Below the pieces are notes generated by a model, which was not told the origin of the DNA, did no database searches, and was given only the letters and a program-made list of their open reading frames with translations. DNA of 64,000 nucleotides from an uncultured Saprospiraceae bacterium (GTDB taxonomy: Bacteria > Bacteroidota > Bacteroidia > Chitinophagales > Saprospiraceae). Numbering within the stretch: the first letter of the stretch is position 1; each line of letters starts with the position of its first letter. This document shows positions 1 to 64,000 of the stretch, one piece after another. The stretch lies in contig CAYYWZ010000001.1 in NCBI GenBank assembly GCA_964475415.1, positions 14,360 to 78,359 on the forward strand, read 5' to 3'. The translations under genes and the position numbers were made by a program.

Positions 1-1450
1 TATCTAGATTATTTACATAATTAAACTTAAATGCATCAAACCTCAGGCCAGGTTGTATAAGTAACTTTCCAAAATCTAATTCAAGATTTGCAAAAGCAAA
101 AACGTTTTTCTCATCTACATCTCCAAACTGAAAACGCTGAAGTGTAGTCTTCCTGTTAAGTGTACTAGATAATTCATTATCTACAACTTCGTCAGCCCTT
201 AGACCTACCCCTAACTGAAGAAAAGTGCTCGTAGTATTTAAGAAGCCAGATTGGTTCCACGTGCTTTGAAAACCGTATATTTCTCTTCCTTCTGTTTGTC
301 TTATTTGATCACCATTAACAGGATCCTCTAAGAAAAAAGTGAAGTTAGAGAACAGTTCGAAATCATATAAGCTATAATAAAAATTAGTTTTGACAAAAGT
401 ATTCTGATTTACAGGCTTGCTGTAATCTATAGAAAAATTTGTTCTACTTGTCTGTCCTCCTTCTGTATCATCTACTGCTCCGAACCTAGATATAGTGCCA
501 TCATCTACCAGACGTTGTGGTATCTGTCCTGATGCATCCCACTTACTATTAAAATGAGAGGCTAGTGCAGTAAGTCTACTTCCATTATCTAACTCTCCAC
601 TATACTTAAGCATCATGTTATTACGGAAAAAATTCTGAGAAGACTCGAATGGACCATCAGAAACCATATACTCAGAAGCTAGATATAAATTATGTTTTTC
701 AGTATTAAGTAATTTCACCATACCTAATGCTCTAAAAGTATTGAACCTTCCCGCTTCTAGACTGAACAACGATTGCTTTAACTTATCTTTTGTCTTAAAT
801 TCAGCATACCCTGCAGTAGCAAAATTTCCTTTATCAGCATAATATGGGCCTTTTCCAAAATCTATTGAAGCGACTGTTTCCGGTATTAGAAAATGCAAAT
901 CTGCATACCCTTGTCCATGTGCATGAGAAACCATATTTACTGGCATTCCATCTACTGATATTGCAATATCAGTACCATGATCAATATCAAATCCTCTGAG
1001 AAAAATTTGCTCAGCTTTTCCTCCTCCAGCATGTTGGCCTATAAACAACCCAGGTAATATTCGCAAAACTTCCTGAGATGACTTAAATGGTTTCACATTA
1101 AAATCTAACGTGGAGATTATGTTAAGCTTTTTGATATTCTGACCGACCACTATTTCTCCCAACTCGAATACAGCCTCCTTTAATTCGATTTCAATATCTT
1201 CCAGCGATTCTACAACAAAATATTTTTTCTCATATCCTATATGTGAGAATTGTAGACTATCTCCTAATTGTACTAGACGTATAAAAAATCTTCCAAACTC
1301 ATCAGAGTGTGTGTGGATATCTGTTTCTACATGTTTAATATAAGCACCTATAACTGGTTTGTCATACTCATCTACAATCACACCGGTTAGGGTTTGAGAA
1401 TTCAAAGATATTGACACAATAGTGGAAAAAAGAAAAATAAATGTTCTCAT
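1..1450 (-). CDS. TonB-dependent outer-membrane receptor, N-terminal part only (C-terminus lies beyond window start)
   Basis: Absent from the ORF track because there is no stop in the window. My minus-strand translation from ATG 1450..1448 gives signal peptide MRTFIFLFSTIVSISLNSQ. It also shows a carboxypeptidase-regulatory-like N-domain (TLTGVIVDEYDKPVIGAYI) and plug motifs (LPGLFIGQHAGGGKAEQIFLRGFD, DGMPVNMVSHAHGQGYADL). The frame stays open to position 1 (..GLRFDAFKFNYVNNLD). Confidence 0.8.
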   Translation of the reverse strand, partial: MRTFIFLFSTIVSISLNSQTLTGVIVDEYDKPVIGAYIKHVETDIHTHSDEFGRFFIRLVQLGDSLQFSHIGYEKKYFVVESLEDIEIELKEAVFELGEIVVGQNIKKLNIISTLDFNVKPFKSSQEVLRILPGLFIGQHAGGGKAEQIFLRGFDIDHGTDIAISVDGMPVNMVSHAHGQGYADLHFLIPETVASIDFGKGPYYADKGNFATAGYAEFKTKDKLKQSLFSLEAGRFNTFRALGMVKLLNTEKHNLYLASEYMVSDGPFESSQNFFRNNMMLKYSGELDNGSRLTALASHFNSKWDASGQIPQRLVDDGTISRFGAVDDTEGGQTSRTNFSIDYSKPVNQNTFVKTNFYYSLYDFELFSNFTFFLEDPVNGDQIRQTEGREIYGFQSTWNQSGFLNTTSTFLQLGVGLRADEVVDNELSSTLNRKTTLQRFQFGDVDEKNVFAFANLELDFGKLLIQPGLRFDAFKFNYVNNLD

Positions 1451-1833
1451 AATTACAAATTCGTTGTAAAACTTAAATCCCTTGGGGGTTAATTTTGGAT
1501 TATCAATAATTTTACCGCTCGAAGATAATCTTAAGAAAACAAATCATAGAAACCAATTCTCAATTTTTTTAACGAAAAATATGATTTTTATCTTAAGAAT
1601 CAACAAACTCTTGTTTTTTCAGATGTTTTGGAGAAAATTTATAGCGCATTTCCATTATAGAATTAAAATTCTGACGGTAATAATAAGACAGACTATATGA
1701 TTTCAATTCCACATGCACGCTGTTTCATTATTTATATTAATACCTTAGGATTGTTGTACCGTTAAAATATAAATCTTTACCTCAAAAAACCAAATAGGTG
1801 GATTATATTATCATTTCGAATAATAAAAAAATA

Positions 1834-2589
1834 ATGTCAAATAGACACCAAATCATTCAACCCAATAATGTTATAGCAAAAAACCTAGCAGAAAACTATA
1901 CTCTAAATAGTAATGAAATACATGTATGGAAAAGTGAGCTTAATGATACAGATGAATTACTTAATTATTATTGCTCATTATTAAGTGAAGATGAAATAGA
2001 AAGATCGGGAAAATTCAAATTTACAAAACACAGAAATTTTTACATTACAGGAAGAGCTAAGTTACGACAGCTTATATCACAATATATTTCTATCAAACCA
2101 AGTAAAATAAAATTTACATATAACAAATATGGGAAACCTTATTTACACGAAAATTCTCTTAAATTCAATATCTCTCATTCTGGAAACAAGGTGTTATTTT
2201 CCTTCAACACAGAAAATGAAATAGGGGCAGATATAGAATTAATAAATAAGGATCTAGAAATCTATAGATTAGTAAATAGATTTTTCTCACTAAAGGAAGC
2301 TAACACGATAGTTGCATTAGATCCTGAAAATGCGCATGATTATTTTTTTAGATGCTGGACCAGAAAAGAGGCCTTTATTAAAGCCCACGGCCAGGGGCTA
2401 AGTCTACCCTTAGATCAGTTTCAAGTAAGCATATTACAAGACAATGATGTAGAGATAGAAAAAATAAAATGGAATCCTACAAGTATACACACTTGGCAAT
2501 TGTACTCCTTTGCCTATTCTTGTGATTCTGTCTGCGCAGTAGCCCTAAATACAGAACAGAAAAAAAAATTAGTGCACTTTAAGTTTTAA
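1834..2589 (+). CDS. 4'-phosphopantetheinyl transferase, Sfp type
   Basis: Motifs FNISHSGNKVLFSF, GADIE and WTRKEAFIKAHGQGL are typical of Sfp-type PPTases. I prefer ATG at 1834 (MSNRHQ) over the GTG at 1798 in the track. Confidence 0.8.
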   Translation: MSNRHQIIQPNNVIAKNLAENYTLNSNEIHVWKSELNDTDELLNYYCSLLSEDEIERSGKFKFTKHRNFYITGRAKLRQLISQYISIKPSKIKFTYNKYGKPYLHENSLKFNISHSGNKVLFSFNTENEIGADIELINKDLEIYRLVNRFFSLKEANTIVALDPENAHDYFFRCWTRKEAFIKAHGQGLSLPLDQFQVSILQDNDVEIEKIKWNPTSIHTWQLYSFAYSCDSVCAVALNTEQKKKLVHFKF

Positions 2590-2614
2590 TGATTTGTGAT
2601 TATTAGAAAATAAT

Positions 2615-3136
2615 TTATCTACCCTCTCCTATATACTTATCAGGCAATAAATTATCTTTTGATTCTGCCTCCCAGCTGATATTTACAATCCAATATCGAT
2701 CTCCATCATACATAATTTGTATACTGTTAATCCCACGCATAAATGGCTTAGCGTCCTTACTAGACTTATAAGCTTCATAGGTAGAAAAAACATGTGTCAA
2801 GGAACCGAAGTTTTCTGTTACCCGAAATATTTCTTTTTCTATAAATCCATTTTCCACTAACCAAGAACCTGAATTGCTGATATAATCATCCGGACTAAGA
2901 TAGCTCGCAACACTTTTTCCTTCCTTGTTCTTCCTTATCGGAATAAGTTTCGCATCACTAGTAAATAAATATCTAAAAAGATCCCAATCCCGCTTTACTC
3001 CCGCATCACCAGATATCACATTATATAATGTTTCTATAGTTACATCTATATCCCGCACCTTATCAGTGTAAGGACTCTCTTCCGATTGGCCTAATAAGCC
3101 AAAGGGTAAGACCAAAAATAATATTCGCAAAATCAT
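2615..3136 (-). CDS. Secreted protein of unknown function, possibly NTF2/SnoaL-like fold
   Basis: 173-aa ORF with N-terminal signal peptide (MILRILFLVLPFGLLGQ). Clean ORF, tightly packed next to the neighbouring gene. The fold assignment rests only on the pattern of the C-terminal part (RGINSIQIMYDGDRYWIVNISW). Confidence 0.45.
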   Translation of the reverse strand: MILRILFLVLPFGLLGQSEESPYTDKVRDIDVTIETLYNVISGDAGVKRDWDLFRYLFTSDAKLIPIRKNKEGKSVASYLSPDDYISNSGSWLVENGFIEKEIFRVTENFGSLTHVFSTYEAYKSSKDAKPFMRGINSIQIMYDGDRYWIVNISWEAESKDNLLPDKYIGEGR

Positions 3137-3154
3137 CTATTAGTTTTTTACTTA

Positions 3155-5047
3155 TTACGGTCTACTAATTTCGGAGCTTATGGACTTACCACCCGCAATA
3201 ATAGAAGATGCTCCATGAACAGTAATAAAAGATTTCTCAAAATCATCTTCCTCCGCCTTAAAGATATTATCAACATATTTTTGCGGATTTCTATCTATGT
3301 AAGGAAACCAGGTACTGTGTATCTGTATCATAACTTTATGACCTTTCTTGAAGGTGTGTAATATATCTTGAAGTGGAACATCTACTTCCGTAGGCTCTCC
3401 TGGAACGAATGGTTTCGGAAACTCGTAACTCTCTCTGAACCTACCTCGGAAAGTTTCATGACGCACCAGTTGCTGATAGGAACCCATTATTACATTCTTA
3501 GGATTATGTTCATACTGCGGATGATCTGGAGGATAGACATCTATAAGCTTTATGATAAAGTCTGCATCTGTCCCAGACATAGACACCACAAGCTTAGCTA
3601 ATATCTCTCCAGCAATCGTTAGATCTTCTTCTAAGATCTCTGTTTCGAAAGTAAGCACATCAGGCCGCTTAGAAGCATGGCGCTGATCATCTGTCATAAA
3701 CTTCCTAGGTGTAAATGTCAATCCTTCTGTTTCCGATCTATAAGGAACAGGCTTAGCAGGATCGCTTAGATAATCAAATTCTAAATTAATATCTGTAGGA
3801 TTGTTAACCGATAGCTGCCCTTTATTTCCAAAATATAAACTTACTGGTGGAATATCTTCAGGTGGCCACTGTGCGAAAGTTCTCCACTCTTTCTTTCCCG
3901 TGTCAAACATATAAGCTTCAGGCAATTTAGAATCTGGTCCTCCTTTAAGATAATGATTGAAAAAATTAAATTCTATTTCTTGCTGATAAAAATGGGAAAT
4001 ACTATCTCCGTAATAGATATGATTAACAATTTGCTTTTCATAAGGCCTGGCCCAATCTCCATGTGTCCATGGTCCCATTACAATTGTATTTTTTGCTTTG
4101 GGATTTTCTTTCTCTATTGTTTTGTAAATATTAAGTGGGCCGTACAGATCTTCCGCATCATACCAGCCTCCTACAGTCATAACAGCGTGGTCTATGTTTT
4201 TTAGATGAGGAAGGATACTTCTAGAGCTCCAGAATTCATCATAATTAGGATGCTCTACAATCTGTTCCCAGAAAAAATTATCATGATGATATTCTTCTGT
4301 AATATTTTTTAGTGGCCCTTTGTTTAGATGCCACTCATACCCATCAGCAACTTTCTCATCAAAAAATCTACCTATCTCCTTACCGTACCAAGGCTGATCT
4401 GTCAAGCTATCTTTCTGATATCCAAAAACAGCAAAGGCTGCAGTATAACTTTGTAAGTAAGCGCCGTGATGGTGGAAATCATCAAAGAAAAAATCTGCAA
4501 TAGGTGCTTGCGGCGAAGATGCCTTAAGTGCGGGATGAGCATCTGGCAGTGCCGCCGTAGTATAGAATCCAGGATAAGAGACACCATACATCCCTACCCG
4601 ACCATTATTATTTTTTATATTGTCTAGAAGCCATTCTATTGTATCGTAGGTATCAGAACTTTCATCTATATCCTTTTTGTTTTTGACATTGTTTCCAGCA
4701 ATGTTAGGTGTCATATTGTTAAATGTACCACCTGACATATATCTTCCTCTCACATCTTGATAGACTAATATGTACCCATCTTCTATTAAGTATCCAGAAG
4801 GATAAAACCCTAAATTATAATCTCCTTTTACTGAAGCATTATAACAGGTTCTGTTCATCAGAAAAGGATATTTCTCCGATTGATCCTTAGGACTGTAGAC
4901 TATGGTAAATAATTCTACCCCATCTCGCATCGGAATAAAATGCTCTGACTTGTCGTAATGCTGAGCTACATAGGTGGAATCTTTTAGCTGAGCGTGGATA
5001 ATTCCAGGTAGAAGCAGCATAGCAAATAAGTATAGAATATTTTTCAT
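3155..5047 (-). CDS. CocE/NonD family hydrolase (S15 X-Pro dipeptidyl-peptidase-like)
   Basis: 630 aa with a signal peptide and nucleophile motif GMYGVSYPGFY (GxSYxG). Length and C-terminal beta-sandwich region are typical of the CocE/NonD family. Confidence 0.75.
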   Translation of the reverse strand: MKNILYLFAMLLLPGIIHAQLKDSTYVAQHYDKSEHFIPMRDGVELFTIVYSPKDQSEKYPFLMNRTCYNASVKGDYNLGFYPSGYLIEDGYILVYQDVRGRYMSGGTFNNMTPNIAGNNVKNKKDIDESSDTYDTIEWLLDNIKNNNGRVGMYGVSYPGFYTTAALPDAHPALKASSPQAPIADFFFDDFHHHGAYLQSYTAAFAVFGYQKDSLTDQPWYGKEIGRFFDEKVADGYEWHLNKGPLKNITEEYHHDNFFWEQIVEHPNYDEFWSSRSILPHLKNIDHAVMTVGGWYDAEDLYGPLNIYKTIEKENPKAKNTIVMGPWTHGDWARPYEKQIVNHIYYGDSISHFYQQEIEFNFFNHYLKGGPDSKLPEAYMFDTGKKEWRTFAQWPPEDIPPVSLYFGNKGQLSVNNPTDINLEFDYLSDPAKPVPYRSETEGLTFTPRKFMTDDQRHASKRPDVLTFETEILEEDLTIAGEILAKLVVSMSGTDADFIIKLIDVYPPDHPQYEHNPKNVIMGSYQQLVRHETFRGRFRESYEFPKPFVPGEPTEVDVPLQDILHTFKKGHKVMIQIHSTWFPYIDRNPQKYVDNIFKAEEDDFEKSFITVHGASSIIAGGKSISSEISRP

Positions 5048-5196
5048 ATGATTCTGCTTGATTTATTTAGAATGCAAGTTTTAATATCAACTAAAGTTAA
5101 GGTATCTTTTTCGGATATTATGATTGTAAAAAGTTTAATTGTAAAAAGACATGTTAGTTCCTATAAATTCGTACTGCGTTTCGTATTTAACTTGTT

Positions 5197-5240
5197 CAAA
5201 GTAGAAATTGATTGAACTATCAAACAGTTTCAATTTATTT
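5197..5240. repeat. 44-bp direct repeat, copy A
   Basis: caaagtagaaattgattgaactatcaaacagtttcaatttattt matches 5572..5615 at 42 of 44 positions (counted by hand). Confidence 0.9.
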
Positions 5241-5456
5241 CCTATCACCACCAATGTAAAAAAGGATGTTAGTATTTTAAGAGTAAATTTGAAAAGAGGT
5301 GAAGGAGGTGTAAAAAAATCAAGCTCCATAATGATAGATCAACTTAGATCAATCGATAACAAAAGATTTATAAAAAGAACAGGAATCTTACCAAAGAATC
5401 TTCAGCTTGATGTAGTTAAAAATATTGGAATCATACTAGAATTAAGTACAGATTAG
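5238..5456 (+). pseudogene. 3' fragment of a MazF/PemK-family toxin gene (N-terminal part and antitoxin missing)
   Basis: The translation FPITTNVKKDVSILRVNLKRGEGGVKKSSSIMIDQLRSIDNKRFIKRTGILPKNLQLDVVKNIGIILEL follows the MazF/PemK C-terminal pattern (PITs..k, gl.KdSvil.DQiRtiDk.Rl.k.iG.L). Similarity starts exactly at the end of repeat copy A. Confidence 0.6.
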
Positions 5457-5571
5457 AACAGTACAATACTCTCTAAAGATCCTTGGTTTCTTCTAATTAC
5501 TCTATCTTAATAAAACTTCTTGTAACGGCCTGTTGATTTCTCTTCAATGAGATAAAATACAACCCTGCTGG

Positions 5572-5615
5572 CAAAGCAGAAATTGATTGAACTATCAAAC
5601 AGTGTCAATTTATTT
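5572..5615. repeat. 44-bp direct repeat, copy B (overlaps stop codon of the 5610..6263 gene)
   Basis: caaagcagaaattgattgaactatcaaacagtgtcaatttattt; 42/44 identical to copy A, 375 bp downstream of it. Confidence 0.9.
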
Positions 5616-6263
5616 GAGATACATAAAGCTCATCTGAAAAAAGTGCAGTCTACCTCTATTTGATCCAGCGGGATCTCCATTAACATCTACAAGAATTTGT
5701 TGATGTACCTGATTTACTTGCTGAGAGAAACGTAAATTCAGTGATATATTATGCTTAACTAAATAGGAAATACCACCACTTATTCCTATAATCCATCGGT
5801 TAGGTACATCATCGGTAATACTAAGATAATTATCGATTATTTTATGGCTTAGTTTAGCTGTATAATTATAAGAAGGACCAGCAAAAATTGAAAACTTAGT
5901 TGACAGTTTGTATTCTATGCTGGGTGTTACTTCTAAAAATATACCACGTACAGCGTAGTCAGAAAATTTTGCTTTAGTGCCTAGCAAATTGACGTCTAAA
6001 TTAGCGTTAAACTTTAATTTATTAGATACCTTATAGGCAATTCTTGATTTTATGGAAGAAAGGATATTATAACTTTGATCATTGCCTATAATAATTTGAC
6101 CTGTCTGTGCAATATCAACATAATCTATCTTTGAAAAATTAATTCCTAGTCCTAGTCCATACTCCCATTTGGATTGTGCATGCAACTTTGCATAAGAAAT
6201 CAAAAAGAAAAAAAATAATAGTGAAATTATGTGTCTTTGAGAAAATGGTCTGAAAATCTTCAT
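5610..6263 (-). CDS. Outer-membrane beta-barrel (porin-family/OmpA-like N-domain) protein
   Basis: 217 aa with a signal peptide ending AKLHAQ. Alternating hydrophobic beta-strand pattern and a terminal aromatic-rich strand (FFQMSFMYLK). Confidence 0.6.
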   Translation of the reverse strand: MKIFRPFSQRHIISLLFFFFLISYAKLHAQSKWEYGLGLGINFSKIDYVDIAQTGQIIIGNDQSYNILSSIKSRIAYKVSNKLKFNANLDVNLLGTKAKFSDYAVRGIFLEVTPSIEYKLSTKFSIFAGPSYNYTAKLSHKIIDNYLSITDDVPNRWIIGISGGISYLVKHNISLNLRFSQQVNQVHQQILVDVNGDPAGSNRGRLHFFQMSFMYLK

Positions 6264-6444
6264 GATATAAGTAAGTATGATAATACTACTAACTCATTAG
6301 TTTTAAAATTATTGTTACGTTTATAATATAGCTAGCTGTAACGAAGGGTCAATGAAACTAAAAGAATTCAAAAAACGTTAAATTTATAACATGGCGACTA
6401 AAAAGAAATATCTAACGTATTTAGAAGATACTAGAAAGCATCAC

Positions 6445-6771
6445 TTAAAAATTAGACGTCAAGCTAAGTCTACCACCTACTGAATCAAGTTGATTGAAAG
6501 AAGAAATAGAATCGATCAAATTGCAATCGCCTATATAAAATAATCCATCTACATATTTTAATTTATCAAAGGCTGAAAAATCCATTATATCGTCTCCCTC
6601 TATATGAATGCTATGATCAAAGAAAGTACAGTCTGGATAGTTAGCTTTATAATTATCTATCTGTAGTTGGGTATTAAATACTAAATCAAAATCAGGGCAA
6701 TCCTGAGCGCTTAGATCTACTGCTAAAAGAATAATTAAACTAGATATAATTAAAAGCTGCAAACTTTTCAT
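6445..6771 (-). CDS. Small secreted protein; resembles only the first repeats of a leucine-rich/receptor-L-domain T9SS cargo protein, possibly truncated
   Basis: Signal peptide MKSLQLLIISSLIILLAVDLSAQ. It continues DCPDFDLVFNTQLQIDNYKANYPDC..IHIEGDDI.DFSAF..LKYVDGLFYIGDC.L.S. The protein stops after 108 aa with no sorting domain. Confidence 0.35.
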   Translation of the reverse strand: MKSLQLLIISSLIILLAVDLSAQDCPDFDLVFNTQLQIDNYKANYPDCTFFDHSIHIEGDDIMDFSAFDKLKYVDGLFYIGDCNLIDSISSFNQLDSVGGRLSLTSNF

Positions 6772-6917
6772 AATGATATAATAATTAGGCTTTTACAAGA
6801 TAAAGCTTATTAAGCTAAATCTGCTGTTAATGTATCAAATACTATTCGAGAAAAGAACTTACTTTAAATGGAATAGCTTATTATCTTTGAGTTTCTGTAA
6901 AATAAATTCTAAAAACC

Positions 6918-7889
6918 ATGGCCCTAGTCACATTAGATGACTTTATCGATATATACCAAAAGACGGCTCAAAGAGGTGTTCAGTTTATGCTGAGCAAGCT
7001 AAATCCTAATGCTATCTCGAGAACCAAGAGTGCCTTTAGTGATAGTGCAATGTCTAGTGCCAACTGGTGGATTATTCCTGCAGTAAAAAAAAGATGGAAT
7101 CACAAAATAACGGGAGACGAACATATAGAATATGAAAGCTACACCTTAGATAAATATTTCAAAGATCAGAAAAATCTAAGTATGTTATCTATAGGTAGCG
7201 GTGTATGTAGTCATGAACTGAAATTTGCCACTTCTGATACATTCAGTAAAATTACTTGCGTAGATATAGCAGATAATATGCTCCGAAAAGCGGAACAAGA
7301 AGCTCGTAACAAAAATCTTACTAATATGGAGTTTCTCACAGTAGACATATGGAAACACAAGATAGATCCTGCCAGTTATGATGTTGTTTTTTTCCACTCA
7401 TCGCTTCACCACTTTGATAATATTCCAAGCTTTATAAGTGAGAAAATAAAAGTATGGCTTAAGCCTGGAGGCAAACTTATCATCAATGAATACGTAGGGC
7501 CGAATCGACTTCAGTTTCCACAAATACAAAAGCAATATATCAACAAAGGTCTAGGCTTACTTACGGCTAAGTACAAAAAAAGATTCAAGTCCAATCTATC
7601 TAAAAATAAATTTTATGGATCTGGATATTTGAGAATGGTTATTGCTGATCCGTCTGAATGTGTGGCCTCAGCAGCAATCCTTCCAGAGATCTATAAACAC
7701 TTTACAGTAGCAGAAGAAAAACCCTATGGCGGAAATTTACTGATGAATATTCTAAAAGATATCGCACATAATTTTGTAGATGAAACTCAGGAAACAAAGG
7801 TTGAATTAAAAAAAATATTTGATCTAGAAGATGCGTTTTTAAAATCTAATCCTTCTGACTTTATCTTCGGTATCTATGAGAAAAAATAA
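6918..7889 (+). CDS. Class I SAM-dependent methyltransferase
   Basis: Motif I-like MLSIGSGVCSHE, VDIADNML, YDVVFFHSSLHHF and LKPGGKLIINEY. Confidence 0.75.
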   Translation: MALVTLDDFIDIYQKTAQRGVQFMLSKLNPNAISRTKSAFSDSAMSSANWWIIPAVKKRWNHKITGDEHIEYESYTLDKYFKDQKNLSMLSIGSGVCSHELKFATSDTFSKITCVDIADNMLRKAEQEARNKNLTNMEFLTVDIWKHKIDPASYDVVFFHSSLHHFDNIPSFISEKIKVWLKPGGKLIINEYVGPNRLQFPQIQKQYINKGLGLLTAKYKKRFKSNLSKNKFYGSGYLRMVIADPSECVASAAILPEIYKHFTVAEEKPYGGNLLMNILKDIAHNFVDETQETKVELKKIFDLEDAFLKSNPSDFIFGIYEKK

Positions 7890-7997
7890 ATTATAGATCA
7901 TAGCTCTAATAGGATTTTTATTTTCCTATTCTGAAGGTTAAATTACAGACTTTATCTATTCAAAGGTGGTTACGTGTTTGAGGTGGTTTTAAATTTT

Positions 7998-9107
7998 TTA
8001 TTCTAATTCTGGCAAATTAATTATATAATTTGTACTTCGTCCTCCTTCTTCAGAATCTGATAATACTCCTTTGTAAACTAAATCTTGTATATCTTTGAGA
8101 GCAGTATCTCTGTGTACTTTTGTCATCTTAGCCCATTTTGATGAATATAATTTTCCTGTAAAATCATCTTGTAGTTTATTTATCATAAGTATTTGTCTGT
8201 CATTGAATTTGGTGTTTTTATATAGCTCCCAGAATTTTGCTTTTACAAAAATTTTGGATAAAGTTTCGTTCGTTATTTCAAGAGACTCAATAAGCCTTTC
8301 TATATACCATACTAACCATTGACTTATATCCAAACTTCCTTTTTGGGTTGACTCAAGTATATTATAGTATCCTTTTTTAAAAATCATTATCTGAGATGAC
8401 ATGCTATAAAATCTTTGACTTGTTCTGTCTGCTCGTGCTTATTGACAATCTCCGATTGCACGAGCAATTCTACCATTCCCATCATCAAATGGATGTATCG
8501 TTACAAACCATAAATTAGCTATAGCCGATTTTATTACCTGCTCGATTTTATCTTCGGTATTGAACCAATGCAAAAATTGATTCATTTCATTATCCAATCT
8601 TGAAGCTTCAGGAGCTTGATAATGCACCTTTTCTTTACCCAAAGGTCCAGAAAAAAGTTGCAAAAGCCCTCTCTTATCATTTCTCCAATCACCCATTGTA
8701 ATTTTGAACATTCCAGATCTACCTGTAGGAAACAAAGCTGCATGCCATCCACATAATCGGTCTTTAGTCAATTTATTTTTATAATCCTGAGTTGCATCTA
8801 GCATCATTTCGACTACACCTTCAACATTTCTACTTGCATCTGGTAAGCCTGAAATTTCAATTCCAAGTCTACGTGCAACAGATGATCTTACTTCTTTATG
8901 ATTCAGAAATTCACCTTCTATTTCACTTGATTTAATTACGTCTTCGGTTATTGTCTGCAGAATTGCCTCTTCCCTTAGTTCAAAACCTACTCCTTCCATT
9001 CTTCCAATTAATCTACCTTGTAGATCACGTACTTTACTTATTATTGGAAGAAGAATGTCAGTGTCCCATTGGAAGTTTGGCCATTCATTTTTTTGATGTA
9101 TGTACAT
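7998..9107 (-). pseudogene. Fic/DOC family protein (DUF4172-type N-terminus, Fic core, C-terminal winged-helix region) interrupted by a single in-frame TAA
   Basis: ORFs 8439..9107 and 7998..8402 are in the same frame. The junction reads HPFDDGNGRIARAIGDCQ*ARADRTSQRFYSMSSQI. The Fic motif HPFxDGNGRxxR and an inhibitory-helix motif SSEIEG are present. The stop lies at 8439..8441, where my recalled family pattern has Leu, consistent with TTA to TAA. Confidence 0.8.
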
Positions 9108-9168
9108 TTTAGTAGTTATTTGCCGTATTTTTTACGTCGAAAACGGTCTGGATTTGCCGATTAGTAAT

Positions 9169-9393
9169 TTAATAACAGATAATGTACCTGGGAATCAAGA
9201 GATTATTTGGGAGTACTAATTTGTTGTGGATTGAATTTATTGTCTCTTCGTTTTCTAATTTATCTAAGCCTATATAAAAATTAGATATATCTGTTGATAC
9301 GACATTTGCATTCTCATAATTCCTACTTGAGTACTTTTCTCTTAACTTGTTATTATTTGAACAAGAATTAATCAAAAAGATTAATATTGTCAT
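9169..9393 (-). CDS. Hypothetical small lipoprotein-like ORF (possibly a gene fragment)
   Basis: 74-aa ORF with a lipobox-like LINSCS; no recognisable family. Confidence 0.25.
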   Translation of the reverse strand: MTILIFLINSCSNNNKLREKYSSRNYENANVVSTDISNFYIGLDKLENEETINSIHNKLVLPNNLLIPRYIICY

Positions 9394-9451
9394 AAAAAAA
9401 CTAATCTCATTTTTATATTTTTTATTGCCCTAACTAGTCAATTCGTCTACA

Positions 9452-11008
9452 CTACCCCGCCCAACCTTCTCTATCTAGACTCCTATATTGTATTGCTTCT
9501 GCTAGATGTTCTATTTTGATATCTTCACTTCCAGCAAGATCAGCAGCCGTTCGAGCCACTTTCAGAATTCTATCATAGGCTCGGGCAGACAATTGTAGTT
9601 TCTCCATGGCCTTCTTAAGCAGTATCTGACCTGCCTGATTTATTTGACATATTTGTCTTACCATATTACTAGGCATCTGTGCATTGCAATAGATTTCTGG
9701 ATTAGTCTCATATCTCTTATTCTGGATTTCCCTTGCTCTAGTTACTCTTATAGAAATATCTTCGCTGCTTATTTCGGCTGGTTTAAAATCTGACAACTCA
9801 TCATAAGAAACCGGCGTAACTTCCACGTGTAAATCTATTCTATCTAATAAAGGACCTGATATCTTACTAAGATATTTTTTTACAATACCTGGACCACAGA
9901 CACAGTCTTTTTCAGGGTGATTGTAATATCCACATGGACAGGGATTCATCGAAGCAATCAACATAAAGCTAGATGGATAATCTACCGTCACTCTCGCTCT
10001 AGAGATCGTTACCTTTCTTTGTTCCATCGGCTGACGAAGAACCTCTAAGACAGAGCGCTTAAATTCTGGAAGTTCATCAAGAAACAATACGCCATTATGT
10101 GCTAACGAAATTTCTCCAGGATTGGGATTAGATCCTCCACCTACTAATGCCACATCACTAATCGTATGGTGCGGTGATCTGAAAGGTCTAGTTGTTACTA
10201 ATGAAGCATTGGTGTCTAGTATACCAGCTACACTATGTATTTTTGTCGTTTCTAATGCCTCATACAGTGATAAGGGTGGCAAGATCGTGGGCAGTCGCCT
10301 AGCTAACATAGTCTTCCCTGCTCCTGGAGGTCCGATTAAAATCACATTGTGTCCACCAGCAGCAGAAAGCTCTAGTGCTCGCTTTATATTCTCCTGACCT
10401 TTGACATCAGAGAAATCTACACTATAACTATTCTTAGCATCCATGAATGCTTCTCGCGTATCGTAAACCAGTGGCTTAATCGTAGGATTACCACAGACAA
10501 TATCTATGGCCTCATTCAGATTTTTAACTCCAAAAACTTCTAGGTCATTTACAATAGCTGCTTCTTTAGCGTTCTGTTTCGGAAGAATGATGCCCTTATA
10601 TTTTTCTTTTCTTGCTTGTATTGCAATCGGTAGTGCACCCTTGATAGGTCTCAAACTTCCATCGAGAGATAACTCCCCCATAATAATATATTGATCTAGT
10701 TGTTCAGCTTTGATCTGCTTCGTTGAGGCTAAGATTCCTAAGGCGATCGGTAGATCATAGGAAGAACCTTCCTTCTTGATATCTGCTGGAGCCATATTGA
10801 CAACCAGCTTAATCCTATACATCTTATGGCCTATGTTCTTAACGGCAGCTTCTATTCTTTGGAAGCCTTCCTTAACAGCATTATCCGGTAATCCTACTAA
10901 GTGATAAAACTGTTTTCCTGCAGCTACGTTTCCGCCTGCATTTACTTCTATTGTAATGGTCTGTGCCTCGACACCTGATACGGCACTGGCATATGTTTTT
11001 ACTAACAT
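9452..11008 (-). CDS. comM: YifB/ComM family Mg-chelatase-like AAA+ ATPase
   Basis: 518 aa with an N-terminal Lon-protease-like domain. Walker A GPPGAGKTMLA, GVLFLDELPEF and the Cys cluster NPCPCGY are typical of ComM/YifB. Confidence 0.9.
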   Translation of the reverse strand: MLVKTYASAVSGVEAQTITIEVNAGGNVAAGKQFYHLVGLPDNAVKEGFQRIEAAVKNIGHKMYRIKLVVNMAPADIKKEGSSYDLPIALGILASTKQIKAEQLDQYIIMGELSLDGSLRPIKGALPIAIQARKEKYKGIILPKQNAKEAAIVNDLEVFGVKNLNEAIDIVCGNPTIKPLVYDTREAFMDAKNSYSVDFSDVKGQENIKRALELSAAGGHNVILIGPPGAGKTMLARRLPTILPPLSLYEALETTKIHSVAGILDTNASLVTTRPFRSPHHTISDVALVGGGSNPNPGEISLAHNGVLFLDELPEFKRSVLEVLRQPMEQRKVTISRARVTVDYPSSFMLIASMNPCPCGYYNHPEKDCVCGPGIVKKYLSKISGPLLDRIDLHVEVTPVSYDELSDFKPAEISSEDISIRVTRAREIQNKRYETNPEIYCNAQMPSNMVRQICQINQAGQILLKKAMEKLQLSARAYDRILKVARTAADLAGSEDIKIEHLAEAIQYRSLDREGWAG

Positions 11009-11105
11009 CTATGATTTTTGTTTGCTAATGAAAATAATTTATGTCTGTACTCTAAATGAAAAGTGAAAATAGAAAATATATTTGCCGCATACAACATTTT
11101 ATATT

Positions 11106-11135
11106 TATGTCAATGGTGATACAATCATTGACATA
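11106..11135. promoter_or_regulatory. Perfect inverted repeat (10-bp arms, 10-bp spacer), candidate operator between comM and the sulfite-reduction operon
   Basis: tatgtcaatg-gtgatacaat-cattgacata; the arms are exact reverse complements. Confidence 0.4.
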
Positions 11136-11252
11136 AGAAAAATAAAATCCAATACAGCTTTGTAAAGAAGAAGACCTTTGGAGTTTTTTCAAAATAAATA
11201 AGAGATGATATTTGACTATTTCATTAAATAAAACTAATATTGATTATTAATT

Positions 11253-11318
11253 ATGAAAAAAAGAAATAGAAATATGATCTATATATGTTGTTGCAAAGCA
11301 AAAAGCCTGCTTCAGTAA
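11253..11318 (+). promoter_or_regulatory. Candidate leader peptide 1 (21 aa) with three consecutive Cys codons
   Basis: ATG..TAA mini-ORF MKKRNRNMIYICCCKAKSLLQ; TGT TGT TGC at 11286..11294. It is below the ORF-track size cut-off. Confidence 0.5.
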
Positions 11319-11350
11319 CGCCATACATATTTATCAAAATTTAAATTAGG

Positions 11351-11386
11351 GTCTTTCTGAAGAAATTTAGAAAGGCTTTTTTATTT
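11351..11386 (+). terminator. Terminator-like hairpin plus T-run after leader ORF 1
   Basis: gtctttct / agaaaggc gives an 8-bp stem (one G-U) with a 10-nt loop, followed by ttttttattt. Confidence 0.45.
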
Positions 11387-11407
11387 GTAAGTTGAAATGA
11401 AAGTAAA

Positions 11408-11485
11408 ATGCCAAAAATGAGTCACCATAATAAAATAGACAAGATGTGTAAGTGCTGCTGCTATAAAATTCCTATTGATTCTTGA
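11408..11485 (+). promoter_or_regulatory. Candidate leader peptide 2 (25 aa) with four Cys in five codons
   Basis: Mini-ORF MPKMSHHNKIDKMCKCCCYKIPIDS; TGT AAG TGC TGC TGC at 11447..11461. Confidence 0.5.
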
Positions 11486-11510
11486 TAGTCATATACATCT
11501 ATACAGATAT

Positions 11511-11550
11511 AAAGCCTTGCAAGAATTAGTTTTGCAAGGCTTTTTTTATT
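11511..11550 (+). terminator. Strong intrinsic-terminator hairpin 20 nt upstream of the sir start codon (attenuator candidate)
   Basis: aaagccttgcaa-gaattagtt-ttgcaaggcttt is a perfect 12-bp stem followed by tttttatt. It sits inside the spurious N-terminal extension of track ORF 11475..13712. Confidence 0.7.
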
Positions 11551-11570
11551 CATCATTACAAAAAATATAC

Positions 11571-13712
11571 ATGACAAATTCACCAGTACAAGATATATCG
11601 CCAGAAGACCAAAAAGATATTACAGAACTAAAAAGTAAGATTGATAGATTCCAAAAGGGAAAGATAGACGAAGAAAAATTTAAGCTCTACAGGCTAACTA
11701 GAGGCGTGTACGGACAACGTCAGCTAGGGGTACAAATGTTCCGAATAAAAATACCTTATGGCCGTATCAGTCCCCATCAGATTAGAGTGATAGCTGATCT
11801 TTCTAAACAATATGCTTCTAATAATTTACACCTAACAACCAGACAAGATATACAACTACATTATGTAAAACTTACAGATTCTCCTGCTGTCTGGGAAGGT
11901 CTTACCAGTCACGGACTTACAGGAAGGGAGGCCTGTGGTAATACAGTAAGAAATTTAACTACAAGTCCTACAGCAGGTATAGATCCTGACGAGCCATTCG
12001 ACGTAACACCTTATGCACATGCAGTAGCATACTACTTCTTAAGAAATCCTATATGTCAAGAGATGGGAAGAAAAATAAAACCAGCCTTTTCCTCAAGCGA
12101 TCATGATCGAGCCTTTACTTATTTCTCCGATTTCGGATTTATACCTAGAATAAAAAAAGAAGGCCATAAAACAATTCGTGGATTTAAAGTAGTGCTTGGA
12201 GGTGGTCTAGGTGCACAAGCTATAGAAGCACAAACTGCATATCAATTTTTAGAAGCAGATAAAATCATTCCATTTATGGAAGCGGGGCTAAGAGTTTTTG
12301 ACAGATATGGAGAACGTAAAAAAAGACAGAAAGCAAGAATGAAATTTCTGATTAAATCCATAGGGGTCGATGGGTTTCTAAATCTAGTAGAGAAAGAGAA
12401 AAAGGCCTTAGAAAACGAAACAATAAAGATAGATCCTCAAGATTATACCTATGGTACTATACCTAATTATTTCGAAGCCGAAATAAAAGAGCCAATACAT
12501 AATGCTAAGTACGATCTCTGGAAAAAAACAAATACTTTTTTACAAAAAGACAACACCTATTATGGTGTATATCTGAGAATACAACTAGGAGATATATCCT
12601 CAGAAAAGGCAAGAACATTAGCAGATATTATAGAACCCTACGCCTCTGATGACATAAGAATTACAATTAACCAAGGTCTCTTATTAAGACATGTTCATGA
12701 GAATCATCTTGCTGAACTATTTTCAAAATTGGATACTGCAGGATTTGCAGAACCAGGGTTCGACTCTATAGCTGATGTGACGGCCTGTCCAGGAACAGAT
12801 ACCTGTAACCTCGCAGTTACTAATAGTACAGGACTTACCAGGGCGATAGAAAATATGATAAGAGATGAGTATGAACATCTCTTAGAAGAAGATCATATAA
12901 AAATAAAAATCAGTGGCTGTATGAACGCTTGTGGTCAGCACATGGCTGCCAACATAGGTTTTCATGGAAGTTCCATTAAGAAAAACGGACTCATTATTCC
13001 TGCTATGCAAATTGTACTTGCTGGCGGAATTGATAGAACAGGAAAGGGATGGATTGCAGAGAAAATCATAAAAGTTCCCACAAAAAAAATACTTGAAGTT
13101 ATCAGAGTTCTGCTAGAAGATTTCGAGAAAGAAGGAGATGATGATGAATACTTTAACTACTACTATGCTAGACAAGGCAAGAAATACTTTTATTCGCTTC
13201 TTAAACACCTGTCCAACATAGAGGAGCTAGAAGGAACAGAGTTTTTTGACTGGGAACAGGATCATCAATATCAACAATCTATAGGCGTGGGGGAATGTGC
13301 AGGTGTTATGCTTGACGTTGTCGGCACCATTCTTCAAGAGGCAGAAGATAGAATACAACTAGCTCATCAAGGAAGCAAAGAAGAACTATTTGTAGATGCT
13401 AATTACCATGCTTACTCGGCAATCATTATTGCAGCTAAAGGACTCTTACTATCAGAAGATATTAGTTGTAACACACAGATTGGAATTATAAATGACTTCG
13501 AAAAACATTTTATAGAAAGTCAAAAGTTTGCTTATGAGGAATCGTTTACTGAGAGTGTACTTTCTCTAAATAAAAACGAACCTAAAAAATCTTTTTCTCA
13601 AGCTTACATCTCTCAAGCAACAGATTTTGTACAGCAAGCAATACTATATAGAAACAGGCAACTAGAAAATACCTTAGAAAAAAAGGTAATCAGTAACCAC
13701 TATAAAGCGTAA
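11571..13712 (+). CDS. sir: Ferredoxin-type assimilatory sulfite (nitrite/sulfite) reductase hemoprotein with C-terminal helical extension
   Basis: Nitrite/sulfite reductase motifs: RQDIQLH, the siroheme/4Fe-4S Cys motifs TACPGTDTCNLA and SGCMNACGQH. Start moved to ATG 11571 (MTNSPVQ), downstream of the terminator hairpin. There is an extra tail of about 140-150 aa after the reductase core. Confidence 0.85.
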   Translation: MTNSPVQDISPEDQKDITELKSKIDRFQKGKIDEEKFKLYRLTRGVYGQRQLGVQMFRIKIPYGRISPHQIRVIADLSKQYASNNLHLTTRQDIQLHYVKLTDSPAVWEGLTSHGLTGREACGNTVRNLTTSPTAGIDPDEPFDVTPYAHAVAYYFLRNPICQEMGRKIKPAFSSSDHDRAFTYFSDFGFIPRIKKEGHKTIRGFKVVLGGGLGAQAIEAQTAYQFLEADKIIPFMEAGLRVFDRYGERKKRQKARMKFLIKSIGVDGFLNLVEKEKKALENETIKIDPQDYTYGTIPNYFEAEIKEPIHNAKYDLWKKTNTFLQKDNTYYGVYLRIQLGDISSEKARTLADIIEPYASDDIRITINQGLLLRHVHENHLAELFSKLDTAGFAEPGFDSIADVTACPGTDTCNLAVTNSTGLTRAIENMIRDEYEHLLEEDHIKIKISGCMNACGQHMAANIGFHGSSIKKNGLIIPAMQIVLAGGIDRTGKGWIAEKIIKVPTKKILEVIRVLLEDFEKEGDDDEYFNYYYARQGKKYFYSLLKHLSNIEELEGTEFFDWEQDHQYQQSIGVGECAGVMLDVVGTILQEAEDRIQLAHQGSKEELFVDANYHAYSAIIIAAKGLLLSEDISCNTQIGIINDFEKHFIESQKFAYEESFTESVLSLNKNEPKKSFSQAYISQATDFVQQAILYRNRQLENTLEKKVISNHYKA

Positions 13713-13715
13713 AAA

Positions 13716-14486
13716 ATGAATAATACAAAAAACAAAGCTCGTGTAAGTCTAGTAGGTGCTGGACCAGGAGATAAGGATCTTATAACAATAGCAGGATTAA
13801 GGGCCATACAATCAGCAGATGTTATTCTTTATGATGCACTTGTAAATGTGGCTTTACTGCAAGAAGCAACTCCAGATGCCAAAAAAATATTCGTTGGAAA
13901 ACGAGCAGGTACTAGATATAATACTCAAGATGAAATCAATCTCCTCATCGTACAATCGGCCTTAAATTATGGTCATGCTGTAAGACTAAAAGGAGGTGAC
14001 CCTTTTATTTTCGGTAGAGGACATGAAGAGCTAGAATATATTAAAGCCTTTAACATTTCTACACAAATAATCCCTGGTATCTCTAGCTCAATCTCTATTC
14101 CCTTACTGCAAGAAGTACCTCTAACACGCAGAGATATAAGTCAAAGCTTTTGGGTACTTACAGGTACAACTAAAGAAGAAAAATTATCCAAAGACATAGA
14201 GATAGCTGCCAAAACAGATGCCACCCTTGTAATTCTCATGGGTATAAAAAAACTAAAGCTGATACAAAAGATACTACTAGAAGAAGGTAAAGCAGATCTT
14301 CCTATAATGATTGTCCAAAGTGGCTCTACTTCTGCTGAAAAGAAAATTGTTACAACGATAAAGGAAGTCGTCTATCAAGCAGAAAAACACGAAATAGGAA
14401 CTCCAGGAATCATCGTCATAGGAGAAGTTGTAAGACTACATCCAGAATTTGTTCAACAAAAAATTGCAAGCACATGGAATCTGTAG
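13716..14486 (+). CDS. cobA: Uroporphyrinogen-III C-methyltransferase
   Basis: VSLVGAGPGDKDLITIAGLRAIQSADVILYDALV and RLKGGDPFIFGRGHEE are typical of CobA and the CysG C-domain. Confidence 0.9.
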   Translation: MNNTKNKARVSLVGAGPGDKDLITIAGLRAIQSADVILYDALVNVALLQEATPDAKKIFVGKRAGTRYNTQDEINLLIVQSALNYGHAVRLKGGDPFIFGRGHEELEYIKAFNISTQIIPGISSSISIPLLQEVPLTRRDISQSFWVLTGTTKEEKLSKDIEIAAKTDATLVILMGIKKLKLIQKILLEEGKADLPIMIVQSGSTSAEKKIVTTIKEVVYQAEKHEIGTPGIIVIGEVVRLHPEFVQQKIASTWNL

Positions 14487-15076
14487 ATAACAACCCACTT
14501 TACCCTGTGTTTTTTAAGCTAAACAAACTTAGAATTTTAGTCATAGGTGCTGGAACTGTTGCAGAGGAAAAATTACACTTTATACTGAAAAGTAGTCCTA
14601 ATGCTAACATTACTATTGTAGCTCCATGGGCTAGGCAAAACACTTTTGATATAATTGAAAAATATCCAGATAATATTAATTGGATAAAAAAAGAATTTGA
14701 TGAGACAGATATAAGTTCTAACGATCTTATAATAGCTGCTACTAATTTTCATGAAATAAACAAGCAGGTACATAAGGCTGCAAAATCACAGGGAAAAATT
14801 ATCAATGTTGCTGATACACCAGAGTTGTGCGATTTTTACATGGGATCTATAGTTACAAAAGGTGCTTTAAAAATTGCTGTATCTACCAATGGTCAATCAC
14901 CCACACTAGCTAAAAGATTTAGACAATTACTAGAAGATGTCTTACCTGATGATACTTCAAGCCTTATTTCTAATCTTAAAAAAATCAGAGATAATCTGAA
15001 AGGAGATTTTGAATATAAGGTAGGACATCTAAATGATCTCACACAGTCTATAGTAGATAATATCAACAAAAATTAA
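14474..15076 (+). CDS. Precorrin-2 dehydrogenase / sirohydrochlorin ferrochelatase (siroheme synthase N-domain type)
   Basis: Rossmann motif ILVIGAGTVAEEK; 200 aa; overlaps cobA by 13 nt; the context fits siroheme synthesis. Confidence 0.75.
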   Translation: MESVDNNPLYPVFFKLNKLRILVIGAGTVAEEKLHFILKSSPNANITIVAPWARQNTFDIIEKYPDNINWIKKEFDETDISSNDLIIAATNFHEINKQVHKAAKSQGKIINVADTPELCDFYMGSIVTKGALKIAVSTNGQSPTLAKRFRQLLEDVLPDDTSSLISNLKKIRDNLKGDFEYKVGHLNDLTQSIVDNINKN

Positions 15077-15080
15077 AAAC

Positions 15081-15788
15081 ATGCATTCAGCTAAAAAACA
15101 AATAGTAGAAAAAGAAAATATAGAGGAATTGAACCATTTGTTTTCTCCTTTGAGCTATTTAGAGCGCATAGAAAAATTATATGATTTCTATACTGAAAAG
15201 GAAATACTGTTCACTTCATCATTCGGAATCAAATCAATTTTTCTTATTCATGCTATGCAAAAAATTCGCCCTAGTCAGCACATTCATTTTATTGATACCA
15301 CCTATCATTTTGACGAAACGATAATTTACAAAGAACACTTACAGAAAAAATATAGCCTGAAAATCATTGACGTTCTTCCTGATGCTATCCAAAATGAACT
15401 TACAAAAACTGAGGCCTGGTGGAATGATCATCCTAAAATGTGTTGCTCTATTAACAAAGTAGTACCTCTACAAAGCTATACTGCTAAGCATAAAATATGG
15501 ATTAGTGGTCTGAGAAAGTACCAGACTAAACATAGGTCTTCGCTTTCTATATTTGAGAAAAAAGGTGATATTATCAAATTTTACCCTCTTTTAGATGTTT
15601 CTGAGCTAGAATTTCAGAGAATAAAATCAAAAAATAATCTTGAAAATCACCCCTTAGAGGAACAAGGCTACGGTTCTGTAGGTTGTAAACACTGTACAGT
15701 AAAAGGAAAAGGTAGAGATGGAAGATGGAAAGATAAAAACAGAACAGAATGTGGCTTACATCTCAATTACTTTTATAACAAAAAATAA
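15081..15788 (+). CDS. cysH: Adenylyl-/phosphoadenylyl-sulfate reductase (CysH family, Fe-S cluster type)
   Basis: PAPS-reductase fold (SSFGIKSIFLIH, DTTYHFDET). The Cys pair KMCCSINKV and the C-terminal GCKHCT pattern are typical of the 4Fe-4S APS-reductase subgroup. Confidence 0.85.
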   Translation: MHSAKKQIVEKENIEELNHLFSPLSYLERIEKLYDFYTEKEILFTSSFGIKSIFLIHAMQKIRPSQHIHFIDTTYHFDETIIYKEHLQKKYSLKIIDVLPDAIQNELTKTEAWWNDHPKMCCSINKVVPLQSYTAKHKIWISGLRKYQTKHRSSLSIFEKKGDIIKFYPLLDVSELEFQRIKSKNNLENHPLEEQGYGSVGCKHCTVKGKGRDGRWKDKNRTECGLHLNYFYNKK

Positions 15789-15861
15789 ATAATTTTACAG
15801 TAGATTAGCTTAGGTTAGAAATTCCCTGCTAGTTTGTTTTACAAAGACAATACAATATTAA

Positions 15862-16869
15862 ATGAAAGAAACAGATATAATAATTATAGGAGCAGGACCG
15901 TGTGGTTTGTTTACTGTTTTCGAAGCTGGATTACTTAAGCTTCGATGTCATCTAGTAGATTCCTTACCTATTCCAGGTGGGCAGCTTAGTGAAATATATC
16001 CCAAGAAGCCTATCTATGATATACCTGGATATCCTAGTATACTTGCAGGTGATCTGGTAGATAATCTTATAAAACAGATAGAACCATTTAAACCAGAATT
16101 CACCTTAGGAGAGAGAGCTGAAAAAATAGAAAAAGAAGCATCTGGAAAATATGTACTTACAACCAGTCGAGGAACTCAGATAAAGGCTCCCGTTATTTGT
16201 ATTGCTGGAGGTCTAGGTTGTTTCGAACCTAGGAAACCACCAATAGCTAATATCTCAGATTTCGAAGATAAGGGCATAGATTATATCATAAAGGATCCAG
16301 AAAAATTCAGAGATAAGACATTAGTCATAGCAGGTGGTGGAGATTCTGCACTTGACTGGACGATAGAGTTAGCTAATATTGCTAAAGAAATAACGCTGGT
16401 ACATAGAAGAACATCCTTCCGAGGAGCTCTAGACAGTGTCGATAAGGTGATGGAATTAGCTAAGCAAAATAAGATCAACCTCATCACTGAAGCACAAGTA
16501 ACAGGTATCAATGGTAATGGTATCCTCAAAGAAGTGATTATCAAGACGAAACAAAATGGTGATATTACTAAAGCTGTAGATAACTTTATACCACTTTTTG
16601 GACTATCTCCTAGTCTAGGACCAATTGCTGAGTGGGGACTAAATATTACTAAGAATGCTATAGAGGTAGACACACTAGATTACAGCACCAACGTAGAAGG
16701 TATATACGCAATAGGAGATATCAATACTTATACAGGAAAACTAAAACTCATTCTTTGCGGTTTTCACGAAGGAACGATGATGGTGCAATCAGCGTTTAAG
16801 TATATATATCCCGATCAGAAACTAAGTTTCAAGTATACGACTGTAACAGGAATATCGGGAATAGAATAA
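15862..16869 (+). CDS. Thioredoxin-reductase-like ferredoxin-NADP+ reductase (YumC type)
   Basis: FAD motif IIIGAGPCGLF and NADPH motif VIAGGGDSALDW; GGQL..IYP...IYD signature; 335 aa. Confidence 0.8.
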   Translation: MKETDIIIIGAGPCGLFTVFEAGLLKLRCHLVDSLPIPGGQLSEIYPKKPIYDIPGYPSILAGDLVDNLIKQIEPFKPEFTLGERAEKIEKEASGKYVLTTSRGTQIKAPVICIAGGLGCFEPRKPPIANISDFEDKGIDYIIKDPEKFRDKTLVIAGGGDSALDWTIELANIAKEITLVHRRTSFRGALDSVDKVMELAKQNKINLITEAQVTGINGNGILKEVIIKTKQNGDITKAVDNFIPLFGLSPSLGPIAEWGLNITKNAIEVDTLDYSTNVEGIYAIGDINTYTGKLKLILCGFHEGTMMVQSAFKYIYPDQKLSFKYTTVTGISGIE

Positions 16870-16879
16870 TAGGTAGAAA

Positions 16880-17206
16880 GTGGAAGAAAACGTAATCAGC
16901 ATAACAGTAGTAGATAGGGAAGAAAAAGAACATATCTTAGAAGGACCTACAGATATGAGTCTAAACCTTATGGAACTATGCAAGGCAGCTGAACTAGAAG
17001 TAGAAGGCACTTGCGGAGGAATGGCGCTATGTGCATCATGTCATTGTTATGTCATGTCAGAACATGAACTTAGCAAAGCATCAGACGACGAGGAAGACAT
17101 GCTAGATCAGGCATTTTTTGTAGAAGATAATAGCAGACTCGCATGTCAAATAAAACTAGAAAATAATCTAAATGGGCTCGTTGTAAAGCTTGCACCCGTA
17201 TCTTGA
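16880..17206 (+). CDS. 2Fe-2S ferredoxin, adrenodoxin/putidaredoxin type
   Basis: Cys ligand pattern CGGMALCASCHCY...RLACQI; 108 aa; GTG start as in the track. Confidence 0.8.
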   Translation: MEENVISITVVDREEKEHILEGPTDMSLNLMELCKAAELEVEGTCGGMALCASCHCYVMSEHELSKASDDEEDMLDQAFFVEDNSRLACQIKLENNLNGLVVKLAPVS

Positions 17207-17214
17207 TAAAAAAA

Positions 17215-17236
17215 GGAGCTCCTTACAGAGAGCTCC
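17215..17236. terminator. Bidirectional hairpin between convergent fdx and the 17266..17553 gene
   Basis: ggagctc-cttacaga-gagctcc, flanked by an A-run upstream. Confidence 0.55.
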
Positions 17237-17265
17237 TACAATGAAAATAAAACTATACTAAATTA

Positions 17266-17553
17266 TTATTTTGCCATTGCTTTCTTAATGAGTCCTATAA
17301 CAGCCATAACAACTCCTCCTCCTACTCCACCTCCTGCGACAGTTCCTAGAATACTGCCTACGTCCATACTGCCACTTGCAGCAGCTGCACCTAGACTCGG
17401 AGCAACCATTCCCAATATCTGGCCACCTATACCACCACCGGCTATTCCGGCAACAGAATTCCAAAGTGTCCCTAACGAAGAATTGGGCATCATTTTACCC
17501 GCAATATTTCCGCCTAAGGCACCACTTAGCAATGAGATTATTAAACTTACCAT
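17266..17553 (-). CDS. GlsB/YeaQ/YmgE family (transglycosylase-associated) stress membrane protein
   Basis: 95 aa, Gly-rich transmembrane repeats (GALGGNIAG, GIAGGGIGGQILG). Confidence 0.7.
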   Translation of the reverse strand: MVSLIISLLSGALGGNIAGKMMPNSSLGTLWNSVAGIAGGGIGGQILGMVAPSLGAAAASGSMDVGSILGTVAGGGVGGGVVMAVIGLIKKAMAK

Positions 17554-17710
17554 ATCTTTAGTTTTGTTTTGATGATTAATAGTAATTCATAATAATAATA
17601 CTTTAATTAATTAAGAATAGAAAATAATATTATAAAAATATCTAATAAATAAAATTTAATGTTGCTTACAAAGCTCTTATAAAAGTAAGTATCACAATAA
17701 AAAATTAACT

Positions 17711-18109
17711 ATGAAAATTCAACTTAAAAACTCAGATTCCTTAGAACATTTTGTCGCAAGCAATGAAGATGGTAAAGAAATCCACCTTAGTGCAGACGGT
17801 TCTGCAGTAGGTCCTATGCAATCTGTTCTAATGGCTATCGCCGGCTGCAGTACAATTGACATCGTAATGATTCTAAAAAAAATGAAACAAGATCTACAGA
17901 ATATAGAAGTAGATGTTACAGCAGAAAGACGAGAAGAAATTCCTAGAACATTTACAAAGATTAATTTACATTACACCCTTTATGGAGAACTAAAAGAAAA
18001 AAAAGTGCAACAAGCCATCAATTCGTCTCTTGAAAAATATTGCTCTGTTTCTAAAATGATAGAGAAAAGTGCAGAAATAAGTAGCACATATGAAATAAAA
18101 ATAAAGTGA
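17711..18109 (+). CDS. OsmC family protein
   Basis: 132 aa; LMAIAGCSTIDIV and LEKYCSVSKMI match the two conserved Cys regions of OsmC/Ohr-like proteins. Confidence 0.75.
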   Translation: MKIQLKNSDSLEHFVASNEDGKEIHLSADGSAVGPMQSVLMAIAGCSTIDIVMILKKMKQDLQNIEVDVTAERREEIPRTFTKINLHYTLYGELKEKKVQQAINSSLEKYCSVSKMIEKSAEISSTYEIKIK

Positions 18110-18142
18110 AACTTGCCAGATAATTAGTGCAAAATTGTTGTT

Positions 18143-19306
18143 ATGAAATTTGAAACGAAAGCCATAAGAATTCAAAATCCTAAGTCTGATCACAGAGAGC
18201 ACAGCTCAGCGATCTTTCCGACATCATCTTTTCTTTTTAATAATGCGGAGCAGATGCAGGCGGTATTCGGAGGAACAGAAGCTGGTAATATATATAGTAG
18301 GTTTACAAATCCCTCTGTTTCAGAATTCGAAGAAAAGATAGCAGCCTTAGAAGGTGTAGAAAAAGCTATGGCGACTGCTTCAGGAATGGCAGCAGTCTTT
18401 GCTAGTTTCCTCGCATTCCTTAAATCTGGAGATCACCTCATAGCTACAAGAGCCATCTTCGGATCTACCTATCAGGTATTATCACAGACCTTAGCAGAAT
18501 ATGGAATAGAAGTTAGTTTTGTCGATGGGACCAAGCCAGAAGAATGGCCATCAGCAATGAAGAAAAATACTAAAATGTTCTATCTAGAAACACCATCTAA
18601 CCCGGGTCTAGAAATTGTAGACCTATCAGTTGCATCAGAATTTTGTAAGGCTAACAAAATATTACTGAGTGTAGATAATTGTTTTGCAACACCTTATTTA
18701 CAACAACCTGCAAAGTTCGGAGCAGACCTTGTCATTCATTCTGCAACCAAGTTTATAGATGGTCAAGGTAGGGTACTAGGAGGGGCTGTTGCTGGCAGTA
18801 AAGAAATCATAGAAAAAATCTATATGTTTATCAGAAGGACTGGAGCATCACTATCTCCATTCAACGCATGGGTATTGTCAAAAAGTCTAGAAACCCTTGC
18901 CGTAAGAATGGATAGACATTGCGACAATGCTTATAAATTAGCACAGTGGTTACTAGAGAACCCAAAGGCCCAAAACGTCAAGTATCCCTTTTTACAAAAT
19001 CATCCTCAATATAAAATAGCTAAGCAGCAGCTAAAGCTTGGAGGTGGCATCGTAACCTTTCAGATAGAAGGTGGAAATACTGCTGGAACAAAATTTCTTA
19101 ACGCATTACAAATGATATCTTTGACAGCTAATCTTGGTGATGCAAAAACAATAGCGTCTCATCCGGCTTCTACAACACATCTAAGGGTGCCAGAAGCCGA
19201 TAGATTGAAAGTAGGTATCACAGATGGACTAGTTAGAATCTCCGTCGGACTTGAACACATCGATGATATCATAGAAGATATAAGACAAGCACTTAATACT
19301 TTGTAA
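18143..19306 (+). CDS. O-acetyl/O-succinyl-homoserine sulfhydrylase (Cys/Met-metabolism PLP enzyme)
   Basis: YSRFTNPS, the PLP-lysine region HSATKFIDGQG, and RISVGLEHIDDIIEDI. Directly followed by metX. Confidence 0.85.
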   Translation: MKFETKAIRIQNPKSDHREHSSAIFPTSSFLFNNAEQMQAVFGGTEAGNIYSRFTNPSVSEFEEKIAALEGVEKAMATASGMAAVFASFLAFLKSGDHLIATRAIFGSTYQVLSQTLAEYGIEVSFVDGTKPEEWPSAMKKNTKMFYLETPSNPGLEIVDLSVASEFCKANKILLSVDNCFATPYLQQPAKFGADLVIHSATKFIDGQGRVLGGAVAGSKEIIEKIYMFIRRTGASLSPFNAWVLSKSLETLAVRMDRHCDNAYKLAQWLLENPKAQNVKYPFLQNHPQYKIAKQQLKLGGGIVTFQIEGGNTAGTKFLNALQMISLTANLGDAKTIASHPASTTHLRVPEADRLKVGITDGLVRISVGLEHIDDIIEDIRQALNTL

Positions 19307-20316
19307 TGAACCTAGAAAAAAAAATACTAGAAGAAAAATTCCCTTTAGAATCTGGAGGAACATTATCTCGCTTAGAGCTATTATACAAAACGTATGGCCA
19401 GCTCAATGAGCAAAAAAATAATGTGATCTGGGTGGTACACGCACTGACTGCTAACGCTGAGGTCGATCAGTGGTGGCCAGGATTATTCGGTGCTGGTAAA
19501 ATATTAGATCCAGAAAAATACCTTATTATTTGTTCTAATAATCTAGGGTCGCCATATGGCTCTAGTTGTGCAAAAAACATAGATCCCAAAACAAACCAAC
19601 GTTATGGTCTAGACTTCCCAGCAATAAGTTTAAGAGATACAGCAAATGCACATTTATTGCTTGCCAAAAAACTCGGAATAGAAAGTATACATCTTCTAAT
19701 TGGAGGTTCATGTGGAGGAAACATTGCACTAGAGATGGCTTATACGCTTGAACATAAACTCAGAAATCTCGTATTACTTTGCAGTGCAGCGAAAGAGAGT
19801 CCTTGGAATATAGCTATTCATGAAGCTCAACGCCTTGCACTTATAGCAGACACTAGCTTCGGAAACAATGATGACTATGCAGGAAAAGCCGGCCTCAAAG
19901 CAGCAAGAGGTATGGCACTGACCTATTACAGAACCTTTGATTCTATGGTCAAGTCTCAGCAAGAAGAAGATTCAAATAAACTTTCGGACTATAAGGCAGC
20001 TAGCTACATCCGCTATCAAGGCGAAAAACTAAAAAACAGATTTGATGCGCATAGCTACTATCATCTCTTGAATGTTCTAGATACACACCATATAGGAAGA
20101 CTAAGAAAAAGTACAGAAAATGCGCTCTCACAAATAAAAGCTAAGACGCTTTGCATAGGCATTTCTTCTGACCTACTCATTCCACCTTCAGAGCAAGAAT
20201 TTCTAGCCAAGCATATTCCTGAGGCTAAGTTAGAAATTATAGATAGCTACTATGGGCATGATGGATTTCTACTAGAATACGAAAAAATAACGTCAAGTAT
20301 ATTAGAATGGATATAA
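19306..20316 (+). CDS. metX: Homoserine O-acetyltransferase
   Basis: Alpha/beta-hydrolase with LIGGSCGGNIALEMA and C-terminal YGHDGFLLE. Its start overlaps the stop of the upstream sulfhydrylase. Confidence 0.85.
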   Translation: MNLEKKILEEKFPLESGGTLSRLELLYKTYGQLNEQKNNVIWVVHALTANAEVDQWWPGLFGAGKILDPEKYLIICSNNLGSPYGSSCAKNIDPKTNQRYGLDFPAISLRDTANAHLLLAKKLGIESIHLLIGGSCGGNIALEMAYTLEHKLRNLVLLCSAAKESPWNIAIHEAQRLALIADTSFGNNDDYAGKAGLKAARGMALTYYRTFDSMVKSQQEEDSNKLSDYKAASYIRYQGEKLKNRFDAHSYYHLLNVLDTHHIGRLRKSTENALSQIKAKTLCIGISSDLLIPPSEQEFLAKHIPEAKLEIIDSYYGHDGFLLEYEKITSSILEWI

Positions 20317-20353
20317 GTTCCTAGCTTACTTTTTAGGTGAAACTAATTATTTT

Positions 20354-20845
20354 TTATGGCCTTGCAGGCTCTCCTAACCACTTTTCAAAATCCGAAAATA
20401 TATCTCTTCCAGGCGCATCAGAAAGATACACTTGCAATTGTTGCTTATCTAAAATCTCATAAGAGGGCAAACTATATAATTGATATAAACCTTGCACCGT
20501 ATCATAATCATCTACTCTTGCATGGATTCCATCTATATCATTTTTCTCCATAGCATCTCTCCACTTCTCATCATCCTTATCCATAGAAACATTGAGCAAA
20601 ATAACACCCTTTTCCTCTAGCAGTTTTCTTACCGATTGATAAGCTTTAAAATTTTTCTTGCACACACCACACCAGCTAGCCCAAAAACTAATATATACCA
20701 CTTTTCCTTCGAAGCTCCGAAGGTTGATAACCTTTCCCGATGCTGTCGTCATTTTAAAATCTGGTGCTGGCTCCACCACTACCTCTTCTACCCTTCCTAT
20801 CAAGAGTGAAGCCAAACTAAAAATCAATATCAAAAATATTTTCAT
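20354..20845 (-). CDS. TlpA-family thiol:disulfide oxidoreductase (thioredoxin fold)
   Basis: Signal peptide and the active site FWASWCGVCKK. Confidence 0.8.
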   Translation of the reverse strand: MKIFLILIFSLASLLIGRVEEVVVEPAPDFKMTTASGKVINLRSFEGKVVYISFWASWCGVCKKNFKAYQSVRKLLEEKGVILLNVSMDKDDEKWRDAMEKNDIDGIHARVDDYDTVQGLYQLYSLPSYEILDKQQLQVYLSDAPGRDIFSDFEKWLGEPARP

Positions 20846-20875
20846 CTAAAGCAGTTTTTACAAAAAAATACGCAA

Positions 20876-21772
20876 CTATTCTTTTTCTCTATTATAGTCG
20901 GTCCATAACTGATCTATCATTTTCTCTGAAGAAATAAAACCTGTTCCCCATTCTTCATATCCTTTATCTAGCCCCATTGTTTTCATCTCTTCTATAGTCT
21001 TACCTTCCGCTATTGCAGACTCTAATCTATTCTTCATAGTATTCAACATCGTATAGTAGGTAAATAATTCCTTCTTATCACTTAGAGATCCATGTCCGGG
21101 AATAATTACAGTCTCTGTATCACATAACATCATGGCAGCCTGAACCGCCTCTATAAGACCATCTAGCGATCCTCCAGTACTTAGATCTATAAATGGAAAT
21201 CTACCTTGGAAGTACGTATCACCCATGTGCAATACATTGTGCTTAGAGAAATAGACAAACCCATCTCCGTCTGTATGGGCATTATGTACATGCATTAGAA
21301 AAATATCCTCCTCATTGAAATGTACCTGCATATCTTCACTATAAGTAATTACTGGCCAGTAAGCTTTTGGCTTTGCTTTTATCTCTCGAGAAAAAGCTTG
21401 TATCAGTTCATCCTTCGATAATCTTTTCCTTACATTCTGATGAGCTACAACCGTTGCACCATCATTAGAAAATGCCCCGTTACCTCCAGTATGATCTCCA
21501 TGCCAATGCGTATTAATCAAGAAATTGACACTATGATCTGATAGTTTCTTTATAGCCGCTTTATTTTTTTCTGCCAGACCATCAAACTGAGAATCTACCA
21601 TAAGCACACCATCCTCTCCTGTAAGGATAGCAATATTACCTCCTGATCCTTGTAACAAATATAAATTATCCTTTATCTCCATAGTCTTAATTTCTACTTT
21701 GTCAAACCTACTTTGCGCATTTATTGTAATGACCGCAAGAAATAAAATAAATACTACTTTAAAATATCTCAT
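20876..21772 (-). CDS. Secreted MBL-fold metallo-hydrolase
   Basis: Signal peptide, HWHGDHTGGN (HxHxDH motif), plus downstream His/Asp ligands. Confidence 0.8.
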   Translation of the reverse strand: MRYFKVVFILFLAVITINAQSRFDKVEIKTMEIKDNLYLLQGSGGNIAILTGEDGVLMVDSQFDGLAEKNKAAIKKLSDHSVNFLINTHWHGDHTGGNGAFSNDGATVVAHQNVRKRLSKDELIQAFSREIKAKPKAYWPVITYSEDMQVHFNEEDIFLMHVHNAHTDGDGFVYFSKHNVLHMGDTYFQGRFPFIDLSTGGSLDGLIEAVQAAMMLCDTETVIIPGHGSLSDKKELFTYYTMLNTMKNRLESAIAEGKTIEEMKTMGLDKGYEEWGTGFISSEKMIDQLWTDYNREKE

Positions 21773-21776
21773 CTTT

Positions 21777-23171
21777 CTATTTTGTAATTTGTAAAATCCA
21801 TTCGCTAATATCTAATAATACTTCGGGACTGATAGTATGTTCTATGACACCATACTCTTCTACACTGCCGGTAAGGCATCGTTGGAAAAGATGATTGTGT
21901 TCAGCATAGTTAATTATATCTATCTTTTCATTTCCGTATTTTTTAGAAATATTTTCTAAGCCCTCCGCACTATCTTTCCAGTATACTTGTAAATCTTTTT
22001 TACCAAACAAACCCAATATAGGACAATCCACTTGAGATAAATACTCCTCTGAATCAAAAGCTATGAAGTATCTAAACCACGGACTATATACTTGAGAAGC
22101 CAATGCCATATAGTACAACTCCTTAGTTGTCCCTAAGTATTTTTTATCTTCTTCCGATTCTTGGCTTTCGTAATAATCGTGTACTAGTTCTAACATAGGA
22201 GCGTACAAGTCTGAATTTTTTTGACCTGTGTTCAGTAATGCATACAGCCGGTCATTGAATATTTCATTTTTAGTTAAGAATTCATCTGACTTTTTCTTAT
22301 CTGTATGAATCAATTCGTTTTGTTTATTTAACAGATCTGTAATAGGCGTGGCCGGCCCTGCAAGTAAAATTAAATAACTTACTAAGTCATTTCTACTAGC
22401 TACCATCGGAGCTATCATTCCACCCTCACTGTGTCCCAGCATTCCGATCATATTTTTATCGATCCTCTTGTCCTTTGATAAATACTGCACACCCGCCTCT
22501 GCATCGTCAGCAAAATCTGAAGTGGTAGCAGTCATAAATTTTCCTTTCGATTCACCTACGCCTCTATCGTCATACCTTAAGACAGCAATTCCTGAGCGGG
22601 TCAAGAAATCTGCAATTACAGCAAAAGATCTATGACCCAATATTTCTTCATCTCTATTCTGAGGTCCAGAACCAGTCACTAAGACAATACCAGGAAAGGG
22701 GCCGACGCCTCTAGGAGTAGTCAGCGTTCCTGCAAGGTTTATATTGGCTATAGAGTTTGTAAAAAAAACCTCTTCTACCGCATAGGGAAATGGCGCCTTA
22801 GGGGTCTGCGGTCTATTAAATTGTAATGGCTCAGAAATTCTTGTCATCACTCGACTTACTTTTTTTCCAGAGGTAGAAATAACAGCCTTGATAATATCTA
22901 GGTCTTTCAAGTAGACCATTTTTACACTTGTAGATAGCGGAGCGGCCCATGAAGCTATAAGTGTATCTTGAGACCATTTGGTTTGTTGCGCGGCAGCCTT
23001 ATTGACACCCTGAAGAGGTATTTGAAAATAAGCTTGATCATTTTCTATCGATATACTACCATCTAATCCGTACTTAACCATAAAGTACCAGTGCCCAGAA
23101 ATATCCTCTTGTGCAGATATAGAAGATAATCCAACGAAAATCAATAGTAGACAAAAAGAAATTTTTTTCAT
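21777..23171 (-). CDS. Secreted alpha/beta hydrolase
   Basis: 464 aa with a signal peptide. Nucleophile elbow GHSEGG and a C-terminal HNH.F region. Confidence 0.7.
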   Translation of the reverse strand: MKKISFCLLLIFVGLSSISAQEDISGHWYFMVKYGLDGSISIENDQAYFQIPLQGVNKAAAQQTKWSQDTLIASWAAPLSTSVKMVYLKDLDIIKAVISTSGKKVSRVMTRISEPLQFNRPQTPKAPFPYAVEEVFFTNSIANINLAGTLTTPRGVGPFPGIVLVTGSGPQNRDEEILGHRSFAVIADFLTRSGIAVLRYDDRGVGESKGKFMTATTSDFADDAEAGVQYLSKDKRIDKNMIGMLGHSEGGMIAPMVASRNDLVSYLILLAGPATPITDLLNKQNELIHTDKKKSDEFLTKNEIFNDRLYALLNTGQKNSDLYAPMLELVHDYYESQESEEDKKYLGTTKELYYMALASQVYSPWFRYFIAFDSEEYLSQVDCPILGLFGKKDLQVYWKDSAEGLENISKKYGNEKIDIINYAEHNHLFQRCLTGSVEEYGVIEHTISPEVLLDISEWILQITK

Positions 23172-23183
23172 TAGATGGTTATT

Positions 23184-23549
23184 TTATATTCCGCTAAAAA
23201 AAGCATCCTTGATATGCTTCGTTACGGTAGATTTATCACCATGTAGCAATATTGCTATAATGTCAAATCTTATCGCCCATTCATGCTGACTCAATTCCAT
23301 ATATGCATTAGCAGCATCGAACAAGAGTTTCTCTTTCTTGTCATTGACAAATTCTTCTGGTTCACCATAATAGTCTGAACTCCTAGTTTTTACTTCTATA
23401 AAGACCATCGTTTCTCCATCCATGCATACGATATCTATCTCTGCTCGCTTAAATCGCCAGTTGCGCTCAATGATCCGATATCCTGAATTGGATAAAAATC
23501 TAGCTGCTAGCTCTTCTCCTTTATTTCCTATTTTTATTTTGTCTGTCAA
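23184..23549 (-). CDS. yraN: YraN family (UPF0102) endonuclease-like protein
   Basis: 121 aa; GEELAARFL..GYRIIERNWR...EIDIV......VFIEVKTR pattern. Confidence 0.8.
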   Translation of the reverse strand: MTDKIKIGNKGEELAARFLSNSGYRIIERNWRFKRAEIDIVCMDGETMVFIEVKTRSSDYYGEPEEFVNDKKEKLLFDAANAYMELSQHEWAIRFDIIAILLHGDKSTVTKHIKDAFFSGI

Positions 23550-23638
23550 TGTAAGAATTTAGCAAGCGTTATACATTCGGATTTCTCAATACCAGATATT
23601 TGATAGTATTAGATAAGTTTACGTATTTTTGGGCAATT

Positions 23639-24628
23639 ATGATGGATGAACTAATAAAAAAATTTCCAGCACAACTTAAGGAAGCTTTGGAAATAGGAGC
23701 TAATGCAAAAATCAATGCTCCTAAAACTAATATACACAATATATTTGTAGCAGGTCTAGGAGGATCAGGAATAGGAGCTAATTTCGTTTCGGAATTCATA
23801 AAGTCAGAATGCAAGGTTCCTTTTACCATAGGAAAATCTTATGATATTCCTGCTTCAGTAGATCAACATACCCTAGCCATTGCTTCTTCTTATTCTGGAA
23901 ATACAGAGGAGACCTTAGCTTCATTTTATGCCATGGAGAAAACTGGTGCTAAAATCGTTGTTATCTCTAGTGGAGGCAAGCTTATACAATTAGCCCAAGA
24001 AAAATCCTATGACTATATACAACTGCCTGATAACTGGCCATCGCCTAGGGCGTGCCTTGGATATTCTATGGTTCAACAGTTATTTATTTTACAAAAGCTA
24101 GATCTGATTAGTGATACTTTTATCTCTCATCTAAAGGCAAGTACAGAGTTACTGAATTTTGATCAAGAAGAAATAGGAAAGCTTGCTTTCGAGATAGCAC
24201 AACAATTACACGATAAGATTCCAGTAATCTATACAACGGACAGAATAGAATCAGCAGCTATAAGACTAAGACAACAGATCAATGAAAATTCCAAAATGCT
24301 CTGTTGGCATCACGTAATTCCAGAAATGAATCACAATGAGTTAGTAGGATGGAGTCAGCAAAATAAAAGCCTAGCTGTTGTATATCTTAGAAATGAAGAT
24401 GATCTAAAAAAGAATAAAGTAAGAATAGAAATCAATAAAAAAATTATTGCCAAGTATACCGATACTATTATAGAGGTCTTCTCTAAAGGAAACTCTCTAA
24501 TAGAAAAAGCTATTTATTTTGTTCATCTAGCAGATTGGATAAGTTGGCATCTTTCTGTACTGAACAAAGTAGATGCCTCTGAAATAAAGGTAATTGACTA
24601 TTTAAAATCAGAATTAGGAAAAGTTTGA
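23639..24628 (+). CDS. SIS-domain bifunctional phosphoglucose/phosphomannose isomerase-like protein
   Basis: GLGGSGIGANFV and SYSGNTEETL SIS motifs. Start moved to ATG 23639 (MMDELIKKFP). Confidence 0.7.
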   Translation: MMDELIKKFPAQLKEALEIGANAKINAPKTNIHNIFVAGLGGSGIGANFVSEFIKSECKVPFTIGKSYDIPASVDQHTLAIASSYSGNTEETLASFYAMEKTGAKIVVISSGGKLIQLAQEKSYDYIQLPDNWPSPRACLGYSMVQQLFILQKLDLISDTFISHLKASTELLNFDQEEIGKLAFEIAQQLHDKIPVIYTTDRIESAAIRLRQQINENSKMLCWHHVIPEMNHNELVGWSQQNKSLAVVYLRNEDDLKKNKVRIEINKKIIAKYTDTIIEVFSKGNSLIEKAIYFVHLADWISWHLSVLNKVDASEIKVIDYLKSELGKV

Positions 24629-24737
24629 CGATAATTTTATTGATTGAACAATTAGAAGAAAGATTTTCCTATCTTTCGATTCTTTCTAACCAAACGCATT
24701 CAACAATTTCTATCCCATCATTTTTTAATATAAACCT

Positions 24738-25241
24738 ATGGGAAAGCGTAGATATAGAAAGAAACAAACATCAGATACCAATATTTTTAGCTGGATATAC
24801 TTCGGTATATTTGCTATTATTACCCTGTGGTTACTCTCTTCTATCTATTTCAAAAAAAGCCCAACTAAAATTTTACAGAATTGGGGCCAAGAAACAGATA
24901 CGGTAAAAAACACAGAACCCCTAACCTGTGATAGCTTGCTATCGAAAATAGAGCTGCAAGATCTAGAAATACAACAGCTTCGAAGATCCCTATCAGACTG
25001 CGTACAAAACCAATCTTTTCCTTCTGCTATGATCAATATAGATAATAGTGTTGTAAATATGAGATCAGAACCCTCCCTTAATTCCGACATACTGCTAAAG
25101 CTAAAAGACTCCTCAGAGGTCAAAATCCTATACTACGATACAGAAAGCTTCTTCCTAGAAGGCAAAGAAGGTAAATGGTGTAAAATAAGATATGCTAACA
25201 AAGAAGGCTGGGTATGGGGAAATTTCTTAGAAGAGTTATAA
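24738..25241 (+). CDS. Membrane-anchored SH3b-domain protein
   Basis: One TM helix (IFSWIYFGIFAIITLWLLSSIYF). C-terminal bacterial SH3 pattern (VVNMRSEPS..S.IL.KL.....V.IL.......WCKIRY.NKEGWVWGNFL). Confidence 0.65.
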   Translation: MGKRRYRKKQTSDTNIFSWIYFGIFAIITLWLLSSIYFKKSPTKILQNWGQETDTVKNTEPLTCDSLLSKIELQDLEIQQLRRSLSDCVQNQSFPSAMINIDNSVVNMRSEPSLNSDILLKLKDSSEVKILYYDTESFFLEGKEGKWCKIRYANKEGWVWGNFLEEL

Positions 25242-25305
25242 TTAATATGTAAAAAGTGGAACTCGCCAAAGAAGGCTTATCGTTATATATACAAAGCAAG
25301 TTTTT

Positions 25306-25485
25306 ATGCCTAAGAAAATGAAAAAGAAAGGAAGCCCTATTGTTCACGACGAACTGAGTGGTTTCGACATAAAGATAAATACTTTCGGAGAGATGGAAAC
25401 CAATCTAAAAATCGATAAACTGAACGATTTTCTCAACAGAACAGTAGAAGACAAGAAAATAAAAAACAAGATAGAAGAAGAATAA
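25306..25485 (+). CDS. Hypothetical 59-aa protein (below track cut-off)
   Basis: ATG..TAA ORF MPKKMKKKGSPIVHDELSGFDIKINTFGEMETNLKIDKLNDFLNRTVEDKKIKNKIEEE, followed by hairpin cgaggc-ttta-gcctcg at 25507..25522. Confidence 0.35.
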   Translation: MPKKMKKKGSPIVHDELSGFDIKINTFGEMETNLKIDKLNDFLNRTVEDKKIKNKIEEE

Positions 25486-25674
25486 TAATCTTTCTCTTAT
25501 TGTACTCGAGGCTTTAGCCTCGCCTTCTACATCGCCTATCTTTTCGTAGTTTAGAATTAAAACTATCATGCTAATTCTCAGCTCTAGGCTCTCCTATTGA
25601 CTGAACTTAGATTTATAAGATTAAAGGTTGAATAGGATTTTAGTAGCTTATTTTTTGCTATTTTAATTTCTGAT

Positions 25675-25699
25675 GCAACCATTCCTAAATTATCTCGTC
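25675..25699 (+). promoter_or_regulatory. ECF-type promoter (AAC-N16-CGT) upstream of the ECF sigma gene
   Basis: gcAACc at 25675..25680 and CGTC at 25696..25699, with 16 nt between AAC and CGT, about 24 nt upstream of the TTG start. This matches the generic ECF autoregulatory promoter signature. Confidence 0.5.
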
Positions 25700-25722
25700 T
25701 TTCTTATAGATAACACAAAAAT

Positions 25723-26280
25723 TTGGCTGATCTAGATTTTAAAACGGAGCTTATAGAAAAATGTAAATCTGGCAATCATTCTGCTCAGTATGAACTCTAT
25801 AATCTATATGCCAAATCGATGTATAATATATGCCTTAGAATGATGAAAAATACGATGGACGCAGAAGACATGTTACAGAGTTCCTTTATAGATGTATATA
25901 GAAAATTACACCAGTTTAGTTTTCAGTCTACACCAGGTGCATGGATTAAAAGAATTGTGGTAAATAACTGTACAACGGAACTTAAGAAAAGAAGACTAGA
26001 CCTAGTTCCTATAACAGAAAGGACAGAAGTTACGAATGAGCCCTTTTTGCAGGATCAGCATTTTGACATAACCAGAATAAAAAAAGCATTGTTCAAATTG
26101 CCAGATGGATATAGAATTGTACTATCCCTTTATCTTATGGAAGGCTATGATCACCAAGAGATCGCCTCCATCCTAGACATAACGGAATCTACCTCCAAGT
26201 CCCAATATAGTAGAGCACGCAAAAAACTAAAACAAATCTTACTTACAGATGGTATCGATGCCTTAAGTATGATAAAATAA
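25723..26280 (+). CDS. RNA polymerase ECF-type sigma-70 factor
   Basis: Region 2 (YNLYAKSMYNICLRMMKN..DAEDMLQSSFIDVY, WIKRIVVNNC) and region 4 (LPDGYRIVLSLYLMEGYDHQEIASILDITESTSKSQYSRARKKL). Confidence 0.85.
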   Translation: MADLDFKTELIEKCKSGNHSAQYELYNLYAKSMYNICLRMMKNTMDAEDMLQSSFIDVYRKLHQFSFQSTPGAWIKRIVVNNCTTELKKRRLDLVPITERTEVTNEPFLQDQHFDITRIKKALFKLPDGYRIVLSLYLMEGYDHQEIASILDITESTSKSQYSRARKKLKQILLTDGIDALSMIK

Positions 26281-26288
26281 TTAGAAAG

Positions 26289-26810
26289 ATGAAAGATAGA
26301 TTAGAAGAATATATAAAGAAGAATAAAGAAGCATTCAACGATGATTTCTATGGAGAAAAACTATGGAAAAGCATACAAAAACAGAAGCAGGCGAAAGAGG
26401 TAGTACAGTTTCCTTTTACTAAACTGCTGAAGATAGCAGCAACAGCTCTGATAGTAGTTAGTTTTGGCTTTCTTCTGAAACAGAACCTTATCGCTCCTAA
26501 TCACACTATGAGTTCTATAGAAAAAGTCGAAGCTTCAGAAAAAGAATATGCCAAGCTGGTCAGCAATAAATTAAACGAAATCCCAGATTCTAAAAAGAAT
26601 ACTAAGCTGCTAAAAGAAATGGCACTAATAGATACGATTACCAGCGAGCTAAAAAACGAATTGCTTCTACATAGTCATGTAAATTCTGAAAAAGTCGTAA
26701 AAGCTATGATGAAAAACTATCAAACTAAACTTGATATTCTAGAAAACATCCTTGTCAAAATGGAAGAAAATTCTATCCAGCCTGAAAAGGATACTAAAAT
26801 TATTTATTAA
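26289..26810 (+). CDS. Putative anti-sigma factor (single-pass membrane protein)
   Basis: Immediately downstream of the ECF sigma gene. One TM helix (LLKIAATALIVVSFGFLL); no enzymatic motifs. Confidence 0.5.
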   Translation: MKDRLEEYIKKNKEAFNDDFYGEKLWKSIQKQKQAKEVVQFPFTKLLKIAATALIVVSFGFLLKQNLIAPNHTMSSIEKVEASEKEYAKLVSNKLNEIPDSKKNTKLLKEMALIDTITSELKNELLLHSHVNSEKVVKAMMKNYQTKLDILENILVKMEENSIQPEKDTKIIY

Positions 26811-26824
26811 AAAAAAATAGAGAC

Positions 26825-27949
26825 ATGAATTATTTTAAAATTACATGCTCCGCTACAATTTTTTTACTTTTTATTTCTTCATTTGCTTATGCTACTATAG
26901 ACGATAAAGAATTTGACAAACAAATAAAAAAATCGTTCTCAGTCGGAAATACACCTACACTAGAGGTAACCAATAAATTCGGAGCAATAAACATACATCA
27001 GGGCAAATCAGGAGAGATCTCTATCGTTGTAGATATCAAAGTCGATGCAAAAAATCAAGAAGCCGCAGATAATATACTCAATGAAATACAGATAGACTTT
27101 TCTTCATCCTCTAATAGTGTTTCTGCAGAAACAGAAGTTGGACACATCAACAGCTCTTCTGGATGGTTTGGTTGGATGAAAAATGAAAGCATAAGTTATA
27201 CCGTAGATTATGATATCTATGTACCAGAAGCAACACAATTAGAGTTGGATAATGCTCACGGTGATATCGATATAAAAACAGATATAAACCAGTGCGAAAT
27301 AGAACTGATATTTGGTAATCTCACCGCAAAGAATATTTCTAATAATATAGATCTAGAACTCGCACACGGAGATGCAAGGTTAGGAAATTTTGCAAACGGA
27401 ACGGTAGAAATATCATTTTCTAGCTTCGAGTGTGGAACGATAAATAATCTAGATATAGAAAGCCAGCATTCGGATGTCAAAATAGAAAAAGCCAATAGGC
27501 TCATTAGTGATTCTAGTTTTGATGGTTATATGATCCAAGAAATAAAAAAATTAGAAAACGATGGACAACATGATAATTTCAATATAGGAAGTATCGAGGA
27601 GTTGATTATGGAAGCTGAGTTTTCAGACCTAGATGTAGAAATGGTACACCATAAAACAAATCTAGATTTTGAACACGGCAGCATCCATTTAAAAAAACTA
27701 GGACAGCAGTTTACTTTAGGATCTATCTCTTCAGAATTTAGCCCTATTACAATTTCTAGTAATGTAAATCTAGATATAATTATAGAGGGAACTTTCCTTG
27801 ACATGAAACTACCTAAAAACTTTAGCTCATCGAAGATGATAAAAGAGGATTTTGACACTTATATAGAAGGAAAACTGAATATAGGCTCCATTTCTACAGG
27901 AAAATTAAATCTAGAAATAGACAATAGCAATCTTAAAATTAAGGAGTAA
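26825..27949 (+). CDS. DUF4097-like beta-strand-repeat protein (putative adhesin)
   Basis: Signal peptide; repeated motifs of the type (N/H)G.I.I (GAINIHQG, HGDIDIKT, HGDARLGN, HSDVKIEK, HGSIHLKK). Third gene of a sigma/anti-sigma/DUF4097 trio. Confidence 0.6.
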   Translation: MNYFKITCSATIFLLFISSFAYATIDDKEFDKQIKKSFSVGNTPTLEVTNKFGAINIHQGKSGEISIVVDIKVDAKNQEAADNILNEIQIDFSSSSNSVSAETEVGHINSSSGWFGWMKNESISYTVDYDIYVPEATQLELDNAHGDIDIKTDINQCEIELIFGNLTAKNISNNIDLELAHGDARLGNFANGTVEISFSSFECGTINNLDIESQHSDVKIEKANRLISDSSFDGYMIQEIKKLENDGQHDNFNIGSIEELIMEAEFSDLDVEMVHHKTNLDFEHGSIHLKKLGQQFTLGSISSEFSPITISSNVNLDIIIEGTFLDMKLPKNFSSSKMIKEDFDTYIEGKLNIGSISTGKLNLEIDNSNLKIKE

Positions 27950-28033
27950 TATAGACATCTCACGAAGATGAGTTATTAGTAGACTTTCCACATATATATT
28001 TTTTTATCTTTGGTAGCATAAAAAAATAAATTA

Positions 28034-29446
28034 ATGGATATCAGATTTTGTGGTGCTGCTAGAAACGTTACAGGAAGTTCTCATCTTATTACCTTAGATG
28101 ATGGTTATAAAATTCTATTAGACTGTGGACTTTTCCAAGGGAAAGGCATAGATGTTTGGAAAAATAATAATACTTGGTATCTGAAGCCTGGAGAAGTAGA
28201 CTGTCTTATACTGTCCCACGCTCATATAGATCATACGGGTAGAGTTCCTCAGCTTGTAAAAGATGGTTTTAAGGGTAACATATATTGTACTCACGCCACA
28301 AGGAGTTTATGCTCTATCATGTTATTAGATAGTGCTAAGATCCAAGAAAGAGATGTACAATGGCACAATAAAAAACTACTAAAAAAGAAAAAGAATAAAG
28401 GAAGGAAACTTAGAGAACCACTATATACTAGTAAGGATGTTTCTCCTGCCTTGTCACTATATGTAGGTTGTGGATACGAAAGGTGGGTAACTATAACGGA
28501 AGGTGTAGAAGTACTTTTTAGAGACATGGGCCATATTTTAGGAAGTGCCTCGGTAACCTTGAAAATCACCAGAAATGGAGAAACAAAACATATAGGTTTT
28601 ACCGGTGATATAGGCAGACCTAATAGACCGATTCTTAGAGATCCGAAGAAATTACCTGAGGTAGACTATCTTATATGTGAATCTACTTATGGTGATAAAG
28701 AACATGTTGCGCCACCTAAGCAGGTAGAACAATTTCTTGAGATCCTAGACGAAACATGTGTTAAGAAAAAGGGGAAACTGATCATACCAGCTTTCAGTGT
28801 AGGTAGAACACAAGAGATTGTATATATGCTAGACCAACTGGAATCTGCTGGAAAACTACCCAAAATACCAGTATATGTAGATAGCCCACTTGCCGTTAAT
28901 GCAACACAAGTGTTTGGATCACATCCAGAATGTTTCGATGATGAGCTAAGTGAATATCTGCTTGTCGACAAAAATCCTTTTGGCTTCAATGATCTGACCT
29001 ATATAAGAGATGTAGCAGAGTCTAAGGCACTAAACTCAATGAAGAAACCTTGTATCATTATCAGCTCGGCAGGTATGATGAATGCTGGAAGAATAAGACA
29101 CCATCTTTTTAACAATATCGAAAATGAGAAGAATACCTTCCTTATTGTAGGATATTGTTCCCCAGGCACTGCAGGAGGGATGCTACGAGCTGGAGTCTCT
29201 GAATTAAAAGTATTCGGCGAGATGAAAACAGTCAGAGCAGAGATAAAAGTTATGGACTCTTTCTCAGCACATGGTGACAGAGCAGAAATGTACGATTATA
29301 TAAAAAATCAGAAAAAGACCCTAAAACAACTCTTTCTTGTACATGGAGAATATGATACTCAGAAAGCTTTTAAAGAATATCTAGGTGAAAAAGGCTTTTC
29401 TAATATCGAGATACCTGATGCAGGACAAAGCATACAATTGCGCTAA
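28034..29446 (+). CDS. MBL-fold beta-CASP family RNA-metabolising hydrolase
   Basis: LSHAHIDHTG (HxHxDH), beta-CASP region ESTYGD, C-terminal SAHGD and LVHGE motifs. Confidence 0.8.
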   Translation: MDIRFCGAARNVTGSSHLITLDDGYKILLDCGLFQGKGIDVWKNNNTWYLKPGEVDCLILSHAHIDHTGRVPQLVKDGFKGNIYCTHATRSLCSIMLLDSAKIQERDVQWHNKKLLKKKKNKGRKLREPLYTSKDVSPALSLYVGCGYERWVTITEGVEVLFRDMGHILGSASVTLKITRNGETKHIGFTGDIGRPNRPILRDPKKLPEVDYLICESTYGDKEHVAPPKQVEQFLEILDETCVKKKGKLIIPAFSVGRTQEIVYMLDQLESAGKLPKIPVYVDSPLAVNATQVFGSHPECFDDELSEYLLVDKNPFGFNDLTYIRDVAESKALNSMKKPCIIISSAGMMNAGRIRHHLFNNIENEKNTFLIVGYCSPGTAGGMLRAGVSELKVFGEMKTVRAEIKVMDSFSAHGDRAEMYDYIKNQKKTLKQLFLVHGEYDTQKAFKEYLGEKGFSNIEIPDAGQSIQLR

Positions 29447-29526
29447 TGATTTCGTTTAGTTTTTGTATTATGTAATTTACCTTTGACGTTTTCGATGTAA
29501 TACATATAGTTACCAAAAATTATTAG

Positions 29527-31032
29527 ATGAAATACTTGTCTATTTTTATTGTACTACCGCTCCTATTCGCAGCTTGTTTAAATGAAGAATCATACGAATT
29601 TGCTGAAATAGACGGCACCTATTCTATCCCTCTGATAGATACGGAAATAAAGATGGTAGATATCACATCGTCATCCAGTAATGAAATAGATATTGTATCT
29701 GATGAAAATGATAGACTTACCGTTCTATACAATGGGGATGTTATCAGTCAGACGGTACTACAGATCTTCCCTCCTCTATTCTGGTTCAATGATATCCCTC
29801 TAACAGAGATTGCAGGCCCTGTAGATATTCCATTCGAAGTAGATTACAATCTCAAAAAAGCAATTTTTAAAGATTCACAAATAGCTTTTAAGTTTACTTC
29901 TATTTTTCCTGAAGATATAATTGTAACAGCTAAGCTTACTGAGGTATTTGACGAAGATGGCAATCAACTTACGCAAGAATTATTTATCCCTGGAAATGGA
30001 GGTGAACCGAGCTCAGTTGTAGGAGACACCTTAGAGCTAGAAGGCTATACTTTCATTACCGATACAAACGAATTATTATATGAGTACGATGCAAGGAAAC
30101 CCAATGGTGAGCAAGTACAACTAGACTATGCAGCTATGTATCTTGCTCAGCTTAACTTCTCCTATGTAGAGGGTTTCTTTGGAACTAGGGTATTTGATAT
30201 TATCGGAGATGCAATTACTGTTGGAGCGTTTGATAACTGGCTGAGTGGTGGTCTTATTTTTGAAGATCCAAAAGTAACTTTCCAAGTACAAAATTCTTTT
30301 GGCTTTCCAGTAAGATCTTTTATTGAACACATCACTGTAAAAACGATAACAGGAAGTGAATTTATATTAGATGGACCTAACATTCAAGAAGGTGTCTTGT
30401 TTAACTATCCTACTTTTGATGAGATAGGAGAAATTAAAAATACAGATTTTGATTACGATCGAACTAATTCTAATATCGGTGAGATATTCAACGAAAAAGC
30501 TGCATCTGTAATCTATGATGTCGATGCTATTATTAACTCACCACTAGATGATCAAATTATTGGGTTCTTAACAGATAGTAGTTTTTATAAAGTACAAGTT
30601 GCCCTAGAGATGCCGATGTTTGTAACCTTTAATGATCTTAAATTGACAGATACCTTTGACTTAGATCTAACGGAATATGAATCCTTCAATTCTGGCGAAT
30701 TAAAAATTATAAATCAAAATCTATTTCCTTTTAACATAGATCTTGAGGTCAAGTTTCTCGATGATCAAGATAACGAGGTAGCAGCCCTTTTCGATGGTGA
30801 TCTCAATATTGTCAGTGGTACGCTCCAGAACGATGGAAGTGTTATACCTTCGGATATCCAGACAGAGATTATTCCTATGGGTGAGACTAAATTTACAAAT
30901 TTCAAAAAAGCCAAAAAAGTGGCAATTATAAGCACCTTCTCAAATAACCCACTTTTCGAAAATGATCCTTTCTGGATTTTAGGAAATTACGGATTGAATA
31001 TGAAGATGGGATTAACCATCAGTAATGAGTAG
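29527..31032 (+). CDS. Lipoprotein of unknown function (501 aa)
   Basis: Lipobox LLFAAC; no motif I can assign. Overlaps the next gene by 8 nt. Confidence 0.5.
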   Translation: MKYLSIFIVLPLLFAACLNEESYEFAEIDGTYSIPLIDTEIKMVDITSSSSNEIDIVSDENDRLTVLYNGDVISQTVLQIFPPLFWFNDIPLTEIAGPVDIPFEVDYNLKKAIFKDSQIAFKFTSIFPEDIIVTAKLTEVFDEDGNQLTQELFIPGNGGEPSSVVGDTLELEGYTFITDTNELLYEYDARKPNGEQVQLDYAAMYLAQLNFSYVEGFFGTRVFDIIGDAITVGAFDNWLSGGLIFEDPKVTFQVQNSFGFPVRSFIEHITVKTITGSEFILDGPNIQEGVLFNYPTFDEIGEIKNTDFDYDRTNSNIGEIFNEKAASVIYDVDAIINSPLDDQIIGFLTDSSFYKVQVALEMPMFVTFNDLKLTDTFDLDLTEYESFNSGELKIINQNLFPFNIDLEVKFLDDQDNEVAALFDGDLNIVSGTLQNDGSVIPSDIQTEIIPMGETKFTNFKKAKKVAIISTFSNNPLFENDPFWILGNYGLNMKMGLTISNE

Positions 31033-32350
31033 CATAGAGCAAATGAAATTTAAGAACAGCACACTTTTAATTATTATAATCTTTTTTTCTTCTGGCCTTT
31101 TGGGCCAACATGAATTAGGAACATATATGTATCCTGAATTTGATTATAATTATAATCTAGTAGTAAATAAAGATAGCAGCGATCACAAACTTACCGTTAG
31201 TTCATCATATTACGCTAACTTTTCTTCTAACAGTATCAAACTAGATGACATCTCTGATAAGGCAGGCAATGTAAGAACAATAGACTTTGATAAGGGTGTA
31301 GACCTATTAGCAGATATAAACAGTTCTGAGTTTTACCAGTCCTATAATTTTTTACATCTTAATTATAATCTTTCCGCCGTACAGATAAAATTTGGTTATA
31401 ACTGGAGATCATCATTTGAGATAAATTATCCTAGAGCTTTATACGAACTACTAGCTAATGGGAATAATCAATTTGTAGGGCAAACTGTAGATATCGCACC
31501 AAGTCTTAATATAAGGTCATATCATGATATTTATGCTGGCTTCTCTGGCGAGTTTGGCAATTTACAAGTAGGAGCTAATGTTCATTTTTTATCTGGTACA
31601 GAAAATTTCATTCTAGAAAACGCTTCTATAGAACTAAGTATTTCTGATGAAATTTTTCAATTCGAATTAGAAAATAATATAGATGCTTATACAACTAGAA
31701 TTCTTTCTTATCAGTCTATTAGCGATGCAAGTTTTAGCTTTAGAGGACTGGATTTTAGAAATGCGTTTATAGGGAACTATGGTGTTGCTATAGATCTTAT
31801 GTTACGTTATGACCTAGGAGCTAAAACATCTATTTTTGCCTCTGTGTATGATCTAGGAAGCATTCAGTGGAACAACTCCAATAGTCAAAAACTATCTTCT
31901 ACTGGAACAGAAAATTATACTGGAATAGATATCGTCACCTACCTAGATATCGATGACAATCTTGCCTTACGAGATTCTATAGAATCTCTGCTGAGTATAC
32001 AAGAGGACACGCTAGCCTATACTACAGCATTGCGACCGGTTATCGCAGCTGGAGTACAGCATAAAATAAATGACAAATTAGATCTGAGTCTTATCATACA
32101 GAGTCAGCGGATAGCAGGTAGGAGATATAATAATTTCGCTGTGGGACTAAGACATAAGATATCGAAACAACTAAAAGTAGGTATACAATATAGTGTAAAA
32201 ACTAATACGTACAATAATATAGGACTCAACGGTTCTCTAGAGATTGCAGGTTTCCAACTATTTGCTATGGCTGATAATATTTTATCTGCTTTTAATCCTA
32301 CTGGCTCACAACAAATCAATGGTAGAATCGGTTTGAATTATCGAATTTAA
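31025..32350 (+). CDS. Predicted outer-membrane beta-barrel protein of unknown function (441 aa; DUF5723-like by memory only)
   Basis: Signal peptide (LLIIIIFFSSGLLGQ). Alternating-strand pattern throughout, ending in an aromatic-containing strand (INGRIGLNYRI). An alternative start is at MKFKN, 31043. Confidence 0.45.
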   Translation: MSSIEQMKFKNSTLLIIIIFFSSGLLGQHELGTYMYPEFDYNYNLVVNKDSSDHKLTVSSSYYANFSSNSIKLDDISDKAGNVRTIDFDKGVDLLADINSSEFYQSYNFLHLNYNLSAVQIKFGYNWRSSFEINYPRALYELLANGNNQFVGQTVDIAPSLNIRSYHDIYAGFSGEFGNLQVGANVHFLSGTENFILENASIELSISDEIFQFELENNIDAYTTRILSYQSISDASFSFRGLDFRNAFIGNYGVAIDLMLRYDLGAKTSIFASVYDLGSIQWNNSNSQKLSSTGTENYTGIDIVTYLDIDDNLALRDSIESLLSIQEDTLAYTTALRPVIAAGVQHKINDKLDLSLIIQSQRIAGRRYNNFAVGLRHKISKQLKVGIQYSVKTNTYNNIGLNGSLEIAGFQLFAMADNILSAFNPTGSQQINGRIGLNYRI

Positions 32351-32362
32351 AATATAACCAAT

Positions 32363-33388
32363 ATGAGTTTTTATAAATTATTGCCTTCTCTTCTTTTCGC
32401 TTTTGTCCTTATAGGATTTGTATCCTGTGGAGAAGAAGATCCCTTTATTCCTGAAGAAGAGGAAGAAGAAATGGGTCTCACTTGTGGATCAGAGATCTAT
32501 GGAGTTGATCTGTTTACAGATGTAAGTGTATCTACACATAAGTATGGAAATTCAGTAACTGTTCTAGGATTTCCTGCAGACCTCTTTATGGATGTATACG
32601 AACCTGTAGGTGACACGAGTACAAGCAGACCAGTTATTGCTTGGGCTTTTGGAGGATCCTTCCTAGGAGGTGATAAAGGTCAGATGGAAAATTTTGCTAG
32701 AGCTTATGCGCAGAAAGGATTTGTATGTGTAGCAGTAGATTACAGACTGTTAAGTATAGCTAATGGAATCCCAGATTCTGTAGCAGCATTAGACATAGCT
32801 GTAAAAGCATCGCATGATATAAAGGCTGCTGTCAGACATCTTAGAAGAGATGCGGCAACAGACAATTTATTTAATATAGATCCTGACAATATTTTCCTAG
32901 GAGGTCTCAGTGCAGGCGGGATTGCAGCAATGCAGGCCGCAGCATTTACGGAAGAAGATCTTACCGAAGCAGCTCCATTTATTGTGGATATAATAAATAA
33001 TAATGGTGGTGTAGAAGGTTTAAGTGGTGATGAAGAAAATCTAAGTTATTCATCTGCCGTTGCCGGTGTTATAAGTTTATCAGGAGCCATATATAATTTA
33101 GATTTTATAGATGCTGGCGATCCTCCGATCATAAGTTTTCATGGAAATGATGATGATGTTGTACCTTACAATTTTGGATTTGCTAATGTATTAGGAATCC
33201 CTCTTGTATCACTTAATGGTAGCGGTGTAGTACATCCACATTGTGAGTCTATAGGTCTAAAAAATGAATTATACACCATAGAAGGAGGAGATCATGTATT
33301 CATATATACAGAGGACGAATTCCAAGCAGACAGAGATGTTTTTGAGGATAATGCCGCTATGTTTCTTGCTGATATAATTTGCAAATAA
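32363..33388 (+). CDS. Lipoprotein alpha/beta-hydrolase (esterase/lipase type)
   Basis: Lipobox GFVSCG, oxyanion-hole-like FGGSFLGGD, nucleophile elbow GGLSAGG, HGNDDDVVP. Confidence 0.7.
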   Translation: MSFYKLLPSLLFAFVLIGFVSCGEEDPFIPEEEEEEMGLTCGSEIYGVDLFTDVSVSTHKYGNSVTVLGFPADLFMDVYEPVGDTSTSRPVIAWAFGGSFLGGDKGQMENFARAYAQKGFVCVAVDYRLLSIANGIPDSVAALDIAVKASHDIKAAVRHLRRDAATDNLFNIDPDNIFLGGLSAGGIAAMQAAAFTEEDLTEAAPFIVDIINNNGGVEGLSGDEENLSYSSAVAGVISLSGAIYNLDFIDAGDPPIISFHGNDDDVVPYNFGFANVLGIPLVSLNGSGVVHPHCESIGLKNELYTIEGGDHVFIYTEDEFQADRDVFEDNAAMFLADIICK

Positions 33389-33419
33389 AAAAAAATTCTT
33401 CTACCAATAATGTAAAAAA

Positions 33420-33456
33420 AGAGCTGCTACAATTTTTTGTAGCAGCTCTTTTTTTG
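33420..33456 (+). terminator. Intrinsic terminator of the 29.5-33.4 kb gene string
   Basis: agagctgctaca-attttt-tgtagcagctct is a 12-bp perfect stem followed by tttttt. Confidence 0.8.
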
Positions 33457-33649
33457 ACTTTACTTTATATTTATAATTTTCTTTCTTAAATAGAAAATGC
33501 GCTATGACCACTTTTATACTATTTAAAACAGCGGCAGGTTTAAAAATTTACTAAGACTGTTCTATCTAGATTGAAGATTTCATACATGGTGTATGCCCTG
33601 ATGGATATGGTGGATCTATTATAGAATATTTAGAAATAAATACGCTGGT

Positions 33650-33730
33650 CTAAATGTTTCGGATATAGTCTATAAAATAGAAACAGGAGGCAAGGTCTTC
33701 ACTGGAAAATTTATAGCTTCCAATGGTTAA
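33650..33730 (+). pseudogene. Possible orphan fragment of a T9SS C-terminal sorting domain
   Basis: The frame ending at TAA 33728..33730 reads ..LNVSDIVYKIETGGKVFTGKFIASNG, like the last strands of type-A sorting domains. No upstream gene body. A hairpin plus T-run follows at about 33832..33865. Confidence 0.3.
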
Positions 33731-34077
33731 TAATAGATGCACTATAATAGCAAAAGAAGAGGACTTTTCTGTTGTTACAGATTGAATACAAGAATCTTTA
33801 GTGGTTTTAAACACTATAAGAAGGTAATAAGGGGAGAGAATCACTAGATTTTCTCCCTTTTTTGCAGTACTAACATACTATTAACTGTCATATAAGTTAC
33901 ATGATGTTATAATTATATTTTATGTATATACTTTGTAAATATGTATAAATCATTGTTTTACAGGACTATATCAAACACTAATCAGCTTTTTAGTGATATG
34001 ATAACATACTATTAATAATTTCAAGAAACTTCTACACTTATATTATCGTTATATTAACGTAACCAATACTGAACCGA

Positions 34078-34389
34078 ATGGTAAATAATTCTGTAACGAA
34101 TTTTCAGGAATTAATGGACCAATGGGATTTGTTTTATAAAAAAAGCCTGCCTTTAGTTAGTGCTTTTTGTCAAAAGAGATATAAAAATCCTGTCAGATCC
34201 ATAAAATGTATGGAAAAGGCTTTTTTAAAGCTCTCGTTTGAATATCATAATCTATATGAAGAAGAACATCTAGCAATAATGGCTAGGTTATTCGATATAT
34301 TAGACGATATACAACCGAGCCTTACAGAAAAAGAAAATATTCATAATAATGCTTTCATCTTACTGAGTCAGTATTATTATCCTAACTAG
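34078..34389 (+). CDS. Orphan hypothetical protein (103 aa); weak sigma-70 region-2-like pattern
   Basis: An isolated ORF in a very AT-rich 1.1-kb gap. The pattern F.ELM..W..FY......V.AF........N......MEKAFLKL only loosely recalls ECF region 2. Confidence 0.3.
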   Translation: MVNNSVTNFQELMDQWDLFYKKSLPLVSAFCQKRYKNPVRSIKCMEKAFLKLSFEYHNLYEEEHLAIMARLFDILDDIQPSLTEKENIHNNAFILLSQYYYPN

Positions 34390-34548
34390 TAGCGTAGGTC
34401 TTTTTCTTTATTATTCTATAATCTGTCCTCCAGGTTAATGGCAATTCTACCTTTGTTTGTAAAATTTGCAATACTTACCAGATTACAAAAACCCTGATAT
34501 TATAATAGATCATTTTTTCTTAATATCTAAATAATTGATTTTTTTCTA

Positions 34549-35214
34549 CTATTTATTTATCCAATAAATAATTCTATTCCCCTTTATATTGTAGTAGCTG
34601 ACACTAGGAAAAATAGACTTGCATTTTTCTATGAGTACATTAGAATTCTGTAAATCTTCTTTAGTATCCGATAATATATTGTAAAGTAGTATGCCTCCTT
34701 TATGTACTTTATTTTTTAACTTATTCAAGAAAGATGTAGTCATAAACTTACTAGGCACATGCACATCTACAAAAACATCCATAGCAACTAGATCATATTT
34801 TTTAATATCCATATTGACATAATGAAAAGCATCTGTCGTTATAATATCTATAGGTGATTTTAATTCATCTAAAACGTACCTAGAAGCTAACCCACATATT
34901 TCCTCATCGATCTCTATGGCTGTATATCTGTAGTTTCTTTTGTACTTCTTTTCCAGCATATACGGTATAGAAGCCATGCCCATTCCTAAGATTAGAACCT
35001 CCTGTATATCGTACTGTTCGATTTTTAGCTTGTCAAAAGCTATCTTGAAATTATCATATTTATCTGCATAAGAATAGATCGCATTATTTGTACATAGCTG
35101 ATATCTACCATTACATAGCAACACAAATAGATCTTCATTCTGAGAGCTCTCTGTTTTTTCTATAAGCACATCATCGAAATAACTGTACCATTTTTTCCAG
35201 AGCGGCTGTTTCAA
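34549..35214 (-). CDS. Spermidine-synthase-like class I SAM-dependent methyltransferase-fold protein
   Basis: VLILGMGMASIPYML, YTAIEIDEEI, DLVAMDVFVD. Confidence 0.5.
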   Translation of the reverse strand: MKQPLWKKWYSYFDDVLIEKTESSQNEDLFVLLCNGRYQLCTNNAIYSYADKYDNFKIAFDKLKIEQYDIQEVLILGMGMASIPYMLEKKYKRNYRYTAIEIDEEICGLASRYVLDELKSPIDIITTDAFHYVNMDIKKYDLVAMDVFVDVHVPSKFMTTSFLNKLKNKVHKGGILLYNILSDTKEDLQNSNVLIEKCKSIFPSVSYYNIKGNRIIYWINK

Positions 35215-35243
35215 TTTTTTTTTTTAATTATTGCTTGTTATAA

Positions 35244-36452
35244 TTACGATTCCCAGGTACGGTACTTAGCACTGGCATGGAAAACATGTCCTAAGATTTT
35301 TCTGTCTTCCTCATCTAAGCTTAGATTTCTTCTAGCCATTACAATCTCTGCAACTTCTAGTTGCTTTTCTAACTTATAGGTTGTGTAGCCACTATTACCT
35401 CCCCATGAAAATGAAGGAACAAAGTTTCTTGGAAAACCACTACCAAACAAGTTTGCTGAAACACCTACTACAGTGCCTGTATTAAGCATGGTATTGATCC
35501 CGCATTTAGAATGATCTCCCATGATGAGACCGCAAAACTGCAATCCTGTAGGTTCGAATCGCTCAGTTGTATAGTCGTATAATTTTACCGGAGCATAGTT
35601 ATTCTTAAGATTAGAATTATTTGTGTCAGCACCTAGATTACACCACTCACCGAGCACTGCATTACCTAGGAAACCATCATGCGCCTTAGATGAATATCCT
35701 TGGATAACAACATTGTTTAGTTCGCCCCCTACTTTGCAATAAGGCCCTAGGGTAGTTCCTCCATATATTTTTGCCGCCATCTTCACAACACTATTTTCGC
35801 ACATAGCAAAAGGACCTCTTATGACACTACCTTCCATAATCTCCGCATCCTTACCTATGTATATAGGTCCAGTAGTTGCATTAAGAATAGCATGATTTAT
35901 CTTTGCTCCAGCTTCTATAAAAATATTATCTAAGCCAGAATATCTTACTGTATCATTTAAGGTAGCAGAGTCCCTTCCCTTGCTAAGCAAAAGAAAATCT
36001 TCTTCTATGGCCTCAGCGTTTGCCATAAAAATATCATGCGGTCTTTGTATCCTCCGCACTAAGTCGTCCTCATCAGATATATCTATACCTGCAAGCTGAC
36101 TTATATTTTGATCTCCTGCTAACAGTTCGAATTGTTTACGATCTATTCTAGCGGCTATAAGTGTATCGTTATATAAGATAGCCTCATTGTTATTAAGTCT
36201 TTTGATAAGATGTACAATCTTGTCATTAGGAAGTAGAGATCCGCTGATTACAATATTATCATCAGCTATCTTGATAGGGAACTTGGTGGAAAGATAGTCC
36301 TGCGTAATATAACTAGCTTCCCCGTCCAATCTTTTTTCCCACTTTTCTTTAATGGTAAGTATACCTACTCTTAATGCTGCAACAGGCTTAGTGTAACTAA
36401 GTGGTAGTAGAGAAGACCAATGTTCATCATCGAATAGGATCAGATTTTTCAT
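35244..36452 (-). CDS. GlmU-family protein (nucleotidyltransferase-like N-domain plus left-handed beta-helix)
   Basis: 402 aa. Hexapeptide-repeat region (IGKDAEIMEGSVIRGPFAMCENSVV..GGTTLGPYCKVGGELNN.VIQGYS.K.HDGFLGN.V.GEWCNLGA.T). Confidence 0.6.
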   Translation of the reverse strand: MKNLILFDDEHWSSLLPLSYTKPVAALRVGILTIKEKWEKRLDGEASYITQDYLSTKFPIKIADDNIVISGSLLPNDKIVHLIKRLNNNEAILYNDTLIAARIDRKQFELLAGDQNISQLAGIDISDEDDLVRRIQRPHDIFMANAEAIEEDFLLLSKGRDSATLNDTVRYSGLDNIFIEAGAKINHAILNATTGPIYIGKDAEIMEGSVIRGPFAMCENSVVKMAAKIYGGTTLGPYCKVGGELNNVVIQGYSSKAHDGFLGNAVLGEWCNLGADTNNSNLKNNYAPVKLYDYTTERFEPTGLQFCGLIMGDHSKCGINTMLNTGTVVGVSANLFGSGFPRNFVPSFSWGGNSGYTTYKLEKQLEVAEIVMARRNLSLDEEDRKILGHVFHASAKYRTWES

Positions 36453-36492
36453 CTGTATATTTATTTTGGTATGCTATGGAAAGATCTATATA

Positions 36493-36520
36493 TAAAAAAA
36501 GCCACGAAAAATTCGTGGCT
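36493..36520 (-). terminator. Intrinsic terminator of rpmE2
   Basis: gccacgaa-aaa-ttcgtggc is an 8-bp stem. On the minus strand it is followed by a 7-nt T-run (A-run 36494..36500 on the plus strand). Confidence 0.8.
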
Positions 36521-36529
36521 CTATTTATC

Positions 36530-36847
36530 TTAAGCTTCTGTTTTTTCTTCTGTATTCTCTTCTTCCTTCTTCTCAGCTTCTGGCCCAGCTTGCTTTTTAG
36601 CAAACCTTGCAAATTTCTTGTTGAACTTATCGATACGTCCAGCAGTATCTACAAACTTCATCTTTCCAGTAAAGAATGGATGAGACTTAGAAGATATCTC
36701 TAATTTGATAAGTGGATACTCGTTTCCGTCTTCCCAAGTAATCGTTTCCTTTGAAGGAGCACAAGACTTAGTAAGGAAAGCTTCATCGCAAGAGAAGTCC
36801 TTAAAAACCACGTATCTATATTCTTCAGGATGAATTCCTTTTTTCAT
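36530..36847 (-). CDS. rpmE2: 50S ribosomal protein L31, type B, with Lys/Glu-rich C-terminal tail
   Basis: [17 protein letters not shown]...[23 protein letters not shown] and no CxxC zinc motif, hence type B. The tail [23 protein letters not shown] makes it longer than I expect for L31. Confidence 0.9.
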
Positions 36848-37039
36848 GTTTCTTATTTTTTATGTAGGCCTTTTATCTAGTCATCATATATAGGACTGAA
36901 AACCAGTAAACCTCCTTAATATTAAATTTGGAGTGCAAATGTACATCAAAATTCTAAAAATGGCAATACAGAAATAAAATAAATTCACTGAAAAGGAGTA
37001 AATATTAGATATAAACACTAGAATTAGCCAACATATTTC

Positions 37040-37047
37040 TATTTTTG
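37040..37047 (+). promoter_or_regulatory. Bacteroidota -7 box (TAnnTTTG) upstream of metK
   Basis: tatttttg lies 41 nt upstream of the metK ATG. No clear -33 TTG found. Confidence 0.35.
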
Positions 37048-37087
37048 CACTCTTAAATGAATTTATTATTCGTTAAAAATATATCCA

Positions 37088-38344
37088 ATGCCTTATTTAT
37101 TTACTTCGGAGTCCGTTTCTGAAGGACATCCAGATAAAGTTTCAGACCAGATTTCTGATGCGCTTGTTGATCATTTCCTTGCCTTTGATCCACAGTCCAA
37201 AGTAGCTTGTGAAACCCTTGTAACAACTGGACAAGTTGTACTTGCTGGTGAAGTTAAGTCATCTACCTACTTAGATGTACAACAGATAGCTAGAGATGTA
37301 ATAAAAAGAATAGGCTATACGAAATCTGAGTATATGTTCGAAGCTAACTCTTGTGGTGTTTTTTCTTCTATACACGAACAATCTCCTGATATTAACAGAG
37401 GTGTCGAGCGTAAGAAAAAAGAAAACCAAGGGGCTGGTGACCAAGGAATGATGTTTGGTTACGCAACAAACGAGACGGAAAACTATATGCCTCTGGCACT
37501 TGATCTATCTCATAAGATCCTAGAAGAACTTGCCAAAATCAGAAAGGCAGGCAAAAAGATGACTTACCTGAGACCGGATTCTAAATCTCAAGTAACTATA
37601 GAATACGATGATAACAACAATCCGATAAGAATAGATTCTATCGTTGTCTCTACTCAGCATGACGACTTCGGGAAAGATTCTGTAATGCTTAAGAAGATAA
37701 AGGACGATGTGATCAATATGGTTATCCCTGCAGTAAAAAGAAAACTGAAGCCTTCTCTGAAGAAATTATTTACAGACAAGATTACTTATCATGTAAATCC
37801 TACAGGGAAGTTTGTGATCGGAGGACCCCATGGTGACACCGGTCTTACAGGGAGAAAAATAATTGTAGATACTTACGGTGGCAAAGGTGCTCACGGAGGA
37901 GGCGCATTCTCAGGAAAAGATCCTTCTAAAGTGGATAGATCAGCAGCATATGCAACTAGACATATTGCAAAAAATCTAGTAGCTGCAGGCATTTGTGACG
38001 AAGTATTAGTACAAGTATCCTATGCCATAGGTGTAGCTAAGCCTACTAATATATACATCAACACCTACGGAAGTGCGAAGGTAAACATGACAGATGGTCA
38101 GATTGCTAAGAAGGTAGAAAAGACCTTTGACATGAGACCTTACGCTATAGAAAAAAGACTTAAACTAAGGACTCCGATCTATTCCGAAACTGCGGCTTAT
38201 GGCCACATGGGTAGAAAGCCACAGAAAAAAACAGTAAGCTTTACAGACGGATCAGGAAAGGAGAAGACAATGAATGTAGAGACTTTTACATGGGAAAAAC
38301 TAGACTATGTAGACAAGGTGAAGAAAGCTTTTAAAATAAAGTAA
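37088..38344 (+). CDS. metK: S-adenosylmethionine synthetase
   Basis: [44 protein letters not shown]. Confidence 0.95.
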
Positions 38345-38369
38345 TCACCTTTCACGAGAGATACAATAA

Positions 38370-38399
38370 CCCTGACATGCATCGTATGTTGGGGTTTTT
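38370..38399 (+). terminator. Intrinsic terminator of metK
   Basis: ccctgacat-gcatcgt-atgttgggg is a 9-bp stem including two G-U pairs, followed by ttttt. Confidence 0.65.
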
Positions 38400-38415
38400 A
38401 TTTATATAAATATTT

Positions 38416-38533
38416 GGGCGTCTACCTTCCTTACAGTCAGGTACCACGCTATTCGGTACTCCGTATTCACTTCGGTGCTACGCACACATATTCCATTACA
38501 TTTCATATGTTACCTACTATCCTTGACGCGGAG
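38416..38533. other. G+C-rich multi-hairpin island in an AT-rich spacer (candidate structured RNA or REP-like intergenic element)
   Basis: Closing pairing gcgtc (38418..38422) / gacgc (38525..38529). Inner hairpins are gtacc-N9-ggtac (38441..38459), cgta..cac-UUCG-gtg..tacg (38462..38482) and acatat-N13-atatgt (38486..38510). It lies between the metK terminator and the gcvP -7 box. Confidence 0.4.
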
Positions 38534-38600
38534 TCATAAGAACAACATATTAACTGAATATAAATAACGAAAAGCACCCACATATTACCTATTTATTCTA

Positions 38601-38608
38601 TATTTTTG
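38601..38608 (+). promoter_or_regulatory. Bacteroidota -7 box (TAnnTTTG) upstream of gcvP
   Basis: tatttttg, the same octamer (followed by ca) as upstream of metK, 71 nt before the gcvP ATG. Confidence 0.35.
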
Positions 38609-38678
38609 CAAGCGTAATCGTTTAGCATATATATCAAGTGTATAGCTAGTAATATTTTACAATTTTAGAACCTACAAT

Positions 38679-41561
38679 ATGTCCTATTCTGAGTTAGATC
38701 TATTCGAACGACGCCACATCGGAATCAATAAAAATGAGACGAATGCTATGCTTAGCAAAATTAATATCTCCTCTCTCGAAGAATTGGTAGAAAAGACAGT
38801 TCCTTCGGGTATCCGATCATCACATGAGTTAAATATTCCAGATGCGACATCTGAATTTGACTACCTTAATGAGTTAAGTCGCATAGCTTCTAAAAATAAA
38901 GTATTTAACAATTTTATAGGGCAAGGTTATTACGGAACCATTACGCCATCTGTCATCCTTAGGAATATATTCCAAAATCCAGGATGGTATACACAGTATA
39001 CTCCTTATCAGGCAGAAATTGCTCAGGGCAGATTAGAAGCCTTGCTTAATTTTCAGACCATGCTTAGTGATCTTACAGGAATGGAAATAGCTAATGCTTC
39101 CCTGCTAGACGAAGCCACTTCAGCTGCTGAGGCTATGGCCATGTTCCAGGACATAGTCAATAAGAAAAGGAAAAAGAATCCAGCAACTAAATATTTTGTA
39201 GATGATAAGGTATACAGCCATACCGTAGATGTAGTTACAACCAGAGCAGAGCCTATAGGTATAGAAATTGTAAGAGGAGATTGGGCAACTGTAGAAATTA
39301 CGGATGAGTACATAGGTGTATTATTACAATACCCTAATGCAGAAGGTGACATATGCGATTATAGATCTTTTGCAGAAAAGTGCAGAGCGCTCAATGTGAA
39401 GATCTGCGTAGCTACAGACCTCATGAGTTTAGCACTACTAGAAGCTCCTGGAACTTGGGGAGCAGATGTAGCAGTAGGTAACACGCAAAGATTTGGCGTC
39501 CCTATGGGATATGGGGGACCGCACGCAGGCTTCTTCGCTACGCACGAAGCCTTCAAACGTCAGATACCAGGAAGAATAATAGGTGTATCTATTGACAGCC
39601 AGAACAATCCTGCACTCAGGATGGCACTACAGACTAGAGAACAACATATCAAAAGAGAAAAAGCAACCTCTAATATATGTACGGCGCAAGCCTTGCTTGC
39701 TGTAATGGCAGGCATGTATGCAGTGTATCATGGCAAAGAAGGTATTCATAATATTGCCGCTAGGATACATCATCTAACTTATATTCTTGCAGAAAATCTT
39801 TCTGCTATGGGTATAGCATTATCCAACGCACATTATTTTGACACTATAACCATCAAGTTAGATAAAGAAAAAATAGATACAATAAGAGAAATCGCTGAGG
39901 CGAAAAAAATAAATCTTTTCTATGATAATAATCGAATTTCTATATCTGTAGATGAAACAAAAAAACAAGAAGACATCGAGCTTATCCTAAGTATCTTTGC
40001 TGAGGCCTTTGACAAGAATTTCTTTGTTTCTTCATCTAATGGTGTACAGAAAATTCCTACTGAACTAAAAAGACAAACATCTTATCTAGATCATGAGATA
40101 TTTAACTCTTACCACACTGAAAGTAAGATGATGCGTTATATCAAGAGTCTAGAGAACAAAGATCTTTCTCTGGTACACTCTATGATAGCACTAGGTTCTT
40201 GTACGATGAAACTTAATGCAGCAACTCAACTGATACCTGTAAGCTGGAATGAGTTTTCTAATCTACATCCTTTTGCTCCTATAGATCAGACAGAAGGGTA
40301 TCAACAAATTTTTGAGGAGCTAGAAAAATACCTAAGTGAAATAACAGGCTTTACTGCTTGCTCTCTACAGCCTAACTCTGGAGCACAGGGAGAATATGCT
40401 GGACTGATGGTTATTTCTGCCTATCATAAGGCTATGGGAAATAATCATAGAAATATTGCTATTATTCCTTCTTCTGCTCATGGTACTAATCCTGCGAGTG
40501 CAGTCATGGCAGGTATGAAGGTAGTTGTTGTAGCCTGTGACGAAAGAGGAAATATCGACTTAGAAGATCTCAAAGCTAAAACGCTAGAACATAAAGATAA
40601 TTTGGCAGCTCTTATGGTAACTTACCCGTCTACACATGGCGTATTTGAGACCGCTATCAAAGAGATCTGTGCACTTATACATGACAATGGTGGCATGGTC
40701 TATATGGACGGTGCTAATATGAATGCGCAAGTGGGATTGACCAGTCCTGGAATAATAGGTGCTGATGTCTGCCATCTTAATTTACATAAGACCTTTGCTA
40801 TACCACATGGAGGTGGTGGGCCCGGTATGGGTCCTATCTGTGTTAATGATAAGTTAGCTCCTTTTCTTCCTCGACATACACTCATAAAAACTGGAGGTGA
40901 GCAAGGCATAGGTGCTATATCTGCCGCGCCATGGGGAAGTGCAAGTATCCTGCTTATCTCTTATGGTTATATAAGACTACTAGGCAAAAAAGGCTTGACA
41001 AATTCTACCATATACGCTATCCTCAATGCTAACTATATTAAGGCTAGACTTGAAGGGGCATATCCAGTACTTTACTCAGGAGAAAACGGAATGGCCGCTC
41101 ATGAGATGATCATAGATCTTAGACAGTTCAAGGCACTAGATATTTCTGCCGAAGATGTAGCAAAGCGTCTGATCGATTATGGATTCCATGCACCGACACT
41201 ATCTTTTCCAGTGCCAGGAACGATCATGATAGAGCCTACAGAAAGTGAAGACAAGGAAGAGATAGATAGGTTCTGTGATGCACTACTTCAGATCAAAGCA
41301 GAGATAGATGAGATAGCAGATGGTACAGCTGATAAAGAAAATAATGTGCTACATAATGCGCCGCACACACTAAGCATGATTACTTCCGATGACTGGTCTT
41401 ATCCTTATGACAGAACTAAGGCCGCTTTTCCTCTGCCCTATCTTAAGAAACAAAAATTTTGGGCTACGATAGGTAGAGTAAACAATGCGCACGGTGATAG
41501 AAATCTAATTTGTACCTGTCCTCCTATAGAGACTTATATGTCTGAAAATACAGAAATATGA
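38679..41561 (+). CDS. gcvP: Glycine dehydrogenase (aminomethyl-transferring), single-chain P protein
   Basis: 960 aa; [22 protein letters not shown], the PLP-lysine region [16 protein letters not shown]. Confidence 0.95.
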
Positions 41562-42640
41562 GAATTATAATACTGGCTATTATCCTATGTTTTTCTTGCT
41601 CGGTGTATAGCCAGTATGATCATCTTCCTGTGTTTCCAGAACAAGAAGGGGCTGAACTTTTGACTTCTCTACAGAATAGTTTTACACCTGATGATGTGTT
41701 ATCTAGTTCTAATTCTAAGGATACATTATTTGCCGTTATCTATGGAGAGAATGATAGCCTAAGTTGCGTCTATTCTGACTTTACCGTATACATGGATCCC
41801 TCGCAAGATCCCTCGCAAACGGTGTTTAACAACGATAATACTGATGGTATGAACACTGAGCATTCCTACCCTAAGAGCAAAGGATCCGACGGAGGAAATG
41901 CTGAAGCAGATATGCACCATCTCTTCCCTTCGAAGGCCAACGTTAACCAGAGAAGATCCAACTTTAAATATGGAGAGGTAAATGATAATGCCGCAACGAA
42001 CTGGTACCTCAGAGATATTATTCTGAATAATCCACCGTCAGAAAACATAGACGCCTATAGCGAATTCGGAAACGAAACTTTCGAACCTAGAGAAGATATG
42101 AAAGGAAATATTGCTAGAGCCAATTTTTACTTTTATACCATCTACAGAAATGAAGCAGATATAGAAGATCCAGAATTTTTCGATTTACAAAAAGACGATT
42201 TTTGTGACTGGCATTACAATGATCCTGTAGACGAAAAAGAATGGAATAATACATTCAAGATTGCTTCTTACCAAAATGACAAAGCTAATCCGTTTGTACT
42301 AGACTGTAGTCTAGCTACAAGATTGTATTGTGATAATATTTCTGCAGCTTGCAATGCCACGGATACTGAAGATCTATTCCTTACTGATAGCGATTTAAAA
42401 ATCTATCCGAATCCAGCGCAAACTGCATTAAACATACAATCACCGTTCACAGAAAACATTACACGCTATACTATTCACAACAGTCAAGGGATTATTATCT
42501 ATTCATTATCCCGTAATTTGGATATAAACAATGAAAAGCTAAGCATAGAAAATTTGGACTCAGGCATCTACTTTATTTCCTTTATTTTAGAGATAAATCA
42601 TCAGACTTATTATAGCTCGCAAAGGTTTGTAAAGTTGTAG
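41558..42640 (+). CDS. Endonuclease I family extracellular nuclease with T9SS type-A sorting domain
   Basis: Signal peptide, [35 protein letters not shown]-terminal IYPNPA...GIYFISF sorting domain. The ATGA overlaps the gcvP stop. Confidence 0.8.
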
Positions 42641-42676
42641 ATAAATTACTGTTCCTGATTAATTCAGTAAGAGCTT

Positions 42677-43390
42677 TTAATTCTTCATGCTTATTTTTCT
42701 ATACACAACAATTGGAAGAAAAACCACTAGCATAAGAAATAACACTACGCCCTGCCCCAGCAACAAATACCAAGGCCATGGGCCCATATAATCCAGCAAG
42801 GATGCAACAGGAGGTTTTTCTACCGTATAAAAATAATTAGAGCCAAGAAAGAGATTTATTAAATGAATAACAAACATGTATAGATTCGTCAGAAGGAAAG
42901 TATTGCGCATGTCTCTCCACGTGACTTTGTAGCCATAGACCACAATAGCATAAATAGGGATTATGACTAAGCCACTATGTATCATAAAGTAAACGAAATA
43001 CTCAAAATGTGGAAATCCATTTATTAGATCAGGAGTAAGATTAGCATTGAGTGTTCCGACTAAGACCCAGAAATATAATACACCTAGAAAAAATTTAGTC
43101 CTATAATACATAATAAACGGAGCCATGATCGCCACAATTCTACATAGATGTAAAGGCAAATCCAACTTATAATCAAAAGTACCAAGGCAGGCTAAAATTG
43201 ACATTCTTATAAGCATTCCACCAAGAGGAATCAAAGCGATACTTACACCTATCCGTAGCTGCTGGTCTTTATTACAATAATTCTTAGCATAATAAATTAC
43301 AAATGAACCTAGCATAAAGAAAAAGAACAATGCTGAAATATGGGCCAAAGACCAGGCCTTAAAAAGTTTATCTGTAAAGAAAAAAGACAT
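42677..43390 (-). CDS. Polytopic membrane protein (YwaF/TIGR02206-like by memory)
   Basis: 237 aa with about 7 predicted TM helices. The family name is not verifiable here. Confidence 0.4.
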   Translation of the reverse strand: MSFFFTDKLFKAWSLAHISALFFFFMLGSFVIYYAKNYCNKDQQLRIGVSIALIPLGGMLIRMSILACLGTFDYKLDLPLHLCRIVAIMAPFIMYYRTKFFLGVLYFWVLVGTLNANLTPDLINGFPHFEYFVYFMIHSGLVIIPIYAIVVYGYKVTWRDMRNTFLLTNLYMFVIHLINLFLGSNYFYTVEKPPVASLLDYMGPWPWYLLLGQGVVLFLMLVVFLPIVVYRKISMKN

Positions 43391-43458
43391 CTGTTACTAA
43401 AAATTATAAATCAAAGAAAACAAATTCATATTTTACACTTCTAACTAAAAATACAGAA

Positions 43459-45648
43459 ATGAAAATTAATTGGATATTAATCTTAATGATATCAGCTTCC
43501 ATATTTCAGAAAAGCTATGCAGGTGAAGGTATGTGGCTTCCTCTTTTTCTGAAATCGCTTAATGAAGCAGAGATGCAATCCATGGGAATGAAAATAAGTG
43601 CAGAAGATATCTATTCTGTCAATAAAGGTTCTCTCAAAGATGCCATCGTACATTTTGGTGGATTCTGTACATCAGAGATTATCTCTGACCAAGGTCTATT
43701 ACTTACCAATCATCATTGCGGATACGGTCAGATACAATCGCATTCTTCCGTAGACAACAATCTGCTCGAAGATGGATTCTGGGCAAAAACCAAGGCTGAA
43801 GAACTTTCCAACCCTGGCCTGACAGCAACATTTATAAACGAAATAATAGATGTTACAGACGATGTCCTAAGAAAGGTAAATGATAAGATGTCTGATACAG
43901 AAAGACAAAGCATTATAGATTCTAATCTGGAAATTGTAAGAGCAGAAATAAAAAAATCAGCATATCAAGATGCCTATATAAGACCATTCTATAATGGCAA
44001 CCAATATTTTGCTTTTATAACAACAACTTATAGAGATGTAAGACTAGTAGGAACGCCTCCAGAATCTATAGGTAAATTCGGAGCAGACACAGATAACTGG
44101 GAGTGGCCAAGACACACAGGCGACTTCTCTCTATTTAGAATTTACGCTGGACCAGATAATTTACCTGCTGATTATTCCACTGATAACAAACCTTATAATC
44201 CTAAACACCACTTACCAATCTCACTAGATGGCGTAGAGGAGGGTGATTTTACCTTAGTGTTTGGGTTTCCAGGAAGAACAAACCAATATCTACCTGCAGT
44301 CGCTGTAGAGCAAACAGTAGACGTACTTAATCCTGCCAAAATAGGTATAAGAGAAAAATCTCTCGCTGTGATGAGTAAATATATGCGAGCTGATGAAAGC
44401 ATCAAAATACAATATGCTTCTAAGTTTGCTAGTATAGCCAATTACTGGAAAAAGTGGATCGGTGAAAGTCAGGGATTAGTACAGACCAAAGCTATCCAAA
44501 AGAAGAAAGATCAAGAGGAAAGTTTCATAAGTTATAGTGCAGGTCCCGTCAAAAAAACAAATACTAATAATAAGGCCATAATCGATGAGTTCGGCAAACT
44601 CTATAAAGGAATAGAACCTTATGCACTTACAAGAGACTACTACAGCGAAATCACTTCTAGAAATGTAGAAGCATTGCGAGTATCCGGCTATATGAGAAAC
44701 TTAGTTACTAGATTTGAAAAAAATGGAGCTGAAGGATATACCTCATATGCAAATAGACTAAAAGGTTTCTTAGAAGGAATTTATAAAAACTACAACAGTG
44801 ATGTAGACCAAGAAATATTTACGGAATTGGTAAGCTTATACAAGGATAAGTTGTCTGATCCTTTTGTACCTGATATGATAAGTGGAAAAAATATGCTTAC
44901 CAGAGCAATGGGTACTGCAGAACTATCTAAACAATTATATGCTAACAGTTTCTTGCCACATGGTGACAAGGTTCTTGCCCTATTAGATGCTGATCCTGCA
45001 TCAGCTGTAGCTCAGATAAAAGTAGACCCTATATATAGCTTTAGCTCTGAATGGAAAAAAGTATACGACAAGGAGGTTGCTGCACCATATAACATTTATA
45101 AATCTCAAATAGATTCTCTACAACGTCTTTATATGAAGGCGCAATTAGCAAATGCAGGTGAAAGAAAACTATTTCCTGATGCTAACAGTACAATGAGAGT
45201 ATCCTATGGTCAAGTAAATGGTTACGTACCTATTGATGGCGTTTTCTACACGCCTGTAACCCATCTGGATGGTGTGATTGCAAAGTACAAACCTGGCGAT
45301 TATGAGTTTGATGTTCCTGCAAAACTGATTGACCTATATAACAAAAAAGACTACGGTCAGTATGCCGCGGAAAATGGGAAAATTCCAGTATGCTTCTTAG
45401 GTTCTAATCATACAACTGGAGGTAACTCAGGAAGTCCTGCGATCGATGCACATGGAAATCTTATCGGTCTCAATTTTGATAGAGTGTGGGAAGGTACTAT
45501 GAGCGATCTTAACTATGACAAAAGCATCTGTAGAAACATTATGGTAGATGCACGGTACGTTTTGTTCATCGTAGATAAGTTTGCTGGTGCCACGCACCTT
45601 ATAGATGAGATGACACTAGTACATCCTAAGAAAAAGTTGAAAAAATAA
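43459..45648 (+). CDS. S46 family dipeptidyl-peptidase (DPP7/DPP11-like)
   Basis: GEGMWLP, catalytic His region LLLTNHHCG, catalytic Ser region TTGGNSGSP; 729 aa. Confidence 0.85.
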   Translation: MKINWILILMISASIFQKSYAGEGMWLPLFLKSLNEAEMQSMGMKISAEDIYSVNKGSLKDAIVHFGGFCTSEIISDQGLLLTNHHCGYGQIQSHSSVDNNLLEDGFWAKTKAEELSNPGLTATFINEIIDVTDDVLRKVNDKMSDTERQSIIDSNLEIVRAEIKKSAYQDAYIRPFYNGNQYFAFITTTYRDVRLVGTPPESIGKFGADTDNWEWPRHTGDFSLFRIYAGPDNLPADYSTDNKPYNPKHHLPISLDGVEEGDFTLVFGFPGRTNQYLPAVAVEQTVDVLNPAKIGIREKSLAVMSKYMRADESIKIQYASKFASIANYWKKWIGESQGLVQTKAIQKKKDQEESFISYSAGPVKKTNTNNKAIIDEFGKLYKGIEPYALTRDYYSEITSRNVEALRVSGYMRNLVTRFEKNGAEGYTSYANRLKGFLEGIYKNYNSDVDQEIFTELVSLYKDKLSDPFVPDMISGKNMLTRAMGTAELSKQLYANSFLPHGDKVLALLDADPASAVAQIKVDPIYSFSSEWKKVYDKEVAAPYNIYKSQIDSLQRLYMKAQLANAGERKLFPDANSTMRVSYGQVNGYVPIDGVFYTPVTHLDGVIAKYKPGDYEFDVPAKLIDLYNKKDYGQYAAENGKIPVCFLGSNHTTGGNSGSPAIDAHGNLIGLNFDRVWEGTMSDLNYDKSICRNIMVDARYVLFIVDKFAGATHLIDEMTLVHPKKKLKK

Positions 45649-45670
45649 AATGACTCAACTAGTTAAAAAA

Positions 45671-45705
45671 AGCATTACTTCACTCAGAGGTAATGCTTTT
45701 TTTTA
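45671..45705 (+). terminator. Intrinsic terminator of the S46 peptidase gene
   Basis: agcattac-N11-gtaatgct followed by tttttttt. Confidence 0.75.
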
Positions 45706-45919
45706 TTTACTTATCTAACAAACAGCTAATAGTAACTATATTTTCTAAAGAACTATTTGCAATTATTTTCATAATTCCGACGGATATAATAATAACCTAG
45801 ATTTACGATAGACCATACTTCTAATGATATTCCTACAAGTGCTCTTATTTTCTAATAGATAGTGATCTACTTCTTAGTAGGGTCGATAGATAACTATCCA
45901 TTTATAATTTATAGAAGGA

Positions 45920-46238
45920 TTACAATCTCTGATGATACAATCTATCATTCTTGATTATTATAAGATAATCTCCTCCTATTCTCATATACGTATTTCCGCT
46001 GATGGTAACTTGACCTGGGTTCTTTGCTCTAAGTGTAATAGGCAGTCCGTCTATACCATTAGCATCGAAAACAAATAGGAGTATCTAACCAGATTCCATC
46101 TTCCATTTCGATTATATCACCAGGCTGTGCATTATCTATTGCATCATCTAACTCCGTAATATTAGTAACGGAAATCAACTGAGCATAAAGAGAAGTACTT
46201 GATACCCATAGAACGAAAAGAAGTACAATAATTCTCAT
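45920..46238 (-). pseudogene. 5' stub of a polysaccharide lyase family 6-like (alginate lyase/chondroitinase B-like) gene, frameshifted and truncated
   Basis: Minus-strand ATG at 46238 gives MRIIVLLFVLWVSSTSLYAQLISVTNITELDDAIDNAQPGDIIEMEDGIWLDTPI, then a stop at 46061..46059. A second frame continues VFDANGIDGLPITLRAKNPGQVTISGNTYMRIGGDYLII to a stop at 45922..45920. The pattern (el..Ai..A.PGD.I.l.dG.w.d..i.f.g.Gt...PItlrAe..G.V...G.s.l.i.G.yl) is the PL6 N-terminus. The rest of the gene is absent. Confidence 0.55.
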
Positions 46239-46408
46239 AGTTTAGAATAAAATTTCTTTTCTGGGGCGAATTTGAATTTTGTCAATGATTTAAATTTACT
46301 CAAAAAACAGATATCATAGCGGAAATAAAATAATTATAATGTCAACGATAAGATAAGATATAGACACTAATAATATTGATACATGGAAAATAATACTTTG
46401 TTTTTCGT

Positions 46409-46990
46409 CTACTTACTTGTAGTATTATATCTAAAACACGAAACTAGGTGATCATTGACCATCCCTGTGGCTTGCATAAATGCATAACAGATCGTACTAC
46501 CTACAAACTTAAATCCTCGTTTCTTTAGATCTTTAGCCATAGCGTCTGATTCTGCAGTATTAGCTGGTACTTCTGTTAAATTTTTAAATTTATTCTTAAT
46601 CGTTTTTCCTCCCACAAATGACCAAATATATTTATCGAAACTTCCAAACTCTTTCTGTGTAGCTAAGAAAAATTTTGCATTGTTAATACTTGCATTGACC
46701 TTTAATTTATTTCTAATAATACCTGGATCGCTTAACAGTTTTTCTTTCTTCTTTTCTGTGTATCTAGCTATTTTCGCGGCGTCAAAATTATCATAAACCT
46801 TCCTGTAATGTTCTCTCTTCTTAAGTACTGTACTCCAGCTTAGTCCTGCCTGCGCACCTTCTAATATTAACATCTCAAATAACATCCTGTCATTATGAAC
46901 TGGCACACCCCATTCCGTATCATGGTAGTCTATATAAGCATCGAATCCTAGGCACCATGGGCATCGTTCTTTGGTCTTTTTTATAGCCAT
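46409..46990 (-). CDS. tag: DNA-3-methyladenine glycosylase I
   Basis: RCPWC, YHDTEWGVPVHNDRMLFEMLILEGAQAGLSWSTVLKKRE. Confidence 0.9.
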   Translation of the reverse strand: MAIKKTKERCPWCLGFDAYIDYHDTEWGVPVHNDRMLFEMLILEGAQAGLSWSTVLKKREHYRKVYDNFDAAKIARYTEKKKEKLLSDPGIIRNKLKVNASINNAKFFLATQKEFGSFDKYIWSFVGGKTIKNKFKNLTEVPANTAESDAMAKDLKKRGFKFVGSTICYAFMQATGMVNDHLVSCFRYNTTSK

Positions 46991-47119
46991 TTTTTATATA
47001 TTCGGTCTATTGGTTAGTTTTAGTATAGATCTAATCATTTTTGTTTTAAAATTAATCTCTAATAAGAAGATATTTACTTCCTCAAATTACTATATTGATT
47101 GCTATAACAGAACATAAGC

Positions 47120-48430
47120 ATGAAAAATATTCTACTATACATTTTCTTTATAGGTTCTTCACTTACACTGTCTGCACAGATAAGTGATTTTGATAAATTA
47201 TTATTTGACTTACCTGATGTCGTCTTTGAAAAAATAAATACACCAAAAGGCTATGAATCTGCCTACAAACTTTTAATTAAACAACCAATCGATCATAATA
47301 ATCCAGATCATGGGTATTTCTATCAGAAAGCATACCTCAGTCATAAAGGAATGGATAAGACTACCGTAATGATTACGCAAGGATATAATAGAGGCAGGAA
47401 TGCTATAGGTGAACTCGCAGCCCTTTTACAAGCTAACCAGATAGATATAGAACATAGATATTATGGCGAAAGTCTTCCAGATTCTATAGAATACAAATAC
47501 CTGAACCTAGAACAAGCTACTGCAGATTTACATCATATCAATACACTATTCAGAAATATTTATAAGAACAAGTGGGTCGCTACAGGTATAAGCAAGGGCG
47601 GTCAAACATCAATTTTTTACAGATACTTCTATCCTGAAGATGTAGATGTAAGTGTGCCCTATGTTGCCCCGCTAAACATAGAAAGAGAAGAAACTAGAAT
47701 CTATGATTTTCTCGATACTATCGGCAGTGAAAACTGTAGAAACAAGATACACGATGTGCAAATCAGAATCCTAGAAAATAGAGATGCTACTCTAGACAAA
47801 CTAAAGTGGTACAGTAAGGGAGCGAATCTCAAGTATAGTTATTTGGACTTTGACGAAGCTATAGAATATGCTGTATTAGAGTACCCTTTTTCTTTTTGGC
47901 AATGGGGTGGAAAATGTGATGAGATACCAACAGATACTGCGAGCTTAAACGAAACGCTGATGCACTTTATAGATGTTTCTGGAATTAGTTTTTTCGCAGA
48001 TAATAGTATGGAGGCTTATAAGTCACACTACTACCAAGCTGGAACTCAGATGGGATATTACAGTTATAACACTGAAGGTTTCGAAAAACTACTCAAAGCT
48101 CTACCACTGAAGCCTAATCCTAGTGCCGTATTTATGCCGAATAAAATAGAAGCAGAATTCAATAACGAACTTCCAAAAAAAGTAGATCGCTGGATAAAAG
48201 AAAAAGGAGATAAGTTTATCTACATCAACGGTGCCAATGATACCTGGTCAGCAACGGCTGTACAGCCAAATGAGAAAAGAGATGCCCTATGGTTTTTCTT
48301 GGAGGGAAAAGATCATGGTCAAGCGAGAATTAAGAATATGACTGAAGTGGAAAGGAGTCAGTTGATCACTACCCTAGAAAAATGGCTTGGTCATAATATC
48401 GATGATATATTTGATAAAGAAAAAAAGTAA
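47120..48430 (+). CDS. Secreted S28-family-like serine peptidase
   Basis: Signal peptide, IEHRYYGESLP motif, nucleophile region VATGISKGGQ. Confidence 0.6.
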   Translation: MKNILLYIFFIGSSLTLSAQISDFDKLLFDLPDVVFEKINTPKGYESAYKLLIKQPIDHNNPDHGYFYQKAYLSHKGMDKTTVMITQGYNRGRNAIGELAALLQANQIDIEHRYYGESLPDSIEYKYLNLEQATADLHHINTLFRNIYKNKWVATGISKGGQTSIFYRYFYPEDVDVSVPYVAPLNIEREETRIYDFLDTIGSENCRNKIHDVQIRILENRDATLDKLKWYSKGANLKYSYLDFDEAIEYAVLEYPFSFWQWGGKCDEIPTDTASLNETLMHFIDVSGISFFADNSMEAYKSHYYQAGTQMGYYSYNTEGFEKLLKALPLKPNPSAVFMPNKIEAEFNNELPKKVDRWIKEKGDKFIYINGANDTWSATAVQPNEKRDALWFFLEGKDHGQARIKNMTEVERSQLITTLEKWLGHNIDDIFDKEKK

Positions 48431-48453
48431 GTTCAGATATAGTTAGGAGAATA

Positions 48454-49365
48454 TTATAGGACGAAATCGACGTAAGGATAACAAACATCGAAACCTTTAT
48501 CCTTAAAGTAAGCAACTGTATCTTCTGTAGACTTAGAAGAAACAACGAGGGCAAAATCTCCTCCCCATGCTCCTAAGCTCTTCATACATCCCCAGAAATC
48601 CTCAAAGTGCTTATCCTTAATCTTAGGAATACCCATCGCTTTACTGACTAGTGCCTCATGATCTTCTATCAATTCACAAAATTTCGATAAGGAAGTACAC
48701 TTGATGGTTTCTTCCGTAATTTTATTGAGCGCCTTAGCAAAGATTTTTCTTGATTTTACTTTCTTAAAATAGTCCTTTATAGAATCATCGCTAGATTGTT
48801 TCCTTCCTAGATATACAAAGTATAGACTATTCTTGAACTTAGGATCAAAGTTGATCTCCGTATAATTTATCTCATCATCAACTAACTGATATTCTATCGG
48901 ACCTTCTGCTCCTGCACATGCAACGTCATATCCAGAACCATCGGACACTTTGAAATGTAGCATCATGGGATGTACACCAGCCCATTGTGCTACGAGATGT
49001 GTCAGAGTGGAACTAGATCCTAATCCCCAATCTTTATCAAATTCTAACTTGGTAGTAATTCTAAAGCCATTCCACTTTGAGAGAAATTCTGAGTTCAGAC
49101 GAACTGCATTTTTTAGTAGCTTTTGTAAATTTTTGGATATGGCTTCATCGGTCGTTTTGACACTAGAAAAATCATAGAGAGATATCTGTGCTTCGAACCA
49201 TACTTCTCCTGCTGCATTCTCTGCTTTCCAGTAGATATCTGAACTTTTGATATTCTTGACCTTCATATGCTGGCCTAGCTTGGTAGGTAGCGCAATGGCT
49301 TTAGCTCCATCGAGAATGCCATACTCAGCAGTTAACAATACTTTTCCGTGACCGTAATATTCCAG
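48454..49365 (-). CDS. GYDIA-type GHMP kinase (mevalonate-pathway associated); start codon uncertain
   Basis: GHMP motif WGLGSSSTLTHLVAQWAG, plus SGYDVACA (the GYDIA signature). The conserved N-terminal YYGHGKVLLTAEYGILDGA lies upstream of the track's TTG start. The frame is open up to a TGA at 49395..49393 with no ATG/GTG/TTG, only a CTG at 49365..49363. Confidence 0.7.
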   Translation of the reverse strand: MEYYGHGKVLLTAEYGILDGAKAIALPTKLGQHMKVKNIKSSDIYWKAENAAGEVWFEAQISLYDFSSVKTTDEAISKNLQKLLKNAVRLNSEFLSKWNGFRITTKLEFDKDWGLGSSSTLTHLVAQWAGVHPMMLHFKVSDGSGYDVACAGAEGPIEYQLVDDEINYTEINFDPKFKNSLYFVYLGRKQSSDDSIKDYFKKVKSRKIFAKALNKITEETIKCTSLSKFCELIEDHEALVSKAMGIPKIKDKHFEDFWGCMKSLGAWGGDFALVVSSKSTEDTVAYFKDKGFDVCYPYVDFVL

Positions 49366-49576
49366 CGCTAATTTCTTTAAAAGGTTATGTTCTCAGGATA
49401 GCACGAATATATGAAAATATCATATCTAATAATATTATATAAATAAAATTTCAATACAAGGGTTAAATAAATATCTGGCAGCACCTAGTGTCGAAAGATA
49501 AAATACCTAGTTTAGATTTCTAATCTTCTAGTTGATAAGAGTTAAGTTTCGGTAACAAAGCTCTTAGAGACAGACT

Positions 49577-50701
49577 TTATTTAGAAATGATAATTTTTTT
49601 GACATACCTATTCCCCACTCTTTCTAGCTGTAAAAAATAAACACCTGAGTTCAGGTTACGGGTATCTATTTTTAGGGAATTAGATTTGTTTGCTCCAGAC
49701 CATAATATTCTTCCATGTAGATTATATAAGCTTATGTCAAAGGACAACGTCGATTCGATCTCTATATATTCAGATGCTGGGTTAGGACCAATCTTAATAT
49801 CTCCAGTAAATAGATTTTCGTTACTAGCACTAAGGTCTAAGCTATGCCTGTCAAAAAATTCCCAGATAGCATCACTTGCACTAAAGTCCTGATTTGTAGA
49901 ACCTATATTGACAGGAGCCCCAGGCCAAGTATGACCCCCATTTTCTATTTTGATCAGCACAACATCTTTTTCATCCTTGCACATATTATAATCAAAACGT
50001 TGTGCAGTACTTCCATCTGAAGGACTATTATCTGGTATATCGCTTACCATAGGATCAGTATTACACTCATTATTATCTACCCAGAAAGCTACAACTTCAT
50101 CTACAGGCAAAGAGATATCCGCAGAACCATTATACGGTACAACATCATCTGCCGTACCATGTATTTCCATAATAGGAACAGACTTTTCTGGGTTACAATC
50201 GGGCTTGTATTCTGGCACTATACTTCCAGTTACAGAAGCTACCGCAGCAATTCTATCGTTAAGTTCACAGGCTAATCTATAACTCATAAATCCACCATTT
50301 GACATACCACAAGAATAGACTCTCATAGGATCTACATTATAATTTTCTATAAGCTCATCAATCATAGCACTTAGAAATCCAACATCATCTGCTGTACTTC
50401 CAAAAGTCCAACCTACATTCCAAGCATTGGAAACACCCTCTGGATAACAAACGATAAAGCCCTGCTCTTCCGCCGTGTCATTCATAGCAGAGTAAAATTC
50501 CTGTTGCTGAGCATTAGATGTAAAACCATGCAAGTTAAAAACCAGCGATAAAGAACTTTCCTCATCATAAGCAGATGGCAAATATAATCTATACTCTCTC
50601 TCAAGTCCATCATGCATTAGCGCACCCGTGATTGTTTGTTGACCTTCTATTGTAGAAAAAATCAAAGACAATAGTATACTGAAGAAAAACCCCTTGCTCA
50701 T
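49577..50701 (-). CDS. PHB-depolymerase-family esterase with T9SS type-A sorting domain
   Basis: LVFNLHGFTSNA, nucleophile GMSNGGFMSY, HGTADDVVPY. C-terminal IGPNPASEYIEIES...SGVYFLQL..VGNRYVKKIIISK. Confidence 0.75.
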   Translation of the reverse strand: MSKGFFFSILLSLIFSTIEGQQTITGALMHDGLEREYRLYLPSAYDEESSLSLVFNLHGFTSNAQQQEFYSAMNDTAEEQGFIVCYPEGVSNAWNVGWTFGSTADDVGFLSAMIDELIENYNVDPMRVYSCGMSNGGFMSYRLACELNDRIAAVASVTGSIVPEYKPDCNPEKSVPIMEIHGTADDVVPYNGSADISLPVDEVVAFWVDNNECNTDPMVSDIPDNSPSDGSTAQRFDYNMCKDEKDVVLIKIENGGHTWPGAPVNIGSTNQDFSASDAIWEFFDRHSLDLSASNENLFTGDIKIGPNPASEYIEIESTLSFDISLYNLHGRILWSGANKSNSLKIDTRNLNSGVYFLQLERVGNRYVKKIIISK

Positions 50702-50713
50702 GTTATTTTCTTT

Positions 50714-51943
50714 TTAAAAATTTGCTGTAATCAATAAATCCAGCGCAGTGTATTTTAAATTGAATCTCTTAGACAAGTATTCGTTTGTACAACATCCTTT
50801 ATAAACGTATACACCATTACGTATTCCTTTACTTTCGTACAACATACTTTCCACAGATGCAGCATTACCCGCTTTGACAAGAAGAGAGGTAAGAATATTA
50901 CTTATCGCAACAGATGCAGTTCTCGGAACTTTAGAAGGAATATTCGGAACACAATAATGTATTACATCGTGCTTTATAAAAGTAGGTTTATCATGAGTTG
51001 TCATGCGAGATGTTTCTATACAACCTCCTTGGTCTATACTTACATCTATTATAACACTCCCCTGCTTCATTTTAGAAACCATCTCATCGGTTACTAGGAT
51101 AGGTGTCCTTCCAGTTTTGGAATGCAAAGCTCCTATAACTACATCAGCACTCATAAGTTGATAAGCCAGATAAACTGGATTAAAGGATGAGGTATGCAGT
51201 TGTCTTCCTATATTAGACTGGAATCGCATAAGCTTAGAGATATCACTATCGAAAATTCTTACAGATGCACCCAGACCTAGAGCAGTTCTTGTTGCAAACT
51301 CTCCTACCATCCCTGCTCCTAGAATAATAACCTTAGCAGGAGGAACACCAGAAACACCTCCTAAAAGAATACCTCTTCCATTATCGCTATAACTTAACAA
51401 TTCGGCTGCTGTAAGCATGGCACTCATCCCCGCAATCTCACTCATTATCCTTACAACAGGAAAAGATCCATCCTCTGCTTGGAGATATTCCATTGCTACA
51501 GCGATCACTCTTTTTTCTTTTAATTTTCGTAGATAATCATCCGTTACTGTAGGAATATGTAAGGGAGTAATAAGAATCTGATTTGGCTTCAGAAGTTCTA
51601 GTTCTTCCTTAGTACAAGGTGTTACCTTTACTATTACATCACTTTCAAAAACTGTTTTCTTATCCGGTGCTACCTTAGCTCCTGCTTCAGAAAAATCTAT
51701 ATCAGCAAAATTAGATTTTACGCCTGCTTTAGATTCTACAACCACCGTATGACCATAGCCTACCAGTGTTCTTATGTTATTAGGTACCAGAGCAACTCTA
51801 GTTTCTTTAAGGGATGATTCCTTAGGTATACCTATAGCTATCTGATTGCGATTTCCTTCTTTTTGTAAAGTTTCCGTCTGTGTCTGAAATTGTCCCTCTG
51901 TAAAAAATTCTGAAAAAGAGTATTTTTTAGTTGGATCTGGCAT
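50714..51943 (-). CDS. Alanine dehydrogenase family NAD-dependent enzyme (AlaDH/PNT fold)
   Basis: IGIPKE....E.RVAL.P and Rossmann motif VIILGAGMVGEFA; 409 aa with an N-terminal extension. Confidence 0.7.
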   Translation of the reverse strand: MPDPTKKYSFSEFFTEGQFQTQTETLQKEGNRNQIAIGIPKESSLKETRVALVPNNIRTLVGYGHTVVVESKAGVKSNFADIDFSEAGAKVAPDKKTVFESDVIVKVTPCTKEELELLKPNQILITPLHIPTVTDDYLRKLKEKRVIAVAMEYLQAEDGSFPVVRIMSEIAGMSAMLTAAELLSYSDNGRGILLGGVSGVPPAKVIILGAGMVGEFATRTALGLGASVRIFDSDISKLMRFQSNIGRQLHTSSFNPVYLAYQLMSADVVIGALHSKTGRTPILVTDEMVSKMKQGSVIIDVSIDQGGCIETSRMTTHDKPTFIKHDVIHYCVPNIPSKVPRTASVAISNILTSLLVKAGNAASVESMLYESKGIRNGVYVYKGCCTNEYLSKRFNLKYTALDLLITANF

Positions 51944-51992
51944 GTAGCGTTATTATAATGAGATTTATTCGTAGCTCCTTATATGGGGAATT

Positions 51993-52409
51993 CTAATTCA
52001 ATATAATCCTTCGTGTAGACTTATCCAAAATTTCTATTTTAATTGTATCATATTCATTTGGGTCTAACAGGTCCAAAATAAGTTGAGGCCACTCTATTAT
52101 ACATAGATTATCACTATGTAAATACTCCTCTATACCTATATTAACAGCCTCTTCCTTAGAATTTAACCTATAAAGGTCCATATGGAAAATGTTCTTATTA
52201 GGCCCTTTATACTCATTTATGATAGAATAGGTAGGGGAAGACACTTCTTCTTTGCTACCTAAGGCATCCAATAGATATTGCGTAAGCGTGGTCTTTCCAG
52301 CTCCCATTTCTCCATATAGTAAGATGTTTGACTTGCTAGAATTAGCTATAAGCTGTTCGGAAAATTCCTTATAAGAGTCGAGGTCTTTGATAATAGATTG
52401 CATGGTCAA
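51993..52409 (-). CDS. tsaE: tRNA threonylcarbamoyladenosine biosynthesis ATPase TsaE
   Basis: LYGEMGAGKTTL, SPTYSIINEY, HMDLYRL. Confidence 0.85.
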   Translation of the reverse strand: MTMQSIIKDLDSYKEFSEQLIANSSKSNILLYGEMGAGKTTLTQYLLDALGSKEEVSSPTYSIINEYKGPNKNIFHMDLYRLNSKEEAVNIGIEEYLHSDNLCIIEWPQLILDLLDPNEYDTIKIEILDKSTRRIILN

Positions 52410-52534
52410 ACTTAATGAGCTGATAATTGTTATGTAAATATCACTAAAAAAGCGTTTTTTTAGCTTATAATTGTCAAGAAATAAAGAGGAAACTAGTTTT
52501 TATAATTTGAATATTGTTTTCTTCAAGGTGAATA

Positions 52535-53563
52535 ATGATTTTGAAAAAGGATATTACCTCTAACGAAAGAAAAAAAGACCATATAGATCTTGCCTTCAAA
52601 AGCGAAACGAATTGTCAACAGATAGATCAACGTTTTCTTTATGAGCCACTTCTATCAGGTCACCCGCGCTCAGATAAAACTTTCCCTGTAGAACTTGCAG
52701 CTAAAGCTTTGGATTTCCCTTTATGGGTATCTAGTATGACGGGCGGGACAGAATTTGCTCAGACCATCAACAGAAACCTAGCAAAAGCTTGTAAGGAATT
52801 TAAGCTAGGTATGGGCTTAGGATCTTGTAGGTCTATCCTAGATTCTGATGATAGATTACAAGATTTTGACATACGAAAACACATAGGTGATCAGCCACTC
52901 TATGCAAATCTAGGTATAGCTCAGCTTATAGATATTGCCAAAGAAGGTAGCTGGAATAAAGTGAAAAACCTAGTGACTAAACTATCTGCAGACGGTCTTA
53001 TCGTACACATAAATCCACTACAGGAATGGATGCAGCCAGAGGGAGATAGATACCATATGAGCCCCATAGAATGTATACAGCAATTGCTAGACAAGACAGA
53101 TATAAACGTGATGGTAAAGGAAGTAGGCCAAGGTATGGGTAAAACTTCTCTTAAGGCGCTCTTAGAATTGCCGCTAGTAGCGGTTGACTTTGCTGCTCAT
53201 GGTGGAACAAACTTTTCTAAACTAGAATTATTCCGAGGATCAGAACAACGTAAGGATACCTTCCTACCCGTAACTAGAATAGGACATAGTGCTGCTACAA
53301 TGCTAGAATGGGCTAATGAATTAAAAGATGAAATAAACTGTCACTGTAATACAATTATCGTTTCGGGAGGTGTAAAGAACTTTCTAGATGGTTATTATTT
53401 TACACAGAAATCGAAGTTCAATAATACGATATACGGACAAGCGTCAGGCTTTCTGAAACATGCTATGGGAGACTATGAAGATCTACAAAAACATGTAAGG
53501 CTACAGATAGAAGGTTTACAGATGTCACATGCTTTTCTAACTTTGAACCCAGAGCATGAATAA
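52535..53563 (+). CDS. fni: Type 2 (FMN-dependent) isopentenyl-diphosphate delta-isomerase
   Basis: RKKDHI, SSMTGGT, VKEVGQGM, AAHGGTNF motifs. Confidence 0.85.
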   Translation: MILKKDITSNERKKDHIDLAFKSETNCQQIDQRFLYEPLLSGHPRSDKTFPVELAAKALDFPLWVSSMTGGTEFAQTINRNLAKACKEFKLGMGLGSCRSILDSDDRLQDFDIRKHIGDQPLYANLGIAQLIDIAKEGSWNKVKNLVTKLSADGLIVHINPLQEWMQPEGDRYHMSPIECIQQLLDKTDINVMVKEVGQGMGKTSLKALLELPLVAVDFAAHGGTNFSKLELFRGSEQRKDTFLPVTRIGHSAATMLEWANELKDEINCHCNTIIVSGGVKNFLDGYYFTQKSKFNNTIYGQASGFLKHAMGDYEDLQKHVRLQIEGLQMSHAFLTLNPEHE

Positions 53564-54878
53564 GACCAAAACTATAAAAGGGTTCTCTAAACTTTCTAAG
53601 AGAGGAAAGATCAAATGGATTGTTGAAAACTTCTTCAAGGATCCTGAGAACGTGATGAGAGAACTTGTCAGCTACTGGCATACGAACGAAGAGCAACAGA
53701 AAATCCTAGACGGATTTAGCGAGAATACAATAAGCAATTATCCTATGCCTTACAGTGTAGCCCCTAACTTTGTTATCAACAATAAGGCTTATTGTGTGCC
53801 TATGGTTATAGAAGAAAGTTCAGTTGTAGCAGCGGCAAGTGCAGCTGCCAAATTCTGGATGGATAGAGGAGGTTTTAAAACTGAAATTTTAGATACTAAA
53901 AAACTAGGCCATGTTCACTTCAAGTGGAATGGAGATAAAGAAATATTAAAATCTATCTTCCCGGAACTCAAGACCAAACTTATACATGATTGTTCTCATA
54001 TAACTCAGAATATGAGAAAGAGAGGCGGTGGTATTCTCGATATTGTCTTAGAGGATTTTACGTCAGAAGAAAAAGGTTTGTATCAACTGAAGGCTTCCTT
54101 CAAAACCTGTGATTCCATGGGTGCAAACTTTATCAATTCCTGCCTAGAACAATTTTCTAAAACCCTACAAGTTTTTGTATTAGACAACGACAAAATAGAA
54201 AATAAGGAGATAGATGTGATCATGAGCATCTTATCTAATTATACACCTGAGTGTATTGTAAGAGCTACCGTTTCTTGCAAGGTGGAAGAGCTAGGTCGAT
54301 TTGCGAATAACATGGCTCCTGAGATATTTGCAAAAAAATTCAAGGCTGCGGTAAAGATTGCACATATAGATTCTTATAGAGCGACAACACACAACAAAGG
54401 AATATTCAATGGAGTAGATGCGGTAGTGCTAGCTACAGGAAACGATTTCAGAGCTATAGAAGCTTGTGGACACACTTATGCTTCGAGAACAGGAAAATAT
54501 AAAAGTCTAAGTCACTGCAGTGTAGAGAATGGTGTATTTAAATTTTGGTTAGACATACCTCTTGCGGTAGGAACCATAGGCGGACTGACATCTATACATC
54601 CTATTGCAAAACGCAGTTTAGAACTACTAGGAAATCCTAATGCGGAAGAGCTCATGAGTGTCATAGCTGCCACAGGACTTGCTCAGAATTTCGCAGCGCT
54701 TCGATCGCTTATTACTACCGGCATACAACAGGGTCATATGAAGATGCATCTTCAAAATATCATGGTAAGTCTAAGTGCATCAGACCAAGAAAAAGAAAAA
54801 ACATCTGCTTATTTTTCTGATAAGATAGTATCGTTTAGTGATGTGAGGAATTATATTTCTAGCCTTAGATCCAGTTAA
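53556..54878 (+). CDS. Hydroxymethylglutaryl-CoA reductase (class II type)
   Basis: EESSVVAAAS, DSMGANFINS, TTHNKGIFNGVDAVVLATGND and GLAQNFAALRSL are characteristic of the class II type. Overlaps fni by 8 nt. Confidence 0.85.
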   Translation: MNKTKTIKGFSKLSKRGKIKWIVENFFKDPENVMRELVSYWHTNEEQQKILDGFSENTISNYPMPYSVAPNFVINNKAYCVPMVIEESSVVAAASAAAKFWMDRGGFKTEILDTKKLGHVHFKWNGDKEILKSIFPELKTKLIHDCSHITQNMRKRGGGILDIVLEDFTSEEKGLYQLKASFKTCDSMGANFINSCLEQFSKTLQVFVLDNDKIENKEIDVIMSILSNYTPECIVRATVSCKVEELGRFANNMAPEIFAKKFKAAVKIAHIDSYRATTHNKGIFNGVDAVVLATGNDFRAIEACGHTYASRTGKYKSLSHCSVENGVFKFWLDIPLAVGTIGGLTSIHPIAKRSLELLGNPNAEELMSVIAATGLAQNFAALRSLITTGIQQGHMKMHLQNIMVSLSASDQEKEKTSAYFSDKIVSFSDVRNYISSLRSS

Positions 54879-54887
54879 TACAACAAG

Positions 54888-55610
54888 ATGTCAGAACAAC
54901 TACGATCTTTCTATGATTTCCTTTTATACCCATATATCATAGAAACATCTGATGCTTCCCTTAAGGATAAGTTATTAGCAATATTCATGTTATTTGTAGT
55001 CTCCTTTAGTTCAGTAGTATTTATTGCAGGGCCACTGCTTATGTTAGCAGGTGTAGATGATCTCACACATAAGATTAGCGATCTAGAATCAGAAATAAGT
55101 ACAACCGCCCTTTTTATTCTTGCTGTTGTCATAGCTCCTTTAATGGAAGAATTAGTATTTAGATTTCCGCTTAGATATAGAAGAGGTGCAATCCTATTGC
55201 TTGTATTATGTCTAAGTATGATATCGTTTTATATTTTTCAAAATATCTTCTCTGCTAAGATCAATGCCACTATTTCAGGCACTATTGCCATCATGGGATT
55301 TATTCTTATAGGTAGTCTAAGTTCAGAAAAGGGACTAGAAAAAATATCTAATTTTCTTAAGAATTATTATCCTTGGATTTTTTACTTGACAGCCATGATG
55401 TTTGCCTTTGCGCATATATTCAACTACGATCTTCCTGATGAAAAATGGTTCCTTACACCTATTCTTGTATTACCTCAGCTTATACTAGGTCTTTTTCTAG
55501 GTTATGTGAGATTACGGTTTGGGATATGGGCAAGTATACTAATGCATGCAATGAATAATTTTATACCCATGATGGCACTTGTTGCAGCTAAGGGTATGGG
55601 TGTAGAATAA
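54888..55610 (+). CDS. CPBP family intramembrane glutamic endopeptidase
   Basis: EELVFRF, FAHIFN and HAMNNF motifs in a polytopic membrane protein. Confidence 0.8.
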   Translation: MSEQLRSFYDFLLYPYIIETSDASLKDKLLAIFMLFVVSFSSVVFIAGPLLMLAGVDDLTHKISDLESEISTTALFILAVVIAPLMEELVFRFPLRYRRGAILLLVLCLSMISFYIFQNIFSAKINATISGTIAIMGFILIGSLSSEKGLEKISNFLKNYYPWIFYLTAMMFAFAHIFNYDLPDEKWFLTPILVLPQLILGLFLGYVRLRFGIWASILMHAMNNFIPMMALVAAKGMGVE

Positions 55611-55616
55611 TACTAA

Positions 55617-56017
55617 ATTAACGCGTTGAGCTATTAAGCAACCAAAACATGTTTGGTTTAACCAGAATTATGCAATAGAAAATCTATTGCGTTCTGAAAA
55701 ACCTTCAAAATAAGTCAGTATAATCTGTTTTTAGTTTTGAACATAATAGATTTTCCGAATCAATCTGCAAGCACTCTTCCGTAATAGCAAGAGCTACTAT
55801 TTCTAAATCTGACAAACTAGGTGTATTCAAATAAAATTGAATATTCCAGTCTTTACCAAAATATTCTTTTGGTCTGTTTCTCTAATGTTTGTTCAACTTT
55901 CATTATATTCAGATCGGGTATACGCATTATTTTAAATGGGATAGATAATTTATAATATACTGATTTTCAGCAATATGTGCGATCTACTTTTTCTTTTTTT
56001 TAGTTCAACGCGCTAAT
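55617..56017 (-). mobile_element. IS982-family-like insertion sequence remnant (internally deleted, about 400 bp) with imperfect terminal inverted repeats
   Basis: Ends attaacgcgttgagctattaa (55617..55637) and the reverse complement of 55997..56017 (attagcgcgttgaactaaaaa) match at 17/21. Between them, minus-strand reading gives MRIPDLNIMKVEQTLEKQTKRIFW* then, frameshifted, KEYFGKDWNIQFYLNTPSLSDLEIVALAITEECLQIDSENLLCSKLKTDYTDLF*. This resembles only the first 70 aa or so of IS982-type transposases (..kLSDlEiialsltaEylgIDSEn.lf.kL). Confidence 0.5.
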
Positions 56018-56020
56018 ATT

Positions 56021-56224
56021 ATGAAAACTATAAAATCTAAAGAAAGACTAGGCAATATTCTATATACTATAGCGAGCATTTTACTACTCATAAGTATATA
56101 CAAAAAGGGAGCTGATACGGAATACAGACTTTTAGATATAGCCTCATGGGTTACACTTATGATTGCTGCGCTATATGGAATATGGATTACTAGTATAAAG
56201 AAAAAAGACAGCTTAGAAAAATAA
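56021..56224 (+). CDS. Hypothetical small two-TM membrane protein
   Basis: 67 aa with two hydrophobic helices. It starts 4 nt after the IS-remnant end. Confidence 0.3.
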   Translation: MKTIKSKERLGNILYTIASILLLISIYKKGADTEYRLLDIASWVTLMIAALYGIWITSIKKKDSLEK

Positions 56225-56343
56225 TTTTAAGCTCAGATCTTAGATTCAGAACTCTAATATTTCAGTGAAATATTACTTTGAATACTAAGTTCTAAATACT
56301 GCATCTACTATCTCATAAGCTAATCTGTAACCTTCGTAACAGT

Positions 56344-56571
56344 TCATTCTGATGCGTACTTGTGGAGGTATTCTAGAATGGGCATTTTCTTTAGCATTTC
56401 AGAAAAAGATTGGAAAGTTCTAGATTCCCGTAGAAATTTTGTTCGCTCTCGGTGTGTGTAATCTGTAAATAATACATTATCTCCAAACTTATCAATAAAT
56501 CCACCTATAGCTGCCGAAGCAAAAGTAGAGTTTCGAAAATACTCATTTATCCGATCATCTTTTTGACCCAA
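56344..56571 (-). CDS. Hypothetical ORF, possibly a gene fragment
   Basis: 75-aa ORF with a TTG start and no recognisable family or signal. Confidence 0.2.
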   Translation of the reverse strand: MGQKDDRINEYFRNSTFASAAIGGFIDKFGDNVLFTDYTHRERTKFLRESRTFQSFSEMLKKMPILEYLHKYASE

Positions 56572-56787
56572 ATTTTCTCATTTCTCATCTTTCTTTTTTT
56601 ATCGACATATTGATCTCGGAATGACAATTCGCTAAAAACAGCCATAATGGCATATTGTTTTTAATTTTAGTGTCTTTTTGACATGTGTTTTTGAGATATA
56701 TTGACTGTTTGGCGACTTTTTTGGCTTGGTACGTAGATTGATCTAAGGAAATCGTATTCAATTATTCAAAATTTAAAATAAATAAAC

Positions 56788-57255
56788 ATGCATACCAAAT
56801 ACGCAACATCTAACGGAAGAGCAAAACACAAGGCTCACAGAAGACCTAACAATTCAATATTTTTCCCTGCTTTTGGGAATATCGTCAATGAGCTAATGAA
56901 CAGTCCACTAAGTGAGGTACTGAACGAAGAAGAAACAAAGTATACGGTTCCAGCAGCTAATATTCAAGATAAGGAAGATGCCTATATCATAGAGTTATCT
57001 GTTCCTGGGTACACTAAAAAAGAAATTGATATTACCGTAGAGAAAAAAGTACTTTCTATAGTAGGTCATAAAGAAGAAGCTGAAGGTATAAATTTCAGAA
57101 AAAGAGAATTTAATTACAACAAATTCAAGCGTTCATTTACCCTTCCAGAAAAAGCGAATATCGAAGCTATAAAGGCAAACTTTAGTAAAGGTATCCTTAG
57201 TATTACTATAGCTAAGAAGGAAGAAGAGCCAGTAAGAAAAATTTCGATAAAATAA
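56788..57255 (+). CDS. Hsp20/alpha-crystallin family small heat-shock protein (copy 1)
   Basis: Alpha-crystallin domain: PAANIQDKEDAYIIELSVPGYTKKEIDITVEKKVLSI, F.RSFTLP, A.F..GILSITI. Confidence 0.85.
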   Translation: MHTKYATSNGRAKHKAHRRPNNSIFFPAFGNIVNELMNSPLSEVLNEEETKYTVPAANIQDKEDAYIIELSVPGYTKKEIDITVEKKVLSIVGHKEEAEGINFRKREFNYNKFKRSFTLPEKANIEAIKANFSKGILSITIAKKEEEPVRKISIK

Positions 57256-57282
57256 TTTTAAATAACCATAAATAAAATAATA

Positions 57283-57741
57283 ATGAGAACTAGAATAAAT
57301 CCAGTATTGCCATCTACTAGTGTAAACAACATGGTAGATACTTTTTTCAACAAGAGTATCGCTGATATTATAGGAACAGATTTTACACATAACTCCCCTT
57401 CTGTAAATATTATAGAAGAGCATGATGCTTATGTAATAGAACTTGCTGCTCCAGGCTATGAGAAAAAAGATTTTGACATAAGTATAGAGAAAGATCAACT
57501 GATCATTTCTCATAGTGAGACAAAATCAGAAGAACATACCGAAAGTGAAGAAAAAGTGGAGCATACACATTATACAAGAAGAGAGTTCAATTATGCAGCA
57601 TTCAGAAGAAGTTTTCACCTACCGAAAACGATAGATAAAACTTCTATAAATGCTACTTATAAAAACGGAATTCTTGCCCTAAAGCTTTCTAAAATAGAAG
57701 CTGCTATAGATCCTGGTAAAATAGAAATTGAAATAAAATAA
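57283..57741 (+). CDS. Hsp20/alpha-crystallin family small heat-shock protein (copy 2)
   Basis: PSVNIIEEHDAYVIELAAPGYEKKDFDISIEKDQLII, FRRSFHLP, ATYKNGILALKL. Confidence 0.85.
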   Translation: MRTRINPVLPSTSVNNMVDTFFNKSIADIIGTDFTHNSPSVNIIEEHDAYVIELAAPGYEKKDFDISIEKDQLIISHSETKSEEHTESEEKVEHTHYTRREFNYAAFRRSFHLPKTIDKTSINATYKNGILALKLSKIEAAIDPGKIEIEIK

Positions 57742-57770
57742 TTTTTCATCTGTCATCACTATGAATTGTG

Positions 57771-57802
57771 AAGCTGTCAGTATTTCTGACAGCTTTTTTT
57801 AT
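57771..57802 (+). terminator. Intrinsic terminator of the Hsp20 pair
   Basis: aagctgtcag-tattt-ctgacagctt is a 10-bp perfect stem followed by a T-run. Confidence 0.8.
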
Positions 57803-57894
57803 TTGCTCTAGATTTTAATATTTAGGAAAAATATATATTAAGTTATCCAATCTATTTCCTACCTTAATAATTTATAACCAATCTAGAATTCAAG

Positions 57895-60036
57895 ATGATA
57901 AACTATACGAAGCAGTTGCTGCTTATTTGCGGCCTTATTCTTCCCGCATCATTCCTTTTTGGACAAGAAATATGCGATAATGGTATAGATGATGACGGAG
58001 ATGGATTAGTCGATCTCAACGATGATGAATGTATTTGCGAAACTTTCATGCCTAGCTCTCTTATTCCGAACCCTTCTTTTGAGGAAATGAGTTGTTGCCC
58101 TATGACCGAGGCCCAGCTTACCTGTGCAGATGATTGGATTCAAGCTTCAACTCCTACAACGGACTATATGCATACCTGTGGAATCACAGCGCATCCTTTC
58201 TTAGGGTTCCAAGCGCCTTTACCTTTTCCTGATGGGGAGGGCGCCATAGGATTCAGAGATGGTAAACCTGGAGTAGAAAATTTTAAAGAATATACTGGCG
58301 CCTGCCTTAATTCTACCATGGAAGTTGGTGTGGATTACAGATTAGATTTCTTTGTAGGCTTCCATGATGCGCCAGGTTCCGGCACTCTTAACATGGCCGT
58401 TTTTGGTAGTACAGAATGTAATAATCTACCTTTCGGAGGTGGTGATCAAAATTTTGGTTGCCCTACTAATGGTCCAGGCTGGGTATTACTTGGTGAAATG
58501 ACTTATTCAGGAACGAATGAATGGGTAAATGCTATATTCGAATTTACTGCAGACCAACCATACGAAGCTATAGTACTAGGACCTACCTGCGATGTCAATC
58601 CAGATTTCTTACTAGATCCGTATTTCTTTTTCGACAGACTGGTTATTGCAGAGACTTCAGAATTCGGTATTCCTATTGCAGATATATCTGGCAACATTTG
58701 TCAGGATAATCTGACACTTACTAGCTCAGATAAGATGGTAGGTAATTACCAATGGTATATGGATGGAGTAGCTATTGTAGGGGAAACCAATCAATCCATA
58801 ACTATATCTAATGGTCCTGATGTAGAAGGAGAATACAATGTAATCCTTATGACGGATGAAGGTTGCTTTACTGGAGACAGTTACACACTAGTTGTACCAA
58901 GTTACTCTAGTATGCAAGAAGCATCAATTTGTGATGGTGAAATCATTATTGTTGGAGATCAAGAGATTTCTGAAGCTGGAACTTTCGAAGTGCTACTGCA
59001 AGCTGCTGATGGATGTGACTCTCTTGTTACACTGACTGTTTCTCTAGAAGATGATATTATCTTACCTATAGAAGAAAGCATCTGTACAGGTAGCTCTATA
59101 GAAATCAATGGTGTTGTCTATGACACAGCAGGCATCTATGAGCAAACCTTAACCTCTGATGAAACATGCGATACCTTATTAATGATTACTATTCAAGAAA
59201 TAGAAGTTTCTACTACTAATCTGAACGCCACACTTTGTGAAGGAGAAACAATAGAATTCGAAGGGATGATAATTTCTGATCCTGGAGAATATGAAGCTAC
59301 ACTTAGTTCCTCTGCAGATTGTGATAGCATTATAGTCTTACTAGTAGAGGGAATAGAAACAAGTACTGGAGTTGTCTCAGAATCTATCTGCGAAGGAAGC
59401 ACTGTGGAAATAAACGGAGAAATTTTCAATGATAGTGGTTCATTTACTCAGTCCTTTGAGGGCTCAAATGGATGCGATAGTATACTGACTATCAATATAA
59501 GTTTACTAGACAATAGTTCTGCTACTATACAAGAGATAATATGCCCAGGAGATTCTGTAATATATAATGGGATAAGTTATTTTGATGCTGGAACTTTCAT
59601 GCAATTACTTACCGCAAGCAATGGTTGTGACAGTACACTTAACATCATAATAGAAGAAGAATCTAGCTGTAATTTCTGTGAAGATTTTCTTGGACCAGAA
59701 TTAAGTTTAAATCTTTCAATTCTCAAACTAGAGGAATGGGATTATGAAGTATCAGTAGATATGGATGGATTGTCTGCAGAGCCTTTCTTATTAGATAAGT
59801 TATCTACTTATAAGTTTATCAGTCTTATGGCTGAAGAAAAAGCCAGTAGTAATCTACAAGGCACTATGAGTAAATTGACAGCTTATGAAAATATTCAAAA
59901 AACAATTTTGACCCTACTAGATAATAAGGCTTTCAATAGAGATTCAGATAAAACTTACTTTGAAAAAGATATGATAGAAACGATTGACAACCTAAGAAAA
60001 GGAACTAGATATGCTTTTAACTATCGTATTAAGTAA
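57895..60036 (+). CDS. Large secreted Cys-rich repeat protein (713 aa), unknown function
   Basis: Signal peptide and an N-terminal Asp-rich Ca-binding-like motif EICDNGIDDDGDGLVDLNDDECIC. Then a roughly 300-aa domain, five 51-aa repeats, and a non-repetitive Lys/Glu-rich tail of about 115 aa. I cannot recognise a T9SS sorting domain. Confidence 0.7.
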   Translation: MINYTKQLLLICGLILPASFLFGQEICDNGIDDDGDGLVDLNDDECICETFMPSSLIPNPSFEEMSCCPMTEAQLTCADDWIQASTPTTDYMHTCGITAHPFLGFQAPLPFPDGEGAIGFRDGKPGVENFKEYTGACLNSTMEVGVDYRLDFFVGFHDAPGSGTLNMAVFGSTECNNLPFGGGDQNFGCPTNGPGWVLLGEMTYSGTNEWVNAIFEFTADQPYEAIVLGPTCDVNPDFLLDPYFFFDRLVIAETSEFGIPIADISGNICQDNLTLTSSDKMVGNYQWYMDGVAIVGETNQSITISNGPDVEGEYNVILMTDEGCFTGDSYTLVVPSYSSMQEASICDGEIIIVGDQEISEAGTFEVLLQAADGCDSLVTLTVSLEDDIILPIEESICTGSSIEINGVVYDTAGIYEQTLTSDETCDTLLMITIQEIEVSTTNLNATLCEGETIEFEGMIISDPGEYEATLSSSADCDSIIVLLVEGIETSTGVVSESICEGSTVEINGEIFNDSGSFTQSFEGSNGCDSILTINISLLDNSSATIQEIICPGDSVIYNGISYFDAGTFMQLLTASNGCDSTLNIIIEEESSCNFCEDFLGPELSLNLSILKLEEWDYEVSVDMDGLSAEPFLLDKLSTYKFISLMAEEKASSNLQGTMSKLTAYENIQKTILTLLDNKAFNRDSDKTYFEKDMIETIDNLRKGTRYAFNYRIK
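58921..59685 (+). repeat. Five tandem in-frame 153-nt (51-aa) coding repeats
   Basis: Repeat starts at 58921, 59074, 59227, 59380 and 59533, exactly 153 nt apart. Consensus: s.iC.G..i.i.G......G.ye..L....gCDS...l.i. Confidence 0.85.
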
Positions 60037-60097
60037 AATAAAATTGAAGGTATCTTGGTAACTTCTCTCTTAGAAAATGAGTTTTTAAAATAGTAAT

Positions 60098-61383
60098 ATG
60101 AAAATAACATCTTTAGTAATTCTACTTTTTTCTATGTTCATGATTGATGCGCAATCTCTACCTATAAACTTCGAAAACGATATAGAGACAGCGGACTTTA
60201 TAGATTTTGATGGAGGTACCGCTACGGTATTAGACAATCCTGATGCAAGTGGTCTCAATACGAGTAATACTGTTGCACAGATCGTAAGAGATGGTGGTAC
60301 CATATGGTCAGGAAGTAAAATAATCTTAGCAGAGAATCTTGATTTCACAAGTATGAATTCTATTTCTATGAAAGTATATACTAGTGCTCCCATAGGAACT
60401 ACGGTAAAGTTCAAGCTGGAAGGTACGGGTAGTACAGAAAGAGATGTACAGACAACAGTATCGAATGAGTGGGAAGAACTGACCTGGGATTTTACTGGAG
60501 CGCCTACTGATTTTAATGAGGTCGTTTTTATGTTTGATTTTGGTAATGTCGGAGATGGCAGTATCAATTCGACTTTCTATTTTGATGATATAGTAAGAAT
60601 GTCAAATGGAACACAAATAGACCTACCAGTAGATTTTGAAGACATGACAGTGAACTATACGATGTCAGACTTTGGAGGTAATATATCATCATTGACTACT
60701 GATCCAGAAGATATTAACAACCATTTATACAGGTTATAAAACCTCTAGGCGCTGCTACTTGGGCAGGAACGACAATAGGAACTCCAGCAGGTTTTGCTAC
60801 AGATGTTCCCCTATCCCTAACTGATTCTAAAATGACCGTTCGTGTATGGTCTCCAGCGGCAGGAACACCTATAAGATTAAAACTAGAGGACGATAAAGAT
60901 CCAACCCATACGGTAGAAACAGAAACTAATACAACCGTTTCTAATGCTTGGGAAATAATGGAATTTGATTTTGTAAATCAAGCTCCTGGAACAGAATCAC
61001 TAGCTATAGGGCTATCCATGGGATGGACCTATAACATGGCTTCTATATTTTTTAACTTCGCTACCGATGGAGATACAGCAGGAGAAACTATGTATTATTT
61101 TGATGATGTAAGCTTCGGAGAATTTACCTCTACCAACTCTAATATAGATCTCAGCTCTATAGAAGTTTTTCCTAACCCAGCGAGTGATTTCTTACACGTA
61201 TCTTCTGAGAAAGAAAATATCTTATCTGTAAAAATATATGACTTAGGAGGACAACTATTGTTGAAAACACTGAAGGATAATAACTCGTACAATATAGATG
61301 TACAATCTATCCCTAGCGGAATTTACACGCTCCATATTCTTACCAACTTTGGTGCTAAGAATATGAAGCTCATAAAAATATAA
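60098..61383 (+). pseudogene. T9SS cargo protein with two tandem CBM-like beta-sandwich domains, disrupted by a frameshift
   Basis: ORF 60098..60739 carries the signal peptide, domain 1 and the start of domain 2. ORF 60832..61383 carries the rest of domain 2 and the sorting domain (VFPNPASDFLHV...SGIYTLHILT). The second frame is open from 60718 (QPFIQVIKPLGAATWAGTTIGTPAGFATDVPLSLTDSKMTVRVW) and parallels domain 1. The frame change (2 mod 3 to 1 mod 3) must fall in 60718..60737 and fits a 1-nt deletion. Confidence 0.7.
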
Positions 61384-61404
61384 GGAATTACTTAACCGAA
61401 TAAA

Positions 61405-61755
61405 CTAGGCTTGTTGTCTAGCTTTCTTAGCGTCAATAAAGCTTTTTATAAAAAAGATTAGCGCTATAATACTTGTCAGCAACATCAGACCAACTCTAAT
61501 CATACCGATTGTGTCGCCATCTCCAAGAGCACCCGTAAAAGGCTTAATAAGTCCTGGTATAATAAGCAGAGTTAGTAACACTGCGATATGAGCAATTACT
61601 TTATTTTCATTCTTAACACCCTTGTTCAATCCTAGAAGAAGGACACCAAAAAATACAGGTATCAATGCCGTAGGTGCACTGGTTTCAAAATATCCCCATG
61701 CTCCCATTGCGACAAGGACAATCGCGTTAATCAGACTCATTGAATGTGCTTTCAT
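61405..61755 (-). CDS. Small polytopic membrane protein, unknown function
   Basis: 116 aa with four hydrophobic helices. Confidence 0.5.
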   Translation of the reverse strand: MKAHSMSLINAIVLVAMGAWGYFETSAPTALIPVFFGVLLLGLNKGVKNENKVIAHIAVLLTLLIIPGLIKPFTGALGDGDTIGMIRVGLMLLTSIIALIFFIKSFIDAKKARQQA

Positions 61756-61784
61756 AGTAATTTTATTAGTGGTTAATAGTATTG

Positions 61785-64000
61785 TTATTCTTGTCCGTTT
61801 TCTCCCTCCTCTTCCATCTCTTCCTCACCTTCTTCTCCTTCCTCGAATTCATCTTCGAATTCTTCATCCTCAAATTCCTCTTCGTCAAACTCATCTTCTT
61901 TCATCTTAGCTTCCATCAATTGATTTTGCTCATCCTCAGGTCTTACTTGCTTATATCGTTCACAATCTATAATGTCAAAAAACGATGGTGGGGGATAGTC
62001 AAATCGTTTTTCATAATTATAATCACATTCCGGATCACTCTCTAGCTTTCTGACAAATTTTTCAAAAATAGGTTTGGCCATAACAAATCCTTGTCCATCA
62101 TTCAAGGTAAGGAATCTTATCCAACGATCTTCTCCACCTACCCATGTACCAACGATAAGATCTGGGGTAACCCCCATAAACCATCCATCTGCATAATCAT
62201 TAGTAGTTCCGGTTTTTCCTCCTACCTCACTTTTTAATTTCATCCCATAACTTCCTCCTACATTATTTCTAAGCATGTCTAAGATCACGTGATTATATAC
62301 AGGATTTATTGCCTGCCTTTTTTCTGGGATACCTTGGTAAATCACCTTGCCATACTTATCTTCTATCTTAGATATAAATATAGGTTCTGTAAAGGTCCCA
62401 TTATTAGCAAAGGTTGTATAAGCTCCTGCCATCTCGTGTAAAGTAAGATCTAAGGCTCCAAGACATATCGCTGGAACATTAGGAACTATAGATGTACCTC
62501 CCGGCATTTTTTTATTTTTATCGATACCTACATTGGTCAGTAACTCTCTTACCACTTCTACATTACCCATCTCTTTTATAAGCCTTACGGTAATAGAATT
62601 TTTAGAATATAATAATCCTTGGTATAGGTTATACATATTCCCAGTAAACTCTTCATTGGCATTAGAAGGGGACCATTGTTCGTCTACATAAAAGTTAGCA
62701 TCTCCAGGAGCTATACTATATTGTATATCTTCGAATTCTTGACATGGACTGATACCCTGAAGTGCGATCGCAGTTGTATATACAAACGGCTTTATCGTAG
62801 ATCCTACCTGTCTTCTAGAATTGACATGATCATACTTAAAGTAATTAAAATCTGTTCCTCCTACCCATGCTTTTATATGTCCAGTAGTTGGTTGGACCGC
62901 AAGAACTCCTGCTTGCAATATCTGATTATGATATCTTACAGAATCCCTAGGACTCATCTCTACTTCTTTCTCTCCTAGATCATTGTAATCAAAAATCTTC
63001 ATCGGAATTTTCTTCTTGAATACTTCCTTATACTCCTTTACTAATTTGTCAAAATTTTCAACTAATTCCGGCCATTCTTTTGCGCCTAATATTTTCTTAT
63101 AGGTGCCAGAATCAGCATCAGACCATCCTGAATTCTTAGCTGTACGAGCTAGTGATTTTCTTCCTTTGTCGACCTGGATTAGAGCCTTTATAACATTTTC
63201 ACTTAGGGATACATCTCCATATTTTCCCGTAATTGCAGACTTTAGAGATCCTAGGTACTTGTTATGTAAATTAAGATATCTCTCTGATTCTTTCATTTTA
63301 CGTTCTAGTACATCAGCCCTAATGATAAGCTGAAGACTATCTGCGTCGTAGGTCCAAGGATTCATTCCTTTCCACACCTTCCAGTATCGATCTTGATTCC
63401 ACTTCATATGCTCCCTTACAGCCTGCTCAGCATGCTTTTGATAGGCTAGGTCTATAGTGGTATATACCTTCAGTCCATCTGTATATATATTATAAGCAGA
63501 ACCGTCGGGTTTCCTAAGCTCCTCCTTATCCAGTATTCTACGCAGCCACTTAGTGAGTTCAGATCTGAAGTGTGGAGCAGGTCCTTCGCTATGAACTGAT
63601 CTATTGAAATTGCTCATGTCCAAGTCTTTTACAACAAGACTATCGTAAGCTGTATCGTCTAGCACTTCATACTTAAGCATCTGCTGAAGTACTGTATTTC
63701 TTCTTGCTTTTGATTTTTCTGGAAATCGCTTGGGGTTATAGAGACTAGGATTTTTAAGCATCCCGATAAGTACCGCAATTTCTTGGTCCTCTAGCTGATC
63801 TTGGGTTTTCCCAAAGTAAGTTTGCGCTGCAGCTTGTATACCATGAGCCCCATTGATAAACTCAAACTTGTTGAGATACATTACCAAAATTTCTTCCTTG
63901 GTATAACTTCGTTCTAGCTTGATGGCCGTTATCCATTCTTTAAGTTTAACATTGACAAGCTTAAATAATCTAGACAGCTTACTTCCTGTCATACTAGGTC
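61785..64000 (-). CDS. mrcA: Penicillin-binding protein 1A (bifunctional transglycosylase/transpeptidase), N-terminus beyond window end; unusual poly-acidic C-terminal tail
   Basis: GT51 motifs (KEEILVMYLNKFEFINGAHGIQAAAQTYFGK) and transpeptidase motifs (GSTIKPF, KTGTTND). The frame remains open through position 64000. Tail: EDEFDEEEFEDEEFEDEFEEGEEGEEEMEEEGENGQE. Confidence 0.85.
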   Translation of the reverse strand, partial: PSMTGSKLSRLFKLVNVKLKEWITAIKLERSYTKEEILVMYLNKFEFINGAHGIQAAAQTYFGKTQDQLEDQEIAVLIGMLKNPSLYNPKRFPEKSKARRNTVLQQMLKYEVLDDTAYDSLVVKDLDMSNFNRSVHSEGPAPHFRSELTKWLRRILDKEELRKPDGSAYNIYTDGLKVYTTIDLAYQKHAEQAVREHMKWNQDRYWKVWKGMNPWTYDADSLQLIIRADVLERKMKESERYLNLHNKYLGSLKSAITGKYGDVSLSENVIKALIQVDKGRKSLARTAKNSGWSDADSGTYKKILGAKEWPELVENFDKLVKEYKEVFKKKIPMKIFDYNDLGEKEVEMSPRDSVRYHNQILQAGVLAVQPTTGHIKAWVGGTDFNYFKYDHVNSRRQVGSTIKPFVYTTAIALQGISPCQEFEDIQYSIAPGDANFYVDEQWSPSNANEEFTGNMYNLYQGLLYSKNSITVRLIKEMGNVEVVRELLTNVGIDKNKKMPGGTSIVPNVPAICLGALDLTLHEMAGAYTTFANNGTFTEPIFISKIEDKYGKVIYQGIPEKRQAINPVYNHVILDMLRNNVGGSYGMKLKSEVGGKTGTTNDYADGWFMGVTPDLIVGTWVGGEDRWIRFLTLNDGQGFVMAKPIFEKFVRKLESDPECDYNYEKRFDYPPPSFFDIIDCERYKQVRPEDEQNQLMEAKMKEDEFDEEEFEDEEFEDEFEEGEEGEEEMEEEGENGQE

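Follow-up and report, generated by a model that had tools for sequence, protein, structure and literature searches.

The window, by which we mean the whole stretch of 64,000 nucleotides that was analysed, comes from an uncultured Saprospiraceae bacterium and has a G+C content of 35%. Pfam matches delineate on its + strand a putative operon that opens with a sulfite reductase gene (sir):

11571..17206, + strand: putative regulated operon (Pfam matches)
11571..13712, + strand: sir, sulfite reductase (Pfam)
13716..14486, + strand: uroporphyrinogen methylase, cobA type (Pfam)
14474..15076, + strand: siroheme synthase-like NAD-binding protein (Pfam)
15081..15788, + strand: PAPS reductase, cysH type (Pfam)
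15862..16869, + strand: pyridine-nucleotide oxidoreductase, a flavoprotein reductase (Pfam)
16880..17206, + strand: 2Fe-2S ferredoxin (Pfam)

The start of sir at 11571 agrees with its homologues, which align from residue 1. The sulfide produced by this operon would feed cysteine synthesis, which fits a logic of regulation through the sensing of cysteine. The gene that lies upstream (9452..11008) is on the opposite strand and points away from the operon; thus the interval 11009..11570 comprises a divergent promoter and leader region. Two short open reading frames, each with its own start and stop codon, were found in this leader on the basis of the sequence and the ORF list:

11253..11318, + strand: mini-ORF 1 (leader peptide 1), 21 codons, encoding MKKRNRNMIYICCCKAKSLLQ
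11408..11485, + strand: mini-ORF 2 (leader peptide 2), 25 codons, encoding MPKMSHHNKIDKMCKCCCYKIPIDS

The putative regulatory codons of mini-ORF 1 are TGT TGT TGC at 11286..11294 (CCC), while mini-ORF 2 contains the run TGT AAG TGC TGC TGC at 11447..11461 (CKCCC), with Cys codons at 11447..11449 and 11453..11461; the coordinates of both frames, the three Cys codons of the first and the four Cys in five codons of the second are base-exact as originally predicted. In both mini-ORFs exactly seven sense codons separate the last Cys codon from the stop. The 47 large ORFs of the window contain only 1.05% Cys residues and none of them has a CCC run, which bears out the view that cysteine is rare elsewhere in this DNA. 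Runs of three TGY codons are by themselves not rare in the window, with 5 observed on both strands against 2.8 expected, and the remaining three (at 55121 on the + strand, and at 43830 and 26444 on the - strand) lie amid ordinary sequence far from the leader, as judged by eye from their frames and context. However, in 300 Markov simulations two such runs never came to lie 9-200 nt from each other on the + strand, and this, together with the approximately 300-fold enrichment before sir that is described below, upholds the claim that two Cys runs less than 200 nt apart are unlikely to be a chance occurrence.

A scan for terminators across 10800..11800, with shuffled sequences supplying the expectation, recovered exactly two terminator-like sites against the 0.4 expected, one after each mini-ORF:

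11348..11386, + strand: intrinsic terminator 1, stem 11348..11379 followed by TTTATTTG; 14 pairs counting G-U, -14.0 kcal/mol
11511..11550, + strand: intrinsic terminator 2, stem 11511..11543 followed by a T-run to 11550; 12 perfect pairs within 14, -18.1 kcal/mol

The first of these had been described as an 8-bp hairpin with a T-run; the hairpin and T-run are indeed present, but the stem is longer than was thought. The second matches its earlier description in full, with a perfect 12-bp stem and a T-run that ends 20 nt upstream of the sir ATG. In an alignment of eight relatives 98% of the cells of terminator 1 were paired and three pairs showed compensatory changes, with the observed values being reached by none of 500 shuffles on four of five measures and by one of 500 on the fifth. 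An RNAalifold consensus of unit 1 (mini-ORF 1 with its terminator) likewise retained terminator 1 as the sole helix. Terminator 2 is kept in the loci L081 and L082, the closest relatives, where both its arms have changed.

In an alignment of eight sequences the region ahead of mini-ORF 1 was conserved in just two islands, TTG and TA..TTG, which we interpret as the two boxes of a promoter:

11212..11242, + strand: putative Bacteroidota sigma-A promoter, with a -33 TTG at 11212..11214, a 20-nt spacer and the -7 box TAATATTG at 11235..11242

The -7 consensus of the Bacteroidota sigma-A, TAnnTTTG, occupies positions -12..-5 (PMC9723704). From this we infer that transcription starts near 11247, so that mini-ORF 1 would follow a 5' UTR of about 6 nt.

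To examine the conservation of these features we used two collections of sir loci. The first came from a scan of genomes with the Sir protein, keeping one genome per species, from which the best 80 loci were retained; the second was an independent Sir scan of metagenome contigs, which contributed 80 more loci among the matches listed, with 74 of these being usable. Flavobacteriia had been named in the original prediction as the relatives to be compared, but among the matches listed the relatives were instead Saprospiraceae, Cytophagales and Chitinophagales, along with their allies in the first collection. The best match to the window Sir in the genome scan was an uncultured Saprospiraceae MAG with 65% identity, and a look-up by exact sequence yielded no entry for this protein. 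Poly-Cys short ORFs were found within 700 nt upstream of sir in over half of the 80 genome loci, frequently two per locus, and in many cases with 5-11 Cys in succession. The contrast with the surroundings is strong: of the 245 coding-strand short ORFs in these 80 loci whose ends lie in the 500 nt before sir, 55 (22%) contain CCC, as opposed to only 6 of the 8343 short ORFs (0.07%) elsewhere in them. The metagenome collection independently yielded poly-Cys ORFs upstream of sir in 31 of its 74 usable loci. When the 147 loci with enough upstream sequence were considered together, 31 had two poly-Cys ORFs and 38 had one, while about half of the Sir loci (78 of 147) were without a poly-Cys leader.

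The closest relatives of the window, L081 and L082, share 78-79% Sir identity with it and have clearly orthologous tandem poly-Cys ORFs: mini-ORF 1 corresponds to MKKINKNMMCMCCCKVKILLR in L081 and to MMKKINKNMMCICCCKVETLLR in L082, and mini-ORF 2 corresponds to MKNMISRYKITTSRAILYMCCCCKIPIDS in both. Nearly every locus with a Sir identity above about 56% to the window has two poly-Cys ORFs, suggesting that the tandem state is old in its lineage. Conservation of poly-Cys mini-ORFs and terminators upstream of sir, often in tandem, was precisely what had been proposed as a check on the prediction. Of the 122 runs of three or more TGY codons found upstream of sir, 115 are read as Cys by an ORF that opens with ATG, closes with a stop and spans no more than 70 codons; a single run is on the opposite strand, and TGT and TGC are used in mixture. 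The encoded peptides vary both in length (11-63 aa) and in sequence, and the Cys run is their only family-wide conserved element. This association of in-frame Cys runs with otherwise free peptides is, as far as sequences can tell, the signature of a regulatory leader peptide. The Cys runs of the window (3 and 3+1 codons) are the weakest in the family, with the relatives having 4-11 consecutive Cys.

Across the family we detected 85 poly-Cys ORFs with a strong terminator, defined as a hairpin of -10 kcal/mol or better with a T-run within 120 nt of the ORF, and this terminator lies 20-60 nt downstream, in most cases 20-45 nt past the stop codon. The order of the elements is also conserved, with median gaps of 32 nt from the last terminator to the sir ATG (in the window 20 nt, counted from the T-run) and of 25 nt from terminator 1 to ORF 2. 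These gaps are too short to accommodate separate promoters, and hence sir should be reachable only through read-through of both units.

A further element of leader-peptide attenuators is a segment that competes for the terminator arm. Though no convincing antiterminator had earlier been seen by eye, candidates exist around each of the stop codons, albeit weak ones in the window, and unit 1 additionally has a predicted hairpin, P1:

11310..11323, + strand: candidate antiterminator 5' strand of unit 1, CTTCAGTAACGCC, straddling the stop codon 11316..11318, with complementarity to 11350..11362 (5' arm of terminator 1)
11476..11488, + strand: candidate antiterminator 5' strand of unit 2, TGATTCTTG at 11476..11484, extended as TGATTCTTG..AG to 11488 and overlapping the stop codon 11483..11485
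11284..11325, + strand: predicted hairpin P1 of unit 1, in which the Cys codons (UGUUGC, AAGCA) pair with the region of the stop codon (UGCUU, GUAACG)

The strand of unit 2 pairs with 11520..11528, i.e. the top of the 5' arm of terminator 2 and its loop, and with 11516..11517. In either unit 18-20 nt separate the last Cys codon from the start of the strand. The duplexes are short and A-U rich, reaching -8.0 kcal/mol in unit 1 (p=0.053 versus dinucleotide shuffles; rank 0.04 against the arms of other units) and -6.3 kcal/mol in unit 2 (p=0.007; rank 0.09), as opposed to the -14.0 and -18.1 kcal/mol of the respective terminators. In the eight relatives the core of the unit 1 antiterminator was 83% paired, versus 29-60% in slid controls, and P1, which appears in the minimum-energy fold of unit 1, was paired in 79% of cells versus 30-61%. 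Neither of them displayed covariation beyond the shuffle controls in these eight relatives; the antiterminator instead shows conserved complementarity with G-U-compatible single changes, and P1 has two pairs with compensatory changes, such as AAGCA:TGCTT becoming AAGTA:TACTT. With modest support from these observations, P1 would mask the strand of the antiterminator as long as no ribosome has stalled. The pairing of unit 2 carries mismatches in both L081 and L082.

We then folded the window units as transcripts that end before the 3' arm of the terminator, with a ribosome footprint placed at chosen codons. With the footprint on any of the Cys codons and the 3' arm absent, the antiterminator was the minimum-energy helix in both units, whereas with the footprint on the stop codon it became impossible. 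In the absence of a ribosome the antiterminator strand was engaged in a local hairpin, which in unit 1 pairs it with the Cys codons themselves. Correctly positioned candidates for the mutually exclusive helices that the original prediction proposed to look for by folding are thus seen, in the form of antiterminator versus terminator arm, with the former attaining minimum energy only under a stalled ribosome and before the 3' arm is present. The terminator of unit 2 was the equilibrium structure in every ribosome state, indicating that any switch must be kinetic. In the two window units the number of sequestered arm nucleotides did not discriminate between a ribosome stalled on Cys codons and one at the stop codon.

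The family offers a larger sample on the same question. In 16 of 46 and 14 of 39 units the complementarity of the post-Cys segment to the terminator arm exceeded shuffles at p<0.05, with Fisher p-values of 5e-15 and 6e-16, which are inflated by the phylogenetic relatedness of the tested units. A MAFFT alignment of unit 2 misplaced the ATTC motif in several rows; in place of counting pairs on it we used an alignment-free cross-permutation test. In this test the post-Cys segment preferred its own terminator arm over those of other units, having a mean rank of 0.17 and falling in the best 10% in 43 of 85 units (Wilcoxon p 1e-14 for the 85 units, likewise inflated by kinship). Across the family, the median distance from the last Cys codon to the antiterminator strand is 17 nt, and in 25 of 28 well-supported units a ribosome positioned at the stop codon would cover part of this strand. 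When 83 units were folded under such constraints, a ribosome on the last Cys codon left a mean of 9.0 arm nucleotides sequestered, versus 4.65 for one at the stop (p=1.5e-11, also inflated by kinship). The matching sequences themselves differ by lineage: the window pairs ATTCTTG:CAAGAAT in unit 2 and L098 has the same ATTCTTG:CAAGAA pairing, while L085 has GATTCCTT:AAGGAATC, L019 AATTCCT:AGGAATT, L006 CTTGATAG:CTATCAAG and L018 GAAGAAGGG:CCCTTCTTC. Antiterminator complementarity is hence statistically supported across the family, and is weak in the AT-rich window.

Taken together, these features make it highly probable that the interval 11247..11570 contains two ribosome-mediated transcription attenuators in series, both sensing the charging of Cys-tRNA, in keeping with the suggestion that the logic of leader-peptide attenuation is here applied, in duplicate, to cysteine ahead of a sulfide-producing operon. 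Transcription would begin some 6 nt ahead of mini-ORF 1. With abundant cysteine, the ribosome would pass the Cys codons and reach the stop seven codons further on, where it would cover the segment that is able to pair with the 5' arm of the terminator, thereby allowing the terminator to form. RNA polymerase would then halt at about 11386, and those polymerases that escape unit 1 would face the same test at about 11550. When charged Cys-tRNA is scarce the ribosome would stall on the Cys codons, freeing the segment at the stop codon that lies just beyond its footprint; this segment could then pair with the 5' arm of the terminator, and the polymerase would read on. Given that both units must be passed to reach the sulfite reductase, siroheme, cysH and ferredoxin genes, read-through would be the product of two stages, which should lower the basal level and steepen the response.

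We weighed this reading of two terminator-based attenuators against other explanations. The poly-Cys ORFs could sense cysteine while having an output other than competition between terminator and antiterminator, with the hairpins being constitutive partial terminators; a stalled ribosome might, for instance, block the loading of Rho, protect the mRNA from decay or alter the translation of sir. The window antiterminators, being weak and thermodynamically inferior to the terminators, are compatible with such a scheme, and the only experimentally tested Cys-sensing short ORFs act on translation (bioRxiv 10.1101/834739). However, the presence of strong intrinsic terminators at a stereotyped distance after the ORFs in 85 units and the manner in which the sequence of the post-Cys segment tracks its own terminator arm make it improbable; moreover, the stem of terminator 2 stops 27 nt short of the sir ATG and does not cover it.

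It is very unlikely that a protein- or ligand-binding RNA switch controls the terminators, with the short ORFs being incidental. Nothing speaks positively for such a switch beyond the consideration that most loci lacking poly-Cys ORFs must be regulated otherwise. Against it, no Rfam family was matched at gathering thresholds across the whole window, nor any in the leader at permissive E-values (the best sub-threshold match in the leader, trpB, scored 26 bits versus the 59 required), and there is no conserved structure besides the terminator. Furthermore, the TGY runs lie almost always in frame within ATG-to-stop ORFs, which a motif acting purely as RNA would not need.

Equally slight is the likelihood that Cys-rich micropeptides with a function in themselves, such as metal or sulfur binding, are made from the mini-ORFs and co-expressed with sir, each ORF having its own terminator. 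In favor of this, the window and L081/L082 share the tail KIPIDS of peptide 2 despite four synonymous changes in its codons, and related tails ending in KIPL occur in L012, L016, L087 and L093. However, in several relatives the I-P coding sequence ATTCC itself forms the antiterminator strand, so that conservation of the tail is explained at the level of RNA. The peptides are free in length and sequence apart from the Cys run, they have no Pfam or NCBIfam match, and there is no room for a promoter of sir's own after the last terminator. Finally, a chance juxtaposition of two unrelated short ORFs and two hairpins in AT-rich intergenic DNA, for which one could cite only the frequency of isolated TGY runs in the window, is refuted by the simulations, by the 300-fold enrichment upstream of sir over 80 loci and by the orthologous tandem units of the closest relatives.

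The favored arrangement of two ribosome-sensing attenuators shares its central elements with the classical attenuators of the trp, his, leu, thr, ilv and pheA operons of E. coli and Salmonella. Like them, the window has complete short ORFs, from start to stop codon, in the leader of biosynthetic genes, and these ORFs contain clustered codons for the pathway's own product (CCC and CKCCC, with sulfite reduction serving cysteine). As in the classical systems, too, Rho-independent termination sites lie between leader ORF and first structural gene, and they are not followed by a further promoter. The classical systems also have a stop-proximal segment that pairs either upstream or with the 5' arm of the terminator, with the position of the ribosome selecting the fold, and the window units have candidates for one. 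The window leader differs from them in that cysteine would be sensed, two complete units are placed in series and the 5' UTR is predicted to be as short as about 6 nt; its host phylum, unlike their hosts, initiates translation without Shine-Dalgarno pairing (PMC9723704). We detected no sequence similarity between the window leader and the classical leaders, with no match to the Rfam leader families better than E=7. Sensor units in series within one leader are familiar from tandem riboswitches and T-boxes, and the closer parallels to the same-signal pair of the window are tandem riboswitches for the same ligand and the repeated T-boxes of B. subtilis thrZ. In the Salmonella mgtCBR leader, too, two short-ORF units stand in series and expression requires passing both, but its tandem attenuators respond to different signals (PMC3641672), whereas the two units of the window carry Cys codons and would respond to the same one.

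Cysteine-sensing short ORFs have precedents. In Mycobacterium smegmatis, poly-Cys leaderless short ORFs (the "Cys ribulon") were experimentally demonstrated to be translational attenuators by Canestrari et al. 2020, who stated that uORF-mediated attenuation for cysteine had no prior description (bioRxiv 10.1101/834739). Cys-sensing short ORFs without terminators were predicted earlier in Actinobacteria (PMC1262725). The mycobacterial elements and those of the window both have a poly-Cys short ORF at or near the mRNA 5' end of cysteine-related operons, and stalling on Cys codons is the signal in the former, as we propose for the latter. However, the mycobacterial elements lack a terminator and unmask the Shine-Dalgarno sequence of the next gene, while in the window an intrinsic terminator follows each ORF and the post-Cys segments are predicted to pair with the terminator arm rather than with the start region of sir. 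The former are leaderless, whereas the conserved -33/-7 boxes of the window predict a short leader, with a start about 6 nt before the ATG at 11253; the phyla differ, there is no homology between the elements, and the window host is not reliant on Shine-Dalgarno sequences. In Rhodobacterales the uORFC-8-2 motif upstream of cysS is a predicted attenuator with Cys codons in its first stem, followed by a terminator stem and a U-run (PMC8632094). It resembles the window leader in combining tandem Cys codons with a terminator and in being predicted only, but it has two Cys codons in a single unit before a tRNA synthetase gene in Alphaproteobacteria. Amino-acid operons under leader-peptide attenuation are on record for Flavobacterium psychrophilum, with cysteine going unmentioned (PMC9723704). 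In the literature searched, which included few subscription journals, we found no description of Cys leaders or Cys attenuators for this phylum or ahead of sir. The original prediction had held that Cys attenuators are reported rarely if at all; within the literature searched this stands for Bacteroidota and for sir, but not in general, in view of the mycobacterial, actinobacterial and rhodobacterial precedents. As Cys-sensing short ORFs were already known, the novelty is narrower than was implied, and would lie in a terminator-based, tandem device in Bacteroidota that acts on assimilatory sulfite reduction.

On present sequences we lean slightly towards a broader reading, according to which many Bacteroidota (Saprospiraceae, Cytophagales, Chitinophagales) would possess a previously undescribed cysteine regulon, comprising near-leaderless poly-Cys ORFs and intrinsic terminators on sulfite reduction and, in some lineages, also on an operon of a ferredoxin and a Cys/Met-metabolism PLP enzyme, with the lineage of the window having kept two same-signal units since before its split from relatives of about 56% Sir identity. 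Cysteine has long been the notable gap in leader-peptide attenuation, and its first experimental case, described in mycobacteria in 2020, is translational and terminator-free. If this reading is correct, cysteine would here have its first classical attenuator that works through a terminator, and the tandem units would amount to a two-stage, ultrasensitive gate on Cys-tRNA charging. Being conserved and terminator-based, such a device would present a directly testable case, including in cultured strains, and its tandem arrangement offers a natural system for learning what two identical ribosome-sensing stages achieve, be it a lower leak, a steeper response or both. These properties should make it of moderate to high relevance to specialists in bacterial gene regulation. 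The signals that govern expression in Bacteroidota, with their unusual promoters and lack of Shine-Dalgarno pairing, are poorly understood, and such attenuators would provide a simple explanation for the control of sulfate assimilation in a large and ecologically important phylum. For genome annotation, it would follow that short ORFs of this kind be recorded as leader peptides, as opposed to hypothetical genes or empty intergenic DNA, and the terminators could possibly be used as cysteine-responsive parts in Bacteroidota genetics.

As a separate observation, three of the six CCC-containing short ORFs found elsewhere in the genome loci (in L026, L047 and L067) are further poly-Cys leaders, situated 1.5-2 kb upstream of sir, and they precede a gene for a 4Fe-4S ferredoxin and/or a PLP enzyme of Cys/Met metabolism. 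Several operons share the device in the mycobacterial Cys ribulon, and the same may possibly be true of these three loci.

The two units of a locus, each consisting of a poly-Cys ORF and an intrinsic terminator, frequently have terminators that resemble each other, as seen in the window (11348..11379 vs 11511..11543) and in the units of L001, L018, L012 and L016, loci encoding relatives of the window Sir. L001, for example, repeats GCCTTTCTGGA in each of its two units, and L018 does so with CCCTTCTTC. Such similarity suggests that the units arose by duplication or undergo concerted evolution.

The leader peptide of the second unit ends in a KIPIDS tail (window 11462..11485; L081 1893..1913), which is identical in the window and its two closest relatives, L081 and L082, across four synonymous third-position changes. 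In more distant relatives (L012, L016, L087 and L093) the peptide of the sir-proximal ORF ends in KIPL. Given that the I-P codons, ATTCC, double as the candidate antiterminator strand in several relatives, the constraint on this tail may lie at the RNA level. Alternatively, the peptide itself could conceivably play a part, for example by slowing termination.

The beginnings of the two ORFs in the window are marked by the following features:
11212..11252, stretch up to the mini-ORF 1 ATG with putative promoter boxes (-33 TTG, -7 TAATATTG), Bacteroidota-type and conserved
11397..11420, 7-codon ORF, ATG AAA GTA AAA TGC CAA AAA TGA, in a frame other than that of mini-ORF 2
The ATG of mini-ORF 1 lies just 10 nt past the end of the -7 box, and from this spacing we predict a nearly leaderless ORF whose 5' UTR spans only some 6 nt, echoing the leaderless poly-Cys ORFs of mycobacteria. 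The 7-codon ORF overlaps the start of mini-ORF 2 and, if translated, could hamper initiation at 11408; no counterpart was found in L081 or L082 when aligned with the window.

Further poly-Cys short ORFs were detected 1.5–2 kb upstream of sir:
L026, 1913..2038
L047, 1855..1974
L067, 2334..2462
These precede genes for a 4Fe-4S ferredoxin and/or a Cys/Met-metabolism PLP enzyme, a gene context that suggests a multi-operon cysteine regulon using the same device as the sir leaders.

In the window, the region 17207..20316 begins past the ferredoxin gene of the sir operon with a gap of about 500 nt, in which ORFs overlap on both strands:
17266..17553, minus strand, overlapping ORF
17288..17572, plus strand, overlapping ORF
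The gap is followed by genes for an OsmC-like protein, a Cys/Met-PLP enzyme and an alpha/beta hydrolase, the last possibly metX-like. Neither a Cys-codon run nor an Rfam riboswitch was found before this sulfur-amino-acid cluster. Across the entire 64-kb window (1..64000), no Rfam family was matched at gathering thresholds, and tRNA genes are likewise absent.

Seven runs of three or more consecutive Cys codons upstream of sir, in L011 (upstream of sir at 3977), L076, L084, L123, L129 and L135, fall outside any ATG-initiated short ORF, and may represent ORFs with non-ATG starts or decayed units.
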